A DNA stretch of 64,000 nucleotides from a virus (taxonomy: Duplodnaviria > Caudoviricetes), in the IMG/VR virus record IMGVR_UViG_3300020190_000004. The stretch is one strand, 5' to 3'. Made by a program: the position numbers and the translations under genes. This document shows positions 1 through 64,000 of the stretch, piece after piece. The notes under the pieces are model-generated. The model was not told where the DNA came from. It did no database searches and saw only the letters and a list, made by a program, of their open reading frames with translations. Position 1 is the stretch's first letter; each line of letters opens with the position of its first letter.

Positions 1-1325
1 TCGCTACATTTAGAAATTACTTGCTGGGATATAGTTTCTTTGCTATACCCTTCAAACGCAGATATATTTATATTGATCACGTATCTTTTAACAACGGGAT
101 CAATGATCTTAACAACCGTAGTTAGAATCTTTTGTCCGCTTTGTTCAACGTAATCATAAATTTTTTGCTTTTCTTCATCTGATAGCAAAAAAAGAGAATA
201 AGGCACGGTGAAATAATCGCCATTCGTGGGCTTTCTCTTATTAACATCTGGTATCAAGAAAAGATAAACTACATTGTCATCTGTAATGTCATCGTCATCA
301 AGTGAGCTAAATGCATCTATAACACTAAAGATGTTAAACTTTTGTAAGAAATACACGTAAGAATCAGCGTTGGCTAACACATAAGAACGGCTAGTTTTTG
401 GAGCAAGAACTCGCGTTAAATAGATAGGTTCTGCGTCAGACCCAAACATTATAGATTTGTTAATCGAAATGTCAATCACTTCATCAATTTTTAGCGAGTT
501 ACCTAGCAAATCATAAACCGCTTCATCAAAAGCAAATTGCGCATCATCTTCTACTATATTCCCAGCGTTTCCAGCTGTAGTCAGATACTCAACCCTGATT
601 GATGAACCTATAGGCGGTGGAGCGCCAAAGAACCCGTTTCCAAAGTATAGGTCTAATCCTCCACTTATTCCGGTTTTTATTACTACGCCTTTAGCTTCGT
701 ACGGCATATCATAAACAGAATCATATTGTTTCCACTCTTCAGAATTTACATATACCTTAACAAAGAAGTTGTCGATTTGCGCATTCTTCTTAGGATTGAT
801 TGCGTATGATTGTAAAGGCAATCCAGTACCGGTTACAGTTTGAGCCTCAACAGAGCCTTGTGTAACCTTTACCTCTATAGTATTTTTACCAGTAAGATTC
901 ATTCTTATTTCTTCTACATCAGTAGTAATAGTATAAGAAAGACCCGTCGAATTATCTAACAATCGTGTGTAATTTGGTATGATAACCGTGTTGCCATAAA
1001 TATCAATAGGATTGCCGTTGTATGTAAGATTAATCGTACCTGTCGCAGCGACCGCCCTAGAAGGGTTATGTCCAGAAATACGCGCAAGACTGCGAATAGA
1101 TACATCGCGAGTAGCAGTAAATATGTTCATCTCAGTAATTCCATCTTCTACGTAATAAAAGATAAGTTTACCTAGATCTATCATTACACCTAAAAGTTGA
1201 CCATACGCACTTGCTGGGCTAAATACATCTCCTACTTGCGCAAAAGTTCTTACGAGATAATTTTGTGCATCAGCGGCTAATTCATCGTATCGTATTCTGT
1301 TGTACTTAAAGATTTCTAATGCCAT
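1..1325 (-). CDS. Baseplate wedge subunit, T4 gp6 / baseplate-J-like (partial, runs off left edge)
   Basis: Not in ORF track; manual translation from ATG 1325: MALEIFKYNRIRYDELAADAQNYLVRTFAQVGDVFSPASAYGQLLGVMIDLGKLIFYYVEDGITEMNIFTATRDVSIRSLARISGHNPSRAVAATGTI; in frame and stop-free in the segments checked (start and left edge); next to gp25-like gene. Confidence 0.8.
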   Translation of the reverse strand, partial: MALEIFKYNRIRYDELAADAQNYLVRTFAQVGDVFSPASAYGQLLGVMIDLGKLIFYYVEDGITEMNIFTATRDVSIRSLARISGHNPSRAVAATGTINLTYNGNPIDIYGNTVIIPNYTRLLDNSTGLSYTITTDVEEIRMNLTGKNTIEVKVTQGSVEAQTVTGTGLPLQSYAINPKKNAQIDNFFVKVYVNSEEWKQYDSVYDMPYEAKGVVIKTGISGGLDLYFGNGFFGAPPPIGSSIRVEYLTTAGNAGNIVEDDAQFAFDEAVYDLLGNSLKIDEVIDISINKSIMFGSDAEPIYLTRVLAPKTSRSYVLANADSYVYFLQKFNIFSVIDAFSSLDDDDITDDNVVYLFLIPDVNKRKPTNGDYFTVPYSLFLLSDEEKQKIYDYVEQSGQKILTTVVKIIDPVVKRYVININISAFEGYSKETISQQVISKCS

Positions 1326-1334
1326 TCCAATTCT

Positions 1335-1697
1335 TTATTTAGCTAGTACGCCAAGGTATTTCCTGCCGTCTATGTATATATCTATGTAAGCAATGTCTCT
1401 TACTGTCCCGGGCACAAAATTAACCTGCAGGTCTAAGTTATAGTACTGAGATTCGGGTACATACTTTGATACTTGGCCAAAAAAGTTTTGTTGTAGCTGA
1501 AATGCATTAAAGTTTAATTCGAATAGATGATATTCAAGATCTAACCCGATGTCAGGCATACCAAGTACTTCACCGCGATTAGTAAAAAGAATCATACGAA
1601 GTTTGGTTAAGAGAGCTTCTATAGGATTGTGCGTCTCTAGTTGCTTGTAATTGTACTGCGGGTCGTTTATATTTCGACAGTATATTTCCTTTAACAT
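1335..1697 (-). CDS. Baseplate wedge subunit, gp25-like
   Basis: 120 aa; LRMILFTNRGEVLGMPDIGLDLEYHLFE matches the gp25/GPW signature; between gp13- and gp6-like genes. Confidence 0.8.
   Translation of the reverse strand: MLKEIYCRNINDPQYNYKQLETHNPIEALLTKLRMILFTNRGEVLGMPDIGLDLEYHLFELNFNAFQLQQNFFGQVSKYVPESQYYNLDLQVNFVPGTVRDIAYIDIYIDGRKYLGVLAK
1374..1382 (-). promoter_or_regulatory. Late-type promoter motif GATATATAC inside the gp25-like gene, about 50 nt upstream of the gp6-like start
   Basis: Exact match to the motif found upstream of many structural genes; may be coincidental within coding sequence. Confidence 0.4.
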
Positions 1698-1698
1698 A

Positions 1699-2430
1699 TC
1701 AATGAAATATGTAGAACCAGTCTGGGCTGTTCTCTTCGTCTATTTTTGTTTTGAGCTGTTCAATTTCTTCTTTCCCTTCATCGGTCATTTTACTACCGTC
1801 TATAGTAATTCCACCGGGAAGATTAAATTGAAACATTCCAAGTATTCTTCCGAGCGATATTTTACCTTGCGCAGTTACATATCTTTGGAAAAACCAGTCA
1901 TCGTAAAGTTTGTTTTCTTGTATCTTAACGTAAGTATTTATGAAAAGATTCTTCCTTGGATCTCGACCTAAAATCTTTAAGCGATGTGTATTCAAGTTAA
2001 AGTCGTACCTTACTCTCTCAAGTATAAACGCTTTAGTAAGATCCCAATAAGAATACTGTGCAGTACGTAATACCAAATCATCAGAAGCAAATGGTGCAAG
2101 GTAAATTTCAGCAGCAAGAAGTCGGTTATCACTAAAGTCTCTATCAATCGTTCCTAATCTTCCACCGCCTGAGATTTCTCGGCACTCAAACACGCTGACT
2201 ACACAATCAGGGAGTAATATGCTACGAGTCTTTTTAAACTCAGGATCGCTAAACCATTGACGCTGTATTACATAATACTGTGTTTCTACAGCTGGCCCGT
2301 AATTAATATAGAACCAATTTAGAGCTTGGTCAACTATGCGTTCAGCTTCCCTTGCAGGAATGGAATAAGGAAGAGCACCACTTGCGGTGATTTCATTATT
2401 TATCAGTTCTATTAATTCTTCTCTAGTCAT
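1699..2430 (-). CDS. Neck/head-completion protein, T4 gp13-like
   Basis: C-terminal FQFNLPGGITIDGSKMTDEGKEEIEQLK resembles gp13 QLPGGVTIDG; N-terminal IVDQALNWF. Confidence 0.75.
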   Translation of the reverse strand: MTREELIELINNEITASGALPYSIPAREAERIVDQALNWFYINYGPAVETQYYVIQRQWFSDPEFKKTRSILLPDCVVSVFECREISGGGRLGTIDRDFSDNRLLAAEIYLAPFASDDLVLRTAQYSYWDLTKAFILERVRYDFNLNTHRLKILGRDPRKNLFINTYVKIQENKLYDDWFFQRYVTAQGKISLGRILGMFQFNLPGGITIDGSKMTDEGKEEIEQLKTKIDEENSPDWFYIFH

Positions 2431-2437
2431 ATAAAGA

Positions 2438-2782
2438 TTAATCTAATTCAGGTAAAAAACCAAGGCTATTCATGCAATCTTGATCAAAGTATGCGCGTTG
2501 ATTTTTGGGATATTCATGAGTAAAAACTACTTTCTCGTCTTCAATAATTTCCAAGATGTAATTACCTTCACCAGTAGTTCCTACTTTAATCACCCACTCA
2601 TTCCCGTTTCTTCTTTCGTCTGCATAGTAAACTTGAACAAAATCAAAACGATTATCATCGTCTTCATCGGTAAGCTCTTCATTAAACTCGAAAGTTACAC
2701 CACCTAATTGTAGTGATTTTTGAATCTTAAAGTCCAAGTGCCCTTCATTCAAAAAGTTCTCAAATGTTTTAATGTGTTTCAT
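2438..2782 (-). CDS. Small protein with CTS-like N-terminal tag (putative internal head protein)
   Basis: Starts MKHIKTFENFLNE. Confidence 0.65.
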   Translation of the reverse strand: MKHIKTFENFLNEGHLDFKIQKSLQLGGVTFEFNEELTDEDDDNRFDFVQVYYADERRNGNEWVIKVGTTGEGNYILEIIEDEKVVFTHEYPKNQRAYFDQDCMNSLGFLPELD

Positions 2783-2867
2783 ATTCAGCTTTCAGTTTTT
2801 TGAGAATAGCTTCATTTTTAAGAATTCTTTTTAAGTTCTTTGCCATAGTGCGCCGGTTGCGAGGCAT
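2769..2867 (-). CDS. Small basic peptide MPRNRRTMAKNLKRILKNEAILKKLKAEYETH (may extend to ATG 2904 by one frameshift)
   Basis: Manual translation; fills the intergenic gap and its end overlaps the next start. Confidence 0.3.
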   Translation of the reverse strand: MPRNRRTMAKNLKRILKNEAILKKLKAEYETH

Positions 2868-2909
2868 TCCCTGTTTTTCTTTTTTTGCTCTTGCCACTAC
2901 TCATAAGGG

Positions 2910-4334
2910 TTATTTTTTCTTGGATTCTTTATTCTTTTCTCTATTCTTTTCGTCTTGTGCAGCATCTTGAAATGTATTACCACCCGAATTCCCTGTTTCG
3001 ATTGGTTGACCTTCAACAATCATAGTTTCTTTGGAAATTTTTGCAAGTTTTCCAATTTCGCCGTTTCGAATAACACCGCGGTTAACTTGACAGTTAATGA
3101 TGTTTTTCTTGTTTTCTATAAAACAGTCATTAAGCTTATTATCAATATGAAGCTCGCATTCAGAAATTTTACTAAAATCAACGGTATTTCCTTTTACAAA
3201 ATTACCGTCTTGTATCCTTGAGTTCTTAATTTTACAATCATAAAACCATGCTCTATGAATAACACCTTCAAGTTCGCAGTTAATAAATTCCATGTCAGTT
3301 AACTTGCAGTTACGCAACTTGGTGTCCTTTAATTGAAAACGTCCAATTTCTTTGTCATAATTAAAGGCGCCTTTCTTCATCTTTCCTGTAATTATAAGAT
3401 CAAATAGTTTTTCTCGAATGTTAACCCACATAGATTCCAGTACTTGTGGGTCTGCGTTCATATCAACCCCAACTTCTATTCCAGGAAACGCTTTTTGGAA
3501 AACTTCGTATTTAACAAAAGATTTATACACCTTTTCGTCAATGGCCGTCATTTTTTTAAAGTCCGCCTTTTCTTTGTCAGTAAATCCTTCAAAGTTTAAC
3601 GTATCATATAAATGAAGAATAAAGTAATCGACCAAGTCAAGAATTTTCTTTGTCGTCTTTTCATAATCTTTACCACCAAGGTAACGATATTCCAGATAAC
3701 CCTTTTCCGCCTTCAAGAAGTTAACTCCATAGTACTTTTCGTCAGCTGGAAGAGTTAGGGTGGCGCGACTAAATTCTTCTAATGTAGGAGAATAAAAAAG
3801 TACTCTGTTAGGTCTTAGAGACTTAATACTTCTAGCATAAACACTCCCTTCTCTTTTAGGAAAGATGTCATATATCTTTTTCTCATCAAAAGATAAGATA
3901 AACTTAGGTATGTTGATGTTAGGAATAGTAAAACGGGTAGGGACCGCATTTTCATCAATACTAATGTTTACGTGTATAGAACACCTTTCGTTAGTATAGC
4001 CATTACTGCTGATCCATTCAAAGACTTTAATTAAGACGTTGCGAGCATCTTTGTATTTCATCGGTCCAGTGACTAACTCACACATACTCTTACCACCTGA
4101 ATAATCAGGTTCTAGTTTAAATATGTCAGCAGTAGGAGCTACTGGAGAGTGATAAAGAGGCTTAGGTTCTGTTATAGAACTTAATGCAAGAGGCACTACT
4201 ACCCTTCTTTTTACAAATTTTGCGATGTCTTTAGCGGTTTCAAACACATCCATCGAGCTGTAAAACTCAAACTCGAATCCGCAACGGGCGCTGTCAAGAA
4301 CCTCAGTCTTAGTGTAATTCTTTTTAACCTTCAT
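2910..4334 (-). CDS. Putative amidoligase (COOH-NH2 ligase, Amidoligase_2-like) with C-terminal beta-helix-like repeats
   Basis: Motifs GFEFEF, ELVTGP, CSIHVNIS, KYYGVNF, EYRYLGG; likely start MKVKK at 4334. Confidence 0.7.
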   Translation of the reverse strand: MKVKKNYTKTEVLDSARCGFEFEFYSSMDVFETAKDIAKFVKRRVVVPLALSSITEPKPLYHSPVAPTADIFKLEPDYSGGKSMCELVTGPMKYKDARNVLIKVFEWISSNGYTNERCSIHVNISIDENAVPTRFTIPNINIPKFILSFDEKKIYDIFPKREGSVYARSIKSLRPNRVLFYSPTLEEFSRATLTLPADEKYYGVNFLKAEKGYLEYRYLGGKDYEKTTKKILDLVDYFILHLYDTLNFEGFTDKEKADFKKMTAIDEKVYKSFVKYEVFQKAFPGIEVGVDMNADPQVLESMWVNIREKLFDLIITGKMKKGAFNYDKEIGRFQLKDTKLRNCKLTDMEFINCELEGVIHRAWFYDCKIKNSRIQDGNFVKGNTVDFSKISECELHIDNKLNDCFIENKKNIINCQVNRGVIRNGEIGKLAKISKETMIVEGQPIETGNSGGNTFQDAAQDEKNREKNKESKKK

Positions 4335-5520
4335 TTGGCAATGATAAGAAAATTTTGTCGTTGTGAACTCTATCAATCGAGACCATTACTGTGTCTCCAA
4401 CCGTAAAGTTCTTTTTCTTTGTTTTGATTTCTTTTTGAGAAATCATTCCGCAGATATCTTTTTGTAACTTAACCAATGTACCAAACGGCTGAATTGAAAT
4501 AACTTCACCACCCCGAATAGTTCCAAGATTTTTTTCTTTAAACTCTTCAAGTTCTAATCTTTTAGCCGTGGGATCTTCATCTGTAAGAATAATTTTCTTG
4601 TCAGGTGTGATCTCTTTGATCCAAAAAGTTAATTCATTTCCAGCCGTGATCTCACGGTCAGTAAACTTCTTCTTCATCTCTGGAGTCATTTTGCTTGTGT
4701 GCAATAGACCCGTGAATATCTCATCAAACTCAACGAATACACCGTACTTTGCAACTCCAGTAACGCTTCCGGTATACATTTTGTCGGTCTCTAACTCACT
4801 AATTTTGCTAGGCAATATCATACTCACATATTTCTTATACGAGAATACAAATGTATTACTTTCGCGTAAATAATCTTCTACAACGACAGGAATCTCTCTT
4901 CCTATCATACTGTCAAAATCTCTTACGATATTTGTAGCAGCGAGTGACCCTGGCAAAAATCCTTTGATACCCGCAACAAATATGATAAAACCGCCTCCAT
5001 TCTTTTCAAGAATCTTACCAATGTAAGCCGATGTTGGTTTAGCAATTTGCTTGACAAATTCACTTTTAATCTTTTCTTCCATCCCTCTTGAAATTGAAAC
5101 TTTAACGTAAGGTTCAACTTGCTCAACGGTGGCTTGTATTTCCTGGTTTAAGAAGTAGTTTTGCCCTTCTTCGGTACTCAAATACTCTGAAAAACCTTCA
5201 GAATCCATGTTAATTGTGTTTAAGTAGCCTTTTTCTCTTTTAAGATCTACTATCCCATCAATCAGCCCGCCTAGTATTACATGCACCTCATTCTTATTAG
5301 CTGCTCTAACAGCAATGATTCTCCTTGTCTCACCTTCTCTAAGTTCTTTACTTAAGATTTCTTGTCCAAGAATCATTTTCTCATAAAGATCTAGTGCGTA
5401 TGGTTCTAAGCAGTAATTCTTAGCACCATACTTTGCTAAGATTTCAGGATTAGGTTTTCTGCGTTTACCAGATTCGAGTCTGTCCCAATCAATTTCTTGT
5501 TTGTTTTTTTGTGTATTCAT
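4324..5520 (-). CDS. rpsA: Ribosomal protein S1 homolog (multiple S1 domains)
   Basis: S1 repeats GGFIIFVAGIKGFLPGS, GSVTGVAKYGVFVEFDEIFTGLLHTSKM, GEVISIQPFGTLVKLQKDICGMI. Confidence 0.8.
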   Translation of the reverse strand: MNTQKNKQEIDWDRLESGKRRKPNPEILAKYGAKNYCLEPYALDLYEKMILGQEILSKELREGETRRIIAVRAANKNEVHVILGGLIDGIVDLKREKGYLNTINMDSEGFSEYLSTEEGQNYFLNQEIQATVEQVEPYVKVSISRGMEEKIKSEFVKQIAKPTSAYIGKILEKNGGGFIIFVAGIKGFLPGSLAATNIVRDFDSMIGREIPVVVEDYLRESNTFVFSYKKYVSMILPSKISELETDKMYTGSVTGVAKYGVFVEFDEIFTGLLHTSKMTPEMKKKFTDREITAGNELTFWIKEITPDKKIILTDEDPTAKRLELEEFKEKNLGTIRGGEVISIQPFGTLVKLQKDICGMISQKEIKTKKKNFTVGDTVMVSIDRVHNDKIFLSLPNEG

Positions 5521-5534
5521 TATTTTAGATTTTT

Positions 5535-5543
5535 GTATATATC
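5535..5543 (-). promoter_or_regulatory. Late-type promoter GATATATAC upstream of the rpS1 homolog
   Basis: Exact motif 15 nt upstream of ATG in a short intergenic gap. Confidence 0.65.
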
Positions 5544-5554
5544 ATACAAGTTCT

Positions 5555-8500
5555 TTACGCAAAGTATGGTGCCACATAGCTATTTCCTAACAAAGCGTTC
5601 CTTTGTGCTGTGGCGACAAGCTGGTCAAGCCAGATGATGAATGGAAAGTTTTTTGTCGAAAGCCCTTCCCATGCAGGTAAGACTTCTTTTGGTTTCGATG
5701 GATGAATTTTTGTAAGCGCAATTCGAGTTGCTGGAAAAGCACACCCAAGAAGTATTACAGGAAAAGGTATGTTTTCGCTTGTAAACGAAGCAGCACCTTT
5801 TATGATAGGATCTACATAATCTTTTATTAACTTGGGGTTAAGTTCAAAAAATGGCCCTTCTGGTTTAGGAGGATCAGGTGTAACGAATTGAGATATGATT
5901 GATAAAAATGGAGATTTAAGATTAGAAGCAGCGTCTATAAGTGTACCTAAAACATCCAGCGCTGGAAATGCTATCGTCTCTAGCAAAGAAAACAAAAATG
6001 CTTTTATGTCCGGTCCTGATATTTGTTCAAGACTCACGCTAAACAATAGCTTTATGATATTCAAAATAACGGCAATCTTTGATGCAACAGCAGAAGTACC
6101 TAAGTTTTTGCATATTTGATTTATGTAACAGTTCGCAAACTCGTTAAAAGAAGATAAGAAATCTTTTAACGCCTTTTTTATGATAAAAAGAATTTTTGTC
6201 CCAGGGATTTCTATTTGTATAGGAAGACCAACTTTAGGCAATCTTACGGTAAATGATGCGATGAAGTTTTTTAAAGCTATCTTAATCTCTTTAAGAAGAG
6301 AAACACTTATATCGATAGGGATAACAAGAGGGGGTATTAAGTCCAAAAACAAGTTAATTCCAAGCTGAAATAATTCTTCAGCAGAAGGCAGCTGAACAGC
6401 AAAGTCAATAATTTTACTAAGTGCTTTTAGTATCAAGTCATCATTAAGACCCAGAATAATGTTGGGTATATTCTTAATTGCTTCCAAAGCAAGAGATATT
6501 CCAGGGTTAAGAGGGGGGATTGAAACGTTAGTATAACACGGCTCGGGCAAAGATACCAAGATATCTGCAGATGAAACAAAACCCAATTTCTCAGGGGTTA
6601 TATCTTTAATTGCATCTTCTATCTGCTTCTTTAAAAGATCTTTAACTAAATCTAATCTCTTCTTAGCCGCTTCTTCAGGACTTCCTAAATCTACTTCAGC
6701 TTCAAGTGCGTCAATCTTTGTGTCGAACTCAGAAAAGATTTCTATCGATGCAGCATACGATGTATTGGCTCTAACCAGTTCCTTTAATTTAGCAGTAACA
6801 TCAAAAGGGTTGTTTATACTTAATCCTATTTCTTTAAGAAGCTTCTTTGCTTTATCCGGAGCTGTCTTAAGAATACTCAACAAAGAATTAATAGTGTCAA
6901 GCATAGCAATCGCACTGGGAAGCTCCATCATCATGCCCTTTGAGTCACGCGGTATTTTTATTCCTGGTACATCAAGTCCATCCAAACTTGCAATTAAAAG
7001 CTCTATAATAGTTTTTAGTGACAACTTAATTGCTTCTACATTATCGCAGTTAGTAAACTTTAAAGCATTCTTAATTAAGTCTTTCATCCGCAAAGCAGTG
7101 GGGGAAAATCCTCCAAAGACAGGTGGGTCAGGTATAACTAGTTCATCTACAGATTTCTTAATCTTACCTTTTATGCTATCAATGACAGTTTTCGATGAAT
7201 CTGGTTTGTTTACATCAAGTCTTGTGGATCCTGTAAATAGGTTACCCGGAAATTGTGTAAGATTAATTTTTAATGTAGTATCAAGACCTGGTAATAACTC
7301 AAGAAGACTTTTTTCGTCAAACTCGGTAATTCCCAAAGAAGGATCCGGAATCTTACTAGGTCCTGTGAGAGTAACAGCAAAAATAGTTTGTTGCTTTTCA
7401 TCAATGAACATTACATAGACATTAGGAATGATCCCCCCTGCTGCGCCAATCCAAAACACAAAAGTACCAACTGATGTATGCAAAGTTAAGAGATGAACCC
7501 ACAAGAATGGCAGGGGAATGCTTATGACAGGGTCGGGTATTCCAAGTGCAAGTGAAGGGATAGGGGCCGGAACGGGTATCTGTAAAGCTACTGGGTAATA
7601 TCTAAATAATCTTTTATTTAAGAACATCAAGTCAGGTATCGGCATAAGACTTACTATCTGCATAATCTTGGTATATTCACGCCAATAACAATTCTTTTTG
7701 TAATCGGGGCAGCCATTGGATCCTTTAAGACCCAGAGGATCACTTCCTAAAAGATCTTTGCATTTCTTTTCAGTACCAGGTGAACTATCACCGCCTCCTG
7801 CCTTTTCTGCACATGCAGTAATAGCTTTTTTCTGCTCTTCTATACAAGTATTGCATTCTTCTATCGTCTTAACGAAAAAGTTTAGCTCTTTTTGTAATTT
7901 ATTAAGAAATCTGTTTGAAATGTCTAATTCATTTATAAACTTGTCAGGATTAAAAGATTCAAAATTTGATACGCTAATACTAGAAAAATCGGTAGAACTT
8001 ATCATATCATAAAAAGATAGCTTTGCTTCTAACCTTGCATAAAACCTAATTTTTTTTATGTAAGGCTTGGCATCAGAGCTAGTAAGTATTTGATTCGCTA
8101 AAGAGTTTATTTTACCTCTCGTAAGTTCTTCTAAATTTTCAATAAATGGAATAGCAATCGCTAGATCTACGTTGCAATTCTTTACAGAAGTTGGTACTTC
8201 TTGAACTATGGTAGAACCGTCGCCTGACTTGATTTCTACTGTAGACTTTGCACCTAAAGCATTTCCCTGATCATCATATTGTGGTTTAGGTCCTGTGTAT
8301 CCTTGTTCTTTCCATGTAAACAGGTCATCTATACGGTTAGGAGAATAGTATTTTCTCCAAAGTCCGTTTTCTAAAAAACCAGTCCTTGGTAGTCCCTCTC
8401 CTGGTACAAATGTATAGTTATCAACTTTAAGATAACCGTCAAAAATTGTGTCTTGCGCGCCATTTAAAGATTGCGCTAGCAAAAAGTCTAGCCTGCCTTT

Positions 8501-10141
8501 AATTTCGGGATTTGTAACAATCAGTTCAAGTGACTTGCCGTTATCTTTAAATCCTGTAAGATTAGATAAAGCATTTGTAGTTCTTTTTACTTTTTTTCGA
8601 GCCTTTTCTACATAATCTTCAAAATCATATGTATTAAATTCTGCAATGTCAAATTCATCTTTTATTTCAGCTTCAAGGCCAGCATTAAAGTTGTCTACGG
8701 AACTCTGAAAATCTTCTTGTAAAGAAATTAATGATTGATCCAAATCATTTTTTTGTGCATTCAAATTTTCTGTTTCTACGGCGGATAAATTAGTTGATAA
8801 CAGCTTTGCGGTAACATCCGCTAGCTGAGATTCTATAGACGACTTCTCTTTTGCTATCGCAATAAACGGCGGATTCAATAAGTTATTTGTGGTAGCTCTT
8901 TCTGATACATACTTGTGATTCAAGTCGTGTAAAAGAGCCACTTCTTTAAACGCATAGTATCTGTTTATAGCATTAACTTTTTTCTTACCACACTCATTCA
9001 TAATGTCTTGCGCTTTCTTTATACAAGCCATCATGTTTTTTATTTTATTTAGTTCATCTTCAGGATTAGGTAAACTTAAACCGTTGATTAAATCCTCTAC
9101 TTCTTTTATGTTTGCAAGAGGTATCTCTGGTTCAATGGGAACAACACAAGGTATCGCTTCTTCTACTTCATCAGTAGAAAATTTCTTGGTTTTTGAAGGT
9201 CTCTTTCCACACAAGTCCATTTTACCAACTTCTTTAAGATCTTTAACCAACGAATTGCCAACTTTTTTGTTTAAGTTTTTCTTAATCGCTTTAGCCGCTT
9301 TTAGATTGTCTTTATAGATTTTTTCTGCAATATCACCAAGGTTTTCTTCTATGTATAGATTAATTCCCTCCCTTTCCAATATCTCAAAAAACATATCTGC
9401 GTTAGTAGCTGCTAAAAGTTCTGTTAGAATAGCAATATCTTTAACCTCCTTTTTTGCTATTTCTTTTAATTCCTCTAACGACTTTCCAACAGAAGGCGTT
9501 AGTAGAGATTTTATCTTATCATTTTTAAGAGCATCAAGAGCTTTCTTAGGAGTACTGAAGTTTGTGTCGATAGCTGGCCCCCATGAAACTTCTTTTGTAG
9601 ATATTGCAAAACGCAAGTTTATTGAAACCGGTCCCATATTGATAGACTTGTTCAGCGTGATAGCCGGAACAGTCAGAGAAATCTTGACATCTTTCATTTT
9701 ACTAGTGTCAAGACCGGGAAGTACTTTACTTACATCAATCGTAGGATTGTCAGATAGATTATTTACTGAATTAGCAGCGGCTTGTATTTTTGAAGTATCT
9801 AAGGAAGCAAAGTCAATCGAAAAAACTTCTTTGGTTAAACTTACAATATCACTAATAGCACCACTCAAAGCTGAATTGATTGCTTCTAATAACTTTAAAA
9901 TGCGATCTTTGTCATTAGGGTTTTCTACTGCGGGCAGTGCTTTCTTTGCGAATGCCTTAATACAGTTATCTGCGTCATCTTGCGCACTGCCGTTAGCACT
10001 GCCGTTAGCACTGCCGTTAGCACTGCCGTTAGCATTCTTACCTGCGTTGGGGTCAAGAAGAGAACTTATTTCATTTAATACACTTTTGGCATCATCAGAT
10101 AGTTCATCGCAGCAGTCGCACCCTTTTTTTAATTCATCCAT
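5555..10141 (-). CDS. Large 1528-aa orphan, probably virion/baseplate associated
   Basis: Long uninterrupted ORF; start overlaps the gp5-like stop (TAATG); coiled-coil, Cys-cluster and Pro-rich hydrophobic segments. Confidence 0.55.
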   Translation of the reverse strand: MDELKKGCDCCDELSDDAKSVLNEISSLLDPNAGKNANGSANGSANGSANGSAQDDADNCIKAFAKKALPAVENPNDKDRILKLLEAINSALSGAISDIVSLTKEVFSIDFASLDTSKIQAAANSVNNLSDNPTIDVSKVLPGLDTSKMKDVKISLTVPAITLNKSINMGPVSINLRFAISTKEVSWGPAIDTNFSTPKKALDALKNDKIKSLLTPSVGKSLEELKEIAKKEVKDIAILTELLAATNADMFFEILEREGINLYIEENLGDIAEKIYKDNLKAAKAIKKNLNKKVGNSLVKDLKEVGKMDLCGKRPSKTKKFSTDEVEEAIPCVVPIEPEIPLANIKEVEDLINGLSLPNPEDELNKIKNMMACIKKAQDIMNECGKKKVNAINRYYAFKEVALLHDLNHKYVSERATTNNLLNPPFIAIAKEKSSIESQLADVTAKLLSTNLSAVETENLNAQKNDLDQSLISLQEDFQSSVDNFNAGLEAEIKDEFDIAEFNTYDFEDYVEKARKKVKRTTNALSNLTGFKDNGKSLELIVTNPEIKGRLDFLLAQSLNGAQDTIFDGYLKVDNYTFVPGEGLPRTGFLENGLWRKYYSPNRIDDLFTWKEQGYTGPKPQYDDQGNALGAKSTVEIKSGDGSTIVQEVPTSVKNCNVDLAIAIPFIENLEELTRGKINSLANQILTSSDAKPYIKKIRFYARLEAKLSFYDMISSTDFSSISVSNFESFNPDKFINELDISNRFLNKLQKELNFFVKTIEECNTCIEEQKKAITACAEKAGGGDSSPGTEKKCKDLLGSDPLGLKGSNGCPDYKKNCYWREYTKIMQIVSLMPIPDLMFLNKRLFRYYPVALQIPVPAPIPSLALGIPDPVISIPLPFLWVHLLTLHTSVGTFVFWIGAAGGIIPNVYVMFIDEKQQTIFAVTLTGPSKIPDPSLGITEFDEKSLLELLPGLDTTLKINLTQFPGNLFTGSTRLDVNKPDSSKTVIDSIKGKIKKSVDELVIPDPPVFGGFSPTALRMKDLIKNALKFTNCDNVEAIKLSLKTIIELLIASLDGLDVPGIKIPRDSKGMMMELPSAIAMLDTINSLLSILKTAPDKAKKLLKEIGLSINNPFDVTAKLKELVRANTSYAASIEIFSEFDTKIDALEAEVDLGSPEEAAKKRLDLVKDLLKKQIEDAIKDITPEKLGFVSSADILVSLPEPCYTNVSIPPLNPGISLALEAIKNIPNIILGLNDDLILKALSKIIDFAVQLPSAEELFQLGINLFLDLIPPLVIPIDISVSLLKEIKIALKNFIASFTVRLPKVGLPIQIEIPGTKILFIIKKALKDFLSSFNEFANCYINQICKNLGTSAVASKIAVILNIIKLLFSVSLEQISGPDIKAFLFSLLETIAFPALDVLGTLIDAASNLKSPFLSIISQFVTPDPPKPEGPFFELNPKLIKDYVDPIIKGAASFTSENIPFPVILLGCAFPATRIALTKIHPSKPKEVLPAWEGLSTKNFPFIIWLDQLVATAQRNALLGNSYVAPYFA
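9984..10031 (-). repeat. Four perfect copies of a 12-nt unit (gcactgccgtta) encoding (NGSA)4
   Basis: Seen directly. Confidence 0.95.
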
Positions 10142-10974
10142 TATGAACTTACTTTAACGTTTTTAGATGTAGACAACTGTTCAAACGCAGAAGCCTGCGA
10201 ACTATAAACTCCAGGGGTTGAAGGCAACTTGCCGTCAACCGCAGTAGCAAGAGATTTTAGAAATGCCCATAGCGGTTCAGCAAGAACGGCTGAATATGTA
10301 GGAGCTGGCCCAAGTTTTGTAACTGCTGAGCCATTCATGGCAACTTCTGTAGATTCTGCTCTGATTAGAGAGTTAGAAGCTAGATTGATGCTTGAATTAC
10401 ATGTGATGTTTATGTTAGGTCCTACAAGTTCAATTATGCTTTCACTACCCGAATGCTCTATAGTTATACTTGTATCAGGGTTTATCGTTATATGTGAATC
10501 TTTTAAAGATATCTCCATACCGATATCTGGTGTGTAGTATACTTTTAACTCTTCATCTTGGTCCCAGCCAAACACATGACTGTTTAGATATGAAGCGCTG
10601 ATAGCAGCCTGCATATCAGTGTTTATGTTTATGATAGAAGAATACTCGGGTGAATAAATGTTACCATCACAAAAATTTACTGATACGATTGCTCCTATCT
10701 TAGGCACACTTAAATTACCAAACCCTCCTTCACCACCCGCAAAGAAATTGTTATTTTTAGGATACGCCCACGGAATGTCTTCTTTTTTCAATTCTGTTCT
10801 TTTAGTCTGCCCGGGTATAGGTTTATTGTTTTTGTCATATACAGGTTCTTCAAAGTCAAAGACTCCAAACACCATGATTCTACAACGCCCTTCACGATTT
10901 GGGTCATCATTATCAACTACTCGTCCTACAAATGAACCTTGGGATAAATATCTTTTTTCAAGAGTACTTGCCAT
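10141..10974 (-). CDS. Baseplate central spike, gp5/VgrG-like N-terminal OB fold, no lysozyme domain
   Basis: FVGRVVDNDDPNREGRCRIMVFG...IPWAYP...VPKIGAIVSVNFCDGNIYSPEY. Confidence 0.85.
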   Translation of the reverse strand: MASTLEKRYLSQGSFVGRVVDNDDPNREGRCRIMVFGVFDFEEPVYDKNNKPIPGQTKRTELKKEDIPWAYPKNNNFFAGGEGGFGNLSVPKIGAIVSVNFCDGNIYSPEYSSIININTDMQAAISASYLNSHVFGWDQDEELKVYYTPDIGMEISLKDSHITINPDTSITIEHSGSESIIELVGPNINITCNSSINLASNSLIRAESTEVAMNGSAVTKLGPAPTYSAVLAEPLWAFLKSLATAVDGKLPSTPGVYSSQASAFEQLSTSKNVKVSS

Positions 10975-11005
10975 TTTTAGTTTTTAGCTTTAATAGTTTT
11001 ATATT

Positions 11006-13051
11006 TTATTTGCGACTTTTATTAGAAAAACCAATGTTACCTAAACCAGTAGATTTTAAAGATGACCCTTGGCTTTCAAGGTTAACATTAGCTGGTTTAG
11101 GAGTTGAATCACTATCAATCTTATCACCTTCTAAAGTAACGATTGAGGTATCAAGACTAGCATCTATAGTAGATACAGGTCCTTCAAGCTGTGCTTTTGC
11201 TACAGCTTGCGCAGCAACTGGGGATGAACCAAATAAGATTCTACCAAGGTCAGACTGTAACAGTGATGTCTTACCCGATGATAGCAAATCTTCTTTTCGA
11301 GGATTTGGTGTAGTAGCTTTAGGTGGTTCTAATCTTACAAGTTCTCCAAGCGTGGCATTCTCTAAAGATGTACCAGCTGTTACTGATTGTATCTCTTTTA
11401 TGTCTCCAATAAAGCCTTTTAGAAGTTCAATATCAGCACCATCTAAGTTAATGTTATCCGCCATTGTAGAAGCTTCTTTAGGGGACTTTGCAAATTTACT
11501 TAATAAACCTTGCAGGGCGGCTACGGGGTTATTCAGAATCCCTTGTAGTTCACCTACAAGTGTGGTTAAAGATAAACCATAAACATTACCAAGAAATGCG
11601 CCTCTAAGCAAATTTCCAGCCAATGCACGAGCTCTTGATCCTACATCAACGCTTCCTAAGTTACGTTCTATCAAAGTGCCAGATGGTGGTACAAGTAAAT
11701 TTTCACCTAATGCATTTTCTCCAGCAAGATTGGTTTCTTGTGCAGGTGCCCCACCTAACTGAATGTTTTGTGCATTAAGTGAAGTGTTTACTCTATCTAC
11801 CAGCTCGCCTTGTGCATTATATACTTTTGATTCAAACCCTTGTTTTCCTGGTGCTTTGTTTTCAGTTCCATTATTTTTGTTCCCCACGCCAAAACTAAAT
11901 TGTTTATCCTCTGTCCTTTTCCCGACGCTTTGCCCCTCTCTCCATTCTGTTTCCCCCGCCGTAAAAAATGGCGGCGTCGCAGCTGAAAAGAGCAGTGATC
12001 TAAGATCTTTAAAGCCATCAACGTTATTATAAGACAAAGTTTGTAAGTCACGCGAGAATTTTTCAACATCGTCACCTCTTGTTACACCATCTCCCTCTGG
12101 TTCCCCCTGTATGCTGGTTGTTTTATTAAATGATGAATACATCGTGTCTTTTCCTCGCTGGTAATTGTAAAAAGTGTCTGCGATAAGTCCACCCATCATA
12201 CCATAGTTATTGACTTCACGAATCGCTCCAATCTTAATTGGTATTTTTACGTGTGCTGGTTTATCACTCGCGTATCTTGCGACATCTGCCAAATAACCTA
12301 CAGTTTCTTCAGTCAAAAAGTCAAATTCACAATAGTCTAATCTGAACCTAATAAACGAACCTGTGTTGAAAAAAGAATTTGGTGAGAGCCCCTTAGGATC
12401 AGCCGCAGTATTCGGACGCTTAATATGGCGTATTTCAGTGACCCACAAGTCCATTGAAAAGTATCTTTGGTTATCGGGTAACATATGACGCATGTTAGAG
12501 AAATCATATGAAGCTTTTCGATAACAATCAATAAGATACGTCATCTTCATTGAAATGCTTTCATGGCAATCAAATATAATTTTCTTTTCTTTTGCGCGAT
12601 AAGGGTTTTTTGGGTCAACTCTCCATAAGTCAGCTAATCCTTCAACTTTTTCGAATGTCCATGGCTCGTATGTGGATACTTTCATAAAACCCTCTCTAAA
12701 TTCTCGAATCATGCCAGCGCGGTAATACTCGCCTCGCCTTCTTAAAAAGCTTTCAGCGCCATCAGGTAAGTTTGTATACCCATCACCAAGGCCTTTCTCC
12801 GTATCATTGGCCTTATTGTAATTTTCATCATACTTCATAAATAAGCCCATCGGCATTACATCCATGTCCATGTTAGTTGGATCATAATATCCGTCTGGGA
12901 TAATTCTAAAGTAGAAGCCCATGTAAGTAGGGTCTTCGTAGTCTTGCCATCTACTAATCTCCTCATCAAATTTTTCGGGGCGAGATGGAGATGGTAACCA
13001 CTGGCCCCCGCCAGTTAAAAACCCTTTTGTAATTTTGTTAGTGTAGTACAT
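11006..13051 (-). CDS. Putative tail-tube-fold baseplate protein (gp54/gp48-like) with low-complexity C-terminus
   Basis: Position in baseplate cluster; late-type motif upstream; tube-like N-terminal pattern (inference). Confidence 0.4.
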   Translation of the reverse strand: MYYTNKITKGFLTGGGQWLPSPSRPEKFDEEISRWQDYEDPTYMGFYFRIIPDGYYDPTNMDMDVMPMGLFMKYDENYNKANDTEKGLGDGYTNLPDGAESFLRRRGEYYRAGMIREFREGFMKVSTYEPWTFEKVEGLADLWRVDPKNPYRAKEKKIIFDCHESISMKMTYLIDCYRKASYDFSNMRHMLPDNQRYFSMDLWVTEIRHIKRPNTAADPKGLSPNSFFNTGSFIRFRLDYCEFDFLTEETVGYLADVARYASDKPAHVKIPIKIGAIREVNNYGMMGGLIADTFYNYQRGKDTMYSSFNKTTSIQGEPEGDGVTRGDDVEKFSRDLQTLSYNNVDGFKDLRSLLFSAATPPFFTAGETEWREGQSVGKRTEDKQFSFGVGNKNNGTENKAPGKQGFESKVYNAQGELVDRVNTSLNAQNIQLGGAPAQETNLAGENALGENLLVPPSGTLIERNLGSVDVGSRARALAGNLLRGAFLGNVYGLSLTTLVGELQGILNNPVAALQGLLSKFAKSPKEASTMADNINLDGADIELLKGFIGDIKEIQSVTAGTSLENATLGELVRLEPPKATTPNPRKEDLLSSGKTSLLQSDLGRILFGSSPVAAQAVAKAQLEGPVSTIDASLDTSIVTLEGDKIDSDSTPKPANVNLESQGSSLKSTGLGNIGFSNKSRK

Positions 13052-13055
13052 ATTA

Positions 13056-13064
13056 GTATATATT
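13056..13064 (-). promoter_or_regulatory. Late-type promoter variant AATATATAC
   Basis: Fills the 13-nt gap upstream of ATG 13051. Confidence 0.55.
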
Positions 13065-14657
13065 TTAACCTGTTCCAGGTACTGGCCATTCTCTTCTCTT
13101 TAAGTAAAAGATCTCGGTGTAAGATGGGACGATAGCTTTATTATTGGATATGAAGTTAGTTGAAGTAGGTAACATTGAATATGTAATCTTTATGCCGTCT
13201 ACCATGTAAAAACCGCTGTAAATCTGATTGGCAACCATGTTTGCCTCAGAACCGACATCCATTACATCGGAGACTTCGTTAGGGGTAGCATTCTGCCTTC
13301 TTGCGTTTACGTTGTCTTGTGAGTAAACAAGAACAGGTATCTTTTCTCCACGATATATGTTTGGGTTCCAGCGTTCTACGTGAGCTATCAAATACAATTT
13401 TTCTAGCTCTTCGTTATTACGAGTATTCCATAGTTCTGAATAGTAGTACTTGTCATGAACATCTTCATATTGAATACCTTGCCAATACCTCTTATATTGT
13501 GTTTTCCAATATGTTTCTTCGGACGTACCGTCCGGTAATTTCTTAAAGGACCGCCCCTTTAGCAATATCTTTTTTTCATTCGCGCCTTCGGTAACTAGCG
13601 GATCAACAAATATGTTCCAAAACTGCAAACTTTGATAGTCAAAGATTTGCGAAAAACTTTTGTAACCCCACTTCTTAGAAACCGCTGATGAATTATTCTC
13701 AACGCCATACTGTTTTATGAACATGTTTGTGTCTCTTAAAGATTGTATGTCAGTTAACATTTTGGCTGTAGTTGTCTGAGAATTTTCTACCATGTTATCT
13801 TTATCATTATACAAATCCCTAAATTGTGTTACGTCTAAAAGAGCAACTTCAATCTTACCATCACCAGCAACCTGTGGGTTAACATTTACAAAGTTTAAGT
13901 GATAATAGTTATCAATAAAGACCTTGTAAAAAGATTGTTCATTTTTCCAAGCGTGGTTGGCAACATGCTTAATGAAATTATGCAATGTATCACCTGTGCA
14001 TAGCCAGACTTGTGAATCATTAGTAAAAGATTCGTTGGTAGCAAAACCTAACCCCAAGTCTCCTGCAACTTTTTGTAAAACTTCAAAGGTTGTTCCACTA
14101 TATGACTTTAACACTTCATCGTGTATATGCGGAACGAAAAGTTCGCCAAAGATAGTAAGTGTCCCACCTTGCCCTTGTGACACACCTGGCGATATATCAA
14201 CTCGTGTTATTAAGAAATCATTTCTGATAGGCTTAAATGCGTCAGACTTGGCTCTAATAAAAACATTAACTAAATCACCGTCTTTTGGCACAGATGTAAA
14301 CTTAAAACCTGTTTTAGTCGAGTCTAATACAATTTCTAATCTAAGAGCAGGCAAGAATCCTGTTGAATCTATCTCAAAATCGTAAATGTCACCTGTGTTA
14401 AAAACTACCGCGTTAATCATAATAAACGGATATGAAGTGCCTATATCGTTCTGAATTTGATAACCAGATTCAACACCCTTTTGGTCATAAAGATTTTCAG
14501 AAGTTCCTTGGAATGCATCTTCAATTATCATATCATCAACCTCTATCGTAGGTTTTAGCAAAGACCTAATTATGCACTCTTCTTGATTAGTGTTTCTAAT
14601 TTGATTAGGATTCTCCGGCGGTTCAATAAAAAACGGGTTAACAAAGTTATCTGCCAT
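13065..14657 (-). CDS. Baseplate hub protein, gp27/gpD-like
   Basis: C-terminal YSGFYMVDGIKITY typical of hub proteins; order LysM-hub-spike. Confidence 0.6.
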   Translation of the reverse strand: MADNFVNPFFIEPPENPNQIRNTNQEECIIRSLLKPTIEVDDMIIEDAFQGTSENLYDQKGVESGYQIQNDIGTSYPFIMINAVVFNTGDIYDFEIDSTGFLPALRLEIVLDSTKTGFKFTSVPKDGDLVNVFIRAKSDAFKPIRNDFLITRVDISPGVSQGQGGTLTIFGELFVPHIHDEVLKSYSGTTFEVLQKVAGDLGLGFATNESFTNDSQVWLCTGDTLHNFIKHVANHAWKNEQSFYKVFIDNYYHLNFVNVNPQVAGDGKIEVALLDVTQFRDLYNDKDNMVENSQTTTAKMLTDIQSLRDTNMFIKQYGVENNSSAVSKKWGYKSFSQIFDYQSLQFWNIFVDPLVTEGANEKKILLKGRSFKKLPDGTSEETYWKTQYKRYWQGIQYEDVHDKYYYSELWNTRNNEELEKLYLIAHVERWNPNIYRGEKIPVLVYSQDNVNARRQNATPNEVSDVMDVGSEANMVANQIYSGFYMVDGIKITYSMLPTSTNFISNNKAIVPSYTEIFYLKRREWPVPGTG

Positions 14658-15280
14658 TACTTGTTATTATTTAGTCGGTTTTTAACTAGCCTTGCTAAGA
14701 ATTCACTTTTAGAAATTGGTTCTTCACAAGCTTCTTTGCTCTTTGTAACATTAGGGCCGAAGTAGAGTTTACCGTTTCTTAATTGTATTTCTTTATCCCC
14801 AAAGTCAGCGTAGTTAGGAGGTAAAGCATTTTCTTGCGCGGATTTTTCACCAGGTTTTTTATTTCTTTTTTCAAACTCTTTAAGTTTAGGGTCAAGCTGG
14901 GAACCTTTTTCAGGGGAAAGATATTGTTTACGAACATCTTTAATTTTTTCTGCCTGGTTTTCTTCATTTCTAAAGTTTTTGTTTAGACTGATTGGGTCAT
15001 ATATAACAAGAAGATCACCAGTATTGATAGCAAGAGGGTTACTTATGTCATTAAACTTAAGAATTTTTTCAATCATATCCATGTTACCGTACATTGCTTT
15101 GGATATTAAGTCTATTCTCATTGCAGTTTCATCAGTAACTAGGTAGTACTTTATACCCTTTGGCCCGTTTGAAGGGTCAACATTAAGGTCTCTATGAATA
15201 AAGTCAATATAAAACTCATTTGTTTTTTTGTCTTTAATTTCGGGTTTAGTATTCTGTGTTACGTTAAATTCAATCGGCAT
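14657..15280 (-). CDS. Baseplate wedge gp53-like / LysM-tail X domain protein
   Basis: RIDLISKAMYGNMDMIEKILKFNDISNPLAINTGDLLVI. Confidence 0.7.
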   Translation of the reverse strand: MPIEFNVTQNTKPEIKDKKTNEFYIDFIHRDLNVDPSNGPKGIKYYLVTDETAMRIDLISKAMYGNMDMIEKILKFNDISNPLAINTGDLLVIYDPISLNKNFRNEENQAEKIKDVRKQYLSPEKGSQLDPKLKEFEKRNKKPGEKSAQENALPPNYADFGDKEIQLRNGKLYFGPNVTKSKEACEEPISKSEFLARLVKNRLNNNK

Positions 15281-15291
15281 AGTCTACTTAA

Positions 15292-17574
15292 TTATTTTGA
15301 CATCCATTTTACACCAGCTGCGACAGTTGCGTTATATGTATTTTTTAACCTTGGTATTACTGATTGCTTATAGTATCCTATAATGTTGTCAATTTCGCGT
15401 GGATCTCCAAGGAGTGGGTTTTTTCCTGAATACCCGCTTCTTCCACCATTATAGTATCCTTTAGCTCCACCCCTGCCTTTCCCGTTACTGTTTTTCTTAA
15501 TTCCACTGCTTTCTCCCCAAGGGTTAGGACCAGTTGTTGAACCGCCTGTAGAAGAATCAACAGCACTCTGATTAAATGATGAAAAACTATTTTCATATCC
15601 TTTAGGAACTGAATAAATTCTACCCGATCCTTTGTTAAACATAGATTCTATACCAGCTCTATCTCTGGGCATTCCGTGTTCAAGTGAAATTGTTGCTTTT
15701 AACTCAGTAGGAAAATCATCTGGGCCAAGCTCTTCGTTAAAACTGATTTCTATACCCGTACAGATAAGATTACCAACCATCATCATCGGGTTAAGAGGAT
15801 TACCTACAGTTAAGTGCCATTCTCCAACAGGATTACCCGTTAAGAGGGAGTGCATTCCCTGCATGAATCCTGATCCCGAAGTAGTATTCATTAACATGTG
15901 TCCACTCAGCGCTCCTGCTGCGATTGATTTTAGTCCACCAATAGGATCATCAAAGAATTTTTGAAACATTTCACCCACATTTTCTATCGCTTTAGCAAAT
16001 TGTTTACCAAGCGCATTAAAGAATCCGTCAACGTCACCTCTCATCCAGGCATCTCTACCTTCGCTTCCTCCTAAAAAAGGAGGAATACCACCTTGAGCAG
16101 CCGCTGGCATATAGCGGTTCATACCACCCCAGAAAGTTGCTTCATTATATGTAAGTAACATTAAATTTCCAAGTATGTCAAGTATAGCTGCTTTGGAGTT
16201 TATACCTCCAATACTTCTTGCGACATACTCAAACTGTAACTTAATCTCGTGTTTGAATGTAATACCTCGCTCACGAGCCTTTGTGCTATCAATCACGGTA
16301 ACAGGACCAAGTATTTTGTTAGCATAAGGGCCGTTGTTGTACGGATCAGGCGGTGGCCCACCACCTACAGAAGGTTTGGCTGCATTGGCACCACCCGCTA
16401 AGTAACCAAGAACGGTAGCTAAACCCGGAGCGGGACCATTTGCTGTTCCTGGGGACCCGCTAAAGCTAACTTCCCAAACATCTGCTTTAACTTCTTTCCA
16501 TTTAAGACCAGCGCTGATAGGCCCAAGTATAGTTGATATTTTATTTCCAGGGTCCTCGCCTAAAAAAGTTATAGCTGTAGCAGCTGGCGTTATTTTGTCC
16601 TTTGGTATCTCTCCTTTTGCTTCAGATACCGATGAAACGTTGTCAATACAAGGAAATGTATAACGACGCAAAGTAATCATATAGTTAAGAGGGATCTTTT
16701 TCCAATACTTTAAGAAAACAAAGTCTTGGTATCGGTATGGAAATTTTGTATTACCTGGTCTTTCACACCATTCAACAAGTTGTGAAACTGTTAGGTCAGT
16801 TGTTAATCCTGAAACAGCACCACTACCTGTAGATCCTGAATTAGGATTTTGCACATTTGCTGTTACGTCATAAAAACGCGGCTGATTTTCACGATCTATC
16901 AAATACTTATTTCCTAATTTACCAGCAGCAGCCTGCAAATTAATGTAAGCATTGTAGTTCATTAATGAAGGTACACCCCAATGTTCAGGTGCCAGATCTT
17001 TCATTTGCTTTGGAGTCACCTCAGGATTTGATGCACTAACAGGTCCGGTGTTTCCGGCCGTTGCACTTGGCACAGATACTACGAAACCTTCGGTTAAAGT
17101 CGATTGAATATCTTCGGATGTGCAAAAGCTGTAAACAACAGAACCGTCATCAGCTACATTAAAAATTAAGCGAGGGTCAAAAGGTAAAGTAGTATTTGGG
17201 CCTCCTGTTAAACCTGGAGCACTTCCGTCGTTTGTACTGGGTTCTGTGCCCTCTTCACCCGCCGCAGGCTGTGGCGGATAAACTGTTCCTGTCCCATATA
17301 CAGCTTCAAGTTTGCTATAAGCGTCATCAAAAGTAAGTCCATAATTCAAAACCCACCCTGCTTGCCCGGTTGCTCCATTTGGCTGGGTTTCAACCAGTGG
17401 ACCGTCTGGACCCAACTTCATAGTGTATACGTCGGGACCGACAGACTTAACAGCAACTTTATACGGTGGGTCTTTTGGCCCGCTATACGGTGGTGAGCCT
17501 CCGGAAAGTCCAGAGTCTCTCTGAGTCCCATTTGCTTTCCCCGTAGGCCCTTTCGATTTTTTTCCGTTACCCAT
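15292..17574 (-). CDS. Putative baseplate tail-tube cap/initiator (gp48-like) with Gly/Pro-rich extensions
   Basis: LTVGNPLNPMMMVGNLICTGIEISF...FPTELKATISLE; first gene of the baseplate operon. Confidence 0.45.
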   Translation of the reverse strand: MGNGKKSKGPTGKANGTQRDSGLSGGSPPYSGPKDPPYKVAVKSVGPDVYTMKLGPDGPLVETQPNGATGQAGWVLNYGLTFDDAYSKLEAVYGTGTVYPPQPAAGEEGTEPSTNDGSAPGLTGGPNTTLPFDPRLIFNVADDGSVVYSFCTSEDIQSTLTEGFVVSVPSATAGNTGPVSASNPEVTPKQMKDLAPEHWGVPSLMNYNAYINLQAAAGKLGNKYLIDRENQPRFYDVTANVQNPNSGSTGSGAVSGLTTDLTVSQLVEWCERPGNTKFPYRYQDFVFLKYWKKIPLNYMITLRRYTFPCIDNVSSVSEAKGEIPKDKITPAATAITFLGEDPGNKISTILGPISAGLKWKEVKADVWEVSFSGSPGTANGPAPGLATVLGYLAGGANAAKPSVGGGPPPDPYNNGPYANKILGPVTVIDSTKARERGITFKHEIKLQFEYVARSIGGINSKAAILDILGNLMLLTYNEATFWGGMNRYMPAAAQGGIPPFLGGSEGRDAWMRGDVDGFFNALGKQFAKAIENVGEMFQKFFDDPIGGLKSIAAGALSGHMLMNTTSGSGFMQGMHSLLTGNPVGEWHLTVGNPLNPMMMVGNLICTGIEISFNEELGPDDFPTELKATISLEHGMPRDRAGIESMFNKGSGRIYSVPKGYENSFSSFNQSAVDSSTGGSTTGPNPWGESSGIKKNSNGKGRGGAKGYYNGGRSGYSGKNPLLGDPREIDNIIGYYKQSVIPRLKNTYNATVAAGVKWMSK

Positions 17575-17592
17575 TTATTACACTTATTTTAG

Positions 17593-17636
17593 GTATATAT
17601 CACCTTCATATACAATTCTTAACCATGAATATATAG
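17593..17636. promoter_or_regulatory. Divergent pair of late-type promoters (GATATATAC minus 17593-17601; AATATATAG plus 17628-17636)
   Basis: Two motifs back to back in the 81-nt gap between divergent operons. Confidence 0.65.
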
Positions 17637-17655
17637 TCTAAAATACAGACAAACT

Positions 17656-17877
17656 ATGAATAGAAGAGTATTAAATTTTTCCGACTTTTTGGTAGAAGCT
17701 GATGAATTGGAAAAAGATCTTGTTAAGAAGAATCTTCGTGCTGAAGCTGGCGGTGAACAAGAAGAAGAAAAAGAAGAAGAAATCGACGCAGCAGAAGTTA
17801 GCGATGACGACGATGACGACGATGACGACGTCGCATCCGATGATTCCGTTGCTTCAGACGGTGGAGCAGATATCTAA
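17656..17877 (+). CDS. Small acidic protein with CTS-like tag
   Basis: MNRRVLNFSDFLVE, then E- and D-rich tracts. Confidence 0.6.
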   Translation: MNRRVLNFSDFLVEADELEKDLVKKNLRAEAGGEQEEEKEEEIDAAEVSDDDDDDDDDVASDDSVASDGGADI

Positions 17878-17892
17878 AAAAATTCTAACATA

Positions 17893-18234
17893 ATGAAGCA
17901 CATACACACATTTGAAAACTTCTTAAATGAAGCCCTGGCTTTTGATACATCTAAACTAAAGAATATCAACTTTATCCTTCCTCCTTTTGATAAGCCGTAC
18001 CAAGATGAATTCCAGATCTCCTTTGATAAAGGTGTAGATAAAGATGCAATTGAAAAAGCAATTAAAAGTGAAAAGGGCGCAGCCCGTGTAAAGTACGAGT
18101 GGACTACAGACCCGCACGGCTCGGAAGTTCTACTGCTTAAACCTGGAAAAGATAACTCAGGTCTAACTTTCGTTTTCAGCGCAGTCGATGATTTCTATGG
18201 TTCACACGGTGCAAGCATGGGATGGGCACTATAA
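17893..18234 (+). CDS. CTS-like tagged small protein
   Basis: MKHIHTFENFLNE. Confidence 0.7.
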   Translation: MKHIHTFENFLNEALAFDTSKLKNINFILPPFDKPYQDEFQISFDKGVDKDAIEKAIKSEKGAARVKYEWTTDPHGSEVLLLKPGKDNSGLTFVFSAVDDFYGSHGASMGWAL

Positions 18235-18248
18235 AAAAACATAATAAG

Positions 18249-18560
18249 ATGAAACACCTAAAAACCTTTGAAAACTTCCTCAATGAGGCAAACGGCCTTG
18301 CATACTGGTCTGACTACGCGGAAGACACTTCTGGACAAGCAGAAGCCTGGATGAGCGAGCCTTGCACAGATATGTCACACGTTATTAAGTGTGTTGACGA
18401 TTCTATTGCTGCATGGAACAAAGCAGCAGAAGCAGACGGCGGGGACCGTGTGTCTAAACCATCAGAAAAACATATCGGTGATTTGGCAATCCGTTATTGG
18501 AAACAGTTTAAGACTATTAACGGAAACATCATCACTGCAATGATTGCGCAAGAGTCTTGA
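18249..18560 (+). CDS. CTS-like tagged small protein
   Basis: Likely start 18249: MKHLKTFENFLNE. Confidence 0.7.
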   Translation: MKHLKTFENFLNEANGLAYWSDYAEDTSGQAEAWMSEPCTDMSHVIKCVDDSIAAWNKAAEADGGDRVSKPSEKHIGDLAIRYWKQFKTINGNIITAMIAQES

Positions 18561-18585
18561 AGTAGGTACTAAAAAAAGAATTAAT

Positions 18586-18885
18586 ATGAAAAACATTAAA
18601 ACGTTTGAAGACTTTCTTGGTGATTCTACCAAAACCAATGAAGAAGCAGAAGGCAAAATGTATAAAGTATCTCTTGATACAATCATAAAGAGCGCTGAAG
18701 AAATCAAATCCCTTGTTACCGACGACCAAGATCTTGAGGCCTGGGTGCAAGACAAGATAACTATCGCTGAACACAACATGGAAGCTATTCTTGGTTATAT
18801 GAAAGGCGAAGGCGGCAAGAAGAAAATTGAAGTACCAGTTCAAGGAGATATGAAAACTGGCGGAATGTTAAAGGACGAAAACTAA
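18586..18885 (+). CDS. CTS-like tagged protein with a helical domain recurrent in T4-like phages
   Basis: Likely start 18586: MKNIKTFEDFLGD; contains DLEAWVQDKITIAEHNM. Confidence 0.65.
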   Translation: MKNIKTFEDFLGDSTKTNEEAEGKMYKVSLDTIIKSAEEIKSLVTDDQDLEAWVQDKITIAEHNMEAILGYMKGEGGKKKIEVPVQGDMKTGGMLKDEN

Positions 18886-19949
18886 TGCACGTTTTACCGT
18901 TCGATAAGTTCAGCAAAGAAAAAGGCGTCTTTAAGATAGCTTTTCTTGGAGACATAATGTGTGAAGACTCCGCACTTATGTCAGTTGTCAATGATGAACC
19001 ATTCCAATTCATAAAGCCGTTTCTGTATTCCACTGATTATGTTGTAGGAAATCTTGAAACAACTTTTAGTGGAGAAACGAGCAGTTATCCTAAATTTTCA
19101 ACGAATGATCTGTTAGCGGATGACCTAAGTAGTTTTGTGAATCTTGTGTTTACTGCGAACAACCACTGCTATGATTTTGGAACAAAAGGAGTTGAAAGGA
19201 CTATTGAAATACTGGATGAATTTGGTATAAATTACGTAGGAACTAATCCTTTACCAAAAATTCGCAGAACATTCGATGCTGACTTAAAAGGTCATAAATT
19301 ATCTTTTCTAAACTATACACAATTTATTAATGAAACGAAGAAAGACCCAATTTACAAAGGAATTAATACCCCAGAAACACCAACAAACCTCATCAATTTT
19401 TACTCTAAAACCCAAGCTCAGGAAACGATTAATCTGGCGAAGGAGAGATCTGAACTTGTCTTTGTTGGAGTCCATCAATCATCTAGAAAAAGTAATGCAA
19501 GAGAACTCGAACGAACAAGCACCAGCGAGCAACGAGAGTTCTTGGCTTCCGTAAGTAATTTTGGCGCTGACGTAGTTATTGGTGGACATCCGCATTACTT
19601 TCAAGGTGCAGAAATTCTTGAAGAGGGAAAGATCATTGTCTATTCACTTGGAAATTTCTTTTCTACCATGTGGAACCCTCCTCATTATACTACTAACTGC
19701 GGGTGCATTATGATAATGTCTTGTGATGGGTTTTCAAATATAAGATATACCTTCTTACCGATAGCAACCGTTAAGAACGAAAGTAATAACCACTACTATG
19801 TTATTCCTATCGCTACGCTTGAAGGTGGTAACTATGATTGGGTTTCTGTTAAACAGCGAGATGAACTTCTTGAAGAACTGGAAAGAATTCGTAAAACTTT
19901 AAGAGATTGTTCTCTTATCGAGGAAGAGCTTCCGATCCACTTTTTCTAA
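18885..19949 (+). CDS. CapA / PGA_cap family metallophosphoesterase
   Basis: GDIM, GNLE, ANNHCYDFG, IGGHPH, YSLGNF motifs. Confidence 0.85.
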   Translation: MHVLPFDKFSKEKGVFKIAFLGDIMCEDSALMSVVNDEPFQFIKPFLYSTDYVVGNLETTFSGETSSYPKFSTNDLLADDLSSFVNLVFTANNHCYDFGTKGVERTIEILDEFGINYVGTNPLPKIRRTFDADLKGHKLSFLNYTQFINETKKDPIYKGINTPETPTNLINFYSKTQAQETINLAKERSELVFVGVHQSSRKSNARELERTSTSEQREFLASVSNFGADVVIGGHPHYFQGAEILEEGKIIVYSLGNFFSTMWNPPHYTTNCGCIMIMSCDGFSNIRYTFLPIATVKNESNNHYYVIPIATLEGGNYDWVSVKQRDELLEELERIRKTLRDCSLIEEELPIHFF

Positions 19950-20372
19950 AGAATCCAACCAAACTACTGGCACAGGTTCGCAATTAATCATGTGAACCTT
20001 TTTTATTGTCGGGTAAAACAAAACTTCTTCGAAGAGTTCATAGTACTCTTCTTTTAACCACTTATCGGTTAAAAATATAATACTTTCTATTCCACGAATG
20101 TCTTGGGAAAAATGTATTACCTCCCGTATGATTTCATCATTAAACTCGGGATTGCTGTAGACAACGCCCAATAACTTTTTACTGTTGGCACCTTCTACAA
20201 TCATTTTGCGAATCTCTTCATTAACTATGAATCCTGAACATACATCTAAAGATTCTTTATCAAATCCCATCTGTTCTATTACCTCATCACTGTTAACTAT
20301 AAGATACTTTCTAAGATTTAAGAAACACTTCTTAATCTTGTTTCTATCATCAAAGGTAAGATACAAATTCAC
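19899..20372 (-). CDS. Hypothetical protein
   Basis: 157-aa ORF in a tightly packed operon. Confidence 0.55.
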   Translation of the reverse strand: MNLYLTFDDRNKIKKCFLNLRKYLIVNSDEVIEQMGFDKESLDVCSGFIVNEEIRKMIVEGANSKKLLGVVYSNPEFNDEIIREVIHFSQDIRGIESIIFLTDKWLKEEYYELFEEVLFYPTIKKVHMINCEPVPVVWLDSLEKVDRKLFLDKRTIS

Positions 20373-20374
20373 TT

Positions 20375-20722
20375 CTATTGTGTGTTATTTTTAAGGCGTG
20401 ATCTTTCTTCTTGCCTTAGTCTTCTTTCAGCAAGCTTAAGAGCGCGTTTTTCAGCAAATTCACGGTTTTTCTTGACATGCAATTCAGCTTCTTCAAAAGA
20501 TTTACCCTCTTTCATTAAACGCTGTATGATCTCTGCATCACGATCAGCTTCTGCTTGGATTCTAGAATTTTCAACTTCTTGAAGATTTCTTAAGTGAATC
20601 TGGTTTCCGGCTTCACGCTTCTTTTTGCGAATCTCAGATTTTTCAGCTTCACTTTTGCTCTGATATTCTTTAAGGAGACCTAAGTTTTTCTCCATTTCAC
20701 GACGTTGTTTATGATTATACAT
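20375..20722 (-). CDS. Hypothetical charged coiled-coil protein
   Basis: 115 aa, K/E/R-rich. Confidence 0.55.
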   Translation of the reverse strand: MYNHKQRREMEKNLGLLKEYQSKSEAEKSEIRKKKREAGNQIHLRNLQEVENSRIQAEADRDAEIIQRLMKEGKSFEEAELHVKKNREFAEKRALKLAERRLRQEERSRLKNNTQ

Positions 20723-21254
20723 AATTCATTGATTTTGCGTACATATAATTGAACAATCTCAAGAATGCACTAAGGACCAATCCTTCATCTGAGATTAAGC
20801 CGTCACCGACTCTAACAAGATTAAATTCTGACAATCTCTCCTTTTTTGATCCGTCTTTCTGTGGTTTATTAATGTCTTTACCAGACACATCTACTGCAAA
20901 GATTGGTATTACCTTATCGCTATCTTTAGATGGGTAGATTGTGCCTAAAAAGATCCATTTTTCCGCATCATCAATCATATCAATACCGCTTTCTTCTAGG
21001 AGTTCTCTCTTGGCGGTAAATAGCAAACTATCATCTTCGTACTCAACGGTGCCTGTAATAAGCGTATCACAATGATTCCCTTCACGAAATTGATTATACT
21101 CATGAAGCAAACCAATGTTTTCTATCATGCCGTTTGCTTCTACGGTAAAAGGTAAAACTGCGACTGACATATGTTTAGATCTTATACCAACATGCCCGTC
21201 AATGTCTACTACGTCGAACCACTTGTCTTCGTGTAATACTTTAGGTTGTTTCAT
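20715..21254 (-). CDS. Nudix hydrolase-like protein
   Basis: GTVE...TAKRELLEESG Nudix box; likely start MKQPK at 21254. Confidence 0.75.
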   Translation of the reverse strand: MKQPKVLHEDKWFDVVDIDGHVGIRSKHMSVAVLPFTVEANGMIENIGLLHEYNQFREGNHCDTLITGTVEYEDDSLLFTAKRELLEESGIDMIDDAEKWIFLGTIYPSKDSDKVIPIFAVDVSGKDINKPQKDGSKKERLSEFNLVRVGDGLISDEGLVLSAFLRLFNYMYAKSMNYV

Positions 21255-21798
21255 TTTTATTAGATTTTTGTTTCTTTTTAATATCTGACCAAATTTGTTT
21301 TGCTGCTTCCATGCGCATAACACTTATAGTACTTGCTAAGAACTCTAATACATGTTCTTCACCTTCTTCGTAAGAATCTGCTAAAACTTTCATCAACTCA
21401 CTTGACGGAATGTCAAGTTCAAGATCTAGTTTAATTTTGGTATTAACTTTTTTGCTGTCCAGCAAAAGACGTGATATTGGGTTTTCTGGCGCGCGATTAT
21501 TTGGTTCAAAAGGTTTATCTGCTGAGGCGTTAACCCTTTGCAATGGCGGATTATGTTGCTGAGGTAAAGGTTGAAAAGTAGGCTGTGGTTTCATCATTTC
21601 AATGTCTACAAAACCGTCATGTTCACCCGCTACTTCAATAAAGTAATCACCTAGTAGCTCTTCATTAGCACGAGATCCGTCTTCAAAGATTAAAAAGTTT
21701 AGGTATCCGTCGTTATGGATTTCTCCATTCCATCTAACGAATTCTCCGGCTTTTTCTCCTTTAAGCCATTGAAATGTTTTTTGTGTAGTCTCTGTCAT
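21241..21798 (-). CDS. Hypothetical protein
   Basis: Likely start MTETT at 21798 with AATATATAC at 21812-21820 upstream. Confidence 0.55.
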   Translation of the reverse strand: MTETTQKTFQWLKGEKAGEFVRWNGEIHNDGYLNFLIFEDGSRANEELLGDYFIEVAGEHDGFVDIEMMKPQPTFQPLPQQHNPPLQRVNASADKPFEPNNRAPENPISRLLLDSKKVNTKIKLDLELDIPSSELMKVLADSYEEGEEHVLEFLASTISVMRMEAAKQIWSDIKKKQKSNKNETT

Positions 21799-21826
21799 TT
21801 TATTTGTTTTAGTATATATTTCATCA

Positions 21827-22156
21827 CTAAAATTCGATGAAATGTTTGTATTCTTCATGGTATTCTTGCATCCAGAGCTCTGGAAGTCCTTGGTGGATCC
21901 ATCCGATATATTCATTCCTAAAGCCTTGAAGAAATTTTTGAATATGCCCTTCATAATCATTGTCCGCTAAGTGAAGTATGTCTATTGTTGATATCTTAAA
22001 TGTATGATAAGTTCCTTGCACTCGCCAGTACATGTAAAGTATACGGTTTATGTGTTCATACCCATACTCTATGACAAGCGGTGATGTCCATTTAGGAACT
22101 TCAATGTCAAAAGTCCCTGTACCAGCTAATGTACTGAAATCTTTATGAAACGGCAT
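21827..22156 (-). CDS. Hypothetical protein
   Basis: 109-aa ORF, operon packing. Confidence 0.5.
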   Translation of the reverse strand: MPFHKDFSTLAGTGTFDIEVPKWTSPLVIEYGYEHINRILYMYWRVQGTYHTFKISTIDILHLADNDYEGHIQKFLQGFRNEYIGWIHQGLPELWMQEYHEEYKHFIEF

Positions 22157-22157
22157 G

Positions 22158-22424
22158 TTAGTTGCTTCCTTCCTTGTTAGCGATTTCTGTTTCCATTGCA
22201 GCTACAAGCAATTCAAAAATATCTGCTCGTGATTGATTATGCAAGTTGCCGATTGCTTCAAGATCTTGACGCATCATACGAGTATTAAGAACAGCTTTGT
22301 CACCGTCCATTAATTGTATAATGATGTTATCCCAATCTTCATACTTGATATTTTTTTGTGCTTCAAGCATAAGTTTAAGATTTTCCTTTGCTTGTTCTAA
22401 TTCTTTTTCGTTGTTTTGTTCCAT
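22158..22424 (-). CDS. Hypothetical protein
   Basis: Likely start MEQNN at 22424, downstream of a class-II promoter. Confidence 0.5.
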   Translation of the reverse strand: MEQNNEKELEQAKENLKLMLEAQKNIKYEDWDNIIIQLMDGDKAVLNTRMMRQDLEAIGNLHNQSRADIFELLVAAMETEIANKEGSN

Positions 22425-22443
22425 TGTGATATCCTTTGATATA

Positions 22444-22473
22444 TTTATATTCACATGTTTGTAAAGAGTTTTC
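22444..22473 (-). promoter_or_regulatory. Class-II promoter GAAAACT-N13-TGAATATAAA
   Basis: Recurrent bipartite motif. Confidence 0.55.
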
Positions 22474-22478
22474 TGCAT

Positions 22479-22514
22479 AAAGAAACCCGGACGATAGCGA
22501 AATCTCCGGGTCTC
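22479..22514 (-). terminator. Intrinsic terminator
   Basis: GAGACCCGGA...TCCGGGTTTC stem then TTT; a GTTTGT-TACG-ACAAAC hairpin lies just upstream. Confidence 0.6.
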
Positions 22515-22544
22515 AAGTTTGTCGTAACAAACTCCGGTCCTACT

Positions 22545-22874
22545 TTATATACTAGATTCAAAAACGATAGAATGTTGATAACTAGGTTTATCTGATGCTA
22601 CATTGATTGTAACATTCCCTTTATGTTTAAGGATTATTTTAAGATAATCTACGACTTGCTTAGGTTTTCTAGGAAATCCATTGGCTCCTCTTAATCCAGC
22701 ACCATACAACCAACTTGGAAGATTGTCTGCCGATATGTTAGGATCCTTAATGAATTCTTGAATATCTTTATCGGTGTATGTATGTTGTTTATTACCGTAA
22801 GTGATAACGGTAATTTTCTTTCCTTCATTTAAATTCTCATTTAAGAATTCTTCGAAAAGTTTAATGTATGCCAT
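22545..22874 (-). CDS. CTS-like tagged small protein
   Basis: MAYIKLFEEFLNENLNE; GATATATAG upstream. Confidence 0.7.
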   Translation of the reverse strand: MAYIKLFEEFLNENLNEGKKITVITYGNKQHTYTDKDIQEFIKDPNISADNLPSWLYGAGLRGANGFPRKPKQVVDYLKIILKHKGNVTINVASDKPSYQHSIVFESSI

Positions 22875-22893
22875 CTTTAAAGAGTTATTTTGA

Positions 22894-22902
22894 CTATATA
22901 TC
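22894..22902 (-). promoter_or_regulatory. Late-type promoter GATATATAG
   Basis: 20 nt upstream of ATG 22874. Confidence 0.65.
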
Positions 22903-23522
22903 TTATTTGAACTTGTGTATCAATCCCATTGTTCCCGAAATATAAGCAGCCGTGTCTAAGATCAACTCTTGTTGATCTTTTGTAAAAACTCTTGCTTCTT
23001 TTACAAATTCGACGCCCAGCGAGCCGTGAAGTTTGCCGCTAGGAGTTTTGAGAGATGCTATGAATACGGATCTACATCCTGTGCCTTCTGCCGTGTCTCT
23101 TAACCCAAATGTTGGGCGTATTTCGTCTGCCATGTTGTCAATGCAAAGATAATCATTATCGTGAATCTCTTTGAGACTTCTGCTAAAGAAGCTTGTCGGT
23201 ATGTTTTGAAACTTTTCCCTAATGGTAGAAACTCCTATTGATACGGTTTCATAAAATATGCTAAACTTTTTGATAGAAACCCCAGAAGTGTAATAGTGTC
23301 CCCCGTTATGAAATTGCGCGATCCACACTCTATCACAATCAATCTCTTTGATAAGATATTCTAACTGTTCGTTTATCAGTATGTCAATTCCATCTCACGA
23401 TACATAGTATCTTCATTTTCGCTACGGCCTTTCATCTTTGCCTTAATATACTCAACCAATGCTGGACCTACGATCGCGGTTATCACAGCCACGATTATAG
23501 TAACTATCAATGTAATTTCCAT
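22903..23522 (-). pseudogene. Frameshifted T4 holin T-like gene (N-terminal TM helix plus GAF-like domain)
   Basis: MEITLIVTIIVAVITAIVGPALV... stops at 23376; adding one A at 23388-23389 gives EMEIDILINEQLEYLIKEIDCDRVWIAQFHNGG continuing to 22903 (about 206 aa). Confidence 0.55.
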
Positions 23523-23620
23523 ATCTTTTTTACCGGCCTTGGCCTTTGTACTTTTTAACGTAATTCTTCGAATTCTTGTTGTTTGTAGTCTTTGACTTAG
23601 CGTGTCTTCCACAAAGTTTT

Positions 23621-23815
23621 TTAGTCTTCTAATTTAGCGAGTCCTTTTTCTACCGCCAATTCAGCATTAGCTTTTGAAAGAATAAGCGCCATCTTGTGAC
23701 CGTCCTTAGTTACACCTTTTGCGATATAACCGCCTTTAGAAGTTCGAGAAATTACAGCTTCGTGCATTTCTTCCTTTTGTTTTGTCTTTAGACAATACGC
23801 GATGATTTGATCCAT
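23621..23815 (-). CDS. DUF5679-like small protein
   Basis: IAYCLKTKQKEEM...KGGYIAKGVTKDGHKMALIL pattern. Confidence 0.5.
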   Translation of the reverse strand: MDQIIAYCLKTKQKEEMHEAVISRTSKGGYIAKGVTKDGHKMALILSKANAELAVEKGLAKLED

Positions 23816-23830
23816 GTTATTGGTTTTTTG

Positions 23831-24724
23831 TTAGTAATTTATTTTTTTGTAATCTGCAATGTCTTTTAGTTCGGCTGTAGGTAATACTTCAATTTTCTTT
23901 AGTATTACGTTTCTTACGTTTGCTAAATCATTAATTTCTTTTTCTGAAAGACCTGCAATAGTATAAGTTTCGCCAACAGAAAAACCAAGAGTAGAAAGCT
24001 TTTTTGCACTGTCGAGAGATTCCCAATACTTGCTATCTAATGGCTGATTTGTATTAAATGTTGCAACACAATTATCCCAAAGAGTTTTTGCGTCTATTGG
24101 GGAAGTTTTTTCAATTACGCAGCTTTCGCCACTAGTATAAACAGCAGCAATTGAATACTTTCCTGACATAGCGTCAGGTGGAGTGTTTTCTTTAAGTTTC
24201 TTAAATTGTTCAGGCTTGTCTTTATCCATGGTAGAAGATAAGCCATTTGAAAAAAGAATACTTAATATCTGATTAATTTTAATTGCAGACATACTTAATA
24301 CACCAGAAAAACCAGCCTTTTTAGAAGCTTTTACTGATATCTTTTCATCTCCTTTACTTACGTCAGAAAAAATCGAATCAGCGCCTGCTGCTCCAACAGC
24401 CGTAGGATTAGTTTGTTGCCCGCCTAATACTTTTTCAACTATATGTTCAGCTATTGTTGAAGTTCTAATTCCACCTACTGCTGTATCTTTAGCGTTTGTT
24501 CCAAGATTTGTAACAAACGTATGAAAAAAGTTTGCTTCATTCAAAAGAGGCCCGTCATCAGCAGCAAACTTCTTATCTTTCAAGATATCACTATAAGAAA
24601 TTGTTGCCCCAGCCTTAGCACCGCTTGATCCTATATACTGTGTTAAGAACTGAAAAATGTTTTGTGCATTAACAGATTCATTAACAGATTCATTCAAGAA
24701 AGATTCGTAATCTAGAAGACCCAT
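23831..24724 (-). CDS. CTS-like tagged protein with possible PD-(D/E)xK nuclease fold
   Basis: MGLLDYESFLNESVNE; IAEHIVEKVL...FSDVSKGDEKISVKAS. Confidence 0.45.
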   Translation of the reverse strand: MGLLDYESFLNESVNESVNAQNIFQFLTQYIGSSGAKAGATISYSDILKDKKFAADDGPLLNEANFFHTFVTNLGTNAKDTAVGGIRTSTIAEHIVEKVLGGQQTNPTAVGAAGADSIFSDVSKGDEKISVKASKKAGFSGVLSMSAIKINQILSILFSNGLSSTMDKDKPEQFKKLKENTPPDAMSGKYSIAAVYTSGESCVIEKTSPIDAKTLWDNCVATFNTNQPLDSKYWESLDSAKKLSTLGFSVGETYTIAGLSEKEINDLANVRNVILKKIEVLPTAELKDIADYKKINY

Positions 24725-24786
24725 AGTATGTTTTTATATTTTCTTATTGGGTAACCAATATAATTTGTTTTAAAGTTTTTCTAATG

Positions 24787-25011
24787 TCATTCTGTTGCAT
24801 TACCGTCGTTATCAATGTAACCCATTATGTTACTCTTGCTAACGGCGCGAAGTTCGTAATCAATAGTCATTCCACGAAAGTACTCTCGAACTTTACGTTG
24901 AGATTCTTCCATAGTTTCTGCTCTTACTAAGAAAGTTTCAGACTTACTGCGAATCTTTCCAGTTTCCATGTCCTCCTCAGAGGTTTTTACTCTTACAGCC
25001 CAATGTGCCAT
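24787..25011 (-). CDS. DUF4494-like protein (Bacteroidota-type)
   Basis: WAVRVKTSEEDMETGKIRSKSETFLVRAETMEESQRKV. Confidence 0.6.
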   Translation of the reverse strand: MAHWAVRVKTSEEDMETGKIRSKSETFLVRAETMEESQRKVREYFRGMTIDYELRAVSKSNIMGYIDNDGNATE

Positions 25012-25043
25012 GTATACTGTGTTTTATAGTTTATATTTTCAGA

Positions 25044-25052
25044 GTATATATC
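25044..25052 (-). promoter_or_regulatory. Late-type promoter GATATATAC
   Basis: Exact motif in the intergenic gap. Confidence 0.6.
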
Positions 25053-25514
25053 TCACTTGTAGTCTGGGGACTTGACTTTCTTGCCTTTATCTGGTCCACC
25101 TTCTCGGGGTATCATGCCTTGCGCGATCAATGAGACTCTTATACCGAATGGTATGTCTTTACCGTCTTCGTATTCCTTTTGATACTTCTTAAGAGTATCT
25201 TCATCATAAGGAGATTCTTTTTCGTCAAGTAAGTCTTCTCGACCAAGCTGCTTGTACACCTCTTTACGAACTTTTTCCATTTTCTCTGCGTATTCAGGAT
25301 CATCATTGCGGTTAAAGACGACCTGCTGTGTAAGACTACCGCTAATCTTTTTAAGATCTTTTTTACGAGTCTTAATTAGCCAAGCAGCAAGATCCTCAAT
25401 GCCTAAATCTCTAAAACGTCCTTCTGCATCAGGTGCATCGCTATCTTTCCATTCAGGGGCGCCTGCAGGTTTCTTTTCATACAGCCACTGTTCAAAAAGT
25501 TTTAAGTGTTTCAT
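25053..25514 (-). CDS. CTS-like tagged protein
   Basis: MKHLKLFEQWLYE. Confidence 0.6.
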   Translation of the reverse strand: MKHLKLFEQWLYEKKPAGAPEWKDSDAPDAEGRFRDLGIEDLAAWLIKTRKKDLKKISGSLTQQVVFNRNDDPEYAEKMEKVRKEVYKQLGREDLLDEKESPYDEDTLKKYQKEYEDGKDIPFGIRVSLIAQGMIPREGGPDKGKKVKSPDYK

Positions 25515-25532
25515 AGGAGTTGCGCTTTCATG

Positions 25533-26339
25533 TTACAATTCTTTGTTTACGTCGGTGCTGTATGGTTTTGTCAGATCAATCTCACCATTAGCTAACATTC
25601 GTTTTACTTTCTCAACTTCGTCCGGCCCAATTACAGGCATTTCTACTCGTGCTGGGGCCCCTGGCATGATTTGCTTAGGCAACGCGTCAGCGTTTTTCAT
25701 CATAATCTCTTTACCCTTTTCGTAGTCCCCACCTGCTCCTGGCATATTACTCAAGCTTTCTTTAACTTGCTCAGGTGTAATAGGAAACTTTCCTTGAATT
25801 CCGTTCTCTAAAAAGTTATCCAAAAGATTTCCAATGTTTCTTCCGGTAAAATCTTTAATGTCTCCGTCTCCGTAGTTACCACCGCGATTAAACATACCAA
25901 CGGTAATTGTGTTTAATGCAGATACTAAGGATACTCCAGGTAAGTCAATTTGTGTTGCTTCAACTTTTCCGCTTGGATCGCAAAGAAATGTAGCAGCCCA
26001 ACGATGATGACCATCCATAATAAAATTGTCTTTAGAAACGATTGAACCTAAATCACCACCAATTTTTGCAGGTTTTGTGTTTAGCATTGTTCCAATAGCC
26101 ATTCCAATAGCCTTTTCCGCGATAATCTCTGTTTGGGCAGCTTGAAGATTTTTAACAGGAACGCTTACTTTCTTCCCAGCAACTGCATCATCTCTCTTAT
26201 CACCGTCTTTACCACCTCTGCCAATTGAGGCATCAGCAGCTTTCTTGTTAACTTTACTTAAAGGAATAACATCACCTCTTCCATGAATCTCCATCGAATC
26301 TTCTAGGATGTAACTTTCAAATGTTTTAACGTATTTCAT
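25533..26339 (-). CDS. CTS-like tagged ParB/Sulfiredoxin-domain protein
   Basis: MKYVKTFESYILE; IVSKDNFIMDGHHRWAA. Confidence 0.7.
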   Translation of the reverse strand: MKYVKTFESYILEDSMEIHGRGDVIPLSKVNKKAADASIGRGGKDGDKRDDAVAGKKVSVPVKNLQAAQTEIIAEKAIGMAIGTMLNTKPAKIGGDLGSIVSKDNFIMDGHHRWAATFLCDPSGKVEATQIDLPGVSLVSALNTITVGMFNRGGNYGDGDIKDFTGRNIGNLLDNFLENGIQGKFPITPEQVKESLSNMPGAGGDYEKGKEIMMKNADALPKQIMPGAPARVEMPVIGPDEVEKVKRMLANGEIDLTKPYSTDVNKEL

Positions 26340-26388
26340 AATTTTTATTTATTCAGGTATTCCTACTAGGACTTTAGTTTTAAGTGTT

Positions 26389-27213
26389 TCATTTAAGTAA
26401 ACTCCAGTACTCGTTAAAGTGTTTAATTCTATCGTCAAGGCCGTTGGTTCCACCATTCACACGCTTTGTAACAGCGGTGATATCTGCTACTGTTGCACCT
26501 CTATCACAAATAGACCAAAGTTTATTGTTGTTAAAGAAAAAGGCAGCAGAAGCAAGCGGGTATTTTGTTGCTACCAAATCAGGATTAGAAACACAATCTT
26601 CTCCGATGAATTTTGTAAAGGACTCGTAATTGCTTTTACCAGTCAGTTGTATATAACCTCTACCGCGAAACTTATACCCGTCTCGTGATTTTTCATCGCC
26701 ATTTCCCATTCTGTTGGCATAAACTCGTGAAGCTATCTTCTCAGGTTGTTTTGCGTATAAGTCAGCAAGGTTTCCCGGGAAGTACTTGCCAAAAGTTGCT
26801 TGTAAACCTTTAGAAGAATAGTTTAAGTTTTCACTAGTTGCCTTAAAGTTTCCACTTTCATGAGCGCATTGTGACAAGAAGTGCGCAAGACGTAAATTAG
26901 TAGTAATTCCAAATTTAGCAGCAGTTTCAGGAATTTGCGCAAGAACCGCATCAGATATGTGACCTTTGAGTTCATTAATCTTTAGACCAGTTGATTCAGT
27001 AGATGTAAATGGCGGCAATTCCGGTGTACCAAACATTAACTTCCAACTGACATTGCCTGATGTAATTATTCCGTCTGGTGTTAAGCCATTTTTCTTTTGC
27101 CAAGCAATAACCGCTGTTTCAGTTTTTGGTCCAAACGAACCGTCTGCGGTTAAACCAAGTTTTTCTTGTAAGAGTTTAACATCGCCTCCTGTAGATCCTT
27201 TCTTAATTAACAT
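26389..27213 (-). CDS. Endolysin: peptidoglycan-binding domain plus GH19 muramidase
   Basis: GSTGGDVKLLQEKL...DGSFGPKTETAVIAWQKKNGLTPDGI; AHFLSQCAHESG, FRGRGYIQLTGKSNY, VNGGTNGLDDR. Confidence 0.9.
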   Translation of the reverse strand: MLIKKGSTGGDVKLLQEKLGLTADGSFGPKTETAVIAWQKKNGLTPDGIITSGNVSWKLMFGTPELPPFTSTESTGLKINELKGHISDAVLAQIPETAAKFGITTNLRLAHFLSQCAHESGNFKATSENLNYSSKGLQATFGKYFPGNLADLYAKQPEKIASRVYANRMGNGDEKSRDGYKFRGRGYIQLTGKSNYESFTKFIGEDCVSNPDLVATKYPLASAAFFFNNNKLWSICDRGATVADITAVTKRVNGGTNGLDDRIKHFNEYWSLLK

Positions 27214-27225
27214 AGATTAGTGAGT

Positions 27226-27582
27226 TTATTTTGGTTGGCAACGATCACAGTTACCGCAAGTGCAATCTTCGGGGCAATCACAAATTTGGTTTTCATGAGC
27301 ACCGTTTTCCAATTTTGCGATTTCGATGTCCCCTGATACGTCTTTTGATTTTCTGTACCCAAGAAGAGCAGCACCGATGCCAACAAATATGATGGCTTGC
27401 GTTATGATATCAATGTCTTTTCCGATAAACATTTTGTCAATGCAACCTAAGAAAAAGCATAGAGTTCCAACAGTACAAATAATTACGCCCATAGTTCCAG
27501 AGCCAGAAGTTTTACCGTTGGCATTTGATGTCATCTGCGCGATGGAAAACTTTTCCAAACTTGCGATCATTTTTAGTTTCAT
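27226..27582 (-). CDS. Putative holin/membrane protein (two TM helices, Cys-rich tail)
   Basis: Two hydrophobic stretches; directly upstream of endolysin; GATAAATA at 27692-27699 upstream. Confidence 0.55.
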   Translation of the reverse strand: MKLKMIASLEKFSIAQMTSNANGKTSGSGTMGVIICTVGTLCFFLGCIDKMFIGKDIDIITQAIIFVGIGAALLGYRKSKDVSGDIEIAKLENGAHENQICDCPEDCTCGNCDRCQPK

Positions 27583-27690
27583 TTCATACAGAAGTTATTT
27601 TAGATGTTACAGCAAAGAATTTATTTTGCTTATGTATTCTTCTACAAATTTCTAAAATTTTTCTCTTCACTATGTTCTTTTTTAATTTGT

Positions 27691-28305
27691 TTATTTATCA
27701 TTCAAAAAAGATAGTAAAAGTGATTCTAAGAATTCTTTGAGATCTTGAGTTTTTTCTAAGTGAGGGCTAAGTAAAAGAACTTTGCCATTACCGCATCGAT
27801 TCTTTATAATAGCTGGAGTTGTAGGCATGTCATGTAAACCGTCTGTATCAGGTATGTCATCCATGTAACGAGCAATAATGTCCACATTTTTCCACTGTTC
27901 AAACACCGGACCGTTAAAATAATCAACGTCACGATACTCCGATCCTACTAGTATCTTAACAGTATGATGACCTCTTTTCCACCTGCGATGTATACTTACA
28001 GGTGAAATTCCAAGAGACCAAGAATATGTAGTTGATGCAAGATATGCACCCGCGCAAACGCCTATGTAACGGCCTCCATTTTTAACCCATTCAGTGATCT
28101 TACTTAATCTTCTTTTTCCCAGAGTCCGGGCAAAGATGCTAGCAGAACCCCCAGGGAAGAGTATTGCATCAGGGTTTCCTTGAAGAATGTCTTTTGCTGA
28201 AACATAATGAACTTGTGCGTGTGGCAAGTAACTTTCAAAAAAATCTTGCCATATCAACGGAGTAGATACTCTTACACCGTGATCACTGTAAACGTTTATC
28301 TGCAT
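27691..28305 (-). CDS. BPL_N-like class I glutamine amidotransferase domain protein
   Basis: LFPGGSAS, YIGVCAGAYLAS, SPHLE. Confidence 0.75.
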   Translation of the reverse strand: MQINVYSDHGVRVSTPLIWQDFFESYLPHAQVHYVSAKDILQGNPDAILFPGGSASIFARTLGKRRLSKITEWVKNGGRYIGVCAGAYLASTTYSWSLGISPVSIHRRWKRGHHTVKILVGSEYRDVDYFNGPVFEQWKNVDIIARYMDDIPDTDGLHDMPTTPAIIKNRCGNGKVLLLSPHLEKTQDLKEFLESLLLSFLNDK

Positions 28306-28316
28306 TAAAGTTTTTT

Positions 28317-28508
28317 TTAATACCTTTGGACAGTAGAACGATTGATTTGATCACTGCCGTCTTTCTCTTGGTCGTATTCTTTGCCAGGTTCATTTGTGTC
28401 TATGGAAAAGACTTCTTTTCCATGTGCGTACTTTTTGCCTTTTTTCATAACATGCTTGTCATGCAAGTCACCTATGAATTCTTCAAATGTTTTTATAGGT
28501 TTTTTCAT
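28317..28508 (-). CDS. CTS-like tagged microprotein
   Basis: MKKPIKTFEEFIGDL. Confidence 0.65.
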   Translation of the reverse strand: MKKPIKTFEEFIGDLHDKHVMKKGKKYAHGKEVFSIDTNEPGKEYDQEKDGSDQINRSTVQRY

Positions 28509-28696
28509 ATTCCTCCAAACGGATAAGCAGCAGTAGCTGTCTCTTCATCGTCACCGTAGTAAGTAGGATTTTGCGTATCAGGGTCTAAGAACAGCTCGTC
28601 ACCGTCTTTCTCTTCTTCGCGATCAGCGAGTTTTCTGAGTTTTCTTGTCTCCAAGTCGCCGATAAAATCTTCAAACGTAGGTACTCGTTTTTTCAT
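28505..28696 (-). CDS. CTS-like tagged microprotein
   Basis: MKKRVPTFEDFIGDL. Confidence 0.65.
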   Translation of the reverse strand: MKKRVPTFEDFIGDLETRKLRKLADREEEKDGDELFLDPDTQNPTYYGDDEETATAAYPFGGI

Positions 28697-28699
28697 ATA

Positions 28700-28708
28700 G
28701 TATATATC
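28700..28708 (-). promoter_or_regulatory. Late-type promoter GATATATAC
   Basis: Motif ends 4 nt before ATG 28696 (near-leaderless mRNA). Confidence 0.65.
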
Positions 28709-28711
28709 GCT

Positions 28712-28738
28712 AAAAAACCTCTGCTACAGCAGAGGTTT
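28712..28738 (-). terminator. Intrinsic terminator
   Basis: AAACCTCTGC-TGTA-GCAGAGGTTT followed by a T run. Confidence 0.8.
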
Positions 28739-28760
28739 CAGGGCAACACTTAATCAAGAT

Positions 28761-29894
28761 TTAGTTCATTGCAGCCAATCGTGGATAATCAATATGCACG
28801 CTAGTAGCAATGTCCTCCAAATCAAGTTCTTTCTTAAAGAGAATGTTAGAAGCTTGTAATTGTAGTTCACGACGGTGTTCGCGGTCCATTCTAACATCTT
28901 GTGGGTGGGAAGCGATGTAGGTTAGCATGTTAAAGAAATCATAAGCGTTGATTCCGGTGTTAGCAGTAGTTTTCCATTTGCGTGATTTCTCAGCAATGTT
29001 TAGACCGTATGCTTTGTAGAAGTATTGATCATTAAAGAAACGGTGAATAAGAGCATCGTATTTTTCGTTTTCATTACGAGCTTCAAAGAATTTGCGGAAT
29101 TGCTCAAACTCAGCAATAGAAACGTTGTTATTCTTAAGGTGTTGAACCGCCTGAGAAAGTTGTTCAGGCAGACCTTCATTAGCAAACATCAAGTTTTTCT
29201 CGATGACGCTTTGAATTCTCTTGTTGTTGAATTTTGCATGTGCAATGTTAGCGCCAAACCCATACTGATAAGCAGTGTTTCCGTTTGAGCAAACTAAGCG
29301 CTCAAAGAATGGGGCGTAGTCAAAGCGCAAACCGCTGAATGTAAAACGATCACCCGTCTTCCAAACATCAAGGTCAGTACCAAATACATCTACGCGATCA
29401 GTTTCGTTAAGAAGTACTAAGTCAAACATGTCAGTTTGAGAATTAAAGTTTAAAGACTTAAGCGAGTAATCTGTCTCCGAATTTGTGAGGGATTCTTTTA
29501 TCCAATTAAAGTATTGTGGAATGCTTGCATCATCAGACACCTTTTTAGATTCGTTGTGTTTGTAGACATGAACAATCTCTTCGTTACCTTGGTCATCTTT
29601 AACCACTTTAGCAAAAAGTTTAGTTTCAGCTTCAGCAGATTTAAGTTTCTTAGAGACCATGTCCCAATCTTGAGGTGCCATTTTGTTAGCAAACTCGGTA
29701 AAGTTGTTACGAACTTTAAGAGTTGACATAACAGTTCCAAATGCTTTGCCGCGAATAGGCATTTCATTTAAGTAGATCCCATTATCAATGTCAAGATCTT
29801 TAATTTGGAACGTAGTTACCTCGCGGTCTACCATTCGCTCAAGAATAGGGTTTACCTGCTCTTCGATTTTTTGGATTGTTTCCTGATTATTCAT
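28761..29894 (-). CDS. DUF932-like protein
   Basis: APFFERLVCSNG motif. Confidence 0.5.
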   Translation of the reverse strand: MNNQETIQKIEEQVNPILERMVDREVTTFQIKDLDIDNGIYLNEMPIRGKAFGTVMSTLKVRNNFTEFANKMAPQDWDMVSKKLKSAEAETKLFAKVVKDDQGNEEIVHVYKHNESKKVSDDASIPQYFNWIKESLTNSETDYSLKSLNFNSQTDMFDLVLLNETDRVDVFGTDLDVWKTGDRFTFSGLRFDYAPFFERLVCSNGNTAYQYGFGANIAHAKFNNKRIQSVIEKNLMFANEGLPEQLSQAVQHLKNNNVSIAEFEQFRKFFEARNENEKYDALIHRFFNDQYFYKAYGLNIAEKSRKWKTTANTGINAYDFFNMLTYIASHPQDVRMDREHRRELQLQASNILFKKELDLEDIATSVHIDYPRLAAMN

Positions 29895-29914
29895 GTGTTT
29901 TTGCTTTATATGGT

Positions 29915-29943
29915 TTTATATTCAATGGAGTTAAAAAGTTCTT
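29915..29943 (-). promoter_or_regulatory. Class-II promoter AAGAACT-N12-TGAATATAAA
   Basis: Recurrent bipartite motif. Confidence 0.6.
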
Positions 29944-29950
29944 AGATGGG

Positions 29951-30490
29951 TTAGAATGAGGGTGAAAAGTTATAGACTTTAATCGCATAATCATTAACAC
30001 AAGGGCGCCCGGTATTATAGCAACCAAATACAGTCTTCCAATCACCGTATCTGTTATGAAGAGTACGAAGTAATTTCATACTTGTGCGAACATTAAACTC
30101 AATGTCACTTAGTAGCATTTCACGAGTAACAGTGCGATCTTTCCAACTTTCTTTTCCAGTAGTTGGCATGATTTGCATAGGACCGACTGCTCCAGCACAA
30201 GAAACTTGATGTGGGTTATATGACCATTGGTATGGCCCTTCATAGCGAGTTTCTGCGTAAGCAACTCCAAAAGCATAGTTAATTGGAACTTCATATTCAT
30301 TCGCATACTTTTGAATGTAGTACGCCATTTGAATAGACGGAGGACTATTCTTGTCAACAACAGTAAGCGGAGGAAGATTTAGCGAGGTTTCTTTTTTCAC
30401 CTTGGTGCTATCATTGAAGTCGGCAAGCATTACGGCAGTACATAAAAAGATGACCGCCGCGGACGTTAAGATTTGAAACACAGGTTTCAT
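29951..30490 (-). CDS. Lytic transglycosylase (SLT domain) with N-terminal TM/signal segment
   Basis: AYAETRY, GAVGPMQIMP, VFGCYNTG. Confidence 0.85.
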   Translation of the reverse strand: MKPVFQILTSAAVIFLCTAVMLADFNDSTKVKKETSLNLPPLTVVDKNSPPSIQMAYYIQKYANEYEVPINYAFGVAYAETRYEGPYQWSYNPHQVSCAGAVGPMQIMPTTGKESWKDRTVTREMLLSDIEFNVRTSMKLLRTLHNRYGDWKTVFGCYNTGRPCVNDYAIKVYNFSPSF

Positions 30491-30810
30491 TATTTCCCGG
30501 CGTTAGCAGTGTACAATCTCCCGGCGTACATATTGAAAATAGCAAGACCTACTGAGTCTTGGTATGTCATATATTCACCAGTCTTGCGGTCAATGATAAG
30601 TACTTCGTTTCTTTCATTGACTGCGATAGATACATCTTTCAGCTTGATCGACGGCTGAATTTGCATTGTGGGTTTTGTAGACTCAGGAGAATTCTTGAAC
30701 TTGCCGTAGTAATAAGAACCTACGATTGCGATTGCTACTAAGGCTGAGATTGTTAAAACTCGCCCAGACTTTTGTAAGACTGTGCTTACTTTTTCGTTAA
30801 GTGTTTCCAT
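30490..30810 (-). CDS. Hypothetical single-TM protein
   Basis: VLTISALVAIAIVGSYYYG. Confidence 0.55.
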   Translation of the reverse strand: METLNEKVSTVLQKSGRVLTISALVAIAIVGSYYYGKFKNSPESTKPTMQIQPSIKLKDVSIAVNERNEVLIIDRKTGEYMTYQDSVGLAIFNMYAGRLYTANAGK

Positions 30811-30835
30811 GATGATTAAATTTACAGATTTATGA

Positions 30836-31216
30836 TTATTTACTAACTGAGTTGCGACGGATGTATCTGCCTATTTCACCGTCATTAGGCATTGATTGAA
30901 ATTCCTCAGCGGATACTATGATATCCTGAAAGTGGTTGTCTAAAATTGCTTTAAACTCAGGGTATCTCTCAAAAAGCTGTTCTTGGTTTAAGTGAGAATA
31001 AGATGTTTCTTCGTAAGAACCCCACTCGGTAAGTACATGATACATGGGTAAACCATGATCTTGCCAACCTGACTTTAAGATTTTTACTGAGAACGGTTCT
31101 TCATTAGTTGGACAGAGAGTCCAGGCAACTTGAGAAATTCCTTTCTCAAATTCGATTGTTAGTTCCCTTTCGGTAACCGTGCCATCTTGATGACTTACTT
31201 TCTCGTTTACTTTCAT
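30836..31216 (-). CDS. Hypothetical protein
   Basis: 126-aa ORF. Confidence 0.5.
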   Translation of the reverse strand: MKVNEKVSHQDGTVTERELTIEFEKGISQVAWTLCPTNEEPFSVKILKSGWQDHGLPMYHVLTEWGSYEETSYSHLNQEQLFERYPEFKAILDNHFQDIIVSAEEFQSMPNDGEIGRYIRRNSVSK

Positions 31217-31241
31217 GATTGGTTAATTTATGATTATATAC

Positions 31242-31496
31242 TTACTTGTGAAAATAGTTCTTAGCATCAACGACAAGAACATCAATGGTGTCTCCAACTT
31301 CTACGCTGGTTCTGCTTGTGAGTTTGTAACCGCAGTCAGTGGAGATTGTGTAATACTTACCATCAGGTATAAAAGAGTACTTGTCTTTAGCAGTCACCTC
31401 AGTAACTACGCAACGATGAATAACGCCTTCGGGTTGTTTTACTGAGCATGAAACTAAAGCAGCAACAGCAAAAATGGATAGAAATAGTTTTCTCAT
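31242..31496 (-). CDS. Small lipoprotein
   Basis: MRKLFLSIFAVAALVS-C lipobox. Confidence 0.65.
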   Translation of the reverse strand: MRKLFLSIFAVAALVSCSVKQPEGVIHRCVVTEVTAKDKYSFIPDGKYYTISTDCGYKLTSRTSVEVGDTIDVLVVDAKNYFHK

Positions 31497-31500
31497 ATTG

Positions 31501-31574
31501 ATTATTTAATTATGGTATAAAATTAACCAATAGTTTTGACTAATGCAAACTTTTGTTTGCAAAGTTATTAACAA
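31501..31574 (-). promoter_or_regulatory. Class-III promoter/leader block TTGTTAATAACT...TGGTTAATTTTATAC (copy 1)
   Basis: 12-nt, 15-nt and 11-nt blocks identical to those at 51064-51139. Confidence 0.6.
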
Positions 31575-31575
31575 T

Positions 31576-32175
31576 TTATCTTTTATGAAATAAAACATCA
31601 TAATAAGGACTTCCATGGCGCCAGTTAGTACCTATTGCCTCGTGTTTATATCCTAAATATGTTAACTTTTGTATGCACTCAAATGTTTTAATTCTTAAAG
31701 CAGGATCTAAAAAGTCATGGAATTCTACTGTGTATTGGTCAGGTTTCTTTAGAGTTTCATTGTCGGCTAGTATAAACATATCCCATTCAGCGCCTTCAAT
31801 ATCAACTTTAACTAAGTCTATTTTATCAAACTTATCAAAAATTTGTTTAAGAGTGTAGCCTTTAACTGTATGAGGTACTCCAGAAAAGTAATTTACTGTT
31901 GCTGAACCTCCTTGAGTTGAGTTTACATCTTCATAAAAAGTGACAGTATCAACTTCTTTACCGACAACAGCTCCTAGTACTTTTTCCGAGCGACCTTCAA
32001 TTGGCACAATAACATTAAAGTTTCTGTCAAGCGGTTCTATCATAAAAGAATAACCGTCTGGGTATTCTTTTAAAAAGTGCGCTGTGAATTCTCCCGTACA
32101 AGCACCTAAGTCAACAAGCACAGGTTTTTCTCCTAAGTCAGAATAATATGTATGTTCAAAATATCTTACCTTCAT
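31576..32175 (-). CDS. FkbM-family methyltransferase
   Basis: VDLGACTGEF, IEP, LVKVDIEGAE; likely start 32175. Confidence 0.85.
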   Translation of the reverse strand: MKVRYFEHTYYSDLGEKPVLVDLGACTGEFTAHFLKEYPDGYSFMIEPLDRNFNVIVPIEGRSEKVLGAVVGKEVDTVTFYEDVNSTQGGSATVNYFSGVPHTVKGYTLKQIFDKFDKIDLVKVDIEGAEWDMFILADNETLKKPDQYTVEFHDFLDPALRIKTFECIQKLTYLGYKHEAIGTNWRHGSPYYDVLFHKR

Positions 32176-33830
32176 GACCATAGATTTAGTGCATCTGCCC
32201 AAGTACCTTTGTAAACTTTGCAGATTTCTGGGTTTCTTAAATATGCAACTGTTAAAAATGATTGATCTTGGTCCATTAAATTCTGGCTTAAAGATTCTTC
32301 AATCAGTTCAGTATAAGATTTTTCAAACTGTAAGATAGCATCGCGGTGACCCATCCATGAAGTTCCAATTATTCTAACGTTATGTCCTTTGTAAAAGCTC
32401 TCAAGATTTAAGTCAGATTCTTTAGGTTCTTCAACACATATAAAGTGCATTTTATCGTTTGTAAAGCGATTCTTTTTCTTTGGGAATTTAGTACCTATTA
32501 AATCATATCTCTGATTCATATGATATACTCCAGCATCAAGCCACATATAGTGCTCAGTGTCAAAGTAATTCTTTTCTATTGCACGTTTTACAAACTGAAT
32601 CTTTTCATGCATCAAGATGTTATATTCTGGTACGCATATTTGCGGATGATTCGGAACTGTTTGATCTTTCAAAAATTCTTCTGACTTCATAACTTCTCGG
32701 ATTCTTTTACCGTATGTACGCTCAATGTAAAAGTCCTCAACTTTCATTGGTATAATTTGAGTTAGAGTTTCTTTACCAACTCTCATCATCTCAATAAACT
32801 CAACGTCTTCCGGGTCAACATATATGACCATTGGAGTAGCATAAGACAGTATGTTTTTCATCCATTCTTTGTATTGTTCAAACGGTCTCTCGAACCCTTT
32901 CCAATTGCTTCTCTTTAGATCATACAATGCTGTAACAACTGTTACATCTTTTTCTCGCCCAACAAGCTTTTCTTTCCAGGGTTGGAATCTGTCGTACTGA
33001 TGAACGATTGGATATACTTCTCCGTTAGCTGTACATACAAGATTCGTTGAATCCATGTAAGGAAGATCAACAAGCATGTTTTCTACGTAAGAGCCTTTAC
33101 GGATTCTTTCATATGAGTTGTAAGGAGTTCTAGGTTCTGTGGACCAATCAGGCACATTCATAGGAAGCGCTATCATAGTCCCGCAATTTAACACCCATGG
33201 AGAATCTGCAGGAACGATCTTAGTTACTTTATTGTAAATGAAACGAATAGCAACATTATAAAAGTGTTGGTCAACAAAACCTCCAGGTTCAGCAGAATAC
33301 CAGGATAGCTCAAGAATAGTTTCGAAGAGGGATAGAAGACCTTTCTTTGTTCCAGCAATAATACCCGAACATAAAGTTTCAGTATCAGCAAGTTTATCGT
33401 AAACCTCTTTACCGTATTGTTTTTGCATGCCATCGCCGTTCCAATCTTCGTGTCTGTATGTAACGCCTTCTGCGGTTGCCATGATTTCATAATGTTCTAT
33501 GTTTTCTCTTAACCACTTATCAGGGTTTTCTTGAAAGATAACATCACGTATGTCGGTGTGAATAACAAGATCCACGTCATTGCATAGCTCACTTTTTAGT
33601 ATATGATCGTAGTCTTCAAACCTTTGTGTTGCTACATTATACAAACCTCTAAAATTTGTTTGTAAAACATAGAAATCATTTTCTTTAAAGTATTCCATTA
33701 ATTCTATGTTGTTGTCATATACAACAACAAACACTTTTCCGTTAAAGCCAGATTTCTTTAGACTTTCTACCCAAGGTTTAACGTCTTCAGGGCAATATCC
33801 TCCAGCCGCTGCTAATATAGCTGTCTTCAT
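32172..33830 (-). CDS. Two-domain glycosyltransferase: GT-A-like N-terminus plus HtrL/YibB (WlaTC)-like C-terminus
   Basis: HTDIRDVIFQENP; VTVVTALYDLKR...YMWLDAG...DQDQSFLTVAY. Confidence 0.65.
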   Translation of the reverse strand: MKTAILAAAGGYCPEDVKPWVESLKKSGFNGKVFVVVYDNNIELMEYFKENDFYVLQTNFRGLYNVATQRFEDYDHILKSELCNDVDLVIHTDIRDVIFQENPDKWLRENIEHYEIMATAEGVTYRHEDWNGDGMQKQYGKEVYDKLADTETLCSGIIAGTKKGLLSLFETILELSWYSAEPGGFVDQHFYNVAIRFIYNKVTKIVPADSPWVLNCGTMIALPMNVPDWSTEPRTPYNSYERIRKGSYVENMLVDLPYMDSTNLVCTANGEVYPIVHQYDRFQPWKEKLVGREKDVTVVTALYDLKRSNWKGFERPFEQYKEWMKNILSYATPMVIYVDPEDVEFIEMMRVGKETLTQIIPMKVEDFYIERTYGKRIREVMKSEEFLKDQTVPNHPQICVPEYNILMHEKIQFVKRAIEKNYFDTEHYMWLDAGVYHMNQRYDLIGTKFPKKKNRFTNDKMHFICVEEPKESDLNLESFYKGHNVRIIGTSWMGHRDAILQFEKSYTELIEESLSQNLMDQDQSFLTVAYLRNPEICKVYKGTWADALNLWS

Positions 33831-35014
33831 ATGTTAAGTGATAATTGTTTGTTATGTAATGTTTCTTTTACTTCTGCTTTCTTTTGCTCTATGAACTTAA
33901 AAAGATTTTCAGTTGAGAAGTTTCCCAATTCTTTTTCCGCGAACCAGATGTTCTTTGCAATACGTGTTTTGTGTGCTTTACCGTATTCGCTTTCTAGTAG
34001 TTTTTCATTTGCTTTTATAGATTCTTCAAAGTGTCTAGTCCAAAAACAAGAAACTGCAAATTCATCTATAGAAGCGCCTTCGTACAGGGAAGAAGTAATA
34101 AATAGCAAGTCTTTATAAGGGTAGTCCATAGTTGCGCAAGACTTAAAAATTTGATAAGCTTGTTCCCATTTTTTGGAATCTTTATAGATTACACCTAATT
34201 GGAAAATTGGTTCACATCTCCAAGGACGTAACATCCAAGCTCTTAGTAAAACTTCTTGTATTTCATCAAGTTTATATTTACCAGGAAACCTACACATGCA
34301 CCATCCAACCATGTAAAGAGCAAACCAAGATTCTTCGTCCCAATTACTCTTCTCGTGACACTGCTGATACCAATGAATTGCCTTTTCCCAGTTTTCTGTA
34401 TCTCTATAAGATTGCGCTAAATAGAACATATAGCGAGGATTGTTTGGTTCATCAATCAGCCCTTGCTCAAGGAGACGAATATCTCTCTCGAACTTATCAC
34501 CCTTCGAACCGCCATCACTCACATCGTTAAATAAAATCGAAAGTAGTCTTGCTCGTGTTTTAAGACCGTCAGCAGGTGAATAGTATTCGTGCGTAACACC
34601 AATACATTTCCAATTTCTTTTGGCATTTAAGATTCTAAAGTTATCATAACGAACACCATGATTGTCTTGTATGACATCATATCCGTCTATGTTAATGTCT
34701 AGTTCATCTTTGCTAAAACCATTATCGATTAAGACCATGTCAGCATCAGTTAATAAGATCCAATCTCCCATAGAAGAAGCAAATTCTAATGCTTCATTAC
34801 GGTTGTGACCAAAATTAACCCACGGTCTTTCGATAAGTTTACCGGGTTTATCTTTTAGGAAGTTCTTAATGATTTCCTGCGTGCCATCCGTAGACCCAGT
34901 ATCGACTATGCACCAAGAGTCGATTAAGTGATACACGCTTTTTAAACATCTCTCTATGATCTTGCTTTCATTCTTTACGATCATATTGAGAACGATGGAG
35001 TTCTTTTCTGCCAT
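33827..35014 (-). CDS. GT2 glycosyltransferase with TPR repeats
   Basis: LNMIVKNESKIIERCL, IVDTGSTDGT, WVNFGHNRN, LTDAD; PNNPRYMFYLAQSY. Confidence 0.85.
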   Translation of the reverse strand: MAEKNSIVLNMIVKNESKIIERCLKSVYHLIDSWCIVDTGSTDGTQEIIKNFLKDKPGKLIERPWVNFGHNRNEALEFASSMGDWILLTDADMVLIDNGFSKDELDINIDGYDVIQDNHGVRYDNFRILNAKRNWKCIGVTHEYYSPADGLKTRARLLSILFNDVSDGGSKGDKFERDIRLLEQGLIDEPNNPRYMFYLAQSYRDTENWEKAIHWYQQCHEKSNWDEESWFALYMVGWCMCRFPGKYKLDEIQEVLLRAWMLRPWRCEPIFQLGVIYKDSKKWEQAYQIFKSCATMDYPYKDLLFITSSLYEGASIDEFAVSCFWTRHFEESIKANEKLLESEYGKAHKTRIAKNIWFAEKELGNFSTENLFKFIEQKKAEVKETLHNKQLSLNI

Positions 35015-35028
35015 GATTTGTGATTTGA

Positions 35029-35373
35029 TTATTTATCTGCCTTCGCGATAAGAGTAGATTTCTTGCGTGGAGCTCTTTTCTTCGGAGCTGGTTTTGAAGT
35101 GCTTTCAACTTGTTCATCAGATGCGATTGATTCTCTTCTCACTGGCTTTTCTTCAGTAAGAGTAGATTTAAGTGTAGAAGCAAATCCGGTAAATGATGTA
35201 GTAGATTTCTTTACTTTAGGAGTATAAAGAGCATTACTTACAGAAGAAGCAGTGTCTTTGTCCATTTCTAGTGTTAGGCTACCTGCGATGAATGCTTTCA
35301 AAAAGCTTAATCTTGAGTGTTTAACATTTACTTTGTAGCCACTTGTGTTTTTTTCGATTGTGAATTGATTCAT
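35029..35373 (-). CDS. Hypothetical protein with basic C-terminal tail
   Basis: KPAPKKRAPRKK. Confidence 0.55.
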   Translation of the reverse strand: MNQFTIEKNTSGYKVNVKHSRLSFLKAFIAGSLTLEMDKDTASSVSNALYTPKVKKSTTSFTGFASTLKSTLTEEKPVRRESIASDEQVESTSKPAPKKRAPRKKSTLIAKADK

Positions 35374-35375
35374 AA

Positions 35376-35624
35376 TTAAATTGTTGTTTTAAGGTTATTA
35401 AATTCTTGTTCTGTTAGCCATTCGTATGTGCCTGAGCTGTTAGGCATCGCTAACTTTAACATGTTGTCTTTAAACTTTCCGATGGCAGATAGACCACAGC
35501 CTTCACATAGGACAGGCGCATATGATCCTTCGGTTAGTTTATTAAAGACCTCTTGTATGTTGATGTCGGGCAGAACTCCTTCGCCCCACATCCGCGGTGT
35601 GCATCTTGTACAAAAATCAGCCAT
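35376..35624 (-). CDS. Small CxxC...CxxC zinc-ribbon-like protein
   Basis: FCTRC...LCEGCG. Confidence 0.55.
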   Translation of the reverse strand: MADFCTRCTPRMWGEGVLPDINIQEVFNKLTEGSYAPVLCEGCGLSAIGKFKDNMLKLAMPNSSGTYEWLTEQEFNNLKTTI

Positions 35625-35913
35625 TATTGATTGTGTTATTAGTGTATTCTTTTATCAGGTCGGTTTCATCTGTTTCTACTTTCCAACCTCTAGATATTGC
35701 GTGTCTTACCCACCCTGCGACATCTTTTCTAATCACTATGGAACAGTGGGTAAACTCATTTTTCTTCTTAGCTTTAGTCATTACATAAAAGAACCAGTTG
35801 TCTTCAGGATCTTCATAGTACTCAGTCAAGTGAGGAGACCTATACTTGCTTAAGACTATAACAGGTTTACTGGCCTTTAAGTGACAATACTTTTCATCAA
35901 CCGTAATACTCAT
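35617..35913 (-). CDS. Hypothetical protein
   Basis: 98-aa ORF, operon packing. Confidence 0.5.
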   Translation of the reverse strand: MSITVDEKYCHLKASKPVIVLSKYRSPHLTEYYEDPEDNWFFYVMTKAKKKNEFTHCSIVIRKDVAGWVRHAISRGWKVETDETDLIKEYTNNTINNG

Positions 35914-36268
35914 AGTGAAAGTTTTTTATGTAATTATTCATCTTTTCCCACCCTTTAACATTTTTCCTGTGTATATCAAAATTAGGGAAAGATTGTTTAA
36001 GATCAACGGCGTATGCAACTAACCATACCGCGGCATCATAGCTAGTTTTTTCTTTATCAATTTCATCTAAAAGATCATAACCGAATGACATAAAGTCAAG
36101 AACTCCTCCCTCAACGTGCCTCTTGGTGACTGTGTTAACGAAATCTTTATATGACCTTGCGACTATCCAGTCTTCTTCTTTGTACTTATTTGCGTACTTG
36201 GAATCAGACATTTGTTGAACCACATCTTCAGGGTTCAATACACTATCAAGAAAGATTTTATACTTCAT
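35897..36268 (-). CDS. Cyclic-phosphate-processing receiver-like domain, degenerate
   Basis: IFLDSVLNP, WIVARSYKDFV, SFGYDL, SYDAAVWL pattern. Confidence 0.55.
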   Translation of the reverse strand: MKYKIFLDSVLNPEDVVQQMSDSKYANKYKEEDWIVARSYKDFVNTVTKRHVEGGVLDFMSFGYDLLDEIDKEKTSYDAAVWLVAYAVDLKQSFPNFDIHRKNVKGWEKMNNYIKNFHYEYYG

Positions 36269-36476
36269 GCTGCGAATAGATTATGTAGTGATTAAAGTTA
36301 TCTATGATCTGATAAAAATTATCATGCGCAACAGAAATAGTTACCCAAGTTCCTTGGTGTTGATTTACAACTCTTACTCTATCAACAAGCCACGCTTCGG
36401 GTATTTCATTTGGGTTAGCCAGCCAATCTGACAACTTCTTTAAAGCGTCTGGGTGTACTTGTATAAAGTATTTCAT
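36258..36476 (-). CDS. Hypothetical protein
   Basis: 72-aa ORF. Confidence 0.5.
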   Translation of the reverse strand: MKYFIQVHPDALKKLSDWLANPNEIPEAWLVDRVRVVNQHQGTWVTISVAHDNFYQIIDNFNHYIIYSQHEV

Positions 36477-36904
36477 ATCACGATTTCTTTTTCCTTTATA
36501 TAAGATACTACACCAATCTCACCATGAAGTTTTTGCAGTGTAGTCATTACCAGTGTATTATATTCACTCGGGTAATTTAGTTCTTTGCTTTGTGAAGACT
36601 TACGATAAACCGGGGTAACCTCTGCTTCGTTTTTCATAGAACTAATAGCAACTATTTTAAAGATTGAAATAGCAACGCCATGCTGATCTTCAAATGACTT
36701 ACAGATAAAGTCACCTTCACTGATTGGAACAAGTGCTTGCTTTTCACGTGTTTCGTTTAAGAATACAGCAGGTTTAGGTTTTCCTTTAGCGTCAAGTATG
36801 ACGGTAGATCTGCTAAGTTCAGAGAAATTCATTAAGCTTTCCCACAGGCAAGGTATTCCAGTTCGGGTTCTTGCGATTTTAATTGTCTTGTTTGTAATTT
36901 CCAT
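36473..36904 (-). CDS. Hypothetical protein
   Basis: 143-aa ORF. Confidence 0.5.
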   Translation of the reverse strand: MEITNKTIKIARTRTGIPCLWESLMNFSELSRSTVILDAKGKPKPAVFLNETREKQALVPISEGDFICKSFEDQHGVAISIFKIVAISSMKNEAEVTPVYRKSSQSKELNYPSEYNTLVMTTLQKLHGEIGVVSYIKEKEIVI

Positions 36905-36905
36905 T

Positions 36906-37802
36906 TTATTGTATGTAAAAATACTGTGATAGTAATTCTCGTGATTCTTCTTGTGTTATGGTTTCTTGTTTGGTTAATTCAGTAAGGCTTTCCATGAATC
37001 TGATGCCTTCAACGGTAGGTAACATATTACCGTTTTTAAGGAAGAACAAAGGTGATCTAAGGTGAAACCAGAGCGGCGATTTTTCATCTTCTTGAACTAT
37101 TTTATCAGCAAGTTCAAAATGTCTTTCATAATAATGAATGTTATCTGCACAATGATAATAAGTACCTAGTTCCAAATCTTTGTATGTATCTTTTAACCAG
37201 TACCACATACTTTGCTGCACGAATGAAAAGAACGGAGCATCATAGGTAAGGCCAAAGAATATATCGTTACTGCGCATTTGAACTTTCATGTTAAGTTTGT
37301 TGTCGCGGATCCAAAAGTTTAAGTACATAGTGCAAACAAAATCTTTGTTGCCCTCATACTGAAATTTAGGTTGATTTAAGAAGCATACAGCTTGACGGGT
37401 ATTCTTGTCTTTTTTCAAAGAGTCAAGCGCCCACTGTAACTGATCACCAAACAAGAGGTTTCCGTAGTTGGAATTTATATGACCACCTTCATCAGCGATG
37501 TTTTTCCAAAAGGAGGAAAAGTTATTGATAAAATCAATGTTGCGATCCTTTAGAAGATACCAGCCAAGTTCACCCATAAAATACTTGTAGTTAAAAGGGC
37601 GATCCTCAAAGTCCATGAGGGAAAAATGAGGGTCTAATCTTAGCATTTCAAGTTCAAGCTCACGAACTTTTTGTCCGCGAGGCGCTGATTCTGTACCAAA
37701 AGAATTTATTCGGCAAATAAGTTCTTTTACAACGTTAGAGATTGATAGTTCTGTTGACGAGGTTAAAGATGCTTTCCGCATCAATGTAGTTGTCTCCTTC
37801 AT
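36906..37802 (-). CDS. Thymidylate-synthase-superfamily enzyme with dCMP-type specificity (dCMP hydroxymethylase/hydroxylase-like)
   Basis: MRSNDIFFGLTYDAPFF (Asp at the ThyA Asn177 position, as in T4 gp42), FVCTMY, NIHYYERHF. Confidence 0.75.
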   Translation of the reverse strand: MKETTTLMRKASLTSSTELSISNVVKELICRINSFGTESAPRGQKVRELELEMLRLDPHFSLMDFEDRPFNYKYFMGELGWYLLKDRNIDFINNFSSFWKNIADEGGHINSNYGNLLFGDQLQWALDSLKKDKNTRQAVCFLNQPKFQYEGNKDFVCTMYLNFWIRDNKLNMKVQMRSNDIFFGLTYDAPFFSFVQQSMWYWLKDTYKDLELGTYYHCADNIHYYERHFELADKIVQEDEKSPLWFHLRSPLFFLKNGNMLPTVEGIRFMESLTELTKQETITQEESRELLSQYFYIQ

Positions 37803-38289
37803 TAATTTTGATTTTGATTTTGTTAATTATGTTTGAGTTGTTAAATGCTTCCTGAAACTTAAAAATTTCTTTTTTCTTATCTTCTAAACGATTAGAGTAA
37901 GATTCTCCATCATCATTTTTGACAATAAATTCTGGGTCACCTTCAAGAAGAACTAGTGTGATGTTATCATCATCAGATAAAAATTTGTTTTCTAATTCTG
38001 GAATCCACCCGTCTGGATGAGAATCCCGATAAATTGTACCGTATACATATTCACCGATGTGTGAACGATTCCAAATAAGTAATTCTAAATCTTTGAGACT
38101 CTGTTTGAATTTGTAATCTTTCATGTAAAAGCCAAACGAAATTTTCTGATACTCAGTTTTTTCTTCGTTGGTATCACCATAAGGATAGCCCCAATGAACT
38201 TTTTGAGAGTTAGGGTATTTTTCTTGTAAGGCTTTAACAAGGGTGTCTTTACCAGTTCTGTCAGTACCTTCTATAATAACTAATTTCAT
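37735..38289 (-). CDS. dNMP/thymidylate kinase-like P-loop kinase
   Basis: LVIIEGTDRTGKDT; WNRSHIGEYVYG. Confidence 0.8.
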   Translation of the reverse strand: MKLVIIEGTDRTGKDTLVKALQEKYPNSQKVHWGYPYGDTNEEKTEYQKISFGFYMKDYKFKQSLKDLELLIWNRSHIGEYVYGTIYRDSHPDGWIPELENKFLSDDDNITLVLLEGDPEFIVKNDDGESYSNRLEDKKKEIFKFQEAFNNSNIINKIKIKINEGDNYIDAESIFNLVNRTINL

Positions 38290-38294
38290 ATAAG

Positions 38295-38324
38295 TTTATA
38301 TTCAGAATAAGTGAATAAGTTTTT
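38295..38324 (-). promoter_or_regulatory. Class-II promoter AAAAACT-N13-TGAATATAAA
   Basis: Recurrent bipartite motif. Confidence 0.55.
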
Positions 38325-38976
38325 ACCAAAGGTCAAGTGTTGTTATCAAGATGTTATGATCTGAATAGCTTGATGGTTCTACAGTTTGACTTAAAATCTT
38401 TAAGGATTTCTTGGGAATAAATGTATAATCTAACACCTCTCCTGCATCCCACGTATCTTCTTCGTTTATGTACGTATACTTCTCTTTAAGATTTAGCAAT
38501 ATCTCGTCGTTTGCGTTAAGATTAAAGTCACCACACAATATACAGTCAGAAAAATCGTAGTTTTTGTGAAAGTTTTTCCAGTAAGTAACTTTATGAACTC
38601 TTGGTGCATGTAAGTTTACAAAATCAAACACCGAGTTTTTTACCCGAAATCTTATCATTTGCGCTGAGTTGTTTTCTTTAACGTTAGCTATTTTTAAGTG
38701 AGTTACTCCTTCAGTTTTTAGTCTGGAAAAAGTTGCTAAACCAAATAGTCCTCCGTCGGTTTCACAAAGTTGGGTAAATGTACTCGGCGTGCCTAAAACT
38801 TTTTCCAATGCCTTTACCTGGTTTACTTCACCTGATCTTTCTGTAAATATGTCAATTTCCTGGACTGCATATATGTCAGCGTTTAAAGATTTTAGTTTCT
38901 TGCCTATTCTATCTATATCCACAAGGCCATCATTCCCTAATGCATGTCTTATATTCCAAGTAACAATTTTTATCAT
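38323..38976 (-). CDS. Endonuclease/exonuclease/phosphatase (EEP) family protein
   Basis: VTWNI, AVQE, ILCGDFN, LDY, SDH. Confidence 0.9.
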   Translation of the reverse strand: MIKIVTWNIRHALGNDGLVDIDRIGKKLKSLNADIYAVQEIDIFTERSGEVNQVKALEKVLGTPSTFTQLCETDGGLFGLATFSRLKTEGVTHLKIANVKENNSAQMIRFRVKNSVFDFVNLHAPRVHKVTYWKNFHKNYDFSDCILCGDFNLNANDEILLNLKEKYTYINEEDTWDAGEVLDYTFIPKKSLKILSQTVEPSSYSDHNILITTLDLW

Positions 38977-40208
38977 TAAAACAACACTTTTGATTTTTCT
39001 AATTTCTCTGCGAAGTCTATTCGCTTAGATATGTTATTTTGCTTTAAGAACTTACCACCAAATTCTGTCTTTTCACCTTTCACAAAACTTACAACTTCTC
39101 GAGTCCAATCACAAGCAGTTGTAACCGGTACGTTCTGGCATATATGATTCCAGTGTCCGCCTTCAACAAGTTGAAAATCATGTGGAAGACCCATTAGCCA
39201 CATTGCTTCACGAAGTGTAATTCCTCTTTCTCCGTTTGGATGAACAATTCCAGAGTTTTTGGCAATGATTGCGTTTGTAGCATCTTTAAAGACTAGCGGA
39301 GTTCCGTCCCACCAGCCTTTGTTTAAGCTGATTTTGTACTTGACGTGATTTAAGAATTTAGCAACATCTGGTGCTTCATTTTCTTCTGCCCATGCAATAC
39401 CGTCATCTAACCAGCCTTTAGATAAAATGATTTGTAAAAGGGAGTGATGGTCTTCAGATGCCATAGCTTCTTTCATTGTCATACCCTTAGACTTAACAAA
39501 ACGAACCCAAGCATTACTGGTTAAATCACCAAGGCCAAACCCGCGGTCCATTAAAGAAGTTCCTTTAGGAATGGCAGAAAGATAGTTTTCTAAGGACGGT
39601 GCTTCTTTTAATTTGTAATCAAATAGCGGAGCATCGCTGTCTTTCCAAAAGAAGTAAAAAGAACGAATACGATTTTGTGGAATACCATGTAAGAAGGTGT
39701 TTGTCTTAATTAGCGAAAAGGAATAACCAAAAGTTTCTCCAATCTCACGTAATTTGTCTACAACACCAGCGCCCATAGCAGTGTATAAACCTGGCGCATT
39801 TTCGCCCCAGAATACTTTAGGTTGAATATGTTCCAAAACAAAGCCGGCTGTTTTGTACATCCAATCATTTTGAACCGCGTCGGATCCGCGTGCTTTACCG
39901 CTTGTTCCGTTGTTTGCATTTAGCATTGAGAGGCCAGCGCATGGGCAAACCGTTGAAACAAAGTCAACGTTGCTGAACATATCACCCGGATCAACATCTT
40001 CAGGAAGCCGGTTGGTTTCAGCATCAATTATCATATACGGCGTATCTTTAAAGTAGTTTACGCAGTGAGAATCGTTTCCGCGAAATGCTTCATACGAAAT
40101 AAGGAATGCAGGTTCTTCACCGGTAGCCTCGCGATTTGCGATTGTCATTCCGCCAATAAGAGGGACTATTGAACCGTATTTAATTTTGTCTTGTTTTTTC
40201 TTTGTCAT
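38976..40208 (-). CDS. DNA cytosine-5 methyltransferase-like protein
   Basis: Motif IV CPCAGLS, VI GENAPGL, VIII PQNRIR, IX TLREAMWLMGLP, X QNVPV; divergent motif I (PLIGG). Confidence 0.8.
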   Translation of the reverse strand: MTKKKQDKIKYGSIVPLIGGMTIANREATGEEPAFLISYEAFRGNDSHCVNYFKDTPYMIIDAETNRLPEDVDPGDMFSNVDFVSTVCPCAGLSMLNANNGTSGKARGSDAVQNDWMYKTAGFVLEHIQPKVFWGENAPGLYTAMGAGVVDKLREIGETFGYSFSLIKTNTFLHGIPQNRIRSFYFFWKDSDAPLFDYKLKEAPSLENYLSAIPKGTSLMDRGFGLGDLTSNAWVRFVKSKGMTMKEAMASEDHHSLLQIILSKGWLDDGIAWAEENEAPDVAKFLNHVKYKISLNKGWWDGTPLVFKDATNAIIAKNSGIVHPNGERGITLREAMWLMGLPHDFQLVEGGHWNHICQNVPVTTACDWTREVVSFVKGEKTEFGGKFLKQNNISKRIDFAEKLEKSKVLF

Positions 40209-41596
40209 TAGAATAATGATTTAGCTTGTATGTTTTCTTTTTTAACTTTGTTATCATCGTTGAGTTCAGGAACTCTTAACACTTCTTCACTGAATCCTTT
40301 AACCATCTTTACATTAACACCGGCTCTCTCTAAGAACGGGTTAATGACATCACATAAGAATTCACCTTTACGAACACCAATTAAGAATTGCATTTGTAAT
40401 TGTTTAACTATCTGGATGCGAAGTTCAGGATCATTTTCCATTTGTTCTATTTTCTCAAACATTTCTTTTGCATCTTTAACGCGCAAGTAATGATCTTTTG
40501 GTATAAGTGAGTATTGCGTATCGTAATCTGGGTGAAAGAATGGTACTACGCCAACTCTTAACATTTCAGCATATTTACTTGTAACCCAATCAGGGCGAAT
40601 AGGAATGATTAAAGTATAGCGTGTATCTTTAAAGATAGCGTCGATTTCTTCGGGTGTTTTGTAACCCTGAAACTGTGTATAGTTCTTTGTGAAGCGCTCA
40701 TCCCATTTACCGTAAATCTTAAAGTCTTCGCTGTTTGGCTGATTAAGAATCCATTTCTTAAGAGCTTCAAGTCGGTAATCAACTTCTGCTTTGCCATAAG
40801 AAGATTGCATTGCTACAATAGCAAACTTGGTATTTCTTTCAGTACCAGGGTGTATTACTTCTTCACCAATCAGATTAAGTTTTTCAATTCCTGAGTAAGT
40901 TAATGTAAGAGGCTCAGTAATTTCAGTTCCTGTTGAAGGATTTGGGTAAGTATCAAAGTGAGTAAAGTTAATGAAACTGTTGTATTGAGCAATACACTCA
41001 CGTGGGCCGTTTATCATGTCACGCCATTTTTGGTTCTTCTTGATGTAACGAGGATCAGTCATAACCATGAACCATGGAATCTTTGACATATTTAAGTAGT
41101 GTACAAGCGGTGCACCGTAGATAAGAGTCATATCAAGAGCACCCGTCATTTTGCTTGGATCTTTAATACTTGGAATTATTCCTGGTATGTTTACCATTGT
41201 TAAACCTTGGGAAGCAAAACCAATCCCAAAGTCAGGTTGTTCTATTTCTTTAATTTTGCTCCACAGATCTTTGTAACTTTCTTGCTCTTCTTTTGTATGT
41301 GGAATAAGAACTCCGTCTGCTCCCTGTCGACGCCCAGGAGATACCTTTACATTGTATTCCATGTAAATGTCTCTAAGTACTCCACGCGGATCGAATGCAA
41401 TTTTTTCTTCACTAGATAGTTTCTTCCAGTCACTGCGTTGCAGAATCCACACTTCGGAAACATTAGGGTTTCTAACCAGCCCGTAAAACAATTTGTAGTA
41501 CTCCGAGGTACCGTCCGCTCTTTTAATGTTTTCTTTGCGGAATTTCATTGCTGAACCTATCGGAAAAACAGCGATCTTGAGATTATCAGTCTTCAT
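40208..41596 (-). CDS. GT-B glycosyltransferase, T4 DNA beta-glucosyltransferase-like
   Basis: C-terminal YTLIIPIRPDWVTSKYAEMLRVGVVPFFHPDYD...VKDAKEMFEKIEQMENDPELR parallels the T4 BGT C-terminal pattern (recalled, unverified). Confidence 0.55.
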   Translation of the reverse strand: MKTDNLKIAVFPIGSAMKFRKENIKRADGTSEYYKLFYGLVRNPNVSEVWILQRSDWKKLSSEEKIAFDPRGVLRDIYMEYNVKVSPGRRQGADGVLIPHTKEEQESYKDLWSKIKEIEQPDFGIGFASQGLTMVNIPGIIPSIKDPSKMTGALDMTLIYGAPLVHYLNMSKIPWFMVMTDPRYIKKNQKWRDMINGPRECIAQYNSFINFTHFDTYPNPSTGTEITEPLTLTYSGIEKLNLIGEEVIHPGTERNTKFAIVAMQSSYGKAEVDYRLEALKKWILNQPNSEDFKIYGKWDERFTKNYTQFQGYKTPEEIDAIFKDTRYTLIIPIRPDWVTSKYAEMLRVGVVPFFHPDYDTQYSLIPKDHYLRVKDAKEMFEKIEQMENDPELRIQIVKQLQMQFLIGVRKGEFLCDVINPFLERAGVNVKMVKGFSEEVLRVPELNDDNKVKKENIQAKSLF

Positions 41597-41620
41597 GTTA
41601 ATTGATTTCTATATTATTTA

Positions 41621-41650
41621 TTTCTATACATTTCAAGGAAAAAAATTCTT
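41621..41650 (-). promoter_or_regulatory. Class-II promoter variant AAGAATT-N13-TGTATAGAAA
   Basis: Imperfect match. Confidence 0.4.
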
Positions 41651-42317
41651 AACGGACCACGTGATTAATATCAGAATAACTTTTACGTTGTAAAACTTGG
41701 TACGGCCACATAACTAAGTAACGATGTGCATTGTGTTTATCATCTCGAGCAACTTTTCTAAGAGCGCGGTCTGCGTAATAACCTCTTTTCTCAACTTCTT
41801 TCATTGCAGCAAACCAATCAGGGGCATTCTTAATTATGTATGCATGCGAGTTCCAAACGCTAATTGCTTTCTCAAAACCTGGTAAAAATGCTTCTCTCTT
41901 GTCACCTTTAGTATTCTTAAGACCGCCCAGGTAAATGATATTCCAATCATTAGTGATTGTTAAAGATTCATTTACACAGTTCCAAAATTCATTGGGGTTC
42001 TCAATTTGAAAATCATCCTCTAACACGATAAATGCTTTATCACCGGACTTTCCGTAATTCTTAACGATGTGTTCGTAAACCTTTAAGTGTGATAAACCAC
42101 AAGCAACGTTTCCGTATTGAGCGCGTTTGTCTTTAGTTCTGTACTTATACTCACGATTAACCATATCATCAAGAAGATCCGTTGAAAAGAGCTTCCAATT
42201 GACTGCTTCTATAAACTCATAGTCATTAAAGCCTATTTTTTCAAATTCACGAATGCACTCTTGTCTGCGATCTTGCCGGTGAGGCAGATTGATCACGTAC
42301 ACTTTTTCTATTTTCAT
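41649..42317 (-). CDS. GT25-family glycosyltransferase
   Basis: VYVINLPHRQDRR, FIEAVN, ACGLSHLKVY, IVLEDD. Confidence 0.85.
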   Translation of the reverse strand: MKIEKVYVINLPHRQDRRQECIREFEKIGFNDYEFIEAVNWKLFSTDLLDDMVNREYKYRTKDKRAQYGNVACGLSHLKVYEHIVKNYGKSGDKAFIVLEDDFQIENPNEFWNCVNESLTITNDWNIIYLGGLKNTKGDKREAFLPGFEKAISVWNSHAYIIKNAPDWFAAMKEVEKRGYYADRALRKVARDDKHNAHRYLVMWPYQVLQRKSYSDINHVVR

Positions 42318-43710
42318 AAAGAAGTTCTTTAATTAAATTTGTTCCTTTTGCTTTCTTTTTCCAATCGCTTAACCAGCCGTCAATATCGTAATGTTTTTTC
42401 ATTGCGTCAAGTATCTTTTTTCTTTCACTTTCGTTCTTGTCATAATACTCAACTACTTGGCGTAATTCTTCTGCATTCTTAACAGTCAGTTTATCTTGGA
42501 ATTCCTTAGGAATCCACAAGTAATCCTGGTCATACAAGTAGTCAAAGATAGGAAGTACATCAAAGTATAAGTATTGAATATGTCGGTAGGTTAAACCTCC
42601 GTTAGCTGATACGTTTCTTGCAATAAAAGCTGTTTTACATTTCTTAAGAACGTTCATATACTCAGAGTTTGGCATAAAGTCACCGCAGAAGTTAGGGTGC
42701 GCAGAAACCTCAGCGCCCATTTTTTCAAATGAATCTTTATCCATTCCGTAAATAAGACTAACCTTAAAGTAGAGCTGAGAACCAGCATAATCATAGTCTT
42801 TAAAGAAATCTTGCCAGATGTATTTTCTTAATCCTTTATCGTTAAGAAGCGAACCTGCGAAGAAAAAGGGAATCTTCTTGTCACTGCTAAAGAAATCATC
42901 AAGTAAGTTCTTTTTCTCCGGTTTAATGCCTTTCCAAACAGGTTCATAAACCAAATGCTGCAGTTCAGTAAACGGAGAAGCAAAGAAATCACGAGTATGT
43001 CGATGATCATCAGAGTAATACCAAAACTTGTGGTCAAGACCTTTGTGTTTAAAGAATGGAATAGCAGCAGAAGGATCAATCAACATGATATGAACTTTTG
43101 CTTCGTTCATCTTAGAGACTTGCTCAACCACTGAAAGCATTACGTTTTTGTACATATAACGAAAAGCAAGCGGTGAAAAAGATTTAGCGGTTACATCAAA
43201 GAGCTTGTGATTAAGTTTTTCAATCTCAGACAGTACTTCCGGATCATCATCTTCAAAGGTGTCAAAGTAATCATTAAACAGATCACGCAGTTTAGGATGG
43301 TTTGACAGTGGGTTGAAAGGCAACATCAAGTTGTGATTGTCAATAATCATGATGTTATCAAACTCCGGTTCGTTGACAAAAAACTCACGTATAGATGAAT
43401 CAATCTTGTCTTGATTGTAAACATCAGAAGTTTCTAATTCTTTTTTTCTCTTTAGGTTATCTTCCTTAAACTTGTGATAAACCGCTTTATTCATGCGATA
43501 AACATTAGTCATGCCTAAATTCTCAATAGCCTTAAGGCCACCTTCATAAAAGAAGTATACATTATACTCTTCTTTAAGAAGTTCAACAAGTGGAAAAACA
43601 TAACCGTAAGTATATTCACGAGTCTCTAATTGTGAAACTGTAATTAGGATGTTCTTTTTCTTTGGGTCGTTTTCAACAAACTTGTTCTTTTCAAATGTTA
43701 ATTTACTCAT
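42247..43710 (-). CDS. Second GT-B glycosyltransferase, BGT-like
   Basis: FFFAGS; GLTYRHIQYLYFDVLPIFDYLYD...TVKNAEELRQVV; likely start MSKLTF at 43710. Confidence 0.5.
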   Translation of the reverse strand: MSKLTFEKNKFVENDPKKKNILITVSQLETREYTYGYVFPLVELLKEEYNVYFFYEGGLKAIENLGMTNVYRMNKAVYHKFKEDNLKRKKELETSDVYNQDKIDSSIREFFVNEPEFDNIMIIDNHNLMLPFNPLSNHPKLRDLFNDYFDTFEDDDPEVLSEIEKLNHKLFDVTAKSFSPLAFRYMYKNVMLSVVEQVSKMNEAKVHIMLIDPSAAIPFFKHKGLDHKFWYYSDDHRHTRDFFASPFTELQHLVYEPVWKGIKPEKKNLLDDFFSSDKKIPFFFAGSLLNDKGLRKYIWQDFFKDYDYAGSQLYFKVSLIYGMDKDSFEKMGAEVSAHPNFCGDFMPNSEYMNVLKKCKTAFIARNVSANGGLTYRHIQYLYFDVLPIFDYLYDQDYLWIPKEFQDKLTVKNAEELRQVVEYYDKNESERKKILDAMKKHYDIDGWLSDWKKKAKGTNLIKELLYENRKSVRDQSASPARSQTRVHS

Positions 43711-43711
43711 G

Positions 43712-44491
43712 TTAGAATAGTTTACGTGCTTGGTACTTAAGTGTTGATATCTCAACGCTCTTGGGTTGCTTAAATGAATTTATGAAAGATTGCATTGAAG
43801 AGTATCCTATCTTCTTAACAACCGCATCATATTTATTTCTTATCTGCTTACGAATTTCTTCATATTCTTTTTCACGATCACGCTCTTCATAAATCACGCT
43901 ATCAGCATAGCTGTGGTCAAAGAGGCAATACTTTTCAATTTCATAGTAGGAATACCCACTTGTCATTGCTTGCATAGCAAAATCTACATCTTCAAGACTT
44001 TGTAGGTTTTCATCAAAGTACAAATCTTTTATGCCTTGTATAAAAAAAGCACCAGTAGCAAAAAGGGTCTTTCTTTTAAAGTTAAGCGTATCAGGAAGTG
44101 ACTTATCACGAGCATGCCCATGAGGTATAAAACCAACAAGATTCCATGTTGTATGATTACTTAATTCATTTGCTATATTTATGAAAAGGTCAACAGCATA
44201 TAATTTGCTGGTTATGTCATTATCCATAAACATGCACATGCTATCACCAGATTGGTAAAAGTGCTTTAATAAGACGTTTCTTGCTGCAGAAGGCCCTTTA
44301 GCGGGTGCGTCTATGTAATGCACTTTATCGTGCAACATTTTTAAGTCAGATGGGTATTCTTGAGAACACAGTATGATTTGTGTAATCTTATCAGATGCTA
44401 ACAACCACTCAAGTTGAGCATTTTGCTTAGCAACTCTTTTTGCTATGAGTTTAGGTTCTCTACCCAAATAAGAAGGAATGTAAACTTTCAT
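43712..44491 (-). CDS. GT-A glycosyltransferase resembling T-even glucosyl-hmC glucosyltransferase / TET-associated GT
   Basis: MKVYIPSYLGR, GPSAARN, MFMDND, LEDVDF. Confidence 0.6.
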   Translation of the reverse strand: MKVYIPSYLGREPKLIAKRVAKQNAQLEWLLASDKITQIILCSQEYPSDLKMLHDKVHYIDAPAKGPSAARNVLLKHFYQSGDSMCMFMDNDITSKLYAVDLFINIANELSNHTTWNLVGFIPHGHARDKSLPDTLNFKRKTLFATGAFFIQGIKDLYFDENLQSLEDVDFAMQAMTSGYSYYEIEKYCLFDHSYADSVIYEERDREKEYEEIRKQIRNKYDAVVKKIGYSSMQSFINSFKQPKSVEISTLKYQARKLF

Positions 44492-44519
44492 AGATAAGTT
44501 ATTTGGGTATATATATGTT

Positions 44520-46088
44520 CTACATTTGTGCGATTAAATTCTTTGCCCTGACATAGAATGCTGTTTGTCTTTTGCGATCATCAGGATGAAAAGGAATGGC
44601 TGTAACAAGAAGAAGAATAGCAAGTTTCTTTAATAGAGTTACATCATATCCTAAATTATGTAATTCAGTTTCCAAGAACTTAGACAAGTCTTGGGTTCCA
44701 GGAACCCAATCAATTTCAAGAGTTGTATCTTCAATTTTGTAACGATTTGCCATAATCATTGCGTACCCACAGTAAAAATCTTGTAAGAGTTTTGCCATGT
44801 CATAGCGCATATCACCTTCGTTCCAATAGAAACCACCAAACTCACCACGAGGATCAACAAACTTAATGTTACCACTGTGTGGGTCATATATAATGTTGCC
44901 CAAATGAGAATCTCCATGCATGCAAGAAGACCAAGCAGGGTCTTTAACTAATTCTAGCGAAGTATCAAGAAGAAAAGATTCAAGTTCGGTATCACGATGA
45001 CCAAGTACTTCCCAAATATCTTCTAACCTGTTAGAAGTTTTTATGTAATATGCTTCAAGACATAATTGTGCTTCTTCACCTTTTGGCTTAAATGAAAGAT
45101 TAGTATAAAACACACTGTGATGAACCTTTAAGATCTTGCGAATAATATCATGCCAAATATCGGTTCTTAAGTTGTCATAAACAAGAACCTCATTAAGAGC
45201 AGTACCAGGCTCAAGTGTCATTCTTAAAGAACCAGCTTCGCTCTTCAAAATCCTTGGACAAAAGAGAGATTGCTTTTCATCGAGATTTTCAAACCAGTTC
45301 TTTTCCGCTTGTATCTTTTGTTGTTTTTCAGGATCCTGAGATGTTTTAGTTACTGTGCCAAAAAATGTATCAACTTCAATCTTGTTAAAAGAACGAGCAG
45401 TTCTCTTAAGCAATCTTGCTTTAGACTCATAGTAAGTATTAAGTTCACCGCAATCATACCATTCTTCAGCAAAGGCAAGTTCCATGGGTCCGTCCTTTTT
45501 CATGTAAGATTCCAAGAGTGCCGCGATTTGGTATTCACCTTTATGAGTAGGTTTTGACATGCCCTTTTCCATCCCATGATTAAAAGCTTTACGGTCAGTA
45601 AAGTTATACACACCAATAATAGCAGAATCTGTAGGCACTTGTCCGTCAGGCTTATCATACAGTTTTCCGTCTGCATCAACCAAACACCAGCGATGTGGGT
45701 CAGAAACTCTATGGACGGCCAGAAAAGACCTGTTGTAATTAAAATCGTCCAGGCAAATGGTATCACCTAACCAAATAGTTACGTTGCTTGAGAAGTCTTT
45801 TAATTGCTTATACCCGATGTCTATTGCGTGAAGCGGCCCAAGTTTTTCTTCTTGCACATAGCAACGAATGTTTTTGTCAGGATAAACCCGACTTACAAAT
45901 TCTCTGATGTCACCCAATTCATTTTCAACAATGACAACTTCAGATACATCTTGCTTTTCATATATCTTTTCTATGATATAAGATATTAGAGGACGACCGT
46001 TTACGGGTATCATTGCTTTACTTACACCTCGGGACAGAGGTTTCATGCGAGTAGCAAGGCCAGCGGCCGGAATAATTACGCTTCTCAT
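44520..46088 (-). CDS. Sugar nucleotidyltransferase fused to an APH/choline-kinase-like domain
   Basis: IIPAAGLATRMKPLS...KAMIPVNGRP; HGDSHLGNI, KFVDPRG, YDMAKL. Confidence 0.85.
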   Translation of the reverse strand: MRSVIIPAAGLATRMKPLSRGVSKAMIPVNGRPLISYIIEKIYEKQDVSEVVIVENELGDIREFVSRVYPDKNIRCYVQEEKLGPLHAIDIGYKQLKDFSSNVTIWLGDTICLDDFNYNRSFLAVHRVSDPHRWCLVDADGKLYDKPDGQVPTDSAIIGVYNFTDRKAFNHGMEKGMSKPTHKGEYQIAALLESYMKKDGPMELAFAEEWYDCGELNTYYESKARLLKRTARSFNKIEVDTFFGTVTKTSQDPEKQQKIQAEKNWFENLDEKQSLFCPRILKSEAGSLRMTLEPGTALNEVLVYDNLRTDIWHDIIRKILKVHHSVFYTNLSFKPKGEEAQLCLEAYYIKTSNRLEDIWEVLGHRDTELESFLLDTSLELVKDPAWSSCMHGDSHLGNIIYDPHSGNIKFVDPRGEFGGFYWNEGDMRYDMAKLLQDFYCGYAMIMANRYKIEDTTLEIDWVPGTQDLSKFLETELHNLGYDVTLLKKLAILLLVTAIPFHPDDRKRQTAFYVRAKNLIAQM

Positions 46089-46477
46089 ATTTTATTTTCA
46101 GCTTTTATGATATTCTCAAAAAATTCAGGGTTATCAAGTACAAAAGACTTGAGCGATAGGTTGCGGTTATCAACATAAATAGGGTTTTCTCCCCAAGGTT
46201 TTCCCATGATGAGGCGGTCAAATCTCACACCGTGCTTTAATAGCCATTCATCGAGAACGGGAGCTGTATTTTTATAGATAGCCTTAATGTTGCCTTTATG
46301 CGTTCGCATTCCTCGGGCAGAAAAAAGAATGATTGTATTTCCCGCTTCGTGTAATTCATTAATTCGTTCAATAACACGAGGAAAGGGGGTTGCGTTAGGG
46401 TAATCGTAGGTTCCGTCTTCTTGCTTTTCTGCGTGACAGATGGTTCCGTCGACATCAAGTATGTATGTGTTTGGCAT
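46085..46477 (-). CDS. HAD-family phosphatase (capsule-biosynthesis type)
   Basis: ILDVDGTIC, FSARG, MGKP, YVDN; likely start MPNTY at 46477. Confidence 0.85.
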   Translation of the reverse strand: MPNTYILDVDGTICHAEKQEDGTYDYPNATPFPRVIERINELHEAGNTIILFSARGMRTHKGNIKAIYKNTAPVLDEWLLKHGVRFDRLIMGKPWGENPIYVDNRNLSLKSFVLDNPEFFENIIKAENKI

Positions 46478-46496
46478 AGTATTAAGTTTTCTATAA

Positions 46497-46525
46497 TTTA
46501 TATACAAATTTTGTAAATAGTTCCT
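46497..46525 (-). promoter_or_regulatory. Class-II promoter AGGAACT-N12-TGTATATAAA heading the sugar/GT operon
   Basis: Recurrent bipartite motif. Confidence 0.6.
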
Positions 46526-46592
46526 AAATAGTACAAAAAGAGGACATCTAGTGTCCTCCATTGAATGTTATCTATTTTGTATGGGTATTCCA

Positions 46593-46790
46593 TTATTCTG
46601 TTGGGCTTGAGTTCTTTAGAATGTCTTTTTTGTTTTTGTATTCTTTCCAGAACTCACCAAGATAGTCAATGCTTTCTTTAGATCCGATAAAGGCGTCTGC
46701 ATTCATGTAGTAATTTATGTTATCTGGCGTTTCCTCTAGTTCCTTTTTTATGTTCTCAAGTGAACGAAGATATTTCTTATTGAATCCCAT
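46593..46790 (-). CDS. Hypothetical protein
   Basis: 65-aa ORF. Confidence 0.45.
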   Translation of the reverse strand: MGFNKKYLRSLENIKKELEETPDNINYYMNADAFIGSKESIDYLGEFWKEYKNKKDILKNSSPTE

Positions 46791-47211
46791 ATTGTTTATA
46801 TTTTTCTTTTTCTGTTAGTTCCTTAACTACATTTTCAATGTCTGCTCTTCTCCACTTAAAACTAACAGGATGTGGCAACTTTGCATCAGGCAAAAAGTTT
46901 AAGTCTTCGCATGCTTTATGAGCTTGCGAACTAAACGCAAGTACTGCAAACCATTTATCATGTTCGAGAGTTTTCTTCACCCAATCCAAGTCAGTAGGAA
47001 ACTTTTGGTTTTTGTCAGTTCCTATAAGAGGCGTACACTCTCCAAAGAACAGTTCAAAGTGTGGCTCAAGATACGGAACAATTCTGCTGTATGTTGCATT
47101 TTTACGACTAATAATGCGTGTATCATAAACAGGCCTGCTTAGCCGCCTTCCGCTCATCTGCTTGCTTCCATAGAAGTTTTGCAGCAGTATAAGTATCTTA
47201 GGCTTTTTCAT
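46777..47211 (-). CDS. Possible uracil-DNA-glycosylase-superfamily protein
   Basis: ILILLQN, VLAFSSQA, LPHPVS; likely start MKKPK at 47211. Confidence 0.35.
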   Translation of the reverse strand: MKKPKILILLQNFYGSKQMSGRRLSRPVYDTRIISRKNATYSRIVPYLEPHFELFFGECTPLIGTDKNQKFPTDLDWVKKTLEHDKWFAVLAFSSQAHKACEDLNFLPDAKLPHPVSFKWRRADIENVVKELTEKEKYKQYGIQ

Positions 47212-47446
47212 TCTTCTTAACCGCGTTATGTAAAGAACCTGGCGCTGAAGAATCTTGCATAGTGTTATCAAGCGATCCTGCTACCATCGTCTCGTGATTA
47301 GGAACTGTGCCTACATACACAGGAATTATTCCCGTGTAACTAGGTGTACAAACGTAGATAAAGTTTTCGGTTGTTCCAGCAAAAGAAACGTTGCTTGGGT
47401 TTGCTGCTTTGTAATCGTAGTTTTTACTCATGTTAAAATAATTCAT
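47198..47446 (-). CDS. Hypothetical protein
   Basis: 82-aa ORF overlapping both neighbours. Confidence 0.4.
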   Translation of the reverse strand: MNYFNMSKNYDYKAANPSNVSFAGTTENFIYVCTPSYTGIIPVYVGTVPNHETMVAGSLDNTMQDSSAPGSLHNAVKKNEKA

Positions 47447-48032
47447 TTGTTTCGCTCATTCTTTTGAGCAGCTGACGCCCTCTTTGCAATTTATACCAAA
47501 CATCTTGTTCTTTACATCCAATTTCTTCAGCAATTTCTGCATGCGAAGAATCTTTAAAGTACTTCATTGTAATTGCTTTAGCAAGGTCAGTAGGAAGACG
47601 ATTAATTAAAGTCTTTACCAGCTGTGAAGTTCTCTCACGATCCACATTGGTGTCAAAGTTATGTGTGTCAGGTTTAGCAACAGCTTCTCGTTGATTGTCC
47701 TCAAGAGAATATGTTTCTACCCTCTTCTTCTGCTTAGGAATAGAGTTTACATAGTTATGAAGACACGCAACCATCCAGGTAAAGAGCTTTGACTTTTCAG
47801 GTTCATACTGATTAAGTTTTAGAAAAGCGTTTCCCAAAACTATCATGGTGATATCTTCAAGATCTTCAGGATCTCGGTAAGGCAAACGTCTTTTTGCTGC
47901 GGTATAGAGAATAGGTTTATACTTCTGAAGCAGAATGTTATAGGCTTTTTGGTTTCCGCTAATAGCTTCTTTAACTAATTCTTTATCCTCTTCGTGCGTA
48001 GTATATGCAACGCTTTTTCTCATCTTTGCCAT
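47433..48032 (-). CDS. ECF-type RNA polymerase sigma factor
   Basis: Region 2 (GNQKAYNILLQKY...AFLKLNQYEPEKSKLFTWM) and region 4 (INRLP...SHAEIAEEIG...LQRGRQLL). Confidence 0.9.
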   Translation of the reverse strand: MAKMRKSVAYTTHEEDKELVKEAISGNQKAYNILLQKYKPILYTAAKRRLPYRDPEDLEDITMIVLGNAFLKLNQYEPEKSKLFTWMVACLHNYVNSIPKQKKRVETYSLEDNQREAVAKPDTHNFDTNVDRERTSQLVKTLINRLPTDLAKAITMKYFKDSSHAEIAEEIGCKEQDVWYKLQRGRQLLKRMSETNELF

Positions 48033-48050
48033 TAAACCTTTATTTAAGAC

Positions 48051-48079
48051 TTATATACTTAAAATGTCATTTAGTTCTT
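48051..48079 (-). promoter_or_regulatory. Class-II promoter AAGAACT-N12-AAGTATATAA upstream of the ECF sigma gene
   Basis: Recurrent bipartite motif. Confidence 0.6.
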
Positions 48080-48080
48080 A

Positions 48081-48105
48081 AAAGAAAAAGGCCCAGGACC
48101 CTTTT
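48081..48105 (-). terminator. Probable intrinsic terminator downstream of TROVE
   Basis: AAAAGGGTC-CTG-GGCCTTTTT then T-rich. Confidence 0.5.
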
Positions 48106-48196
48106 GATTATCCCCAACCACGACCACTCCAGATCATGGCTTTTATTCTTTGTTCTTCAAGCCATTGCAGATACTTGACTATTCTTCTTAGCGTTT

Positions 48197-55799: not shown

Positions 55800-56702
55800 T
55801 TATTGTTTTATTTTGTTTATCGTTTTTTGTACCGGGGAAGTCTCCATAGAAATATCACGAGACTTCCAGTAAGATTTTCCATAAGAGATAAAAATCTCTT
55901 CGCCTGGTTCAATATCCCGCAGAGCATAAAAACTGATTGTCTTTTTCTCTGTATTTATTTTCCAGTCAGCCATAGGTTGATTTCTATGATTATACAAAGA
56001 AGCATTCCCAAACGCAATAGCGTATAGAGAGTCGTCAAGTTTAAACACATAGTCCATAACAACAGTACCCGTTATCTGATCTTTTGGAATTACAAGAAGA
56101 GGAGCAACTTCAAAGCACTCACCATTCTTGATGTAATCTACACAGAAAACTCCAGCAGCATCTACACTAGATTTTCCAACGCCTATCTTGTCCCAGACTT
56201 TTACCGAAGCCGATCTTCGAAGTTTGCCTTGCGGTTCACTGATGTAAACTACTGAATTAACAGGTTCTTTCTTAGTATCACCGCCAAGGGATTCAAACGT
56301 CTTTTGAATCCTTCGAGTAATGTTATTCTTTTTTAATACTTCTTTAACTTGTTCGTCAAATTGACTGAATATCTGTAGCAGATCAGCGTTAAGAGTGTCT
56401 TGTCTATCTTCTATGATTTTTTCAATGTTTTTCATAGCAGATTGCTTAGATTCTTCAGTAGAATCCGCAAGATCATTTATGATGCTCATCTGCGTTACCA
56501 ACTCTTCATCAGCGGTAAACTTGTATGTAGTACCGCCTTTCGAGTAGAGTTCCATTACAACAGAACCTGTTGAGTCAGGGTTTCTTAAGGCATCAAAACT
56601 GATTGTTGGCGGCTTAAGACCTCCTCCGGTGAAGTCGAATTTAATCTCGCCTTCACGCTCAATCAGAGCTTCTGTAAGATATTCATAATAAGTCTTAATC
56701 AT
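55800..56702 (-). CDS. SET-domain protein-lysine methyltransferase with CTS-like tag
   Basis: MIKTYYEYLTE; SSVDAAGVFC, GNASLYNHRNQPM, ALRDIEPGEEIFISYG. Confidence 0.85.
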   Translation of the reverse strand: MIKTYYEYLTEALIEREGEIKFDFTGGGLKPPTISFDALRNPDSTGSVVMELYSKGGTTYKFTADEELVTQMSIINDLADSTEESKQSAMKNIEKIIEDRQDTLNADLLQIFSQFDEQVKEVLKKNNITRRIQKTFESLGGDTKKEPVNSVVYISEPQGKLRRSASVKVWDKIGVGKSSVDAAGVFCVDYIKNGECFEVAPLLVIPKDQITGTVVMDYVFKLDDSLYAIAFGNASLYNHRNQPMADWKINTEKKTISFYALRDIEPGEEIFISYGKSYWKSRDISMETSPVQKTINKIKQ

Positions 56703-59017
56703 TATTTCTTATTAGCCATGAAGTCTTCAAACTTCATTATTTTCCTTGGTGAAGCAGGTGCATCTTCTTCAGTTTTCTTGATGATCACTTCTTCTTCTTC
56801 CTCTTCCTTATCTTCGGGTTTGTCTTCAACCTTGTCCTCAGGTTTGTCTTCAACCTTGTCCTCGGGTTTGTCTTCAACCTTGTCCTCAGGTTTGTCTTCA
56901 ACCTTGTCTTCAGGTTTATCACTCGCCTCAGGTTTGTCTTCAACCTTGTCTTCGGGTTTGTCTTCAACCTTGTCCTCAGGTTTATCACTCGCCTCAGGTT
57001 TGTCTTCATCCTTGTCTTCAGGTTTGTCACTCGCCTCAGGTTTGTCTTCAACCTTGTCCTCAGGTTTGTCTTCAGGTTTATCACTCGCCTCAGGTTTGTC
57101 TTCAACCTTGTCTTCAGGTTTGTCACTCGCCTCAGGTTTGTCTTCAACCTTGTCCTCAGGTTTGTCTTCTTTTTTCTTTTCTTTATCGTCAGTAGTTTCA
57201 TCTTCTAAATCATCAAGAATATCATCATCTTTAGATTCAGTTACTTTACTGACTTTCATATTCATAAAATCTGAAAATTTCATAATGGTTTTGTTTGTTG
57301 TATTATTTATATTATTGATTTCTTCCTCAATAGAAGCCCAGAAACTTTCTGATTCTTCTCCTTCGCCAAGATTCTTACCACTTTTGATTTTATCGATAAG
57401 TTCCTTATAGCGTTTAATTTTGTCTTCATCACCTTTTTCTTCAGCCTTTGCAAGACCAGCTTCTGCTTTAGCAATTTTTTCTTTTTGCTTATCGCCAAGT
57501 TCTTCGGAATCTTCACCCTCTGGTTTTTCTTCCTTTGTTGCTGCCTTTAGATCTCCTCTTGCAACTTCTACAGCAGAACTAGCATCTTTTATACCTTCAT
57601 CATCACCTTCCGCTTCAGCCTTTTTTAATTGTTGCAATTTAATTTTTAACTCTATGGCCAAAACATCTGGGTGTTTTGAAGAATTTAGCTCTTCGCTCTT
57701 AGACTTTTTTTCGTCCTTTAATTTTTCAATTTCAGCATTTATAGCTTCAACCTCTTCGGCGTTAACTTCTTTCTTGTCAGATTCTTCTTCGCCGCCAGAC
57801 TTTGCTGTAGCTATTTTTTGTTTAACTTCGTTAGCCTTTAAGATAGGGCTGTATTGTTCTAGGTTATAATCTTTTAATTCAGGCTTTAAAGTATTAGATG
57901 TATAATACGTTTTCTTACCTTCTTCATTGCTAGGCACTTCTTCAATAGCGTTAGGATCAGCACCGCCTAATTCTAATACTTGTTTTGTTGCTGTTTTTCC
58001 TTTTACTTTATCCCACAAGGCTTTCTTTGCTTCAAAGAAAGCTGTATAAGCATCAATGTATTTGTCTGTTGCCGCATCTAATGTATCAAGAAGCCCTTTT
58101 CTATCTTCTGCTTTATCATCAGAAATCGCCATGATGTGAGAATAAACTTGACCTGGTGTTTTTGAATCACTGTCAGATTCAAGTATAGGATATTCCAACA
58201 AACCGTATTCAAGCATTAGCGTATTATAAGAAAAGTCAGAATCATCTCCTTCGATAAGCTTGTCAGCTTGAACATAAATGGTAGCTAGTTCGCCTCTTAC
58301 TTGTGCTAAAGGTCTACCTGTTTTTTGGATAGCTTCAATTTCGTTTTCACAAGAAAGCTTGTTAAGAATTTCAGCGTCTTCTTGATCGCTTTCTCCTTCT
58401 TGTTCAGCTTCTCCCAATGCTTCTTCTGCTTGTCTAGTGTCTTCCTCAGCTTGAGAAGCTTGTTCCGCCATTGCTTCAGCTCTTTCTTGTTTCCCTTCAG
58501 CATTAAGAACTTTTTCAAGTTTACTAAAACCTTCCTGTTTTGCCTTTTGGTCAGCCAATTTCATTTTCTTATTTATGATAGCATCTAAGTCAGGCACTGC
58601 TCTAAGTGCTTCTTTTTCTTCACCAATCTCATCTTTAAGATTGATTAGTGCATCACCAAGTTGCTGTTTGATTGTGTTTTGGCTATTCTTGAGTTTATCA
58701 ATTTCTGTTGCAATTTTTTCAAGCTTATCTTCCAAACCAGGTTTTCCGCTATCCCTTAAAGCCGCAATTTGTTTTTTCTTAGGTAAAATTTTTGCACGTA
58801 TAGTAGCGTCAATGCTATTGCTGTCTGCCTTTATTGCAAGTTGCTCATAATTACCTAATTTTGCGTAAGCTTTTCCGAATGCAACATACCCTCTAAGTTT
58901 TGCAAGAACTTCTTTGAAATTAAACTCTTCATTTAATTTCCCCAGTTCGATAAAAGATTGACTTTCAGATACGACATATTTCTTATTTGCCACATAGTCT
59001 GCAAATTTCATATTCAC
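56702..59017 (-). CDS. 771-aa acidic helical protein with C-terminal KPE repeats (putative prohead core/internal protein)
   Basis: MNMKFADY..., internal MKFSDF, terminal MKFEDF; directly downstream of the major capsid gene with a late promoter. Confidence 0.6.
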   Translation of the reverse strand: MNMKFADYVANKKYVVSESQSFIELGKLNEEFNFKEVLAKLRGYVAFGKAYAKLGNYEQLAIKADSNSIDATIRAKILPKKKQIAALRDSGKPGLEDKLEKIATEIDKLKNSQNTIKQQLGDALINLKDEIGEEKEALRAVPDLDAIINKKMKLADQKAKQEGFSKLEKVLNAEGKQERAEAMAEQASQAEEDTRQAEEALGEAEQEGESDQEDAEILNKLSCENEIEAIQKTGRPLAQVRGELATIYVQADKLIEGDDSDFSYNTLMLEYGLLEYPILESDSDSKTPGQVYSHIMAISDDKAEDRKGLLDTLDAATDKYIDAYTAFFEAKKALWDKVKGKTATKQVLELGGADPNAIEEVPSNEEGKKTYYTSNTLKPELKDYNLEQYSPILKANEVKQKIATAKSGGEEESDKKEVNAEEVEAINAEIEKLKDEKKSKSEELNSSKHPDVLAIELKIKLQQLKKAEAEGDDEGIKDASSAVEVARGDLKAATKEEKPEGEDSEELGDKQKEKIAKAEAGLAKAEEKGDEDKIKRYKELIDKIKSGKNLGEGEESESFWASIEEEINNINNTTNKTIMKFSDFMNMKVSKVTESKDDDILDDLEDETTDDKEKKKEDKPEDKVEDKPEASDKPEDKVEDKPEASDKPEDKPEDKVEDKPEASDKPEDKDEDKPEASDKPEDKVEDKPEDKVEDKPEASDKPEDKVEDKPEDKVEDKPEDKVEDKPEDKVEDKPEDKEEEEEEVIIKKTEEDAPASPRKIMKFEDFMANKK
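56808..57169 (-). repeat. Tandem array of 24-nt (KPEDKVED) and 18-nt (KPEASD) units
   Basis: 9 x KPEDKVED, 1 x KPEDKDED, 5 x KPEASD plus two partial units. Confidence 0.95.
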
Positions 59018-59038
59018 CTTGTATTTTTAAGATCCTTT

Positions 59039-59047
59039 GTATATATC
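59039..59047 (-). promoter_or_regulatory. Late-type promoter GATATATAC
   Basis: Upstream of ATG 59017. Confidence 0.65.
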
Positions 59048-59071
59048 ACCCAAGATGATTGAATGTAAAAC

Positions 59072-59099
59072 AAAAAAAGAGGATCCGAAGATCCTCTTT
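59072..59099 (-). terminator. Intrinsic terminator with UUCG loop after the major capsid gene
   Basis: AAAGAGGATC-TTCG-GATCCTCTTT followed by a T run. Confidence 0.9.
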
Positions 59100-59121
59100 A
59101 GTTTTATTCTTATGCTTAAGA

Positions 59122-61047
59122 TTAAGCAATAGAGACAGAGTTTGGTGCAGACCACCATGCAGCGTTACCGTCCTTAAGGTTAACCAAAAGGGTGAAGTAT
59201 TGAGTTTCAGGGTGGAAACCAGCTTCAACAAGAGCGTAGCGAGATTTAACCGCGATTTTAGGGCTCATTGTGCCTTCAGCGATAGTCTGAATAGATTCAG
59301 CCATCAAGTAAGGCATGAATTTCAATCCTGGCTCTTCGTCAGCACCTTTACGTCCTACAAGGATACGAGTATCATCATAGTTCATGTTAGGGTCAACGTA
59401 GATAGTCAAACCAGCAAGAGTTCCTAATGGATAAAGAGCTCCGTTGTTTTGGTTAACTGTGTTAGCCAATGGATAGAAAGTAAATTGAGCACTGTCTTGA
59501 AGAGCAGTAGCCATTTGCAAGTTAGTAACTACGAAGTTACCTGGACCACGACGACCGCGTTGTGCAATCACGTTAGCAGCAGCTAAGATTTTAGATTGTA
59601 CACGACGTTGGATAGTTCCTTGGTTTTCAAATGCAGCTGATGAACCACCGTAGAGTTGGAATGCTGGGACTGTAATTGTCACCAATGCACCAGTTTGTCC
59701 GATGAACTGCGCAGATGTAACCGGAGTAGCACCAGTAGATAACTGCAAGTTTAAGTTAGTACCTTCAACGCTTGCAAAGTTAGAGTGGTTTTGCCATCCT
59801 AATGCGAATGCACGAGAAAGGATGTGCTTGTTGATAGATTGAGAAATCTCGTTTACAAGAGCGTTTTCCATCATCGATACCACATCGATTCCGTACTGAC
59901 GGTTCAAGTCTTGAATTTGCTCAGTTGTTACTTGTGCAGCAACTTGGAAAGTCTCAGCTTCTACGAACTTAGTGAAAGCTTGTAAGCCCATAGTTCTGTA
60001 GTAAGAAGTCTCACCAACACCGCGACGCATTGGCTCGTAAGCGTAACGACCGTCAGTAGCATTACCAGAGTACTCTTCATCGTCGTTTGGTCCTGAACCA
60101 GCGAATCCTTGGATGTGATCTTCAAGACCACGAACCAATTCAGCATAAAATTGTGTTGCAGCAGCAGCGTTGAAGTTGTTAGCAGCAGCGTTTGCTGGAA
60201 CTGTAACAGTCCATGCAGTACCGCTACCACCAGCAATCGTTGCTATCGGGAATACATAAGTTATTGCAGGACTACCAATTACTTCATAGAAATTAACAGT
60301 TTGTGTGCTAGCACTTTGAGGAGAAAGGTCTGTTAGGGCGACAGTACCTGCCGCTGCAGGGATCGTAACGTTAAGACCTTCACCTACTACGTTAAAGATT
60401 GGAAAACCGTCAATGCGAGACAGACCTACGAACTGTACAAGAATTGCTTCAGCGTTTGCGGCGGAGTTATCTCCCGTTGATAAGAGGTAGTAAGCACCTG
60501 TTGTTACAAGTCTCCACAAAGCTGACGTATTCAAGTTAGCGCCAAAACCTGTTGGGTTCAACTTAAACAATTTGAACTTGTCGGTGAAACGAGAAGAGTT
60601 TGCTACAGCAGTACCACCGATAGCAGGGTTTGAGTTACCAAGACCTGGAGCAAATGGATCACGTCCACCAGCGTATACGTAGTCTAAGTAAGTAAGAACT
60701 CCTGAAGGGCCGTTCATAGGAACAACAGATACGATGTCGAATCCAATTGTACGAGCGGCAACCTGAATTGCAAGTGGCAACAAAGATGGGAATTTATCGC
60801 CTGATCCTTTTGAACCAGCTCCGTAGAAGTTAGCAGCACCACCAGCTACAGTAGAAGCTGGAGTAACGTTACCCATTCCTGGAGTGTTGAAAAGAGATGC
60901 TTGAGGGTATGAAAAGCCCTCGTTTAATGAGTGGTAGTGAGCATATTTACTCATCCACTTTAATTTGTTTGATTCATTGATTCCGGTTTTTTCTTCGATA
61001 ATCGGAGACCATGTTTCAAACACCTGTGCTTCGTTTAAAAGTTGCAT
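59122..61047 (-). CDS. Major capsid protein, T4 gp23-like, with a large insertion
   Basis: LLPLAIQVAARTIGFDIVSVVPMNGPSG, LNRQYGIDVVSMMENALVNEISQSINKHIL, RRGPGNFVV, FMPY, PKIAVKSRYAL. Confidence 0.93.
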   Translation of the reverse strand: MQLLNEAQVFETWSPIIEEKTGINESNKLKWMSKYAHYHSLNEGFSYPQASLFNTPGMGNVTPASTVAGGAANFYGAGSKGSGDKFPSLLPLAIQVAARTIGFDIVSVVPMNGPSGVLTYLDYVYAGGRDPFAPGLGNSNPAIGGTAVANSSRFTDKFKLFKLNPTGFGANLNTSALWRLVTTGAYYLLSTGDNSAANAEAILVQFVGLSRIDGFPIFNVVGEGLNVTIPAAAGTVALTDLSPQSASTQTVNFYEVIGSPAITYVFPIATIAGGSGTAWTVTVPANAAANNFNAAAATQFYAELVRGLEDHIQGFAGSGPNDDEEYSGNATDGRYAYEPMRRGVGETSYYRTMGLQAFTKFVEAETFQVAAQVTTEQIQDLNRQYGIDVVSMMENALVNEISQSINKHILSRAFALGWQNHSNFASVEGTNLNLQLSTGATPVTSAQFIGQTGALVTITVPAFQLYGGSSAAFENQGTIQRRVQSKILAAANVIAQRGRRGPGNFVVTNLQMATALQDSAQFTFYPLANTVNQNNGALYPLGTLAGLTIYVDPNMNYDDTRILVGRKGADEEPGLKFMPYLMAESIQTIAEGTMSPKIAVKSRYALVEAGFHPETQYFTLLVNLKDGNAAWWSAPNSVSIA

Positions 61048-61079
61048 AGTTTTTTAATAGTTTTTTTGTGTTTGATTTT

Positions 61080-62939
61080 TTAGTTGTTAAAGCGTTTGCC
61101 TAAACTTTCAGAGATTGCTGACAAGTAATCGCTTGAGTAACCAAGTGCGTTTGCTGCCTTAGCTGCTTCAACGCGAGCACTTTCATTAATTCCTGAAGTT
61201 TCTTCAGCTGGTTTGCCTAAACCACGTGTTTGCCAGAAGTTTTTAATTTGGTAAGAAGATTCCAATCTGTACATCTTTGCTTGACGAGTAATACGATCTT
61301 TCATATCAGCAGAAGAACTTTCCCAAAGCGGTAAGTATTCAACTGGCATTTCAGATAGCCATTTCTCGTTTACTTCAACAGATGCAAGAGCAGTTTCCCA
61401 TACTTTACTAATTCTTTCTTCGTCAAATGATGGGTTTTTGTCCAGCGCGTTTGCGACCCTTTTCTTATCGGTCTCACTCAAAGCAAAAAACTCGGCTTTC
61501 TTAGATTCGCCAAGGAATTGCGTGAACGGATAACCACTGTTTTGATTTTTCATCTCTGTCTTTTGTTTTTGGACAGACTCAAGAACAGCTTGAATTTTAT
61601 TGTCTAATGAAGCGTAACGCCCCATGATGTTGTTTTCTTTAACCGCGTTGTTTAACATTCCGCGATCTTCTTTATCTTCAGATACATCAGCAGTTTTTCC
61701 ATCGGGTTTAATTGAACCGTGATTTTCAAACATGTACTCAGCGTATTCTGTAAGATTTTTAAAGTCTTCTTGTGAAGCAGCGTTTTCAGCTAAATACTCA
61801 CTGTAACGGATAGCGTTATCTGCGTGTTCAGCGATATGCTCTGAATATGAAATACCTTGGTCAAGTTTCTCAGCGATGTGCTCAGCGTAACCAATAGTCT
61901 GATTCATCTTTTCAGACAAGTACTCACCGTAACGAATGCTTTCATCAACTTTACCGGCTACGTACTCTATGTATTGTACACCGTTGTCAGATTTCTCAGC
62001 AACCATTTCGCTGTATTGAATTCCGCGATCTGCTTTTTCAGCAACGTATTCTGCGTAAGCAATGCCTTGTCCAAGCTTTTCAGCTAGATAGTTAGAATAA
62101 GAAAGAGCTTTGTTTTGAGCTTCAGCAAGGTAGCTTGCGTACTTCTTGATGTTATCGAGCTCTTCTTCCAATTGACTAATTTTTTCGTTTGTGTCGTTGC
62201 TTTCAGAAATTTTAGACAAACGATCATTGATCTTTTGAATCTCTTCTTTAAGAACCAATGAGTATTTGTTCATTTCTTCAACCGATACAAACTCTGTATT
62301 TGTTTTTTCCATGTTATTTTTGTTTGTTTTTTCTGCGGTTTCAGTATATATCTCTTCTTTGAAAGCTTCCAAGAAAGCTGGAAACTCTGTAGTTACATCG
62401 TAAATAGCAACAGTGTCATCGTGATTGTCGAATCCAAAGCTTTCATTTACTTTGCTAAGCTGTGCGTTCTCAAAACCAGGATCAGCTACAAGATCATAAG
62501 TAAAGATTCTCTTGATTTGTACTTTCTTGTTTTCTCCGACTACACCAGCTGCGCGTGAAGAGATTGAAATAGGAACACCTGTGTCAACCAAATTTTTAGC
62601 GATTTGGCCAGAAGGTGTATCAAGAAGTTTAATTCTTCCAACGATTTGACGTTTCTTAGCGTCGTATTTAACATCCTCTACGAGGTGAGAAACTTTTGAT
62701 AGCGAGATATCAAATTTATCTGGGTGGTCAAGTTCTCCTAATAGGCGATTCTCCTGAATCTTCTTTTTAAGATAATCTAAGTGAGGCAGGTATTCCTTTT
62801 CTTCATAGATCCTGTGATTGTTGTTTTCCACTCCGAACTGCGCAAAGACGCCTTCAAGAACGTACTCATCATTAGTCTTATTTACGTTTAGGTTTTCCCC
62901 AGAACGCTCAAGAATCATTAATAATTTTTTGTTACTCAT
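61080..62939 (-). CDS. Prohead protease (gp21-like) fused to prohead core scaffold (gp22-like)
   Basis: LEGVFAQFGVENNNHRIY, GELDHP, ISSRAAG, TYDLVADPGF; C-terminal 14-residue coiled-coil repeats. Confidence 0.88.
   Translation of the reverse strand: MSNKKLLMILERSGENLNVNKTNDEYVLEGVFAQFGVENNNHRIYEEKEYLPHLDYLKKKIQENRLLGELDHPDKFDISLSKVSHLVEDVKYDAKKRQIVGRIKLLDTPSGQIAKNLVDTGVPISISSRAAGVVGENKKVQIKRIFTYDLVADPGFENAQLSKVNESFGFDNHDDTVAIYDVTTEFPAFLEAFKEEIYTETAEKTNKNNMEKTNTEFVSVEEMNKYSLVLKEEIQKINDRLSKISESNDTNEKISQLEEELDNIKKYASYLAEAQNKALSYSNYLAEKLGQGIAYAEYVAEKADRGIQYSEMVAEKSDNGVQYIEYVAGKVDESIRYGEYLSEKMNQTIGYAEHIAEKLDQGISYSEHIAEHADNAIRYSEYLAENAASQEDFKNLTEYAEYMFENHGSIKPDGKTADVSEDKEDRGMLNNAVKENNIMGRYASLDNKIQAVLESVQKQKTEMKNQNSGYPFTQFLGESKKAEFFALSETDKKRVANALDKNPSFDEERISKVWETALASVEVNEKWLSEMPVEYLPLWESSSADMKDRITRQAKMYRLESSYQIKNFWQTRGLGKPAEETSGINESARVEAAKAANALGYSSDYLSAISESLGKRFNN
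62344..62352 (-). promoter_or_regulatory. Internal late-type promoter GATATATAC ahead of in-frame ATG 62312 (nested scaffold)
   Basis: Exact motif, then A-rich leader AAAAAACAAACAAAAATAAC-ATG, at the protease/scaffold junction. Confidence 0.6.
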
Positions 62940-62970
62940 TGTTGACAGATTTACTTTTTCTAATCTTATT

Positions 62971-62979
62971 GTATATATC
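62971..62979 (-). promoter_or_regulatory. Late-type promoter GATATATAC
   Basis: Upstream of the protease gene. Confidence 0.65.
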
Positions 62980-63013
62980 CACTACATTATTCTGGTTTCA
63001 AGAATAATTGTTC

Positions 63014-63655
63014 TTACTTTTTAAAGATGGCGCGAATCACCACTGGGTTTCTTTCGCCAAACGGGGCCAGGTCAGCGGATTGTTGAATAAACTCGGGGCG
63101 GTAACCTATTGTTTTAACTCTTGAGACAAAATCTTCAAGTACGTTAAAGCGACGGTAGTGCCCATCGTATATCCATTCGTAGTCACTAATCTTTTCTCCT
63201 CGCTCGCAGATCTCATCATAGTTGGAACGCGTCTCAACCATAAAAACTCCTCCTTCGTTTAGCATTTCATATACATTGCTAAGAACGGTGTTTTCTGAAT
63301 CTTGGTCTACACTGTGAAGAGTAAAGCGTGAATAGATGACATCATATTTTCCGCTTTTGAGCTCCGTAAAGTCTGCACAGAAATAATCTACAGCAGTTTC
63401 TTTTCTTTGTAATTCACTGATTGATGTTTCCGACAGATCGCAAGCAGTAACATTATGCCAAAGGGCTAGATGCTCTGAGTCTCTTCCGTTTCCACACCCG
63501 ATTTCTAATATGTTTACTTTTCTACCGTTAAAGATCTCGTTAATCTTAGCGCTGCAAAATGTTGCAAAATGTGAAGGAGTAGATATCTCAGATTTGTGCT
63601 GATTCTTCTGGTAGTAATTGTTCCAGTAGTTTTTATCTTTTATGTGTGCGTTCAT
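63014..63655 (-). CDS. Class I SAM-dependent methyltransferase
   Basis: ILEIGCGNGRDS, DVIYSRFTLH, LNEGGVF. Confidence 0.88.
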   Translation of the reverse strand: MNAHIKDKNYWNNYYQKNQHKSEISTPSHFATFCSAKINEIFNGRKVNILEIGCGNGRDSEHLALWHNVTACDLSETSISELQRKETAVDYFCADFTELKSGKYDVIYSRFTLHSVDQDSENTVLSNVYEMLNEGGVFMVETRSNYDEICERGEKISDYEWIYDGHYRRFNVLEDFVSRVKTIGYRPEFIQQSADLAPFGERNPVVIRAIFKK

Positions 63656-64000
63656 CGAACCTCGTATGTTTGGGTTTTGAAATTGTAGAAGTAGTGGCCT
63701 TTAATGTCGTCTTTATTGACAAGGCACCAAGGATTTTCTTTTTTGTAATCATATGAAGGGTCTGGAGTTTTCCAGCCTTTGCCGTAGAGCTGAACAAGAT
63801 AGTTTTCTACGTTTGAAGGCATCTTGAGAGATAAGCCTTTGTGTTTAACTCCGTCAAGTTTGTTAACGTATTCATTTCTAGTACGAATGTATTGTTCTTG
63901 ACCGCCGTACTTAAACATTCTGTAATCTTGGTTTGGAAAGTATATAAAGATATCACAAGATACGTCTACGCCTTTAAGCATTTTTCTGCGATCTCCGTCA
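63652..64000 (-). CDS. LicD-family phosphotransferase C-terminus (partial, runs off right edge)
   Basis: Frame is open from 63981 to the edge; CDIF, MPSNVENYLVQLYGKGWKTP. Confidence 0.65.
   Translation of the reverse strand, partial: DGDRRKMLKGVDVSCDIFIYFPNQDYRMFKYGGQEQYIRTRNEYVNKLDGVKHKGLSLKMPSNVENYLVQLYGKGWKTPDPSYDYKKENPWCLVNKDDIKGHYFYNFKTQTYEVR

Follow-up and report, generated by a model that had tools for sequence, protein, structure and literature searches.

What does the packed ten-gene cluster of this uncultured lake-water giant phage make, and does it act on the phage's own DNA? The window, meaning the whole stretch of DNA that was analysed, covers 64 kb of a genome of ~238 kb. On its minus strand (36906-46561), ten co-directional genes are packed like an operon, with intergenic spaces of at most 52 nt and several overlapping neighbours (Table 1).

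Cluster layout

Domain content of the cluster genes was called with Pfam, PHROG and NCBIfam. An earlier note on this DNA had listed ten contiguous genes, and every one of them was recovered on the minus strand, each with the domains that the note gave. The end it gave, 46525, lies between two possible starts of the HAD phosphatase gene: the listed open reading frame (158 aa) extends to 46561, while the HAD proteins of relatives are ~130-135 aa long. Because of these lengths, and because of a terminator-like hairpin that the longer N-terminus of the 158-aa frame would span, we take the Met at 46477 as the probable start. The hairpin likely closes the transcription unit upstream and marks where the operon begins.

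Table 1. Features of the cluster and its surroundings, in order of transcription.
Feature	Coordinates	Strand	Remarks
Terminator-like hairpin with T-run	46539..46559	-	just upstream of probable HAD start
HAD-IIIA phosphatase, AfhF / RB69 gp51-like	46085..46477	-	PF25109, phrog_1238
Sugar-1-phosphate nucleotidyltransferase (N-terminal) and APH-type kinase (C-terminal) fusion	44520..46088	-	PF00483, APH, phrog_24015
GT-A glycosyltransferase	43712..44491	-	phrog_842
GT-B 1, divergent	42247..43710	-	PF13524
GT25 glycosyltransferase (LPS beta-1,4-galactosyltransferase type)	41649..42317	-	PF01755, phrog_2835
GT-B 2, candidate "core" DNA glycosyltransferase	40208..41596	-	fold closest to T4 beta-glucosyltransferase
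C5-MTase-like, divergent	38976..40208	-	PF00145
EEP (endonuclease/exonuclease/phosphatase fold), small	38323..38976	-	PF03372
TMK-like nucleotide kinase	37735..38289	-	phrog_761
Thymidylate-synthase (TS) homolog, dCMP C5 enzyme	36906..37802	-	T4 gp42 active-site signature; domain E=6.7e-18
Conserved 143-aa protein	36473..36904	-	directly downstream of TS gene in close relatives
Second glycosylation set: GT2+TPR, GT-like/HtrL_YibB, FkbM	31576..35014	-	2-5 kb downstream of cluster

The 143-aa protein has no Pfam or PHROG match, and homologs with 47-67% identity occupy the same position in the related loci L001-L007 and L069.

The predicted base

The best PDB matches of the TS homolog were T4 dCMP hydroxymethylase (E=5.7e-19), in line with the dCMP-type enzyme that had been claimed. 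The protein agrees with T4 gp42 at 12/12 active-site positions (W80, Y94, D143, C146, T147, M165, R166, S167, N168, D169, G173, and D177), the set that PMC13326640 gives as lying within 6 A of C5; among these C5-proximal residues, D177 is tied to dCMP specificity and D143 to hydration (PMC13326640). MilA, an antibiotic-pathway enzyme that takes CMP as its substrate, has this D143/D177 signature as well.

RB69-type arabinosylation sits on 5-hydroxycytosine (5hoC), which arises from a D169N TS homolog, and N169 is present in every validated 5hodCMP synthase (PMC13326640). RB69 gp48 has N169, whereas the TS homolog has D169, and gp48 departs further from it at positions 80, 143, 168, and 173. Direct comparison gave 31% with T4 gp42 (E=3e-20) versus 25% with RB69 gp48 (E=4e-7). 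Since the TS homolog lacks the D169N of the RB69 and DLP3 enzymes and carries the gp42-like signature, the predicted base is 5-hydroxymethylcytosine (5hmC) and not 5hoC, by a D169-versus-N169 rule based on one paper (PMC13326640). Judged by these residues, cytosine in the phage DNA is most likely replaced by 5hmC. Searches for a dCTPase gave no homolog of T4 gp56 in relatives' partial genomes and none of the MazG-like ORF of Pseudoalteromonas phage vB_Psh_XG4 in the 64-kb window; with 64 kb of the ~238-kb genome visible, full replacement is a prediction only.

The gene for the TMK-like kinase (phrog_761, E=1e-12; PF02223 P-loop, E=7e-5, below cut-off) adjoins the TS gene in every close relative. 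Its product is predicted to be a 5hm-dCMP kinase, with RB69 gp45, DLP3 gp78, and phage G gp315 as positional analogues.

A sugar-activation module

The HAD protein carries a DVDGT motif, matches PF25109 and phrog_1238 (E=1e-18), and is 33% identical to RB69 gp51 (E=1e-10); in NCBIfam it matched the EcbF/BcbF capsule phosphatase TIGR01689 (E=1.6e-23, below cut-off). It is predicted to be a sugar-1,omega-bisphosphate phosphatase that yields a sugar-1-phosphate. The neighbouring fusion protein matches PF00483 (E=8e-16), APH (E=2e-3), phrog_24015 (E=7e-43), and RmlA_long (E=6e-23), contains GxxTR and HGDSHLGN motifs, and shows weak direct matches to RB69 gp52 and gp53. Its architecture is that of AfhE, RB69 gp52:53, and DLP3 gp82. 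By sequence, the two proteins make up the AfhF/AfhE-like module that RB69-type phages use for UDP-arabinose, the mechanism of which has been described (PMC13326640).

The claim that the phage has dedicated NDP-sugar enzymes is thus borne out. The parallel that the earlier note drew with RB69-type arabinosylation holds for this module and fails for the base, as the TS homolog has the 5hmC and not the 5hoC signature; the phage appears to join sugar activation of the RB69 type to a base of the T4 type. Three related contigs yielded no arabinose-5-phosphate isomerase (SIS domain), and we therefore assign no identity to the sugar. A query with RB69 gp55 gave no match in the window.

Four glycosyltransferases

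The GT-A protein begins with MKVYIPSY, including the IPSY motif, and has a DND motif. It matches phrog_842, "beta-glucosyl-HMC-alpha-glucosyltransferase" (E=3.5e-8), and, below cut-off, PF20691 TAGT (E=9e-4); a homolog was found in L002. GT25 genes (here PF01755, E=1.3e-18; phrog_2835, E=7e-18) are immediate neighbours of the C5-MTase-like gene in two loci, L005 and L069; in L004 a GT25 gene lies inside the glycosyltransferase island. GT-A is a candidate chain-extending DNA glycosyltransferase, and GT25 is likewise a candidate for chain extension.

A Foldseek search of the PDB with the AF2 model of GT-B 2 (pLDDT 76) returned T4 BGT at ranks 1-5 and 7 (1qkj, E=6.6e-8, TM by target 0.59), above all cellular GT-Bs. 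This pLDDT-76 model, with a TM of about 0.5-0.6, suggests a likeness to T4 BGT; at the sequence level, neither GT-B matched T4 AGT or BGT significantly. Homologs of GT-B 2 are encoded beside HAD/NTPK and C5-MTase-like genes in XG4 and marine loci, and beside NTPK in Enterococcus phage 9183. GT-B 1 (PF13524, E=3e-5) has no homolog among cultured phages. Its alignment with the GT-B 2 family (hhalign, probability 96.9%, E=1.4e-10) points to a homologous donor-binding (C-terminal) domain, and its Atlas features fall near T4-Gluco-transf clusters (0.95), which is a lead only. Of the "two BGT-like GT-Bs" proposed before, GT-B 2 is BGT-like by fold, and both are at most candidate glucosyltransferases. 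They could also work side by side instead of one after the other.

The glycosyltransferases had also been said to exceed characterised pathways, and the four found here are one more than in the three-GT pathways of DLP3 (tri-arabinosyl) and RL38J1 (tri-hexosyl) (PMC13326640) and in those behind the trisaccharides of Pyle et al. 2023 (bioRxiv 10.1101/2023.12.21.572611). The undescribed base that the earlier note thought could result is a prediction.

The second set downstream comprises GT2+TPR (33827-35014), with homologs including SPbeta YolJ and jumbo-phage GTs, a protein with a GT-like N-terminus and HtrL_YibB (32172-33830), and an FkbM methyltransferase (31576-32202). The first two genes recur with unchanged spacing in L004-L007 and L069, while an FkbM homolog was found in L007 only. 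A link of this set to DNA is doubtful, and it may serve protein glycosylation instead.

The C5-MTase-like gene and a variable island

The C5-MTase-like protein matches PF00145 (E=1.4e-14) and had no significant sequence match to any PDB chain. Its AF2 model (pLDDT 88.7) matched M.HhaI, M.HaeIII, DNMT1, and CmoX in Foldseek (E about 1e-12; CmoX at rank 9, E=2.9e-12). The family is large (2175 homologs) and divergent, with 12-15% identity to known MTases, and it retains every catalytic motif: PLIGG, CPCAGLS, GENxP, QxRxR, and QNVP are invariant across 46 homologs. The target-recognition region is least conserved (38% vs 55-58% elsewhere). The gene directly borders the GT island in 19/19 testable T4-like metagenomic loci with a gp42-type TS, and is tandemly duplicated in L001-L003. 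Bacillus phage G and XG4 carry it too, and in cyanophage S-TIM54 it neighbours a dCMP-type ThyA. It is a conserved island member and not incidental. If all cytosine is replaced, a C5-methyltransferase would be left without an obvious substrate.

The EEP protein (PF03372, E=1.1e-10) retains its QE, GDFN, and SDH catalytic motifs. It is an accessory gene, with homologs in L001-L003 only; its Atlas structure matches are generic bacterial EEPs.

In relatives, the same locus, next to uvsX and gp41, encodes strong T4 AGT homologs (PF11440, E=3e-32) between the gp42-type and C5-MTase-like genes, as well as epimerases, UDP-galactopyranose mutase, acetyltransferases, and aminotransferases. The flanks are constant while the sugar and GT genes are swapped between related phages, suggesting a glycan-diversifying island.

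Comparison with known systems

With the T-even system (gp42, gp1, gp56, alpha-GT, beta-GT), the cluster shares the gp42-type active site, a kinase beside the TS gene, and a GT-B that is BGT-like by fold. GT-A matches the PHROG of the T2/T6 beta-glucosyl-HMC-alpha-glucosyltransferase, and the gene 42/beta-gt/uvsX locus of T4 is the position of the island in related T4-like phages. T4, however, draws on the UDP-glucose of its host instead of making a sugar donor, attaches two sugars at most, and lacks a C5-MTase-like gene. Its kinase is gp1, whereas the one here is TMK-like, and it has the gp56 dCTPase, a type not found in the sequence visible here. The Afh clusters of RB69, DLP3, and HY126 (Lee et al. 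2026, PMC13326640) share the HAD, the fusion, a TMK-like kinase by the TS gene, and several GT-Bs. In contrast to these, the phage has a 5hmC-type TS without D169N and no detected arabinose-5-phosphate isomerase, and adds GT-A, GT25, C5-MTase-like, and EEP genes.

Clusters combining C5-MT, TET (5mYOX), and GT genes (Burke et al. 2021, PMC8256090; Pyle et al. 2023) also place a C5-MTase-fold enzyme beside DNA GTs, to which the weak TAGT similarity of GT-A can be added; in such clusters, 5hmC has been documented to carry mono- to trisaccharides (PMC8256090; 10.1101/2023.12.21.572611). The cluster here encodes no TET/JBP dioxygenase, and a search of relatives for Tet_JBP, which lacked a working positive control, gave no match. 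While those systems are post-replicative, 5hmC here should arise in the nucleotide pool through the gp42-type enzyme. The C5-carboxymethyltransferase CmoX (PDB 8yf3; PMC12783734) likewise has a C5-MTase fold in a phage hypermodification context, but motif IV here is CPC instead of SPPC, and no CmoA or CmoY is encoded nearby.

Look-alike clusters are present, unannotated, in isolates: XG4 (TS-HAD-NTPK-BGT-like GT-x-C5MT), phage 9183 (Denvervirus; TMK-TS-dUTPase-HAD-NTPK-GT, the GT being BGT-like), and phage G (gp301-gp319: C5MT, two AGT-like GTs, G1P nucleotidyltransferase, HAD, TMK, dCMP deaminase, and TS, spread across 15 kb). D143/D169/D177 are present in all three, the TS signature of XG4 and phage 9183 being of the 5hmC type, and they have one or two GTs versus four here. 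No modification chemistry was found reported for them in the literature searched.

Proposed pathway and alternatives

On balance, the operon probably encodes a DNA cytosine hypermodification pathway with pre-replicative and post-replicative halves. Judging from its residues, the TS homolog would convert dCMP to 5-hydroxymethyl-dCMP, like T4 gp42, and the TMK-like kinase would phosphorylate it, so that 5hm-dCTP enters DNA at replication. If the module works like its homologs AfhE/AfhF and RB69 gp51-53, the fusion's kinase domain would phosphorylate C1 of a host sugar-omega-phosphate, the HAD protein would remove the distal phosphate, and the nucleotidyltransferase domain would form an NDP-sugar not supplied by the host. 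Fold and context suggest that GT-B 2 adds the first sugar to the 5-hydroxymethyl group in DNA, after which GT-B 1, GT-A, and GT25 may make the glycan longer or branched, or may act at other sites, giving a di- to tetrasaccharide or a mixture. The C5-MTase-fold enzyme would act on DNA in a sequence-dependent manner, most likely methylating cytosines that escaped replacement, and EEP may be an accessory nuclease or phosphatase.

The HAD, the fusion, and a TMK-like kinase beside the TS gene are hallmark genes of RB69/DLP3-type clusters, and the TS homolog could accordingly be a flavin-dependent 5-hydroxy-dCMP synthase, with the GTs building oligo-arabinose directly on 5hoC. This is very unlikely, as the TS homolog has D169, N168, G173, and W80 as in T4 gp42 and is nearer to gp42 than to RB69 gp48, and neither the SIS-domain isomerase nor a gp55 match turned up in the sequences searched for each. 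Quite unlikely, too, is that the GTs and the NDP-sugar module modify host surface polysaccharide or virion proteins, with nucleotide genes as neighbours by chance. GT25, GT-A, and Glyco_trans_1_2 are typically LPS or capsule families, the best NCBIfam match of the HAD is a capsule-biosynthesis phosphatase, and GT2+TPR, further downstream, is similar to peptide glycosyltransferases of the SPbeta YolJ family. However, a single operon embeds the GT genes among gp42-type/kinase and C5-MTase-like genes, in a slot that corresponds to T4's own beta-gt/gene 42 locus and holds bona fide AGT homologs in related T4-like phages; T4 BGT is the top fold match of GT-B 2, above cellular GT-Bs, and GT-A matches a DNA-GT PHROG.

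The C5-MTase-fold enzyme might itself be the key tailoring enzyme, attacking C6 of (glycosyl-)5hmC to exchange or add a C5 substituent, or using a SAM analogue like CmoX; if so, the base would be one made by no known pathway. Its invariant nucleophile and base-flipping motifs (46 homologs), its divergence from known MTases and from any PDB sequence, its 19/19 association with the island, its tandem duplication, and its recurrence in comparable GT/NDP-sugar clusters of XG4 and phage G and beside ThyA in S-TIM54 all argue for such a role. C5-MTases reportedly derivatise 5hmC in vitro (Liutkeviciute et al.), and CmoX offers a case of natural cofactor switching (PMC12783734). We nevertheless hold this unlikely: a variable target-recognition region is what ordinary methylases specific for different sequence motifs would show, neither CmoA nor another cofactor gene is present, the motif is CPC and not the SPPC of CmoX, the core of phage 9183 lacks the gene in the stretch read, and co-location could reflect synteny inherited within one broad T4-like lineage.

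As a cytosine hypermodification pathway, the operon would provide a richer version of the DNA camouflage of phage T4, in which a sugar chain is built from a phage-made donor. The shuffled sugar and GT content between constant flanks fits diversifying selection by host nucleases.

A ten-gene cluster predicted to modify cytosine

Ten co-directional genes lie at 36906-46561 on the minus strand, separated by gaps of at most 52 nt, with several start and stop codons overlapping. Each of the genes that an earlier note had listed from the sequence was borne out by matches in Pfam, PHROG, and NCBIfam. The reading given there, of a complex cytosine hypermodification cluster with its own sugar-activation enzymes and several glycosyltransferases (GTs), was largely right, with one correction: the base is predicted to be of the T4 type (5-hydroxymethylcytosine, 5hmC), here paired with a sugar-activation module of the RB69 type.

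Features of the predicted modification cluster and its neighbors, in the order of each group
Feature	Coordinates	Strand	Remarks
Modification cluster
HAD phosphatase		minus	Pfam, PHROG, NCBIfam
NTP_transferase and APH-type kinase fusion		minus	522 aa; Pfam, PHROG, NCBIfam
GT-A		minus	N-terminus MKVYIPSY, DND motif; Pfam, PHROG, NCBIfam
GT-B 1	42247-43710	minus
GT25	41649-42317	minus	solid family match
GT-B 2	40208-41596	minus
C5-MTase-like protein		minus	Pfam, PHROG, NCBIfam
EEP-fold enzyme		minus	QE, GDFN, and SDH motifs intact
Thymidylate kinase (TMK)-like kinase	37735-38289	minus
Thymidylate synthase (TS) homolog	36906-37802	minus
Conserved protein	36473-36904	minus	143 aa; directly after the TS gene
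Between the two glycosylation sets
cREC_REC "cyclic-phosphate processing receiver" protein	35897-36268	minus	123 aa; E=6e-11
Second glycosylation set
GT2+TPR	33827-35014	minus
GT-like N-terminus, HtrL_YibB C-terminus	32172-33830	minus	552 aa
FkbM-type methyltransferase	31576-32202	minus
Unusual genes upstream of the Ro60 locus (51561-56702)
FKBP-type prolyl isomerase	51561-51995	minus
2OG-Fe(II) oxygenase	52037-52795	minus	PF13640/PF13661 type
Cytidylyltransferase-like protein	52836-53282	minus
Calcineurin-like phosphoesterase	53279-54073	minus
SET-domain protein	55800-56702	minus

For the HAD gene, the probable start is 46477 rather than 46561, because the proteins of relatives are about 130 aa long and a terminator-like hairpin (46559-46539) falls within the supposed N-terminal extension. 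Long overlaps occur inside the operon, of 71 nt between the GT25 and GT-B 1 genes and of 68 nt between the TS and kinase genes, and similar ones are seen in relatives. For the EEP-fold enzyme, neither Pfam nor structure matches narrowed the assignment past the generic family, and its gene is present in only some of the relatives. Genes for a T4-type major head protein, a prohead protease, a Ro60-like protein, and a sigma factor were found near the cluster. Megablast with the complete cluster as query found zero matches among 50,697 phage records, and the phage therefore has no close cultured relative among them. A scan for sigma-70 promoters gave fewer matches than in shuffled sequence; this consensus may not be that of the host, which is probably a member of the Bacteroidota with other promoters.

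The TS homolog resembles a dCMP hydroxymethylase

Lee et al. 2026 (PMC13326640) found that arabinosylation of the RB69/DLP3 type takes place on 5-hydroxycytosine, a base made by TS homologs with the substitution D169N (numbered after E. coli ThyA). Specificity for dCMP comes from D177, and non-methyl products go together with an acidic residue at position 143 (PMC13326640). Within this fold, Cys146 is catalytic, and the acidic residue at 143 serves to hydrate the methylene. The TS homolog of the window was aligned with E. coli ThyA, T4 gp42, and RB69 gp48, with sequences taken from the respective genome records, and compared at the 12 active-site positions within 6 Å of C5 (PMC13326640). It was identical to T4 gp42 at all 12 (W80, Y94, D143, C146, T147, M165, R166, S167, N168, D169, G173, and D177), whereas RB69 gp48 departed in the same alignment at positions 80, 143, 168, 169, and 173. 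The D169N mark of 5hodCMP synthases is thus absent from the window's homolog, which has Asp169 where RB69 gp48 has Asn169. Its top matches among PDB sequences were T4 dCMP hydroxymethylase (E=5.7e-19), with MilA and true thymidylate synthases ranking behind. On the basis of the residue identity with gp42 and this ranking, the product is predicted to be 5-hydroxymethyl-dCMP. The kinase encoded by the adjoining gene is TMK-like and not gp1-like according to Pfam and PHROG.

No homolog of the T4 dCTPase gp56 was found in three related contigs, all of which are partial; in related contigs, whose records are 49-66% complete, neither gp56 nor a SIS isomerase nor DUF1599 was detected. A MazG-like open reading frame (ORF) of Pseudoalteromonas phage XG4 found nothing when used as a query against the 64-kb window. 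In two cultured phages, XG4 (L063:7001-7549) and cyanophage S-TIM54 (OP053362.1:140204-140419), sub-threshold PRA-PH/MazG-like matches adjoin the C5-MTase-like gene on its downstream side or lie close by, and these are possible dCTPases.

The operon contained no TET/JBP dioxygenase. The Tet_JBP domain (PF12851) was also not found in relatives, in a search that matched in no control genome either. The 2OG-Fe(II) oxygenase gene 12 kb away matches PF13640 and PF13661, not Tet_JBP, and was rejected as a TET partner of the methylase because of the absent Tet_JBP signal and the distance.

A predicted sugar-donor module and four glycosyltransferases

RB69 gp51 and the HAD enzyme share 33% identity (E=1e-10) and the same PHROG annotation (phrog_1238). 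The fusion protein has the architecture of AfhE, RB69 gp52:53, and DLP3 gp82, and in direct comparison it weakly resembles each of the two RB69 halves. The cluster therefore holds both an AfhE-like fusion and an AfhF-like HAD phosphatase, known from the arabinosyl-5-hydroxycytosine pathway. In phage HY126, this pair phosphorylates arabinose-5-phosphate at C1, removes the 5-phosphate, and uridylylates the product (PMC13326640). An arabinose-5-phosphate isomerase was not found in the window by tblastn with RB69 gp55, and the SIS domain (PF01380) was absent from three related contigs, in a search whose control matched in 14 of 14 genomes; a host isomerase could substitute. Identity to the enzymes of Straboviridae was only about 23%. 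Because of this low identity, and as no isomerase was found, we infer the logic of the HY126 pathway and do not specify the sugar: a sugar-omega-phosphate would be converted to the 1,omega-bisphosphate, then to the sugar-1-phosphate, and finally to an NDP-sugar.

Searches of PDB sequences with the profiles of both GT-B families and with the C5-MTase-like protein gave nothing significant, and we therefore turned to fold comparison. GT-B 2, which alone among the GTs is also conserved in distant relatives, yielded an AF2 model (pLDDT 76) for which T4 beta-glucosyltransferase (BGT) took ranks 1-5 and 7 among Foldseek PDB matches (E=6.6e-8, TM 0.59 by target), with all cellular GT-Bs behind. By this fold match, the cluster encodes a candidate DNA glycosyltransferase of the AGT/BGT type; at the sequence level, the similarity of GT-B 2 to AGT and BGT was not significant. 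GT-B 1 has its C-terminal donor-binding domain in common with GT-B 2 (hhalign 96.9%), and protein-language features placed both near T4-Gluco-transf clusters, which we take as a lead only. By analogy with the alpha- and beta-GT of T4, the two might act in parallel. The GT-A protein matches the PHROG of the T2/T6 beta-glucosyl-HMC-alpha-glucosyltransferase (E=3.5e-8), which attaches the second sugar to DNA, and matches TAGT weakly. GT25 genes recur among relatives of the cluster, and adjoin the C5-MTase-like gene in two of them (L005 and L069). The earlier suggestion that this set exceeds characterized pathways holds, as the four GTs are one more than in the characterized three-GT pathways.

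The cluster is an island with an exchangeable middle

Relatives from IMG/VR and metagenomes were compared. The flanks are kept: at one end a small ORF and the HAD and fusion genes, and at the other the C5-MTase-like, kinase, and TS genes together with the 143-aa ORF. The middle is exchanged, and includes AGT-like GT-Bs, GT32, a hexapeptide acyltransferase, SAM methyltransferases, a DegT aminotransferase, an epimerase, or a set of transaldolase, kinase, nucleotidyltransferase, and HAD genes. In one related locus (L007:2469-5734), the fused AfhE-like gene is replaced by separate genes for a transaldolase/fructose-6-phosphate aldolase, a kinase, a nucleotidyltransferase, and a HAD_2 phosphatase, a change that points to another sugar donor here.

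Distant T4-like contigs carry, after a DNA polymerase gene, DUF1599, a gp42-type TS, a dCMP deaminase, a variable block, the C5-MTase-like gene, uvsX, and gp41. The genes of the block are those for AGT (E=3e-32), an epimerase, UDP-galactopyranose mutase, or a cytidylyltransferase. It is the gene 42/beta-gt/uvsX locus of T4 itself. Among isolates, XG4 has the order TS-HAD-fusion-BGT-like GT, Enterococcus phage 9183 has TMK-TS-dUTPase-HAD-fusion-BGT-like GT, and Bacillus phage G holds a looser version of the same gene set; D143, D169, and D177 are found in the TS of all three. In the literature found, neither these three isolates nor S-TIM5 had a reported modification chemistry. The kept flanks, the swapped middle, the T4 gene 42 locus, and the gene sets of isolates argue strongly that the GTs act on DNA, and they also speak for the island as a hotspot of glycan diversification. 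In its behavior, the locus is a glycan island whose parts are swapped in and out.

A conserved C5-methyltransferase fold in a phage predicted to replace cytosine

The least expected member of the cluster is the C5-MTase-like gene. The AF2 model of its product (pLDDT 88.7) shows a full C5-DNA-methyltransferase fold, with Foldseek matches to M.HhaI, M.HaeIII, DNMT1, and CmoX (E ~1e-12, 12-15% identity). Across 46 homologs, the stretches that correspond to motifs I, IV, VI, VIII, IX, and X do not vary (PLIGG, CPCAGLS, GENxP, QxRxR-SFYFFWK, RE..M..P.DF, and QNVP), and the acidic position of motif II varies across the family (E15, D12, S8, K7). An hhalign comparison of the family with E. coli Dcm covered only motifs IV-VIII at low probability, and was of no use for cofactor residues.

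The family counts 2175 members at E<=1e-5. Among the distant loci, 19 extend 5 kb or more upstream, and all 19 have a gp42-type TS gene 1.1-4.8 kb upstream; these loci are mutually related and hence not independent. Beyond the T4-like lineage, the association is found again in XG4 and phage G; in cyanophage S-TIM54, the neighbor of the gene is a dCMP-type ThyA. Phage 9183 is without the gene, which is therefore not essential to the core pathway. The window has a single copy; three freshwater contigs carry two tandem paralogs (L001:6843-9250, L002:14270-16703, and L003:14477-16922), each about 41-48% identical to it. Since the target-recognition region is least conserved (38% versus 55-58%), sequence-specific DNA recognition with differing motifs is suggested.

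No function was assigned to a C5-MTase inside gp42-type GT clusters in the literature found. We prefer the conservative reading of backup methylation, in which the predicted enzyme would methylate those cytosines that are left unreplaced, and each C would then carry either a methyl or a glycosyl-hydroxymethyl group. Alternatively, the enzyme may work on 5hmC itself or use a non-SAM cofactor, as CmoX does (PMC12783734), either of which would be new. Two marks of CmoX are absent: motif IV reads VCPCAGLS, not SPPC, and the Pfam calls of the cluster include no CmoA-like gene. We consider it unlikely that all of the following hold together: that this family, with over 2000 metagenomic members, is dedicated to gp42/DNA-GT islands, that it carries out something other than plain methylation, for example activating C6 of 5hmC or glycosyl-5hmC to install or exchange a substituent, and that the phage DNA contains an undescribed kind of cytosine derivative. 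If true, a self-made NDP-sugar, four GTs, and C5-MTase-like chemistry would together give a kind of cytosine derivative not yet described. Backup methylation remains our favored reading.

Neighboring genes

A second glycosylation set at 31576-35014 is probably separate from the DNA pathway, and most likely serves protein glycosylation. We left its GT2+TPR, HtrL, and FkbM genes out of the pathway, as their relatives point to peptide or protein glycosylation. Among the homologs of the GT2+TPR protein are SPbeta YolJ and GTs from other jumbo phages, and the spacing between the TS gene and the two GT genes is kept in five related loci (L004-L007 and L069). The cREC_REC gene is weakly conserved in L004-L006.

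Implications

Hypermodifications of phage DNA determine which defenses (restriction, CRISPR, and type IV systems) are able to act on a phage, and the enzymes behind them have repeatedly become tools, as with T4 BGT and TET/GT enzymes. From sequence and fold comparisons, the system described here is predicted to combine pre-replicative 5hmC formation with multi-enzyme glycosylation from a phage-made NDP-sugar, and one of its components, the C5-MTase-like protein, is widely conserved and genuinely unexplained. This poses the question of what a conserved, motif-intact C5-MTase-fold enzyme does in a phage predicted to replace its cytosine, for which XG4, S-TIM5, and phage G are cultured carriers. 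The AfhE/AfhF-type module for making an NDP-sugar is not tied to 5-hydroxycytosine, as it occurs with predicted T4-type 5hmC chemistry in unrelated lineages, namely the phage of the window, XG4, and 9183. With its exchangeable middle, the island offers a natural collection of glycosyltransferases for DNA and of sugar donors.

Follow-up and report, generated by a model that had tools for sequence, protein, structure and literature searches.

The window analysed here, a stretch of viral DNA 64,000 nucleotides long, encodes on its minus strand a 300-residue protein (P0001) in which a SET domain follows a second module and an N-terminal leader of the phage T4 capsid-targeting type. The ORF is a fusion of a tagged 129-aa gene and a SET gene, which in most relatives are separate and overlap at an ATGA. 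We regard the chances as evenly balanced that the product is a capsid-loaded, protease-trimmed and injected lysine methyltransferase, a reading drawn from sequence, structural models and analogy that would make it comparable to T4 Alt and to the virion-packaged vSET. The parts of the ORF are as follows (all on the minus strand; an arrow marks a putative cut).

55800..56702, minus: fused ORF P0001, 300 aa, with leader, N-module, linker and SET domain (ATG start)
56670..56702, minus: capsid-targeting-like leader, residues 1-11 MIKTYYEYLTE, ending in an L-T-E↓A site of the gp21 type (pattern enrichment, matrix rank)
56316..56669, minus: N-module, residues 12 to ~129, a stand-alone 129-130-aa gene in relatives (AF2 pLDDT 73)
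56313..56315, minus: fusion point, codon R130 at the place of the split SET gene's ATG, with the upstream stop codon lost (DNA alignment)
56193..56312, minus: linker, residues 131-170, predicted to be disordered (pLDDT 45-58)
from 56306, minus: remnant half-tag of the SET gene, QKTFESLGGD, in the linker (matrix rank 12)
56235-56243, minus: candidate second protease site I154-S155-E156↓P, in the linker
55878..56153, minus: SET domain, residues 184-275 (Pfam, conservation, vSET profile E 5e-36, Foldseek)
55986-55991, minus: N238-H239 codons
55881-55883, minus: catalytic Y274 codon

A minimal vSET-like SET domain

Residues 184-275 match the Pfam SET family (PF00856; E 2.1e-12, 47.8 bits against a cut-off of 22.4), and include or adjoin an xxG motif (A182-A183-G184), N238-H239 followed by P243, and G267-E-E-I-F-I-S-Y274-G275. 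Among 102 aligned homologs, G184, E198, Y218, F220, G232, N238, H239, E269, Y274 and G275 are each conserved in at least 90%. In the GxG motif only the second Gly (G184) is kept; the first position holds Ala in this protein and varies within the family, whereas vSET has G-Y-G. The SAM-binding N-H, the catalytic Tyr (Y274 in GEEIFISYG) and the lysine-channel Tyr (Y218) align with FNHS, ISYG and EDYLF of vSET, respectively.

When the family profile is compared with solved structures, the best match is PBCV-1 vSET over its whole length (E 5.3e-36), followed by Schizosaccharomyces pombe Set7 and Plasmodium PFL0690c. The homologs of the N-module were misplaced in two alignments of the full-length protein, with 11-20% apparent identity as opposed to 61-87% by BLAST, and the two modules were therefore folded separately. 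The AlphaFold model of residues 131-300 has pLDDT 89-96 over the SET core (~171-270), and the top Foldseek match of this core is again vSET (TM 0.91, target-normalised; rmsd 1.4 Å; 104 columns, 32% identity). The predicted model has the SET beta-fold with its C-terminal pseudoknot, and its top matches, all with a Foldseek probability of 1.00, are vSET, PFL0690c, S. pombe Set7 and MLL1. A comparison with L018, a diverged homolog, gives a dN/dS of ~0.04 in the SET part and ~0.05 in the N-terminal part, both approximate ratios as dS is ~1.7 and near saturation; strong purifying selection on the SET part is well supported by these sequence comparisons. In PHROGs, neither the SET ORF nor any of the five genes nearest to it has a family.

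A reading of the sequence made before this analysis, without database searches (the sequence-only reading), had described intact SET motifs and a SET-domain lysine methyltransferase. All of the motifs that it named are present, together with a Pfam match above threshold, and the predicted identity is backed by Pfam, the vSET profile, the fold model and the conserved residues. Assignment as a minimal vSET-like SET protein-lysine methyltransferase with intact catalytic residues is thus well supported by sequence and model, and the enzyme looks active.

Fusion of a tagged gene and a SET gene

The nearest homologs are SET proteins of 165-173 aa, which cover the C-terminal 55% of the ORF alone at no more than 87% identity. 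In the syntenic relatives L001 and L002 the gene order is protease, capsid protein, 695-aa acidic protein, 129-aa gene and 169-aa SET gene; the 129-aa gene starts MVKNYYEYLTEA, the SET gene starts MIDFKTFESLG, and the overlap of the two is the ATGA. Compared with these, the junction in the window has several substitutions and a net gain of 1 nt, which produce ...KKNNIT-RRIQ-KTFESLG.... The N-module occurs as a stand-alone protein of 129-130 aa in at least 8 clusters, and the exact 300-aa fused protein is present in 22 contigs from at least 7 lake samples, besides two 300-aa variants that differ by a single residue.

Two simpler accounts of the fused ORF were rejected. A sequencing or assembly artefact is ruled out by the multi-substitution junction, the 22 contigs, the at least 7 samples and the two variants. 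An internal start yielding an untagged SET protein is likewise ruled out, as there is no Met from residue 90 to M216, which is already within the SET fold; with no Met between the junction and M216, SET could be made solely as the fusion.

The N-module itself has no recognisable family or fold: the best Foldseek match in the PDB has an E value of 0.28, the best Z in a wide VIA-align search is 5.0, and nothing usable was obtained from Atlas either by shape or by features. A complex prediction for the SET core and the N-module scored 0.00, which is uninformative on binding either way.

The fused protein contains L/I-x-E sites at residues 9-11, 13-15, 96-98 and 154-156. The last of these, Y-I-S-E↓P, is matched in split SET proteins of the MIDF type by Y-[ILM]-x-E↓P, at their residues 24-26. 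In the closest relatives, split SET genes begin with MIDF[KR]TFESLG, a half tag without L/I-x-E at positions 8-10, and the head loading of these MIDF-type proteins in their own right is uncertain. By comparison, four clusters of SET proteins with a canonical tag have [IL]-x-E at 8-10 together with [IL]-[AS]-D-P at the second site. The pattern is complementary in two or three lineages, in that lack of a site at 8-10 is paired with [ILM]xE-P at the second site. We offer the hypothesis, for which this pattern is only suggestive, of a movable propeptide boundary that would let the protease re-separate the fused modules. At the candidate second site the residue at P1' is Pro, which is unusual and disfavoured by many proteases.

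A leader of the T4 capsid-targeting type

The leader is common to ~13 unrelated ORFs in the window. A loose tag pattern has 11 matches in the six-frame translation of the window, ten of them at ORF starts (shuffle expectation 0.22), and on a weight matrix trained on nine other tags, with the SET ORF left out, the SET N-terminus (IKTYYEYLTE) ranks 14th among 73,568 positions; the T4 CTS itself would rank ~21st. The 13 tagged proteins have no BLAST similarity past residue 16, and the leader is thus a module and not a sign of paralogy. Within the N-module family (13 members), E11-A12 is invariant, the aromatic and aliphatic leader positions are conservative and the remaining positions vary, such that an aromatic-x-x-aromatic-[LIV]-x-E-A pattern is invariant or conservative throughout.

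The leader of the SET ORF (K-T-Y-Y-E-Y-L-T-E↓A) and the T4 CTS (K-T-Y-Q-E-F-I-A-E↓A) have the same K, T, Y, E and E, with conservative F/Y and I/L differences, and MIKTYYEYLTEA is the counterpart in this ORF of T4 MKTYQEFIAE. The latter sequence, the first ten residues of T4 IPIII, is enough for head loading; within the T4 CTS residues 4 and 7 act in targeting and residues 8 and 10 in cleavage, and Asp at position 10 blocks processing. The gp21 protease of T4 cleaves after L/I-x-E, a site that the end of the leader (L9-T10-E11↓A12) fits. At the level of sequence there is good support for this N-terminus as a capsid-targeting leader of the T4 type, in a genome that also encodes a protease of the gp21 type and a capsid of the gp23 type.

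The MIKTYYEYLTE tag described in the sequence-only reading is therefore genuine and above chance, both in the placement of pattern matches at ORF starts and in its matrix rank. The further statement that SET carries a packaging tag holds for the ORF, which does have the leader, but the tag belongs to an upstream gene that is separate in most relatives and is fused here. The tag and the SET domain are ~170 residues apart, and the two modules are separate genes in most relatives.

Position within the head module

The SET ORF belongs to a minus-strand block in the order S77 protease, Gp23 capsid protein, 771-aa acidic protein, SET. Its neighbours and the nearby signals are as follows.

61080..62939, minus: prohead protease of the T4 gp21 type (Peptidase_S77, E 3.8e-11), with a long C-terminal extension
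59122..61047, minus: major capsid protein, T4 gp23 family (Pfam Gp23, E 3e-42)
56702..59017, minus: 771-aa acidic repeat protein, a scaffold-like candidate, upstream of SET
55512..55796, minus: 94-aa tagged ORF MKTFGEFIGK..., downstream, starting 3 nt past the SET stop codon (matrix rank 13)
62972-62979, minus: GATATATA element before the protease gene
59040..59047, minus: GATATATA element ~24 nt 5' of the ATG of the 771-aa gene, candidate late promoter of the SET unit
59076..59099, minus: terminator-like hairpin directly past the capsid gene
54125..54151, minus: strong terminator-like hairpin at the end of the block

The stop codon of the 771-aa gene and the start codon of SET overlap in TAATG, and only the 3 nt noted above separate SET from the tagged gene that follows. 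The GATATATA element has 10 matches in the window, all on the minus strand, against 1.98 expected, and none of 100 shuffles reaches 10; other sites precede a tagged gene and genes for the tail or baseplate. There is no enrichment in the window of TATAAATA, the octamer of T4 late promoters (3 matches, 5.3 expected), and a sigma-70 scan of the window is at or below the shuffle level. Because of the TAATG coupling and the presence of GATATATA at structural genes, SET is probably co-transcribed with the acidic protein under an element that structural genes use, as judged from the sequence. A location in the late head operon, which the sequence-only reading had also proposed, is supported by the gene order, the translational coupling and the GATATATA element common to structural genes.

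The 771-aa protein has a net charge of -73, 16% lysine and long DKPEDKVE-type repeats, and no family match in Pfam or PHROGs. It sits where a gp22-like scaffolding core would be expected, and contains tag-like motifs: MKFxDF is present at the N-terminus, at residue 577 and 11 residues before the C-terminus, and the C-terminal copy is kept in relatives (KIMKFEDFM..., FMKFEEYIAHK). From its sequence, it may be a scaffold whose own helices the cargo tag imitates, or may contain nested starts.

The 94-aa tagged ORF is rich in Cys, Met and Glu. It is found in close relatives, and both it and the N-module are missing from diverged lineages; the two look like variable-cargo insertions into a conserved block.

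The source phage and the recurrence of tagged SET genes

A 16 kb segment had no Megablast match among 50,697 phage records. Relatives of the capsid protein, at 30-44% identity, are from an uncultured 462-kb phage, the Lak megaphages of Prevotella, Tenacibaculum phages PTm1 and PTm5, Sphingomonas phage PAU, and Chryseobacterium and Flavobacterium phages. The longest contig with the SET protein is 238 kb, and the stretch is present in 22 lake-water metagenome runs. The source is an uncultured giant lake phage related to T4, and by analogy with its phage relatives the host is probably a Bacteroidota bacterium.

A survey of SET genes with this tag, which had been proposed along with the sequence-only reading, found the full tag directly on SET in three diverged lineages. 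In an exhaustive search (2,532 relatives) and its follow-up, these SET proteins start MKKFLEFINE, MITFTEFITE or MRTFDNFLNE; a follow-up search for more lineages of canonical-tag SET proteins gave the four clusters only. Two of the diverged tagged lineages have SET in the same slot, following protease, capsid protein and a ~400-aa acidic protein, with 64-69% capsid identity to the window, and in the third SET is within an array of tagged genes.

Untagged SET genes outside head modules are present in Stenotrophomonas phage Moby (103 aa) and in a 735-kb uncultured phage. The Moby protein (L009 2585-2896) has N-S-S in place of N-H-S and ends right past the Tyr motif, and from its sequence may be inactive or different in function.

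Proposed role and alternatives

Sequence and models show the SET identity with its catalytic residues conserved, the gene fusion, an enriched leader motif, the types of protease and capsid and a gene position that is conserved; from these we infer packaging, cleavage, activity, injection and a target as follows. The SET fusion would be made late in infection alongside the head-core proteins, and its N-terminal 11 residues would act like the T4 CTS and bring it into the assembling prohead core. The gp21-type protease would then cut after L9-T10-E11, removing the leader, and may cut after I154-S155-E156 too, parting the two fused modules again. The enzyme would stay in the filled head, reach the cytoplasm of what is probably a Bacteroidota host together with the DNA, and methylate lysines of a host protein before any phage gene expression, the most precedented kind of target being a nucleoid-associated protein. 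In this phage SET would reach the head on the tag of a fused neighbouring cargo gene, and in sister lineages with a tag of its own. The candidate targets, as named in the sequence-only reading, are host nucleoid, translation or defence proteins, or virion proteins, and none of the tool results separates them.

A packaged enzyme might instead act at home, on lysines of the phage's own head-core, internal cargo or capsid proteins, as a head-maturation enzyme and not a host effector, which we consider unlikely. The lysine-rich 771-aa protein is an example of a possible substrate, in which methylation could alter charge, protease sensitivity or DNA interaction; SET is translationally coupled to this protein with its 16% lysine, keeps a fixed slot behind the genes for protease, capsid and acidic protein in lineages with as little as 64% capsid identity, and would be placed by the tag in one compartment with such substrates. 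However, SAM would be needed inside the prohead or during its assembly, one relative has SET in a tagged-cargo array that is not beside recognisable head genes, literature searches gave no precedent of a SET enzyme maturing phage heads, and the closest relative, vSET, acts on host chromatin. About equally improbable in our estimate is an unpackaged, late cytoplasmic methyltransferase whose N-terminal motif has another role or none, such as a cassette-recombination leader or a translation-initiation context. The untagged SET genes of Moby and the 735-kb phage, outside head modules, do indicate that phage SET enzymes need not be cargo, and the closest split SET genes have a partial tag only. Such an account has to contend with a motif that is conserved at the protein level while other positions vary, sits on unrelated proteins, agrees with the T4 signal, as defined by experiment, at its key residues, and is found in full directly on SET in three diverged lineages.

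It is very unlikely that the SET fold has been kept in something other than a lysine methyltransferase, i.e. a structural or binding cargo or an enzyme for a non-protein substrate. The first Gly of GxG is not conserved in the family, as might be expected of such a protein, but the N-H, the catalytic Tyr of E-E-I-x-x-S-Y-G and Y218 are at least 90% conserved, dN/dS is ~0.04, and the core model is close to the active vSET. Within the preferred reading of a packaged and injected methyltransferase, a bolder form, which we hold to be doubtful, is that the enzyme rewrites the methylation of a host nucleoid or transcription protein within seconds of infection, as a bacterial counterpart of vSET, and that tagged genes fuse and split as the cargo set of the phage evolves, while the prohead protease re-cuts fused precursors at the conserved I-x-E↓P. 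If true, fused and split forms would coexist because the protease re-cuts the fused precursor at this site.

Comparison with known systems

The closest solved relative by both profile and fold is vSET (A612L of PBCV-1), an H3K27 methyltransferase. Both it and the phage protein have a SET core without pre- or post-SET domains and both are from large DNA viruses, and vSET is packaged in the chlorovirus virion for use at the start of infection (chlorovirus review). They differ in that the phage SET is fused to a 130-residue module, and the proposed route via a T4-type cleavable leader is unrelated to chlorovirus assembly. The presumed host here is bacterial and without histones, so the substrate must differ and the specificity for H3K27 cannot be the same.

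The tagged proteins of the window resemble T4 IPI, IPII and IPIII in having a ~10-residue leader that ends L/I-x-E then Ala, on many unrelated proteins, and in being encoded together with a protease of the gp21 type and a capsid of the gp23 type. IPI, IPII and IPIII are themselves small and basic, and IPI is a restriction inhibitor and not an enzyme, whereas the candidate cargo here is a 33-kDa two-module enzyme. The SET gene is also within the head module, unlike the T4 internal-protein genes, which sit outside it.

T4 Alt is a packaged enzyme that is processed by gp21, and is the functional analogue that we propose: a protein-modifying enzyme that gp21 trims in a head of the T4 type and that arrives with the DNA, ahead of phage gene expression. 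The two would differ in chemistry (lysine methylation as opposed to arginine ADP-ribosylation), and their folds are unrelated. Alt is injected, and its target is RNA polymerase.

The best precedent for a bacterial target is given by two small SET enzymes that methylate prokaryotic nucleoid-associated proteins: cpnSET of Chlamydia pneumoniae, which methylates Hc1, and Go1-SET of Methanosarcina mazei, which methylates MC1-alpha. In contrast to the phage protein, these are cellular, act in their own cell, have no leader and are not virion-delivered.

Literature searches turned up no SET enzyme described as cargo of a phage head. Capsid targeting by a CTS, cargo enzymes such as Alt, and SET enzymes of viruses are already known; new here are the SET enzyme as candidate cargo, its history of fusion and fission, its conserved slot in the head module and the candidate processing sites. 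Work on T4 has established that any protein can be loaded into the head by a ten-residue leader, and a restriction inhibitor and an ADP-ribosyltransferase are among the cargo found there in nature. If confirmed, a SET methyltransferase carried naturally in this way would be a new chemistry among the activities that phages deliver at infection and the first phage parallel to virion-packaged chlorovirus vSET, and would point to takeover of the host through lysine methylation of bacterial proteins. Together, fused and split forms represent a natural experiment on the shuffling of tagged cargo genes, and the leader and SET core are small and readily tested in T4 packaging systems and standard methyltransferase assays.

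Other genes near the head module

Between the 94-aa tagged ORF and the end of the block are tandem paralogs of 130 and 132 aa (MATLKSTLKIESTDIFPTPV...; 54171-54993, minus strand), which have their own GATATATA element at 55054-55061 and are followed by the terminator at 54151-54125. A homolog is present downstream of SET in every relative examined. The two proteins are beta-rich, lysine-poor and without a family match, and are probably an abundant structural or decoration protein.

A further GATATATA element (62345-62352, minus strand) is inside the protease ORF, upstream of its long, coiled-coil-like C-terminal extension. Directly upstream of the protease is a class-I SAM methyltransferase (63014-63655, minus strand), which in relatives (L001 1-3377) comes after genes for a TPP-dependent enzyme, a nucleotidyltransferase and an aminotransferase, a set beside the head genes that resembles a phosphonate or modified-sugar pathway. 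Additional short and strongly tagged ORFs, MKKPIKTFEEFIGD and MKKRVPTFEDFIGD, are located elsewhere in the window at 28317-28544 and ~28684, respectively, both on the minus strand. Downstream of the head block (51561-54073, minus strand) there is a run of enzymes comprising a metallophosphoesterase, a cytidylyltransferase-like protein, a 2OG-Fe(II) oxygenase (seen in relatives) and an FKBP-type isomerase, the order of which is conserved in L001.
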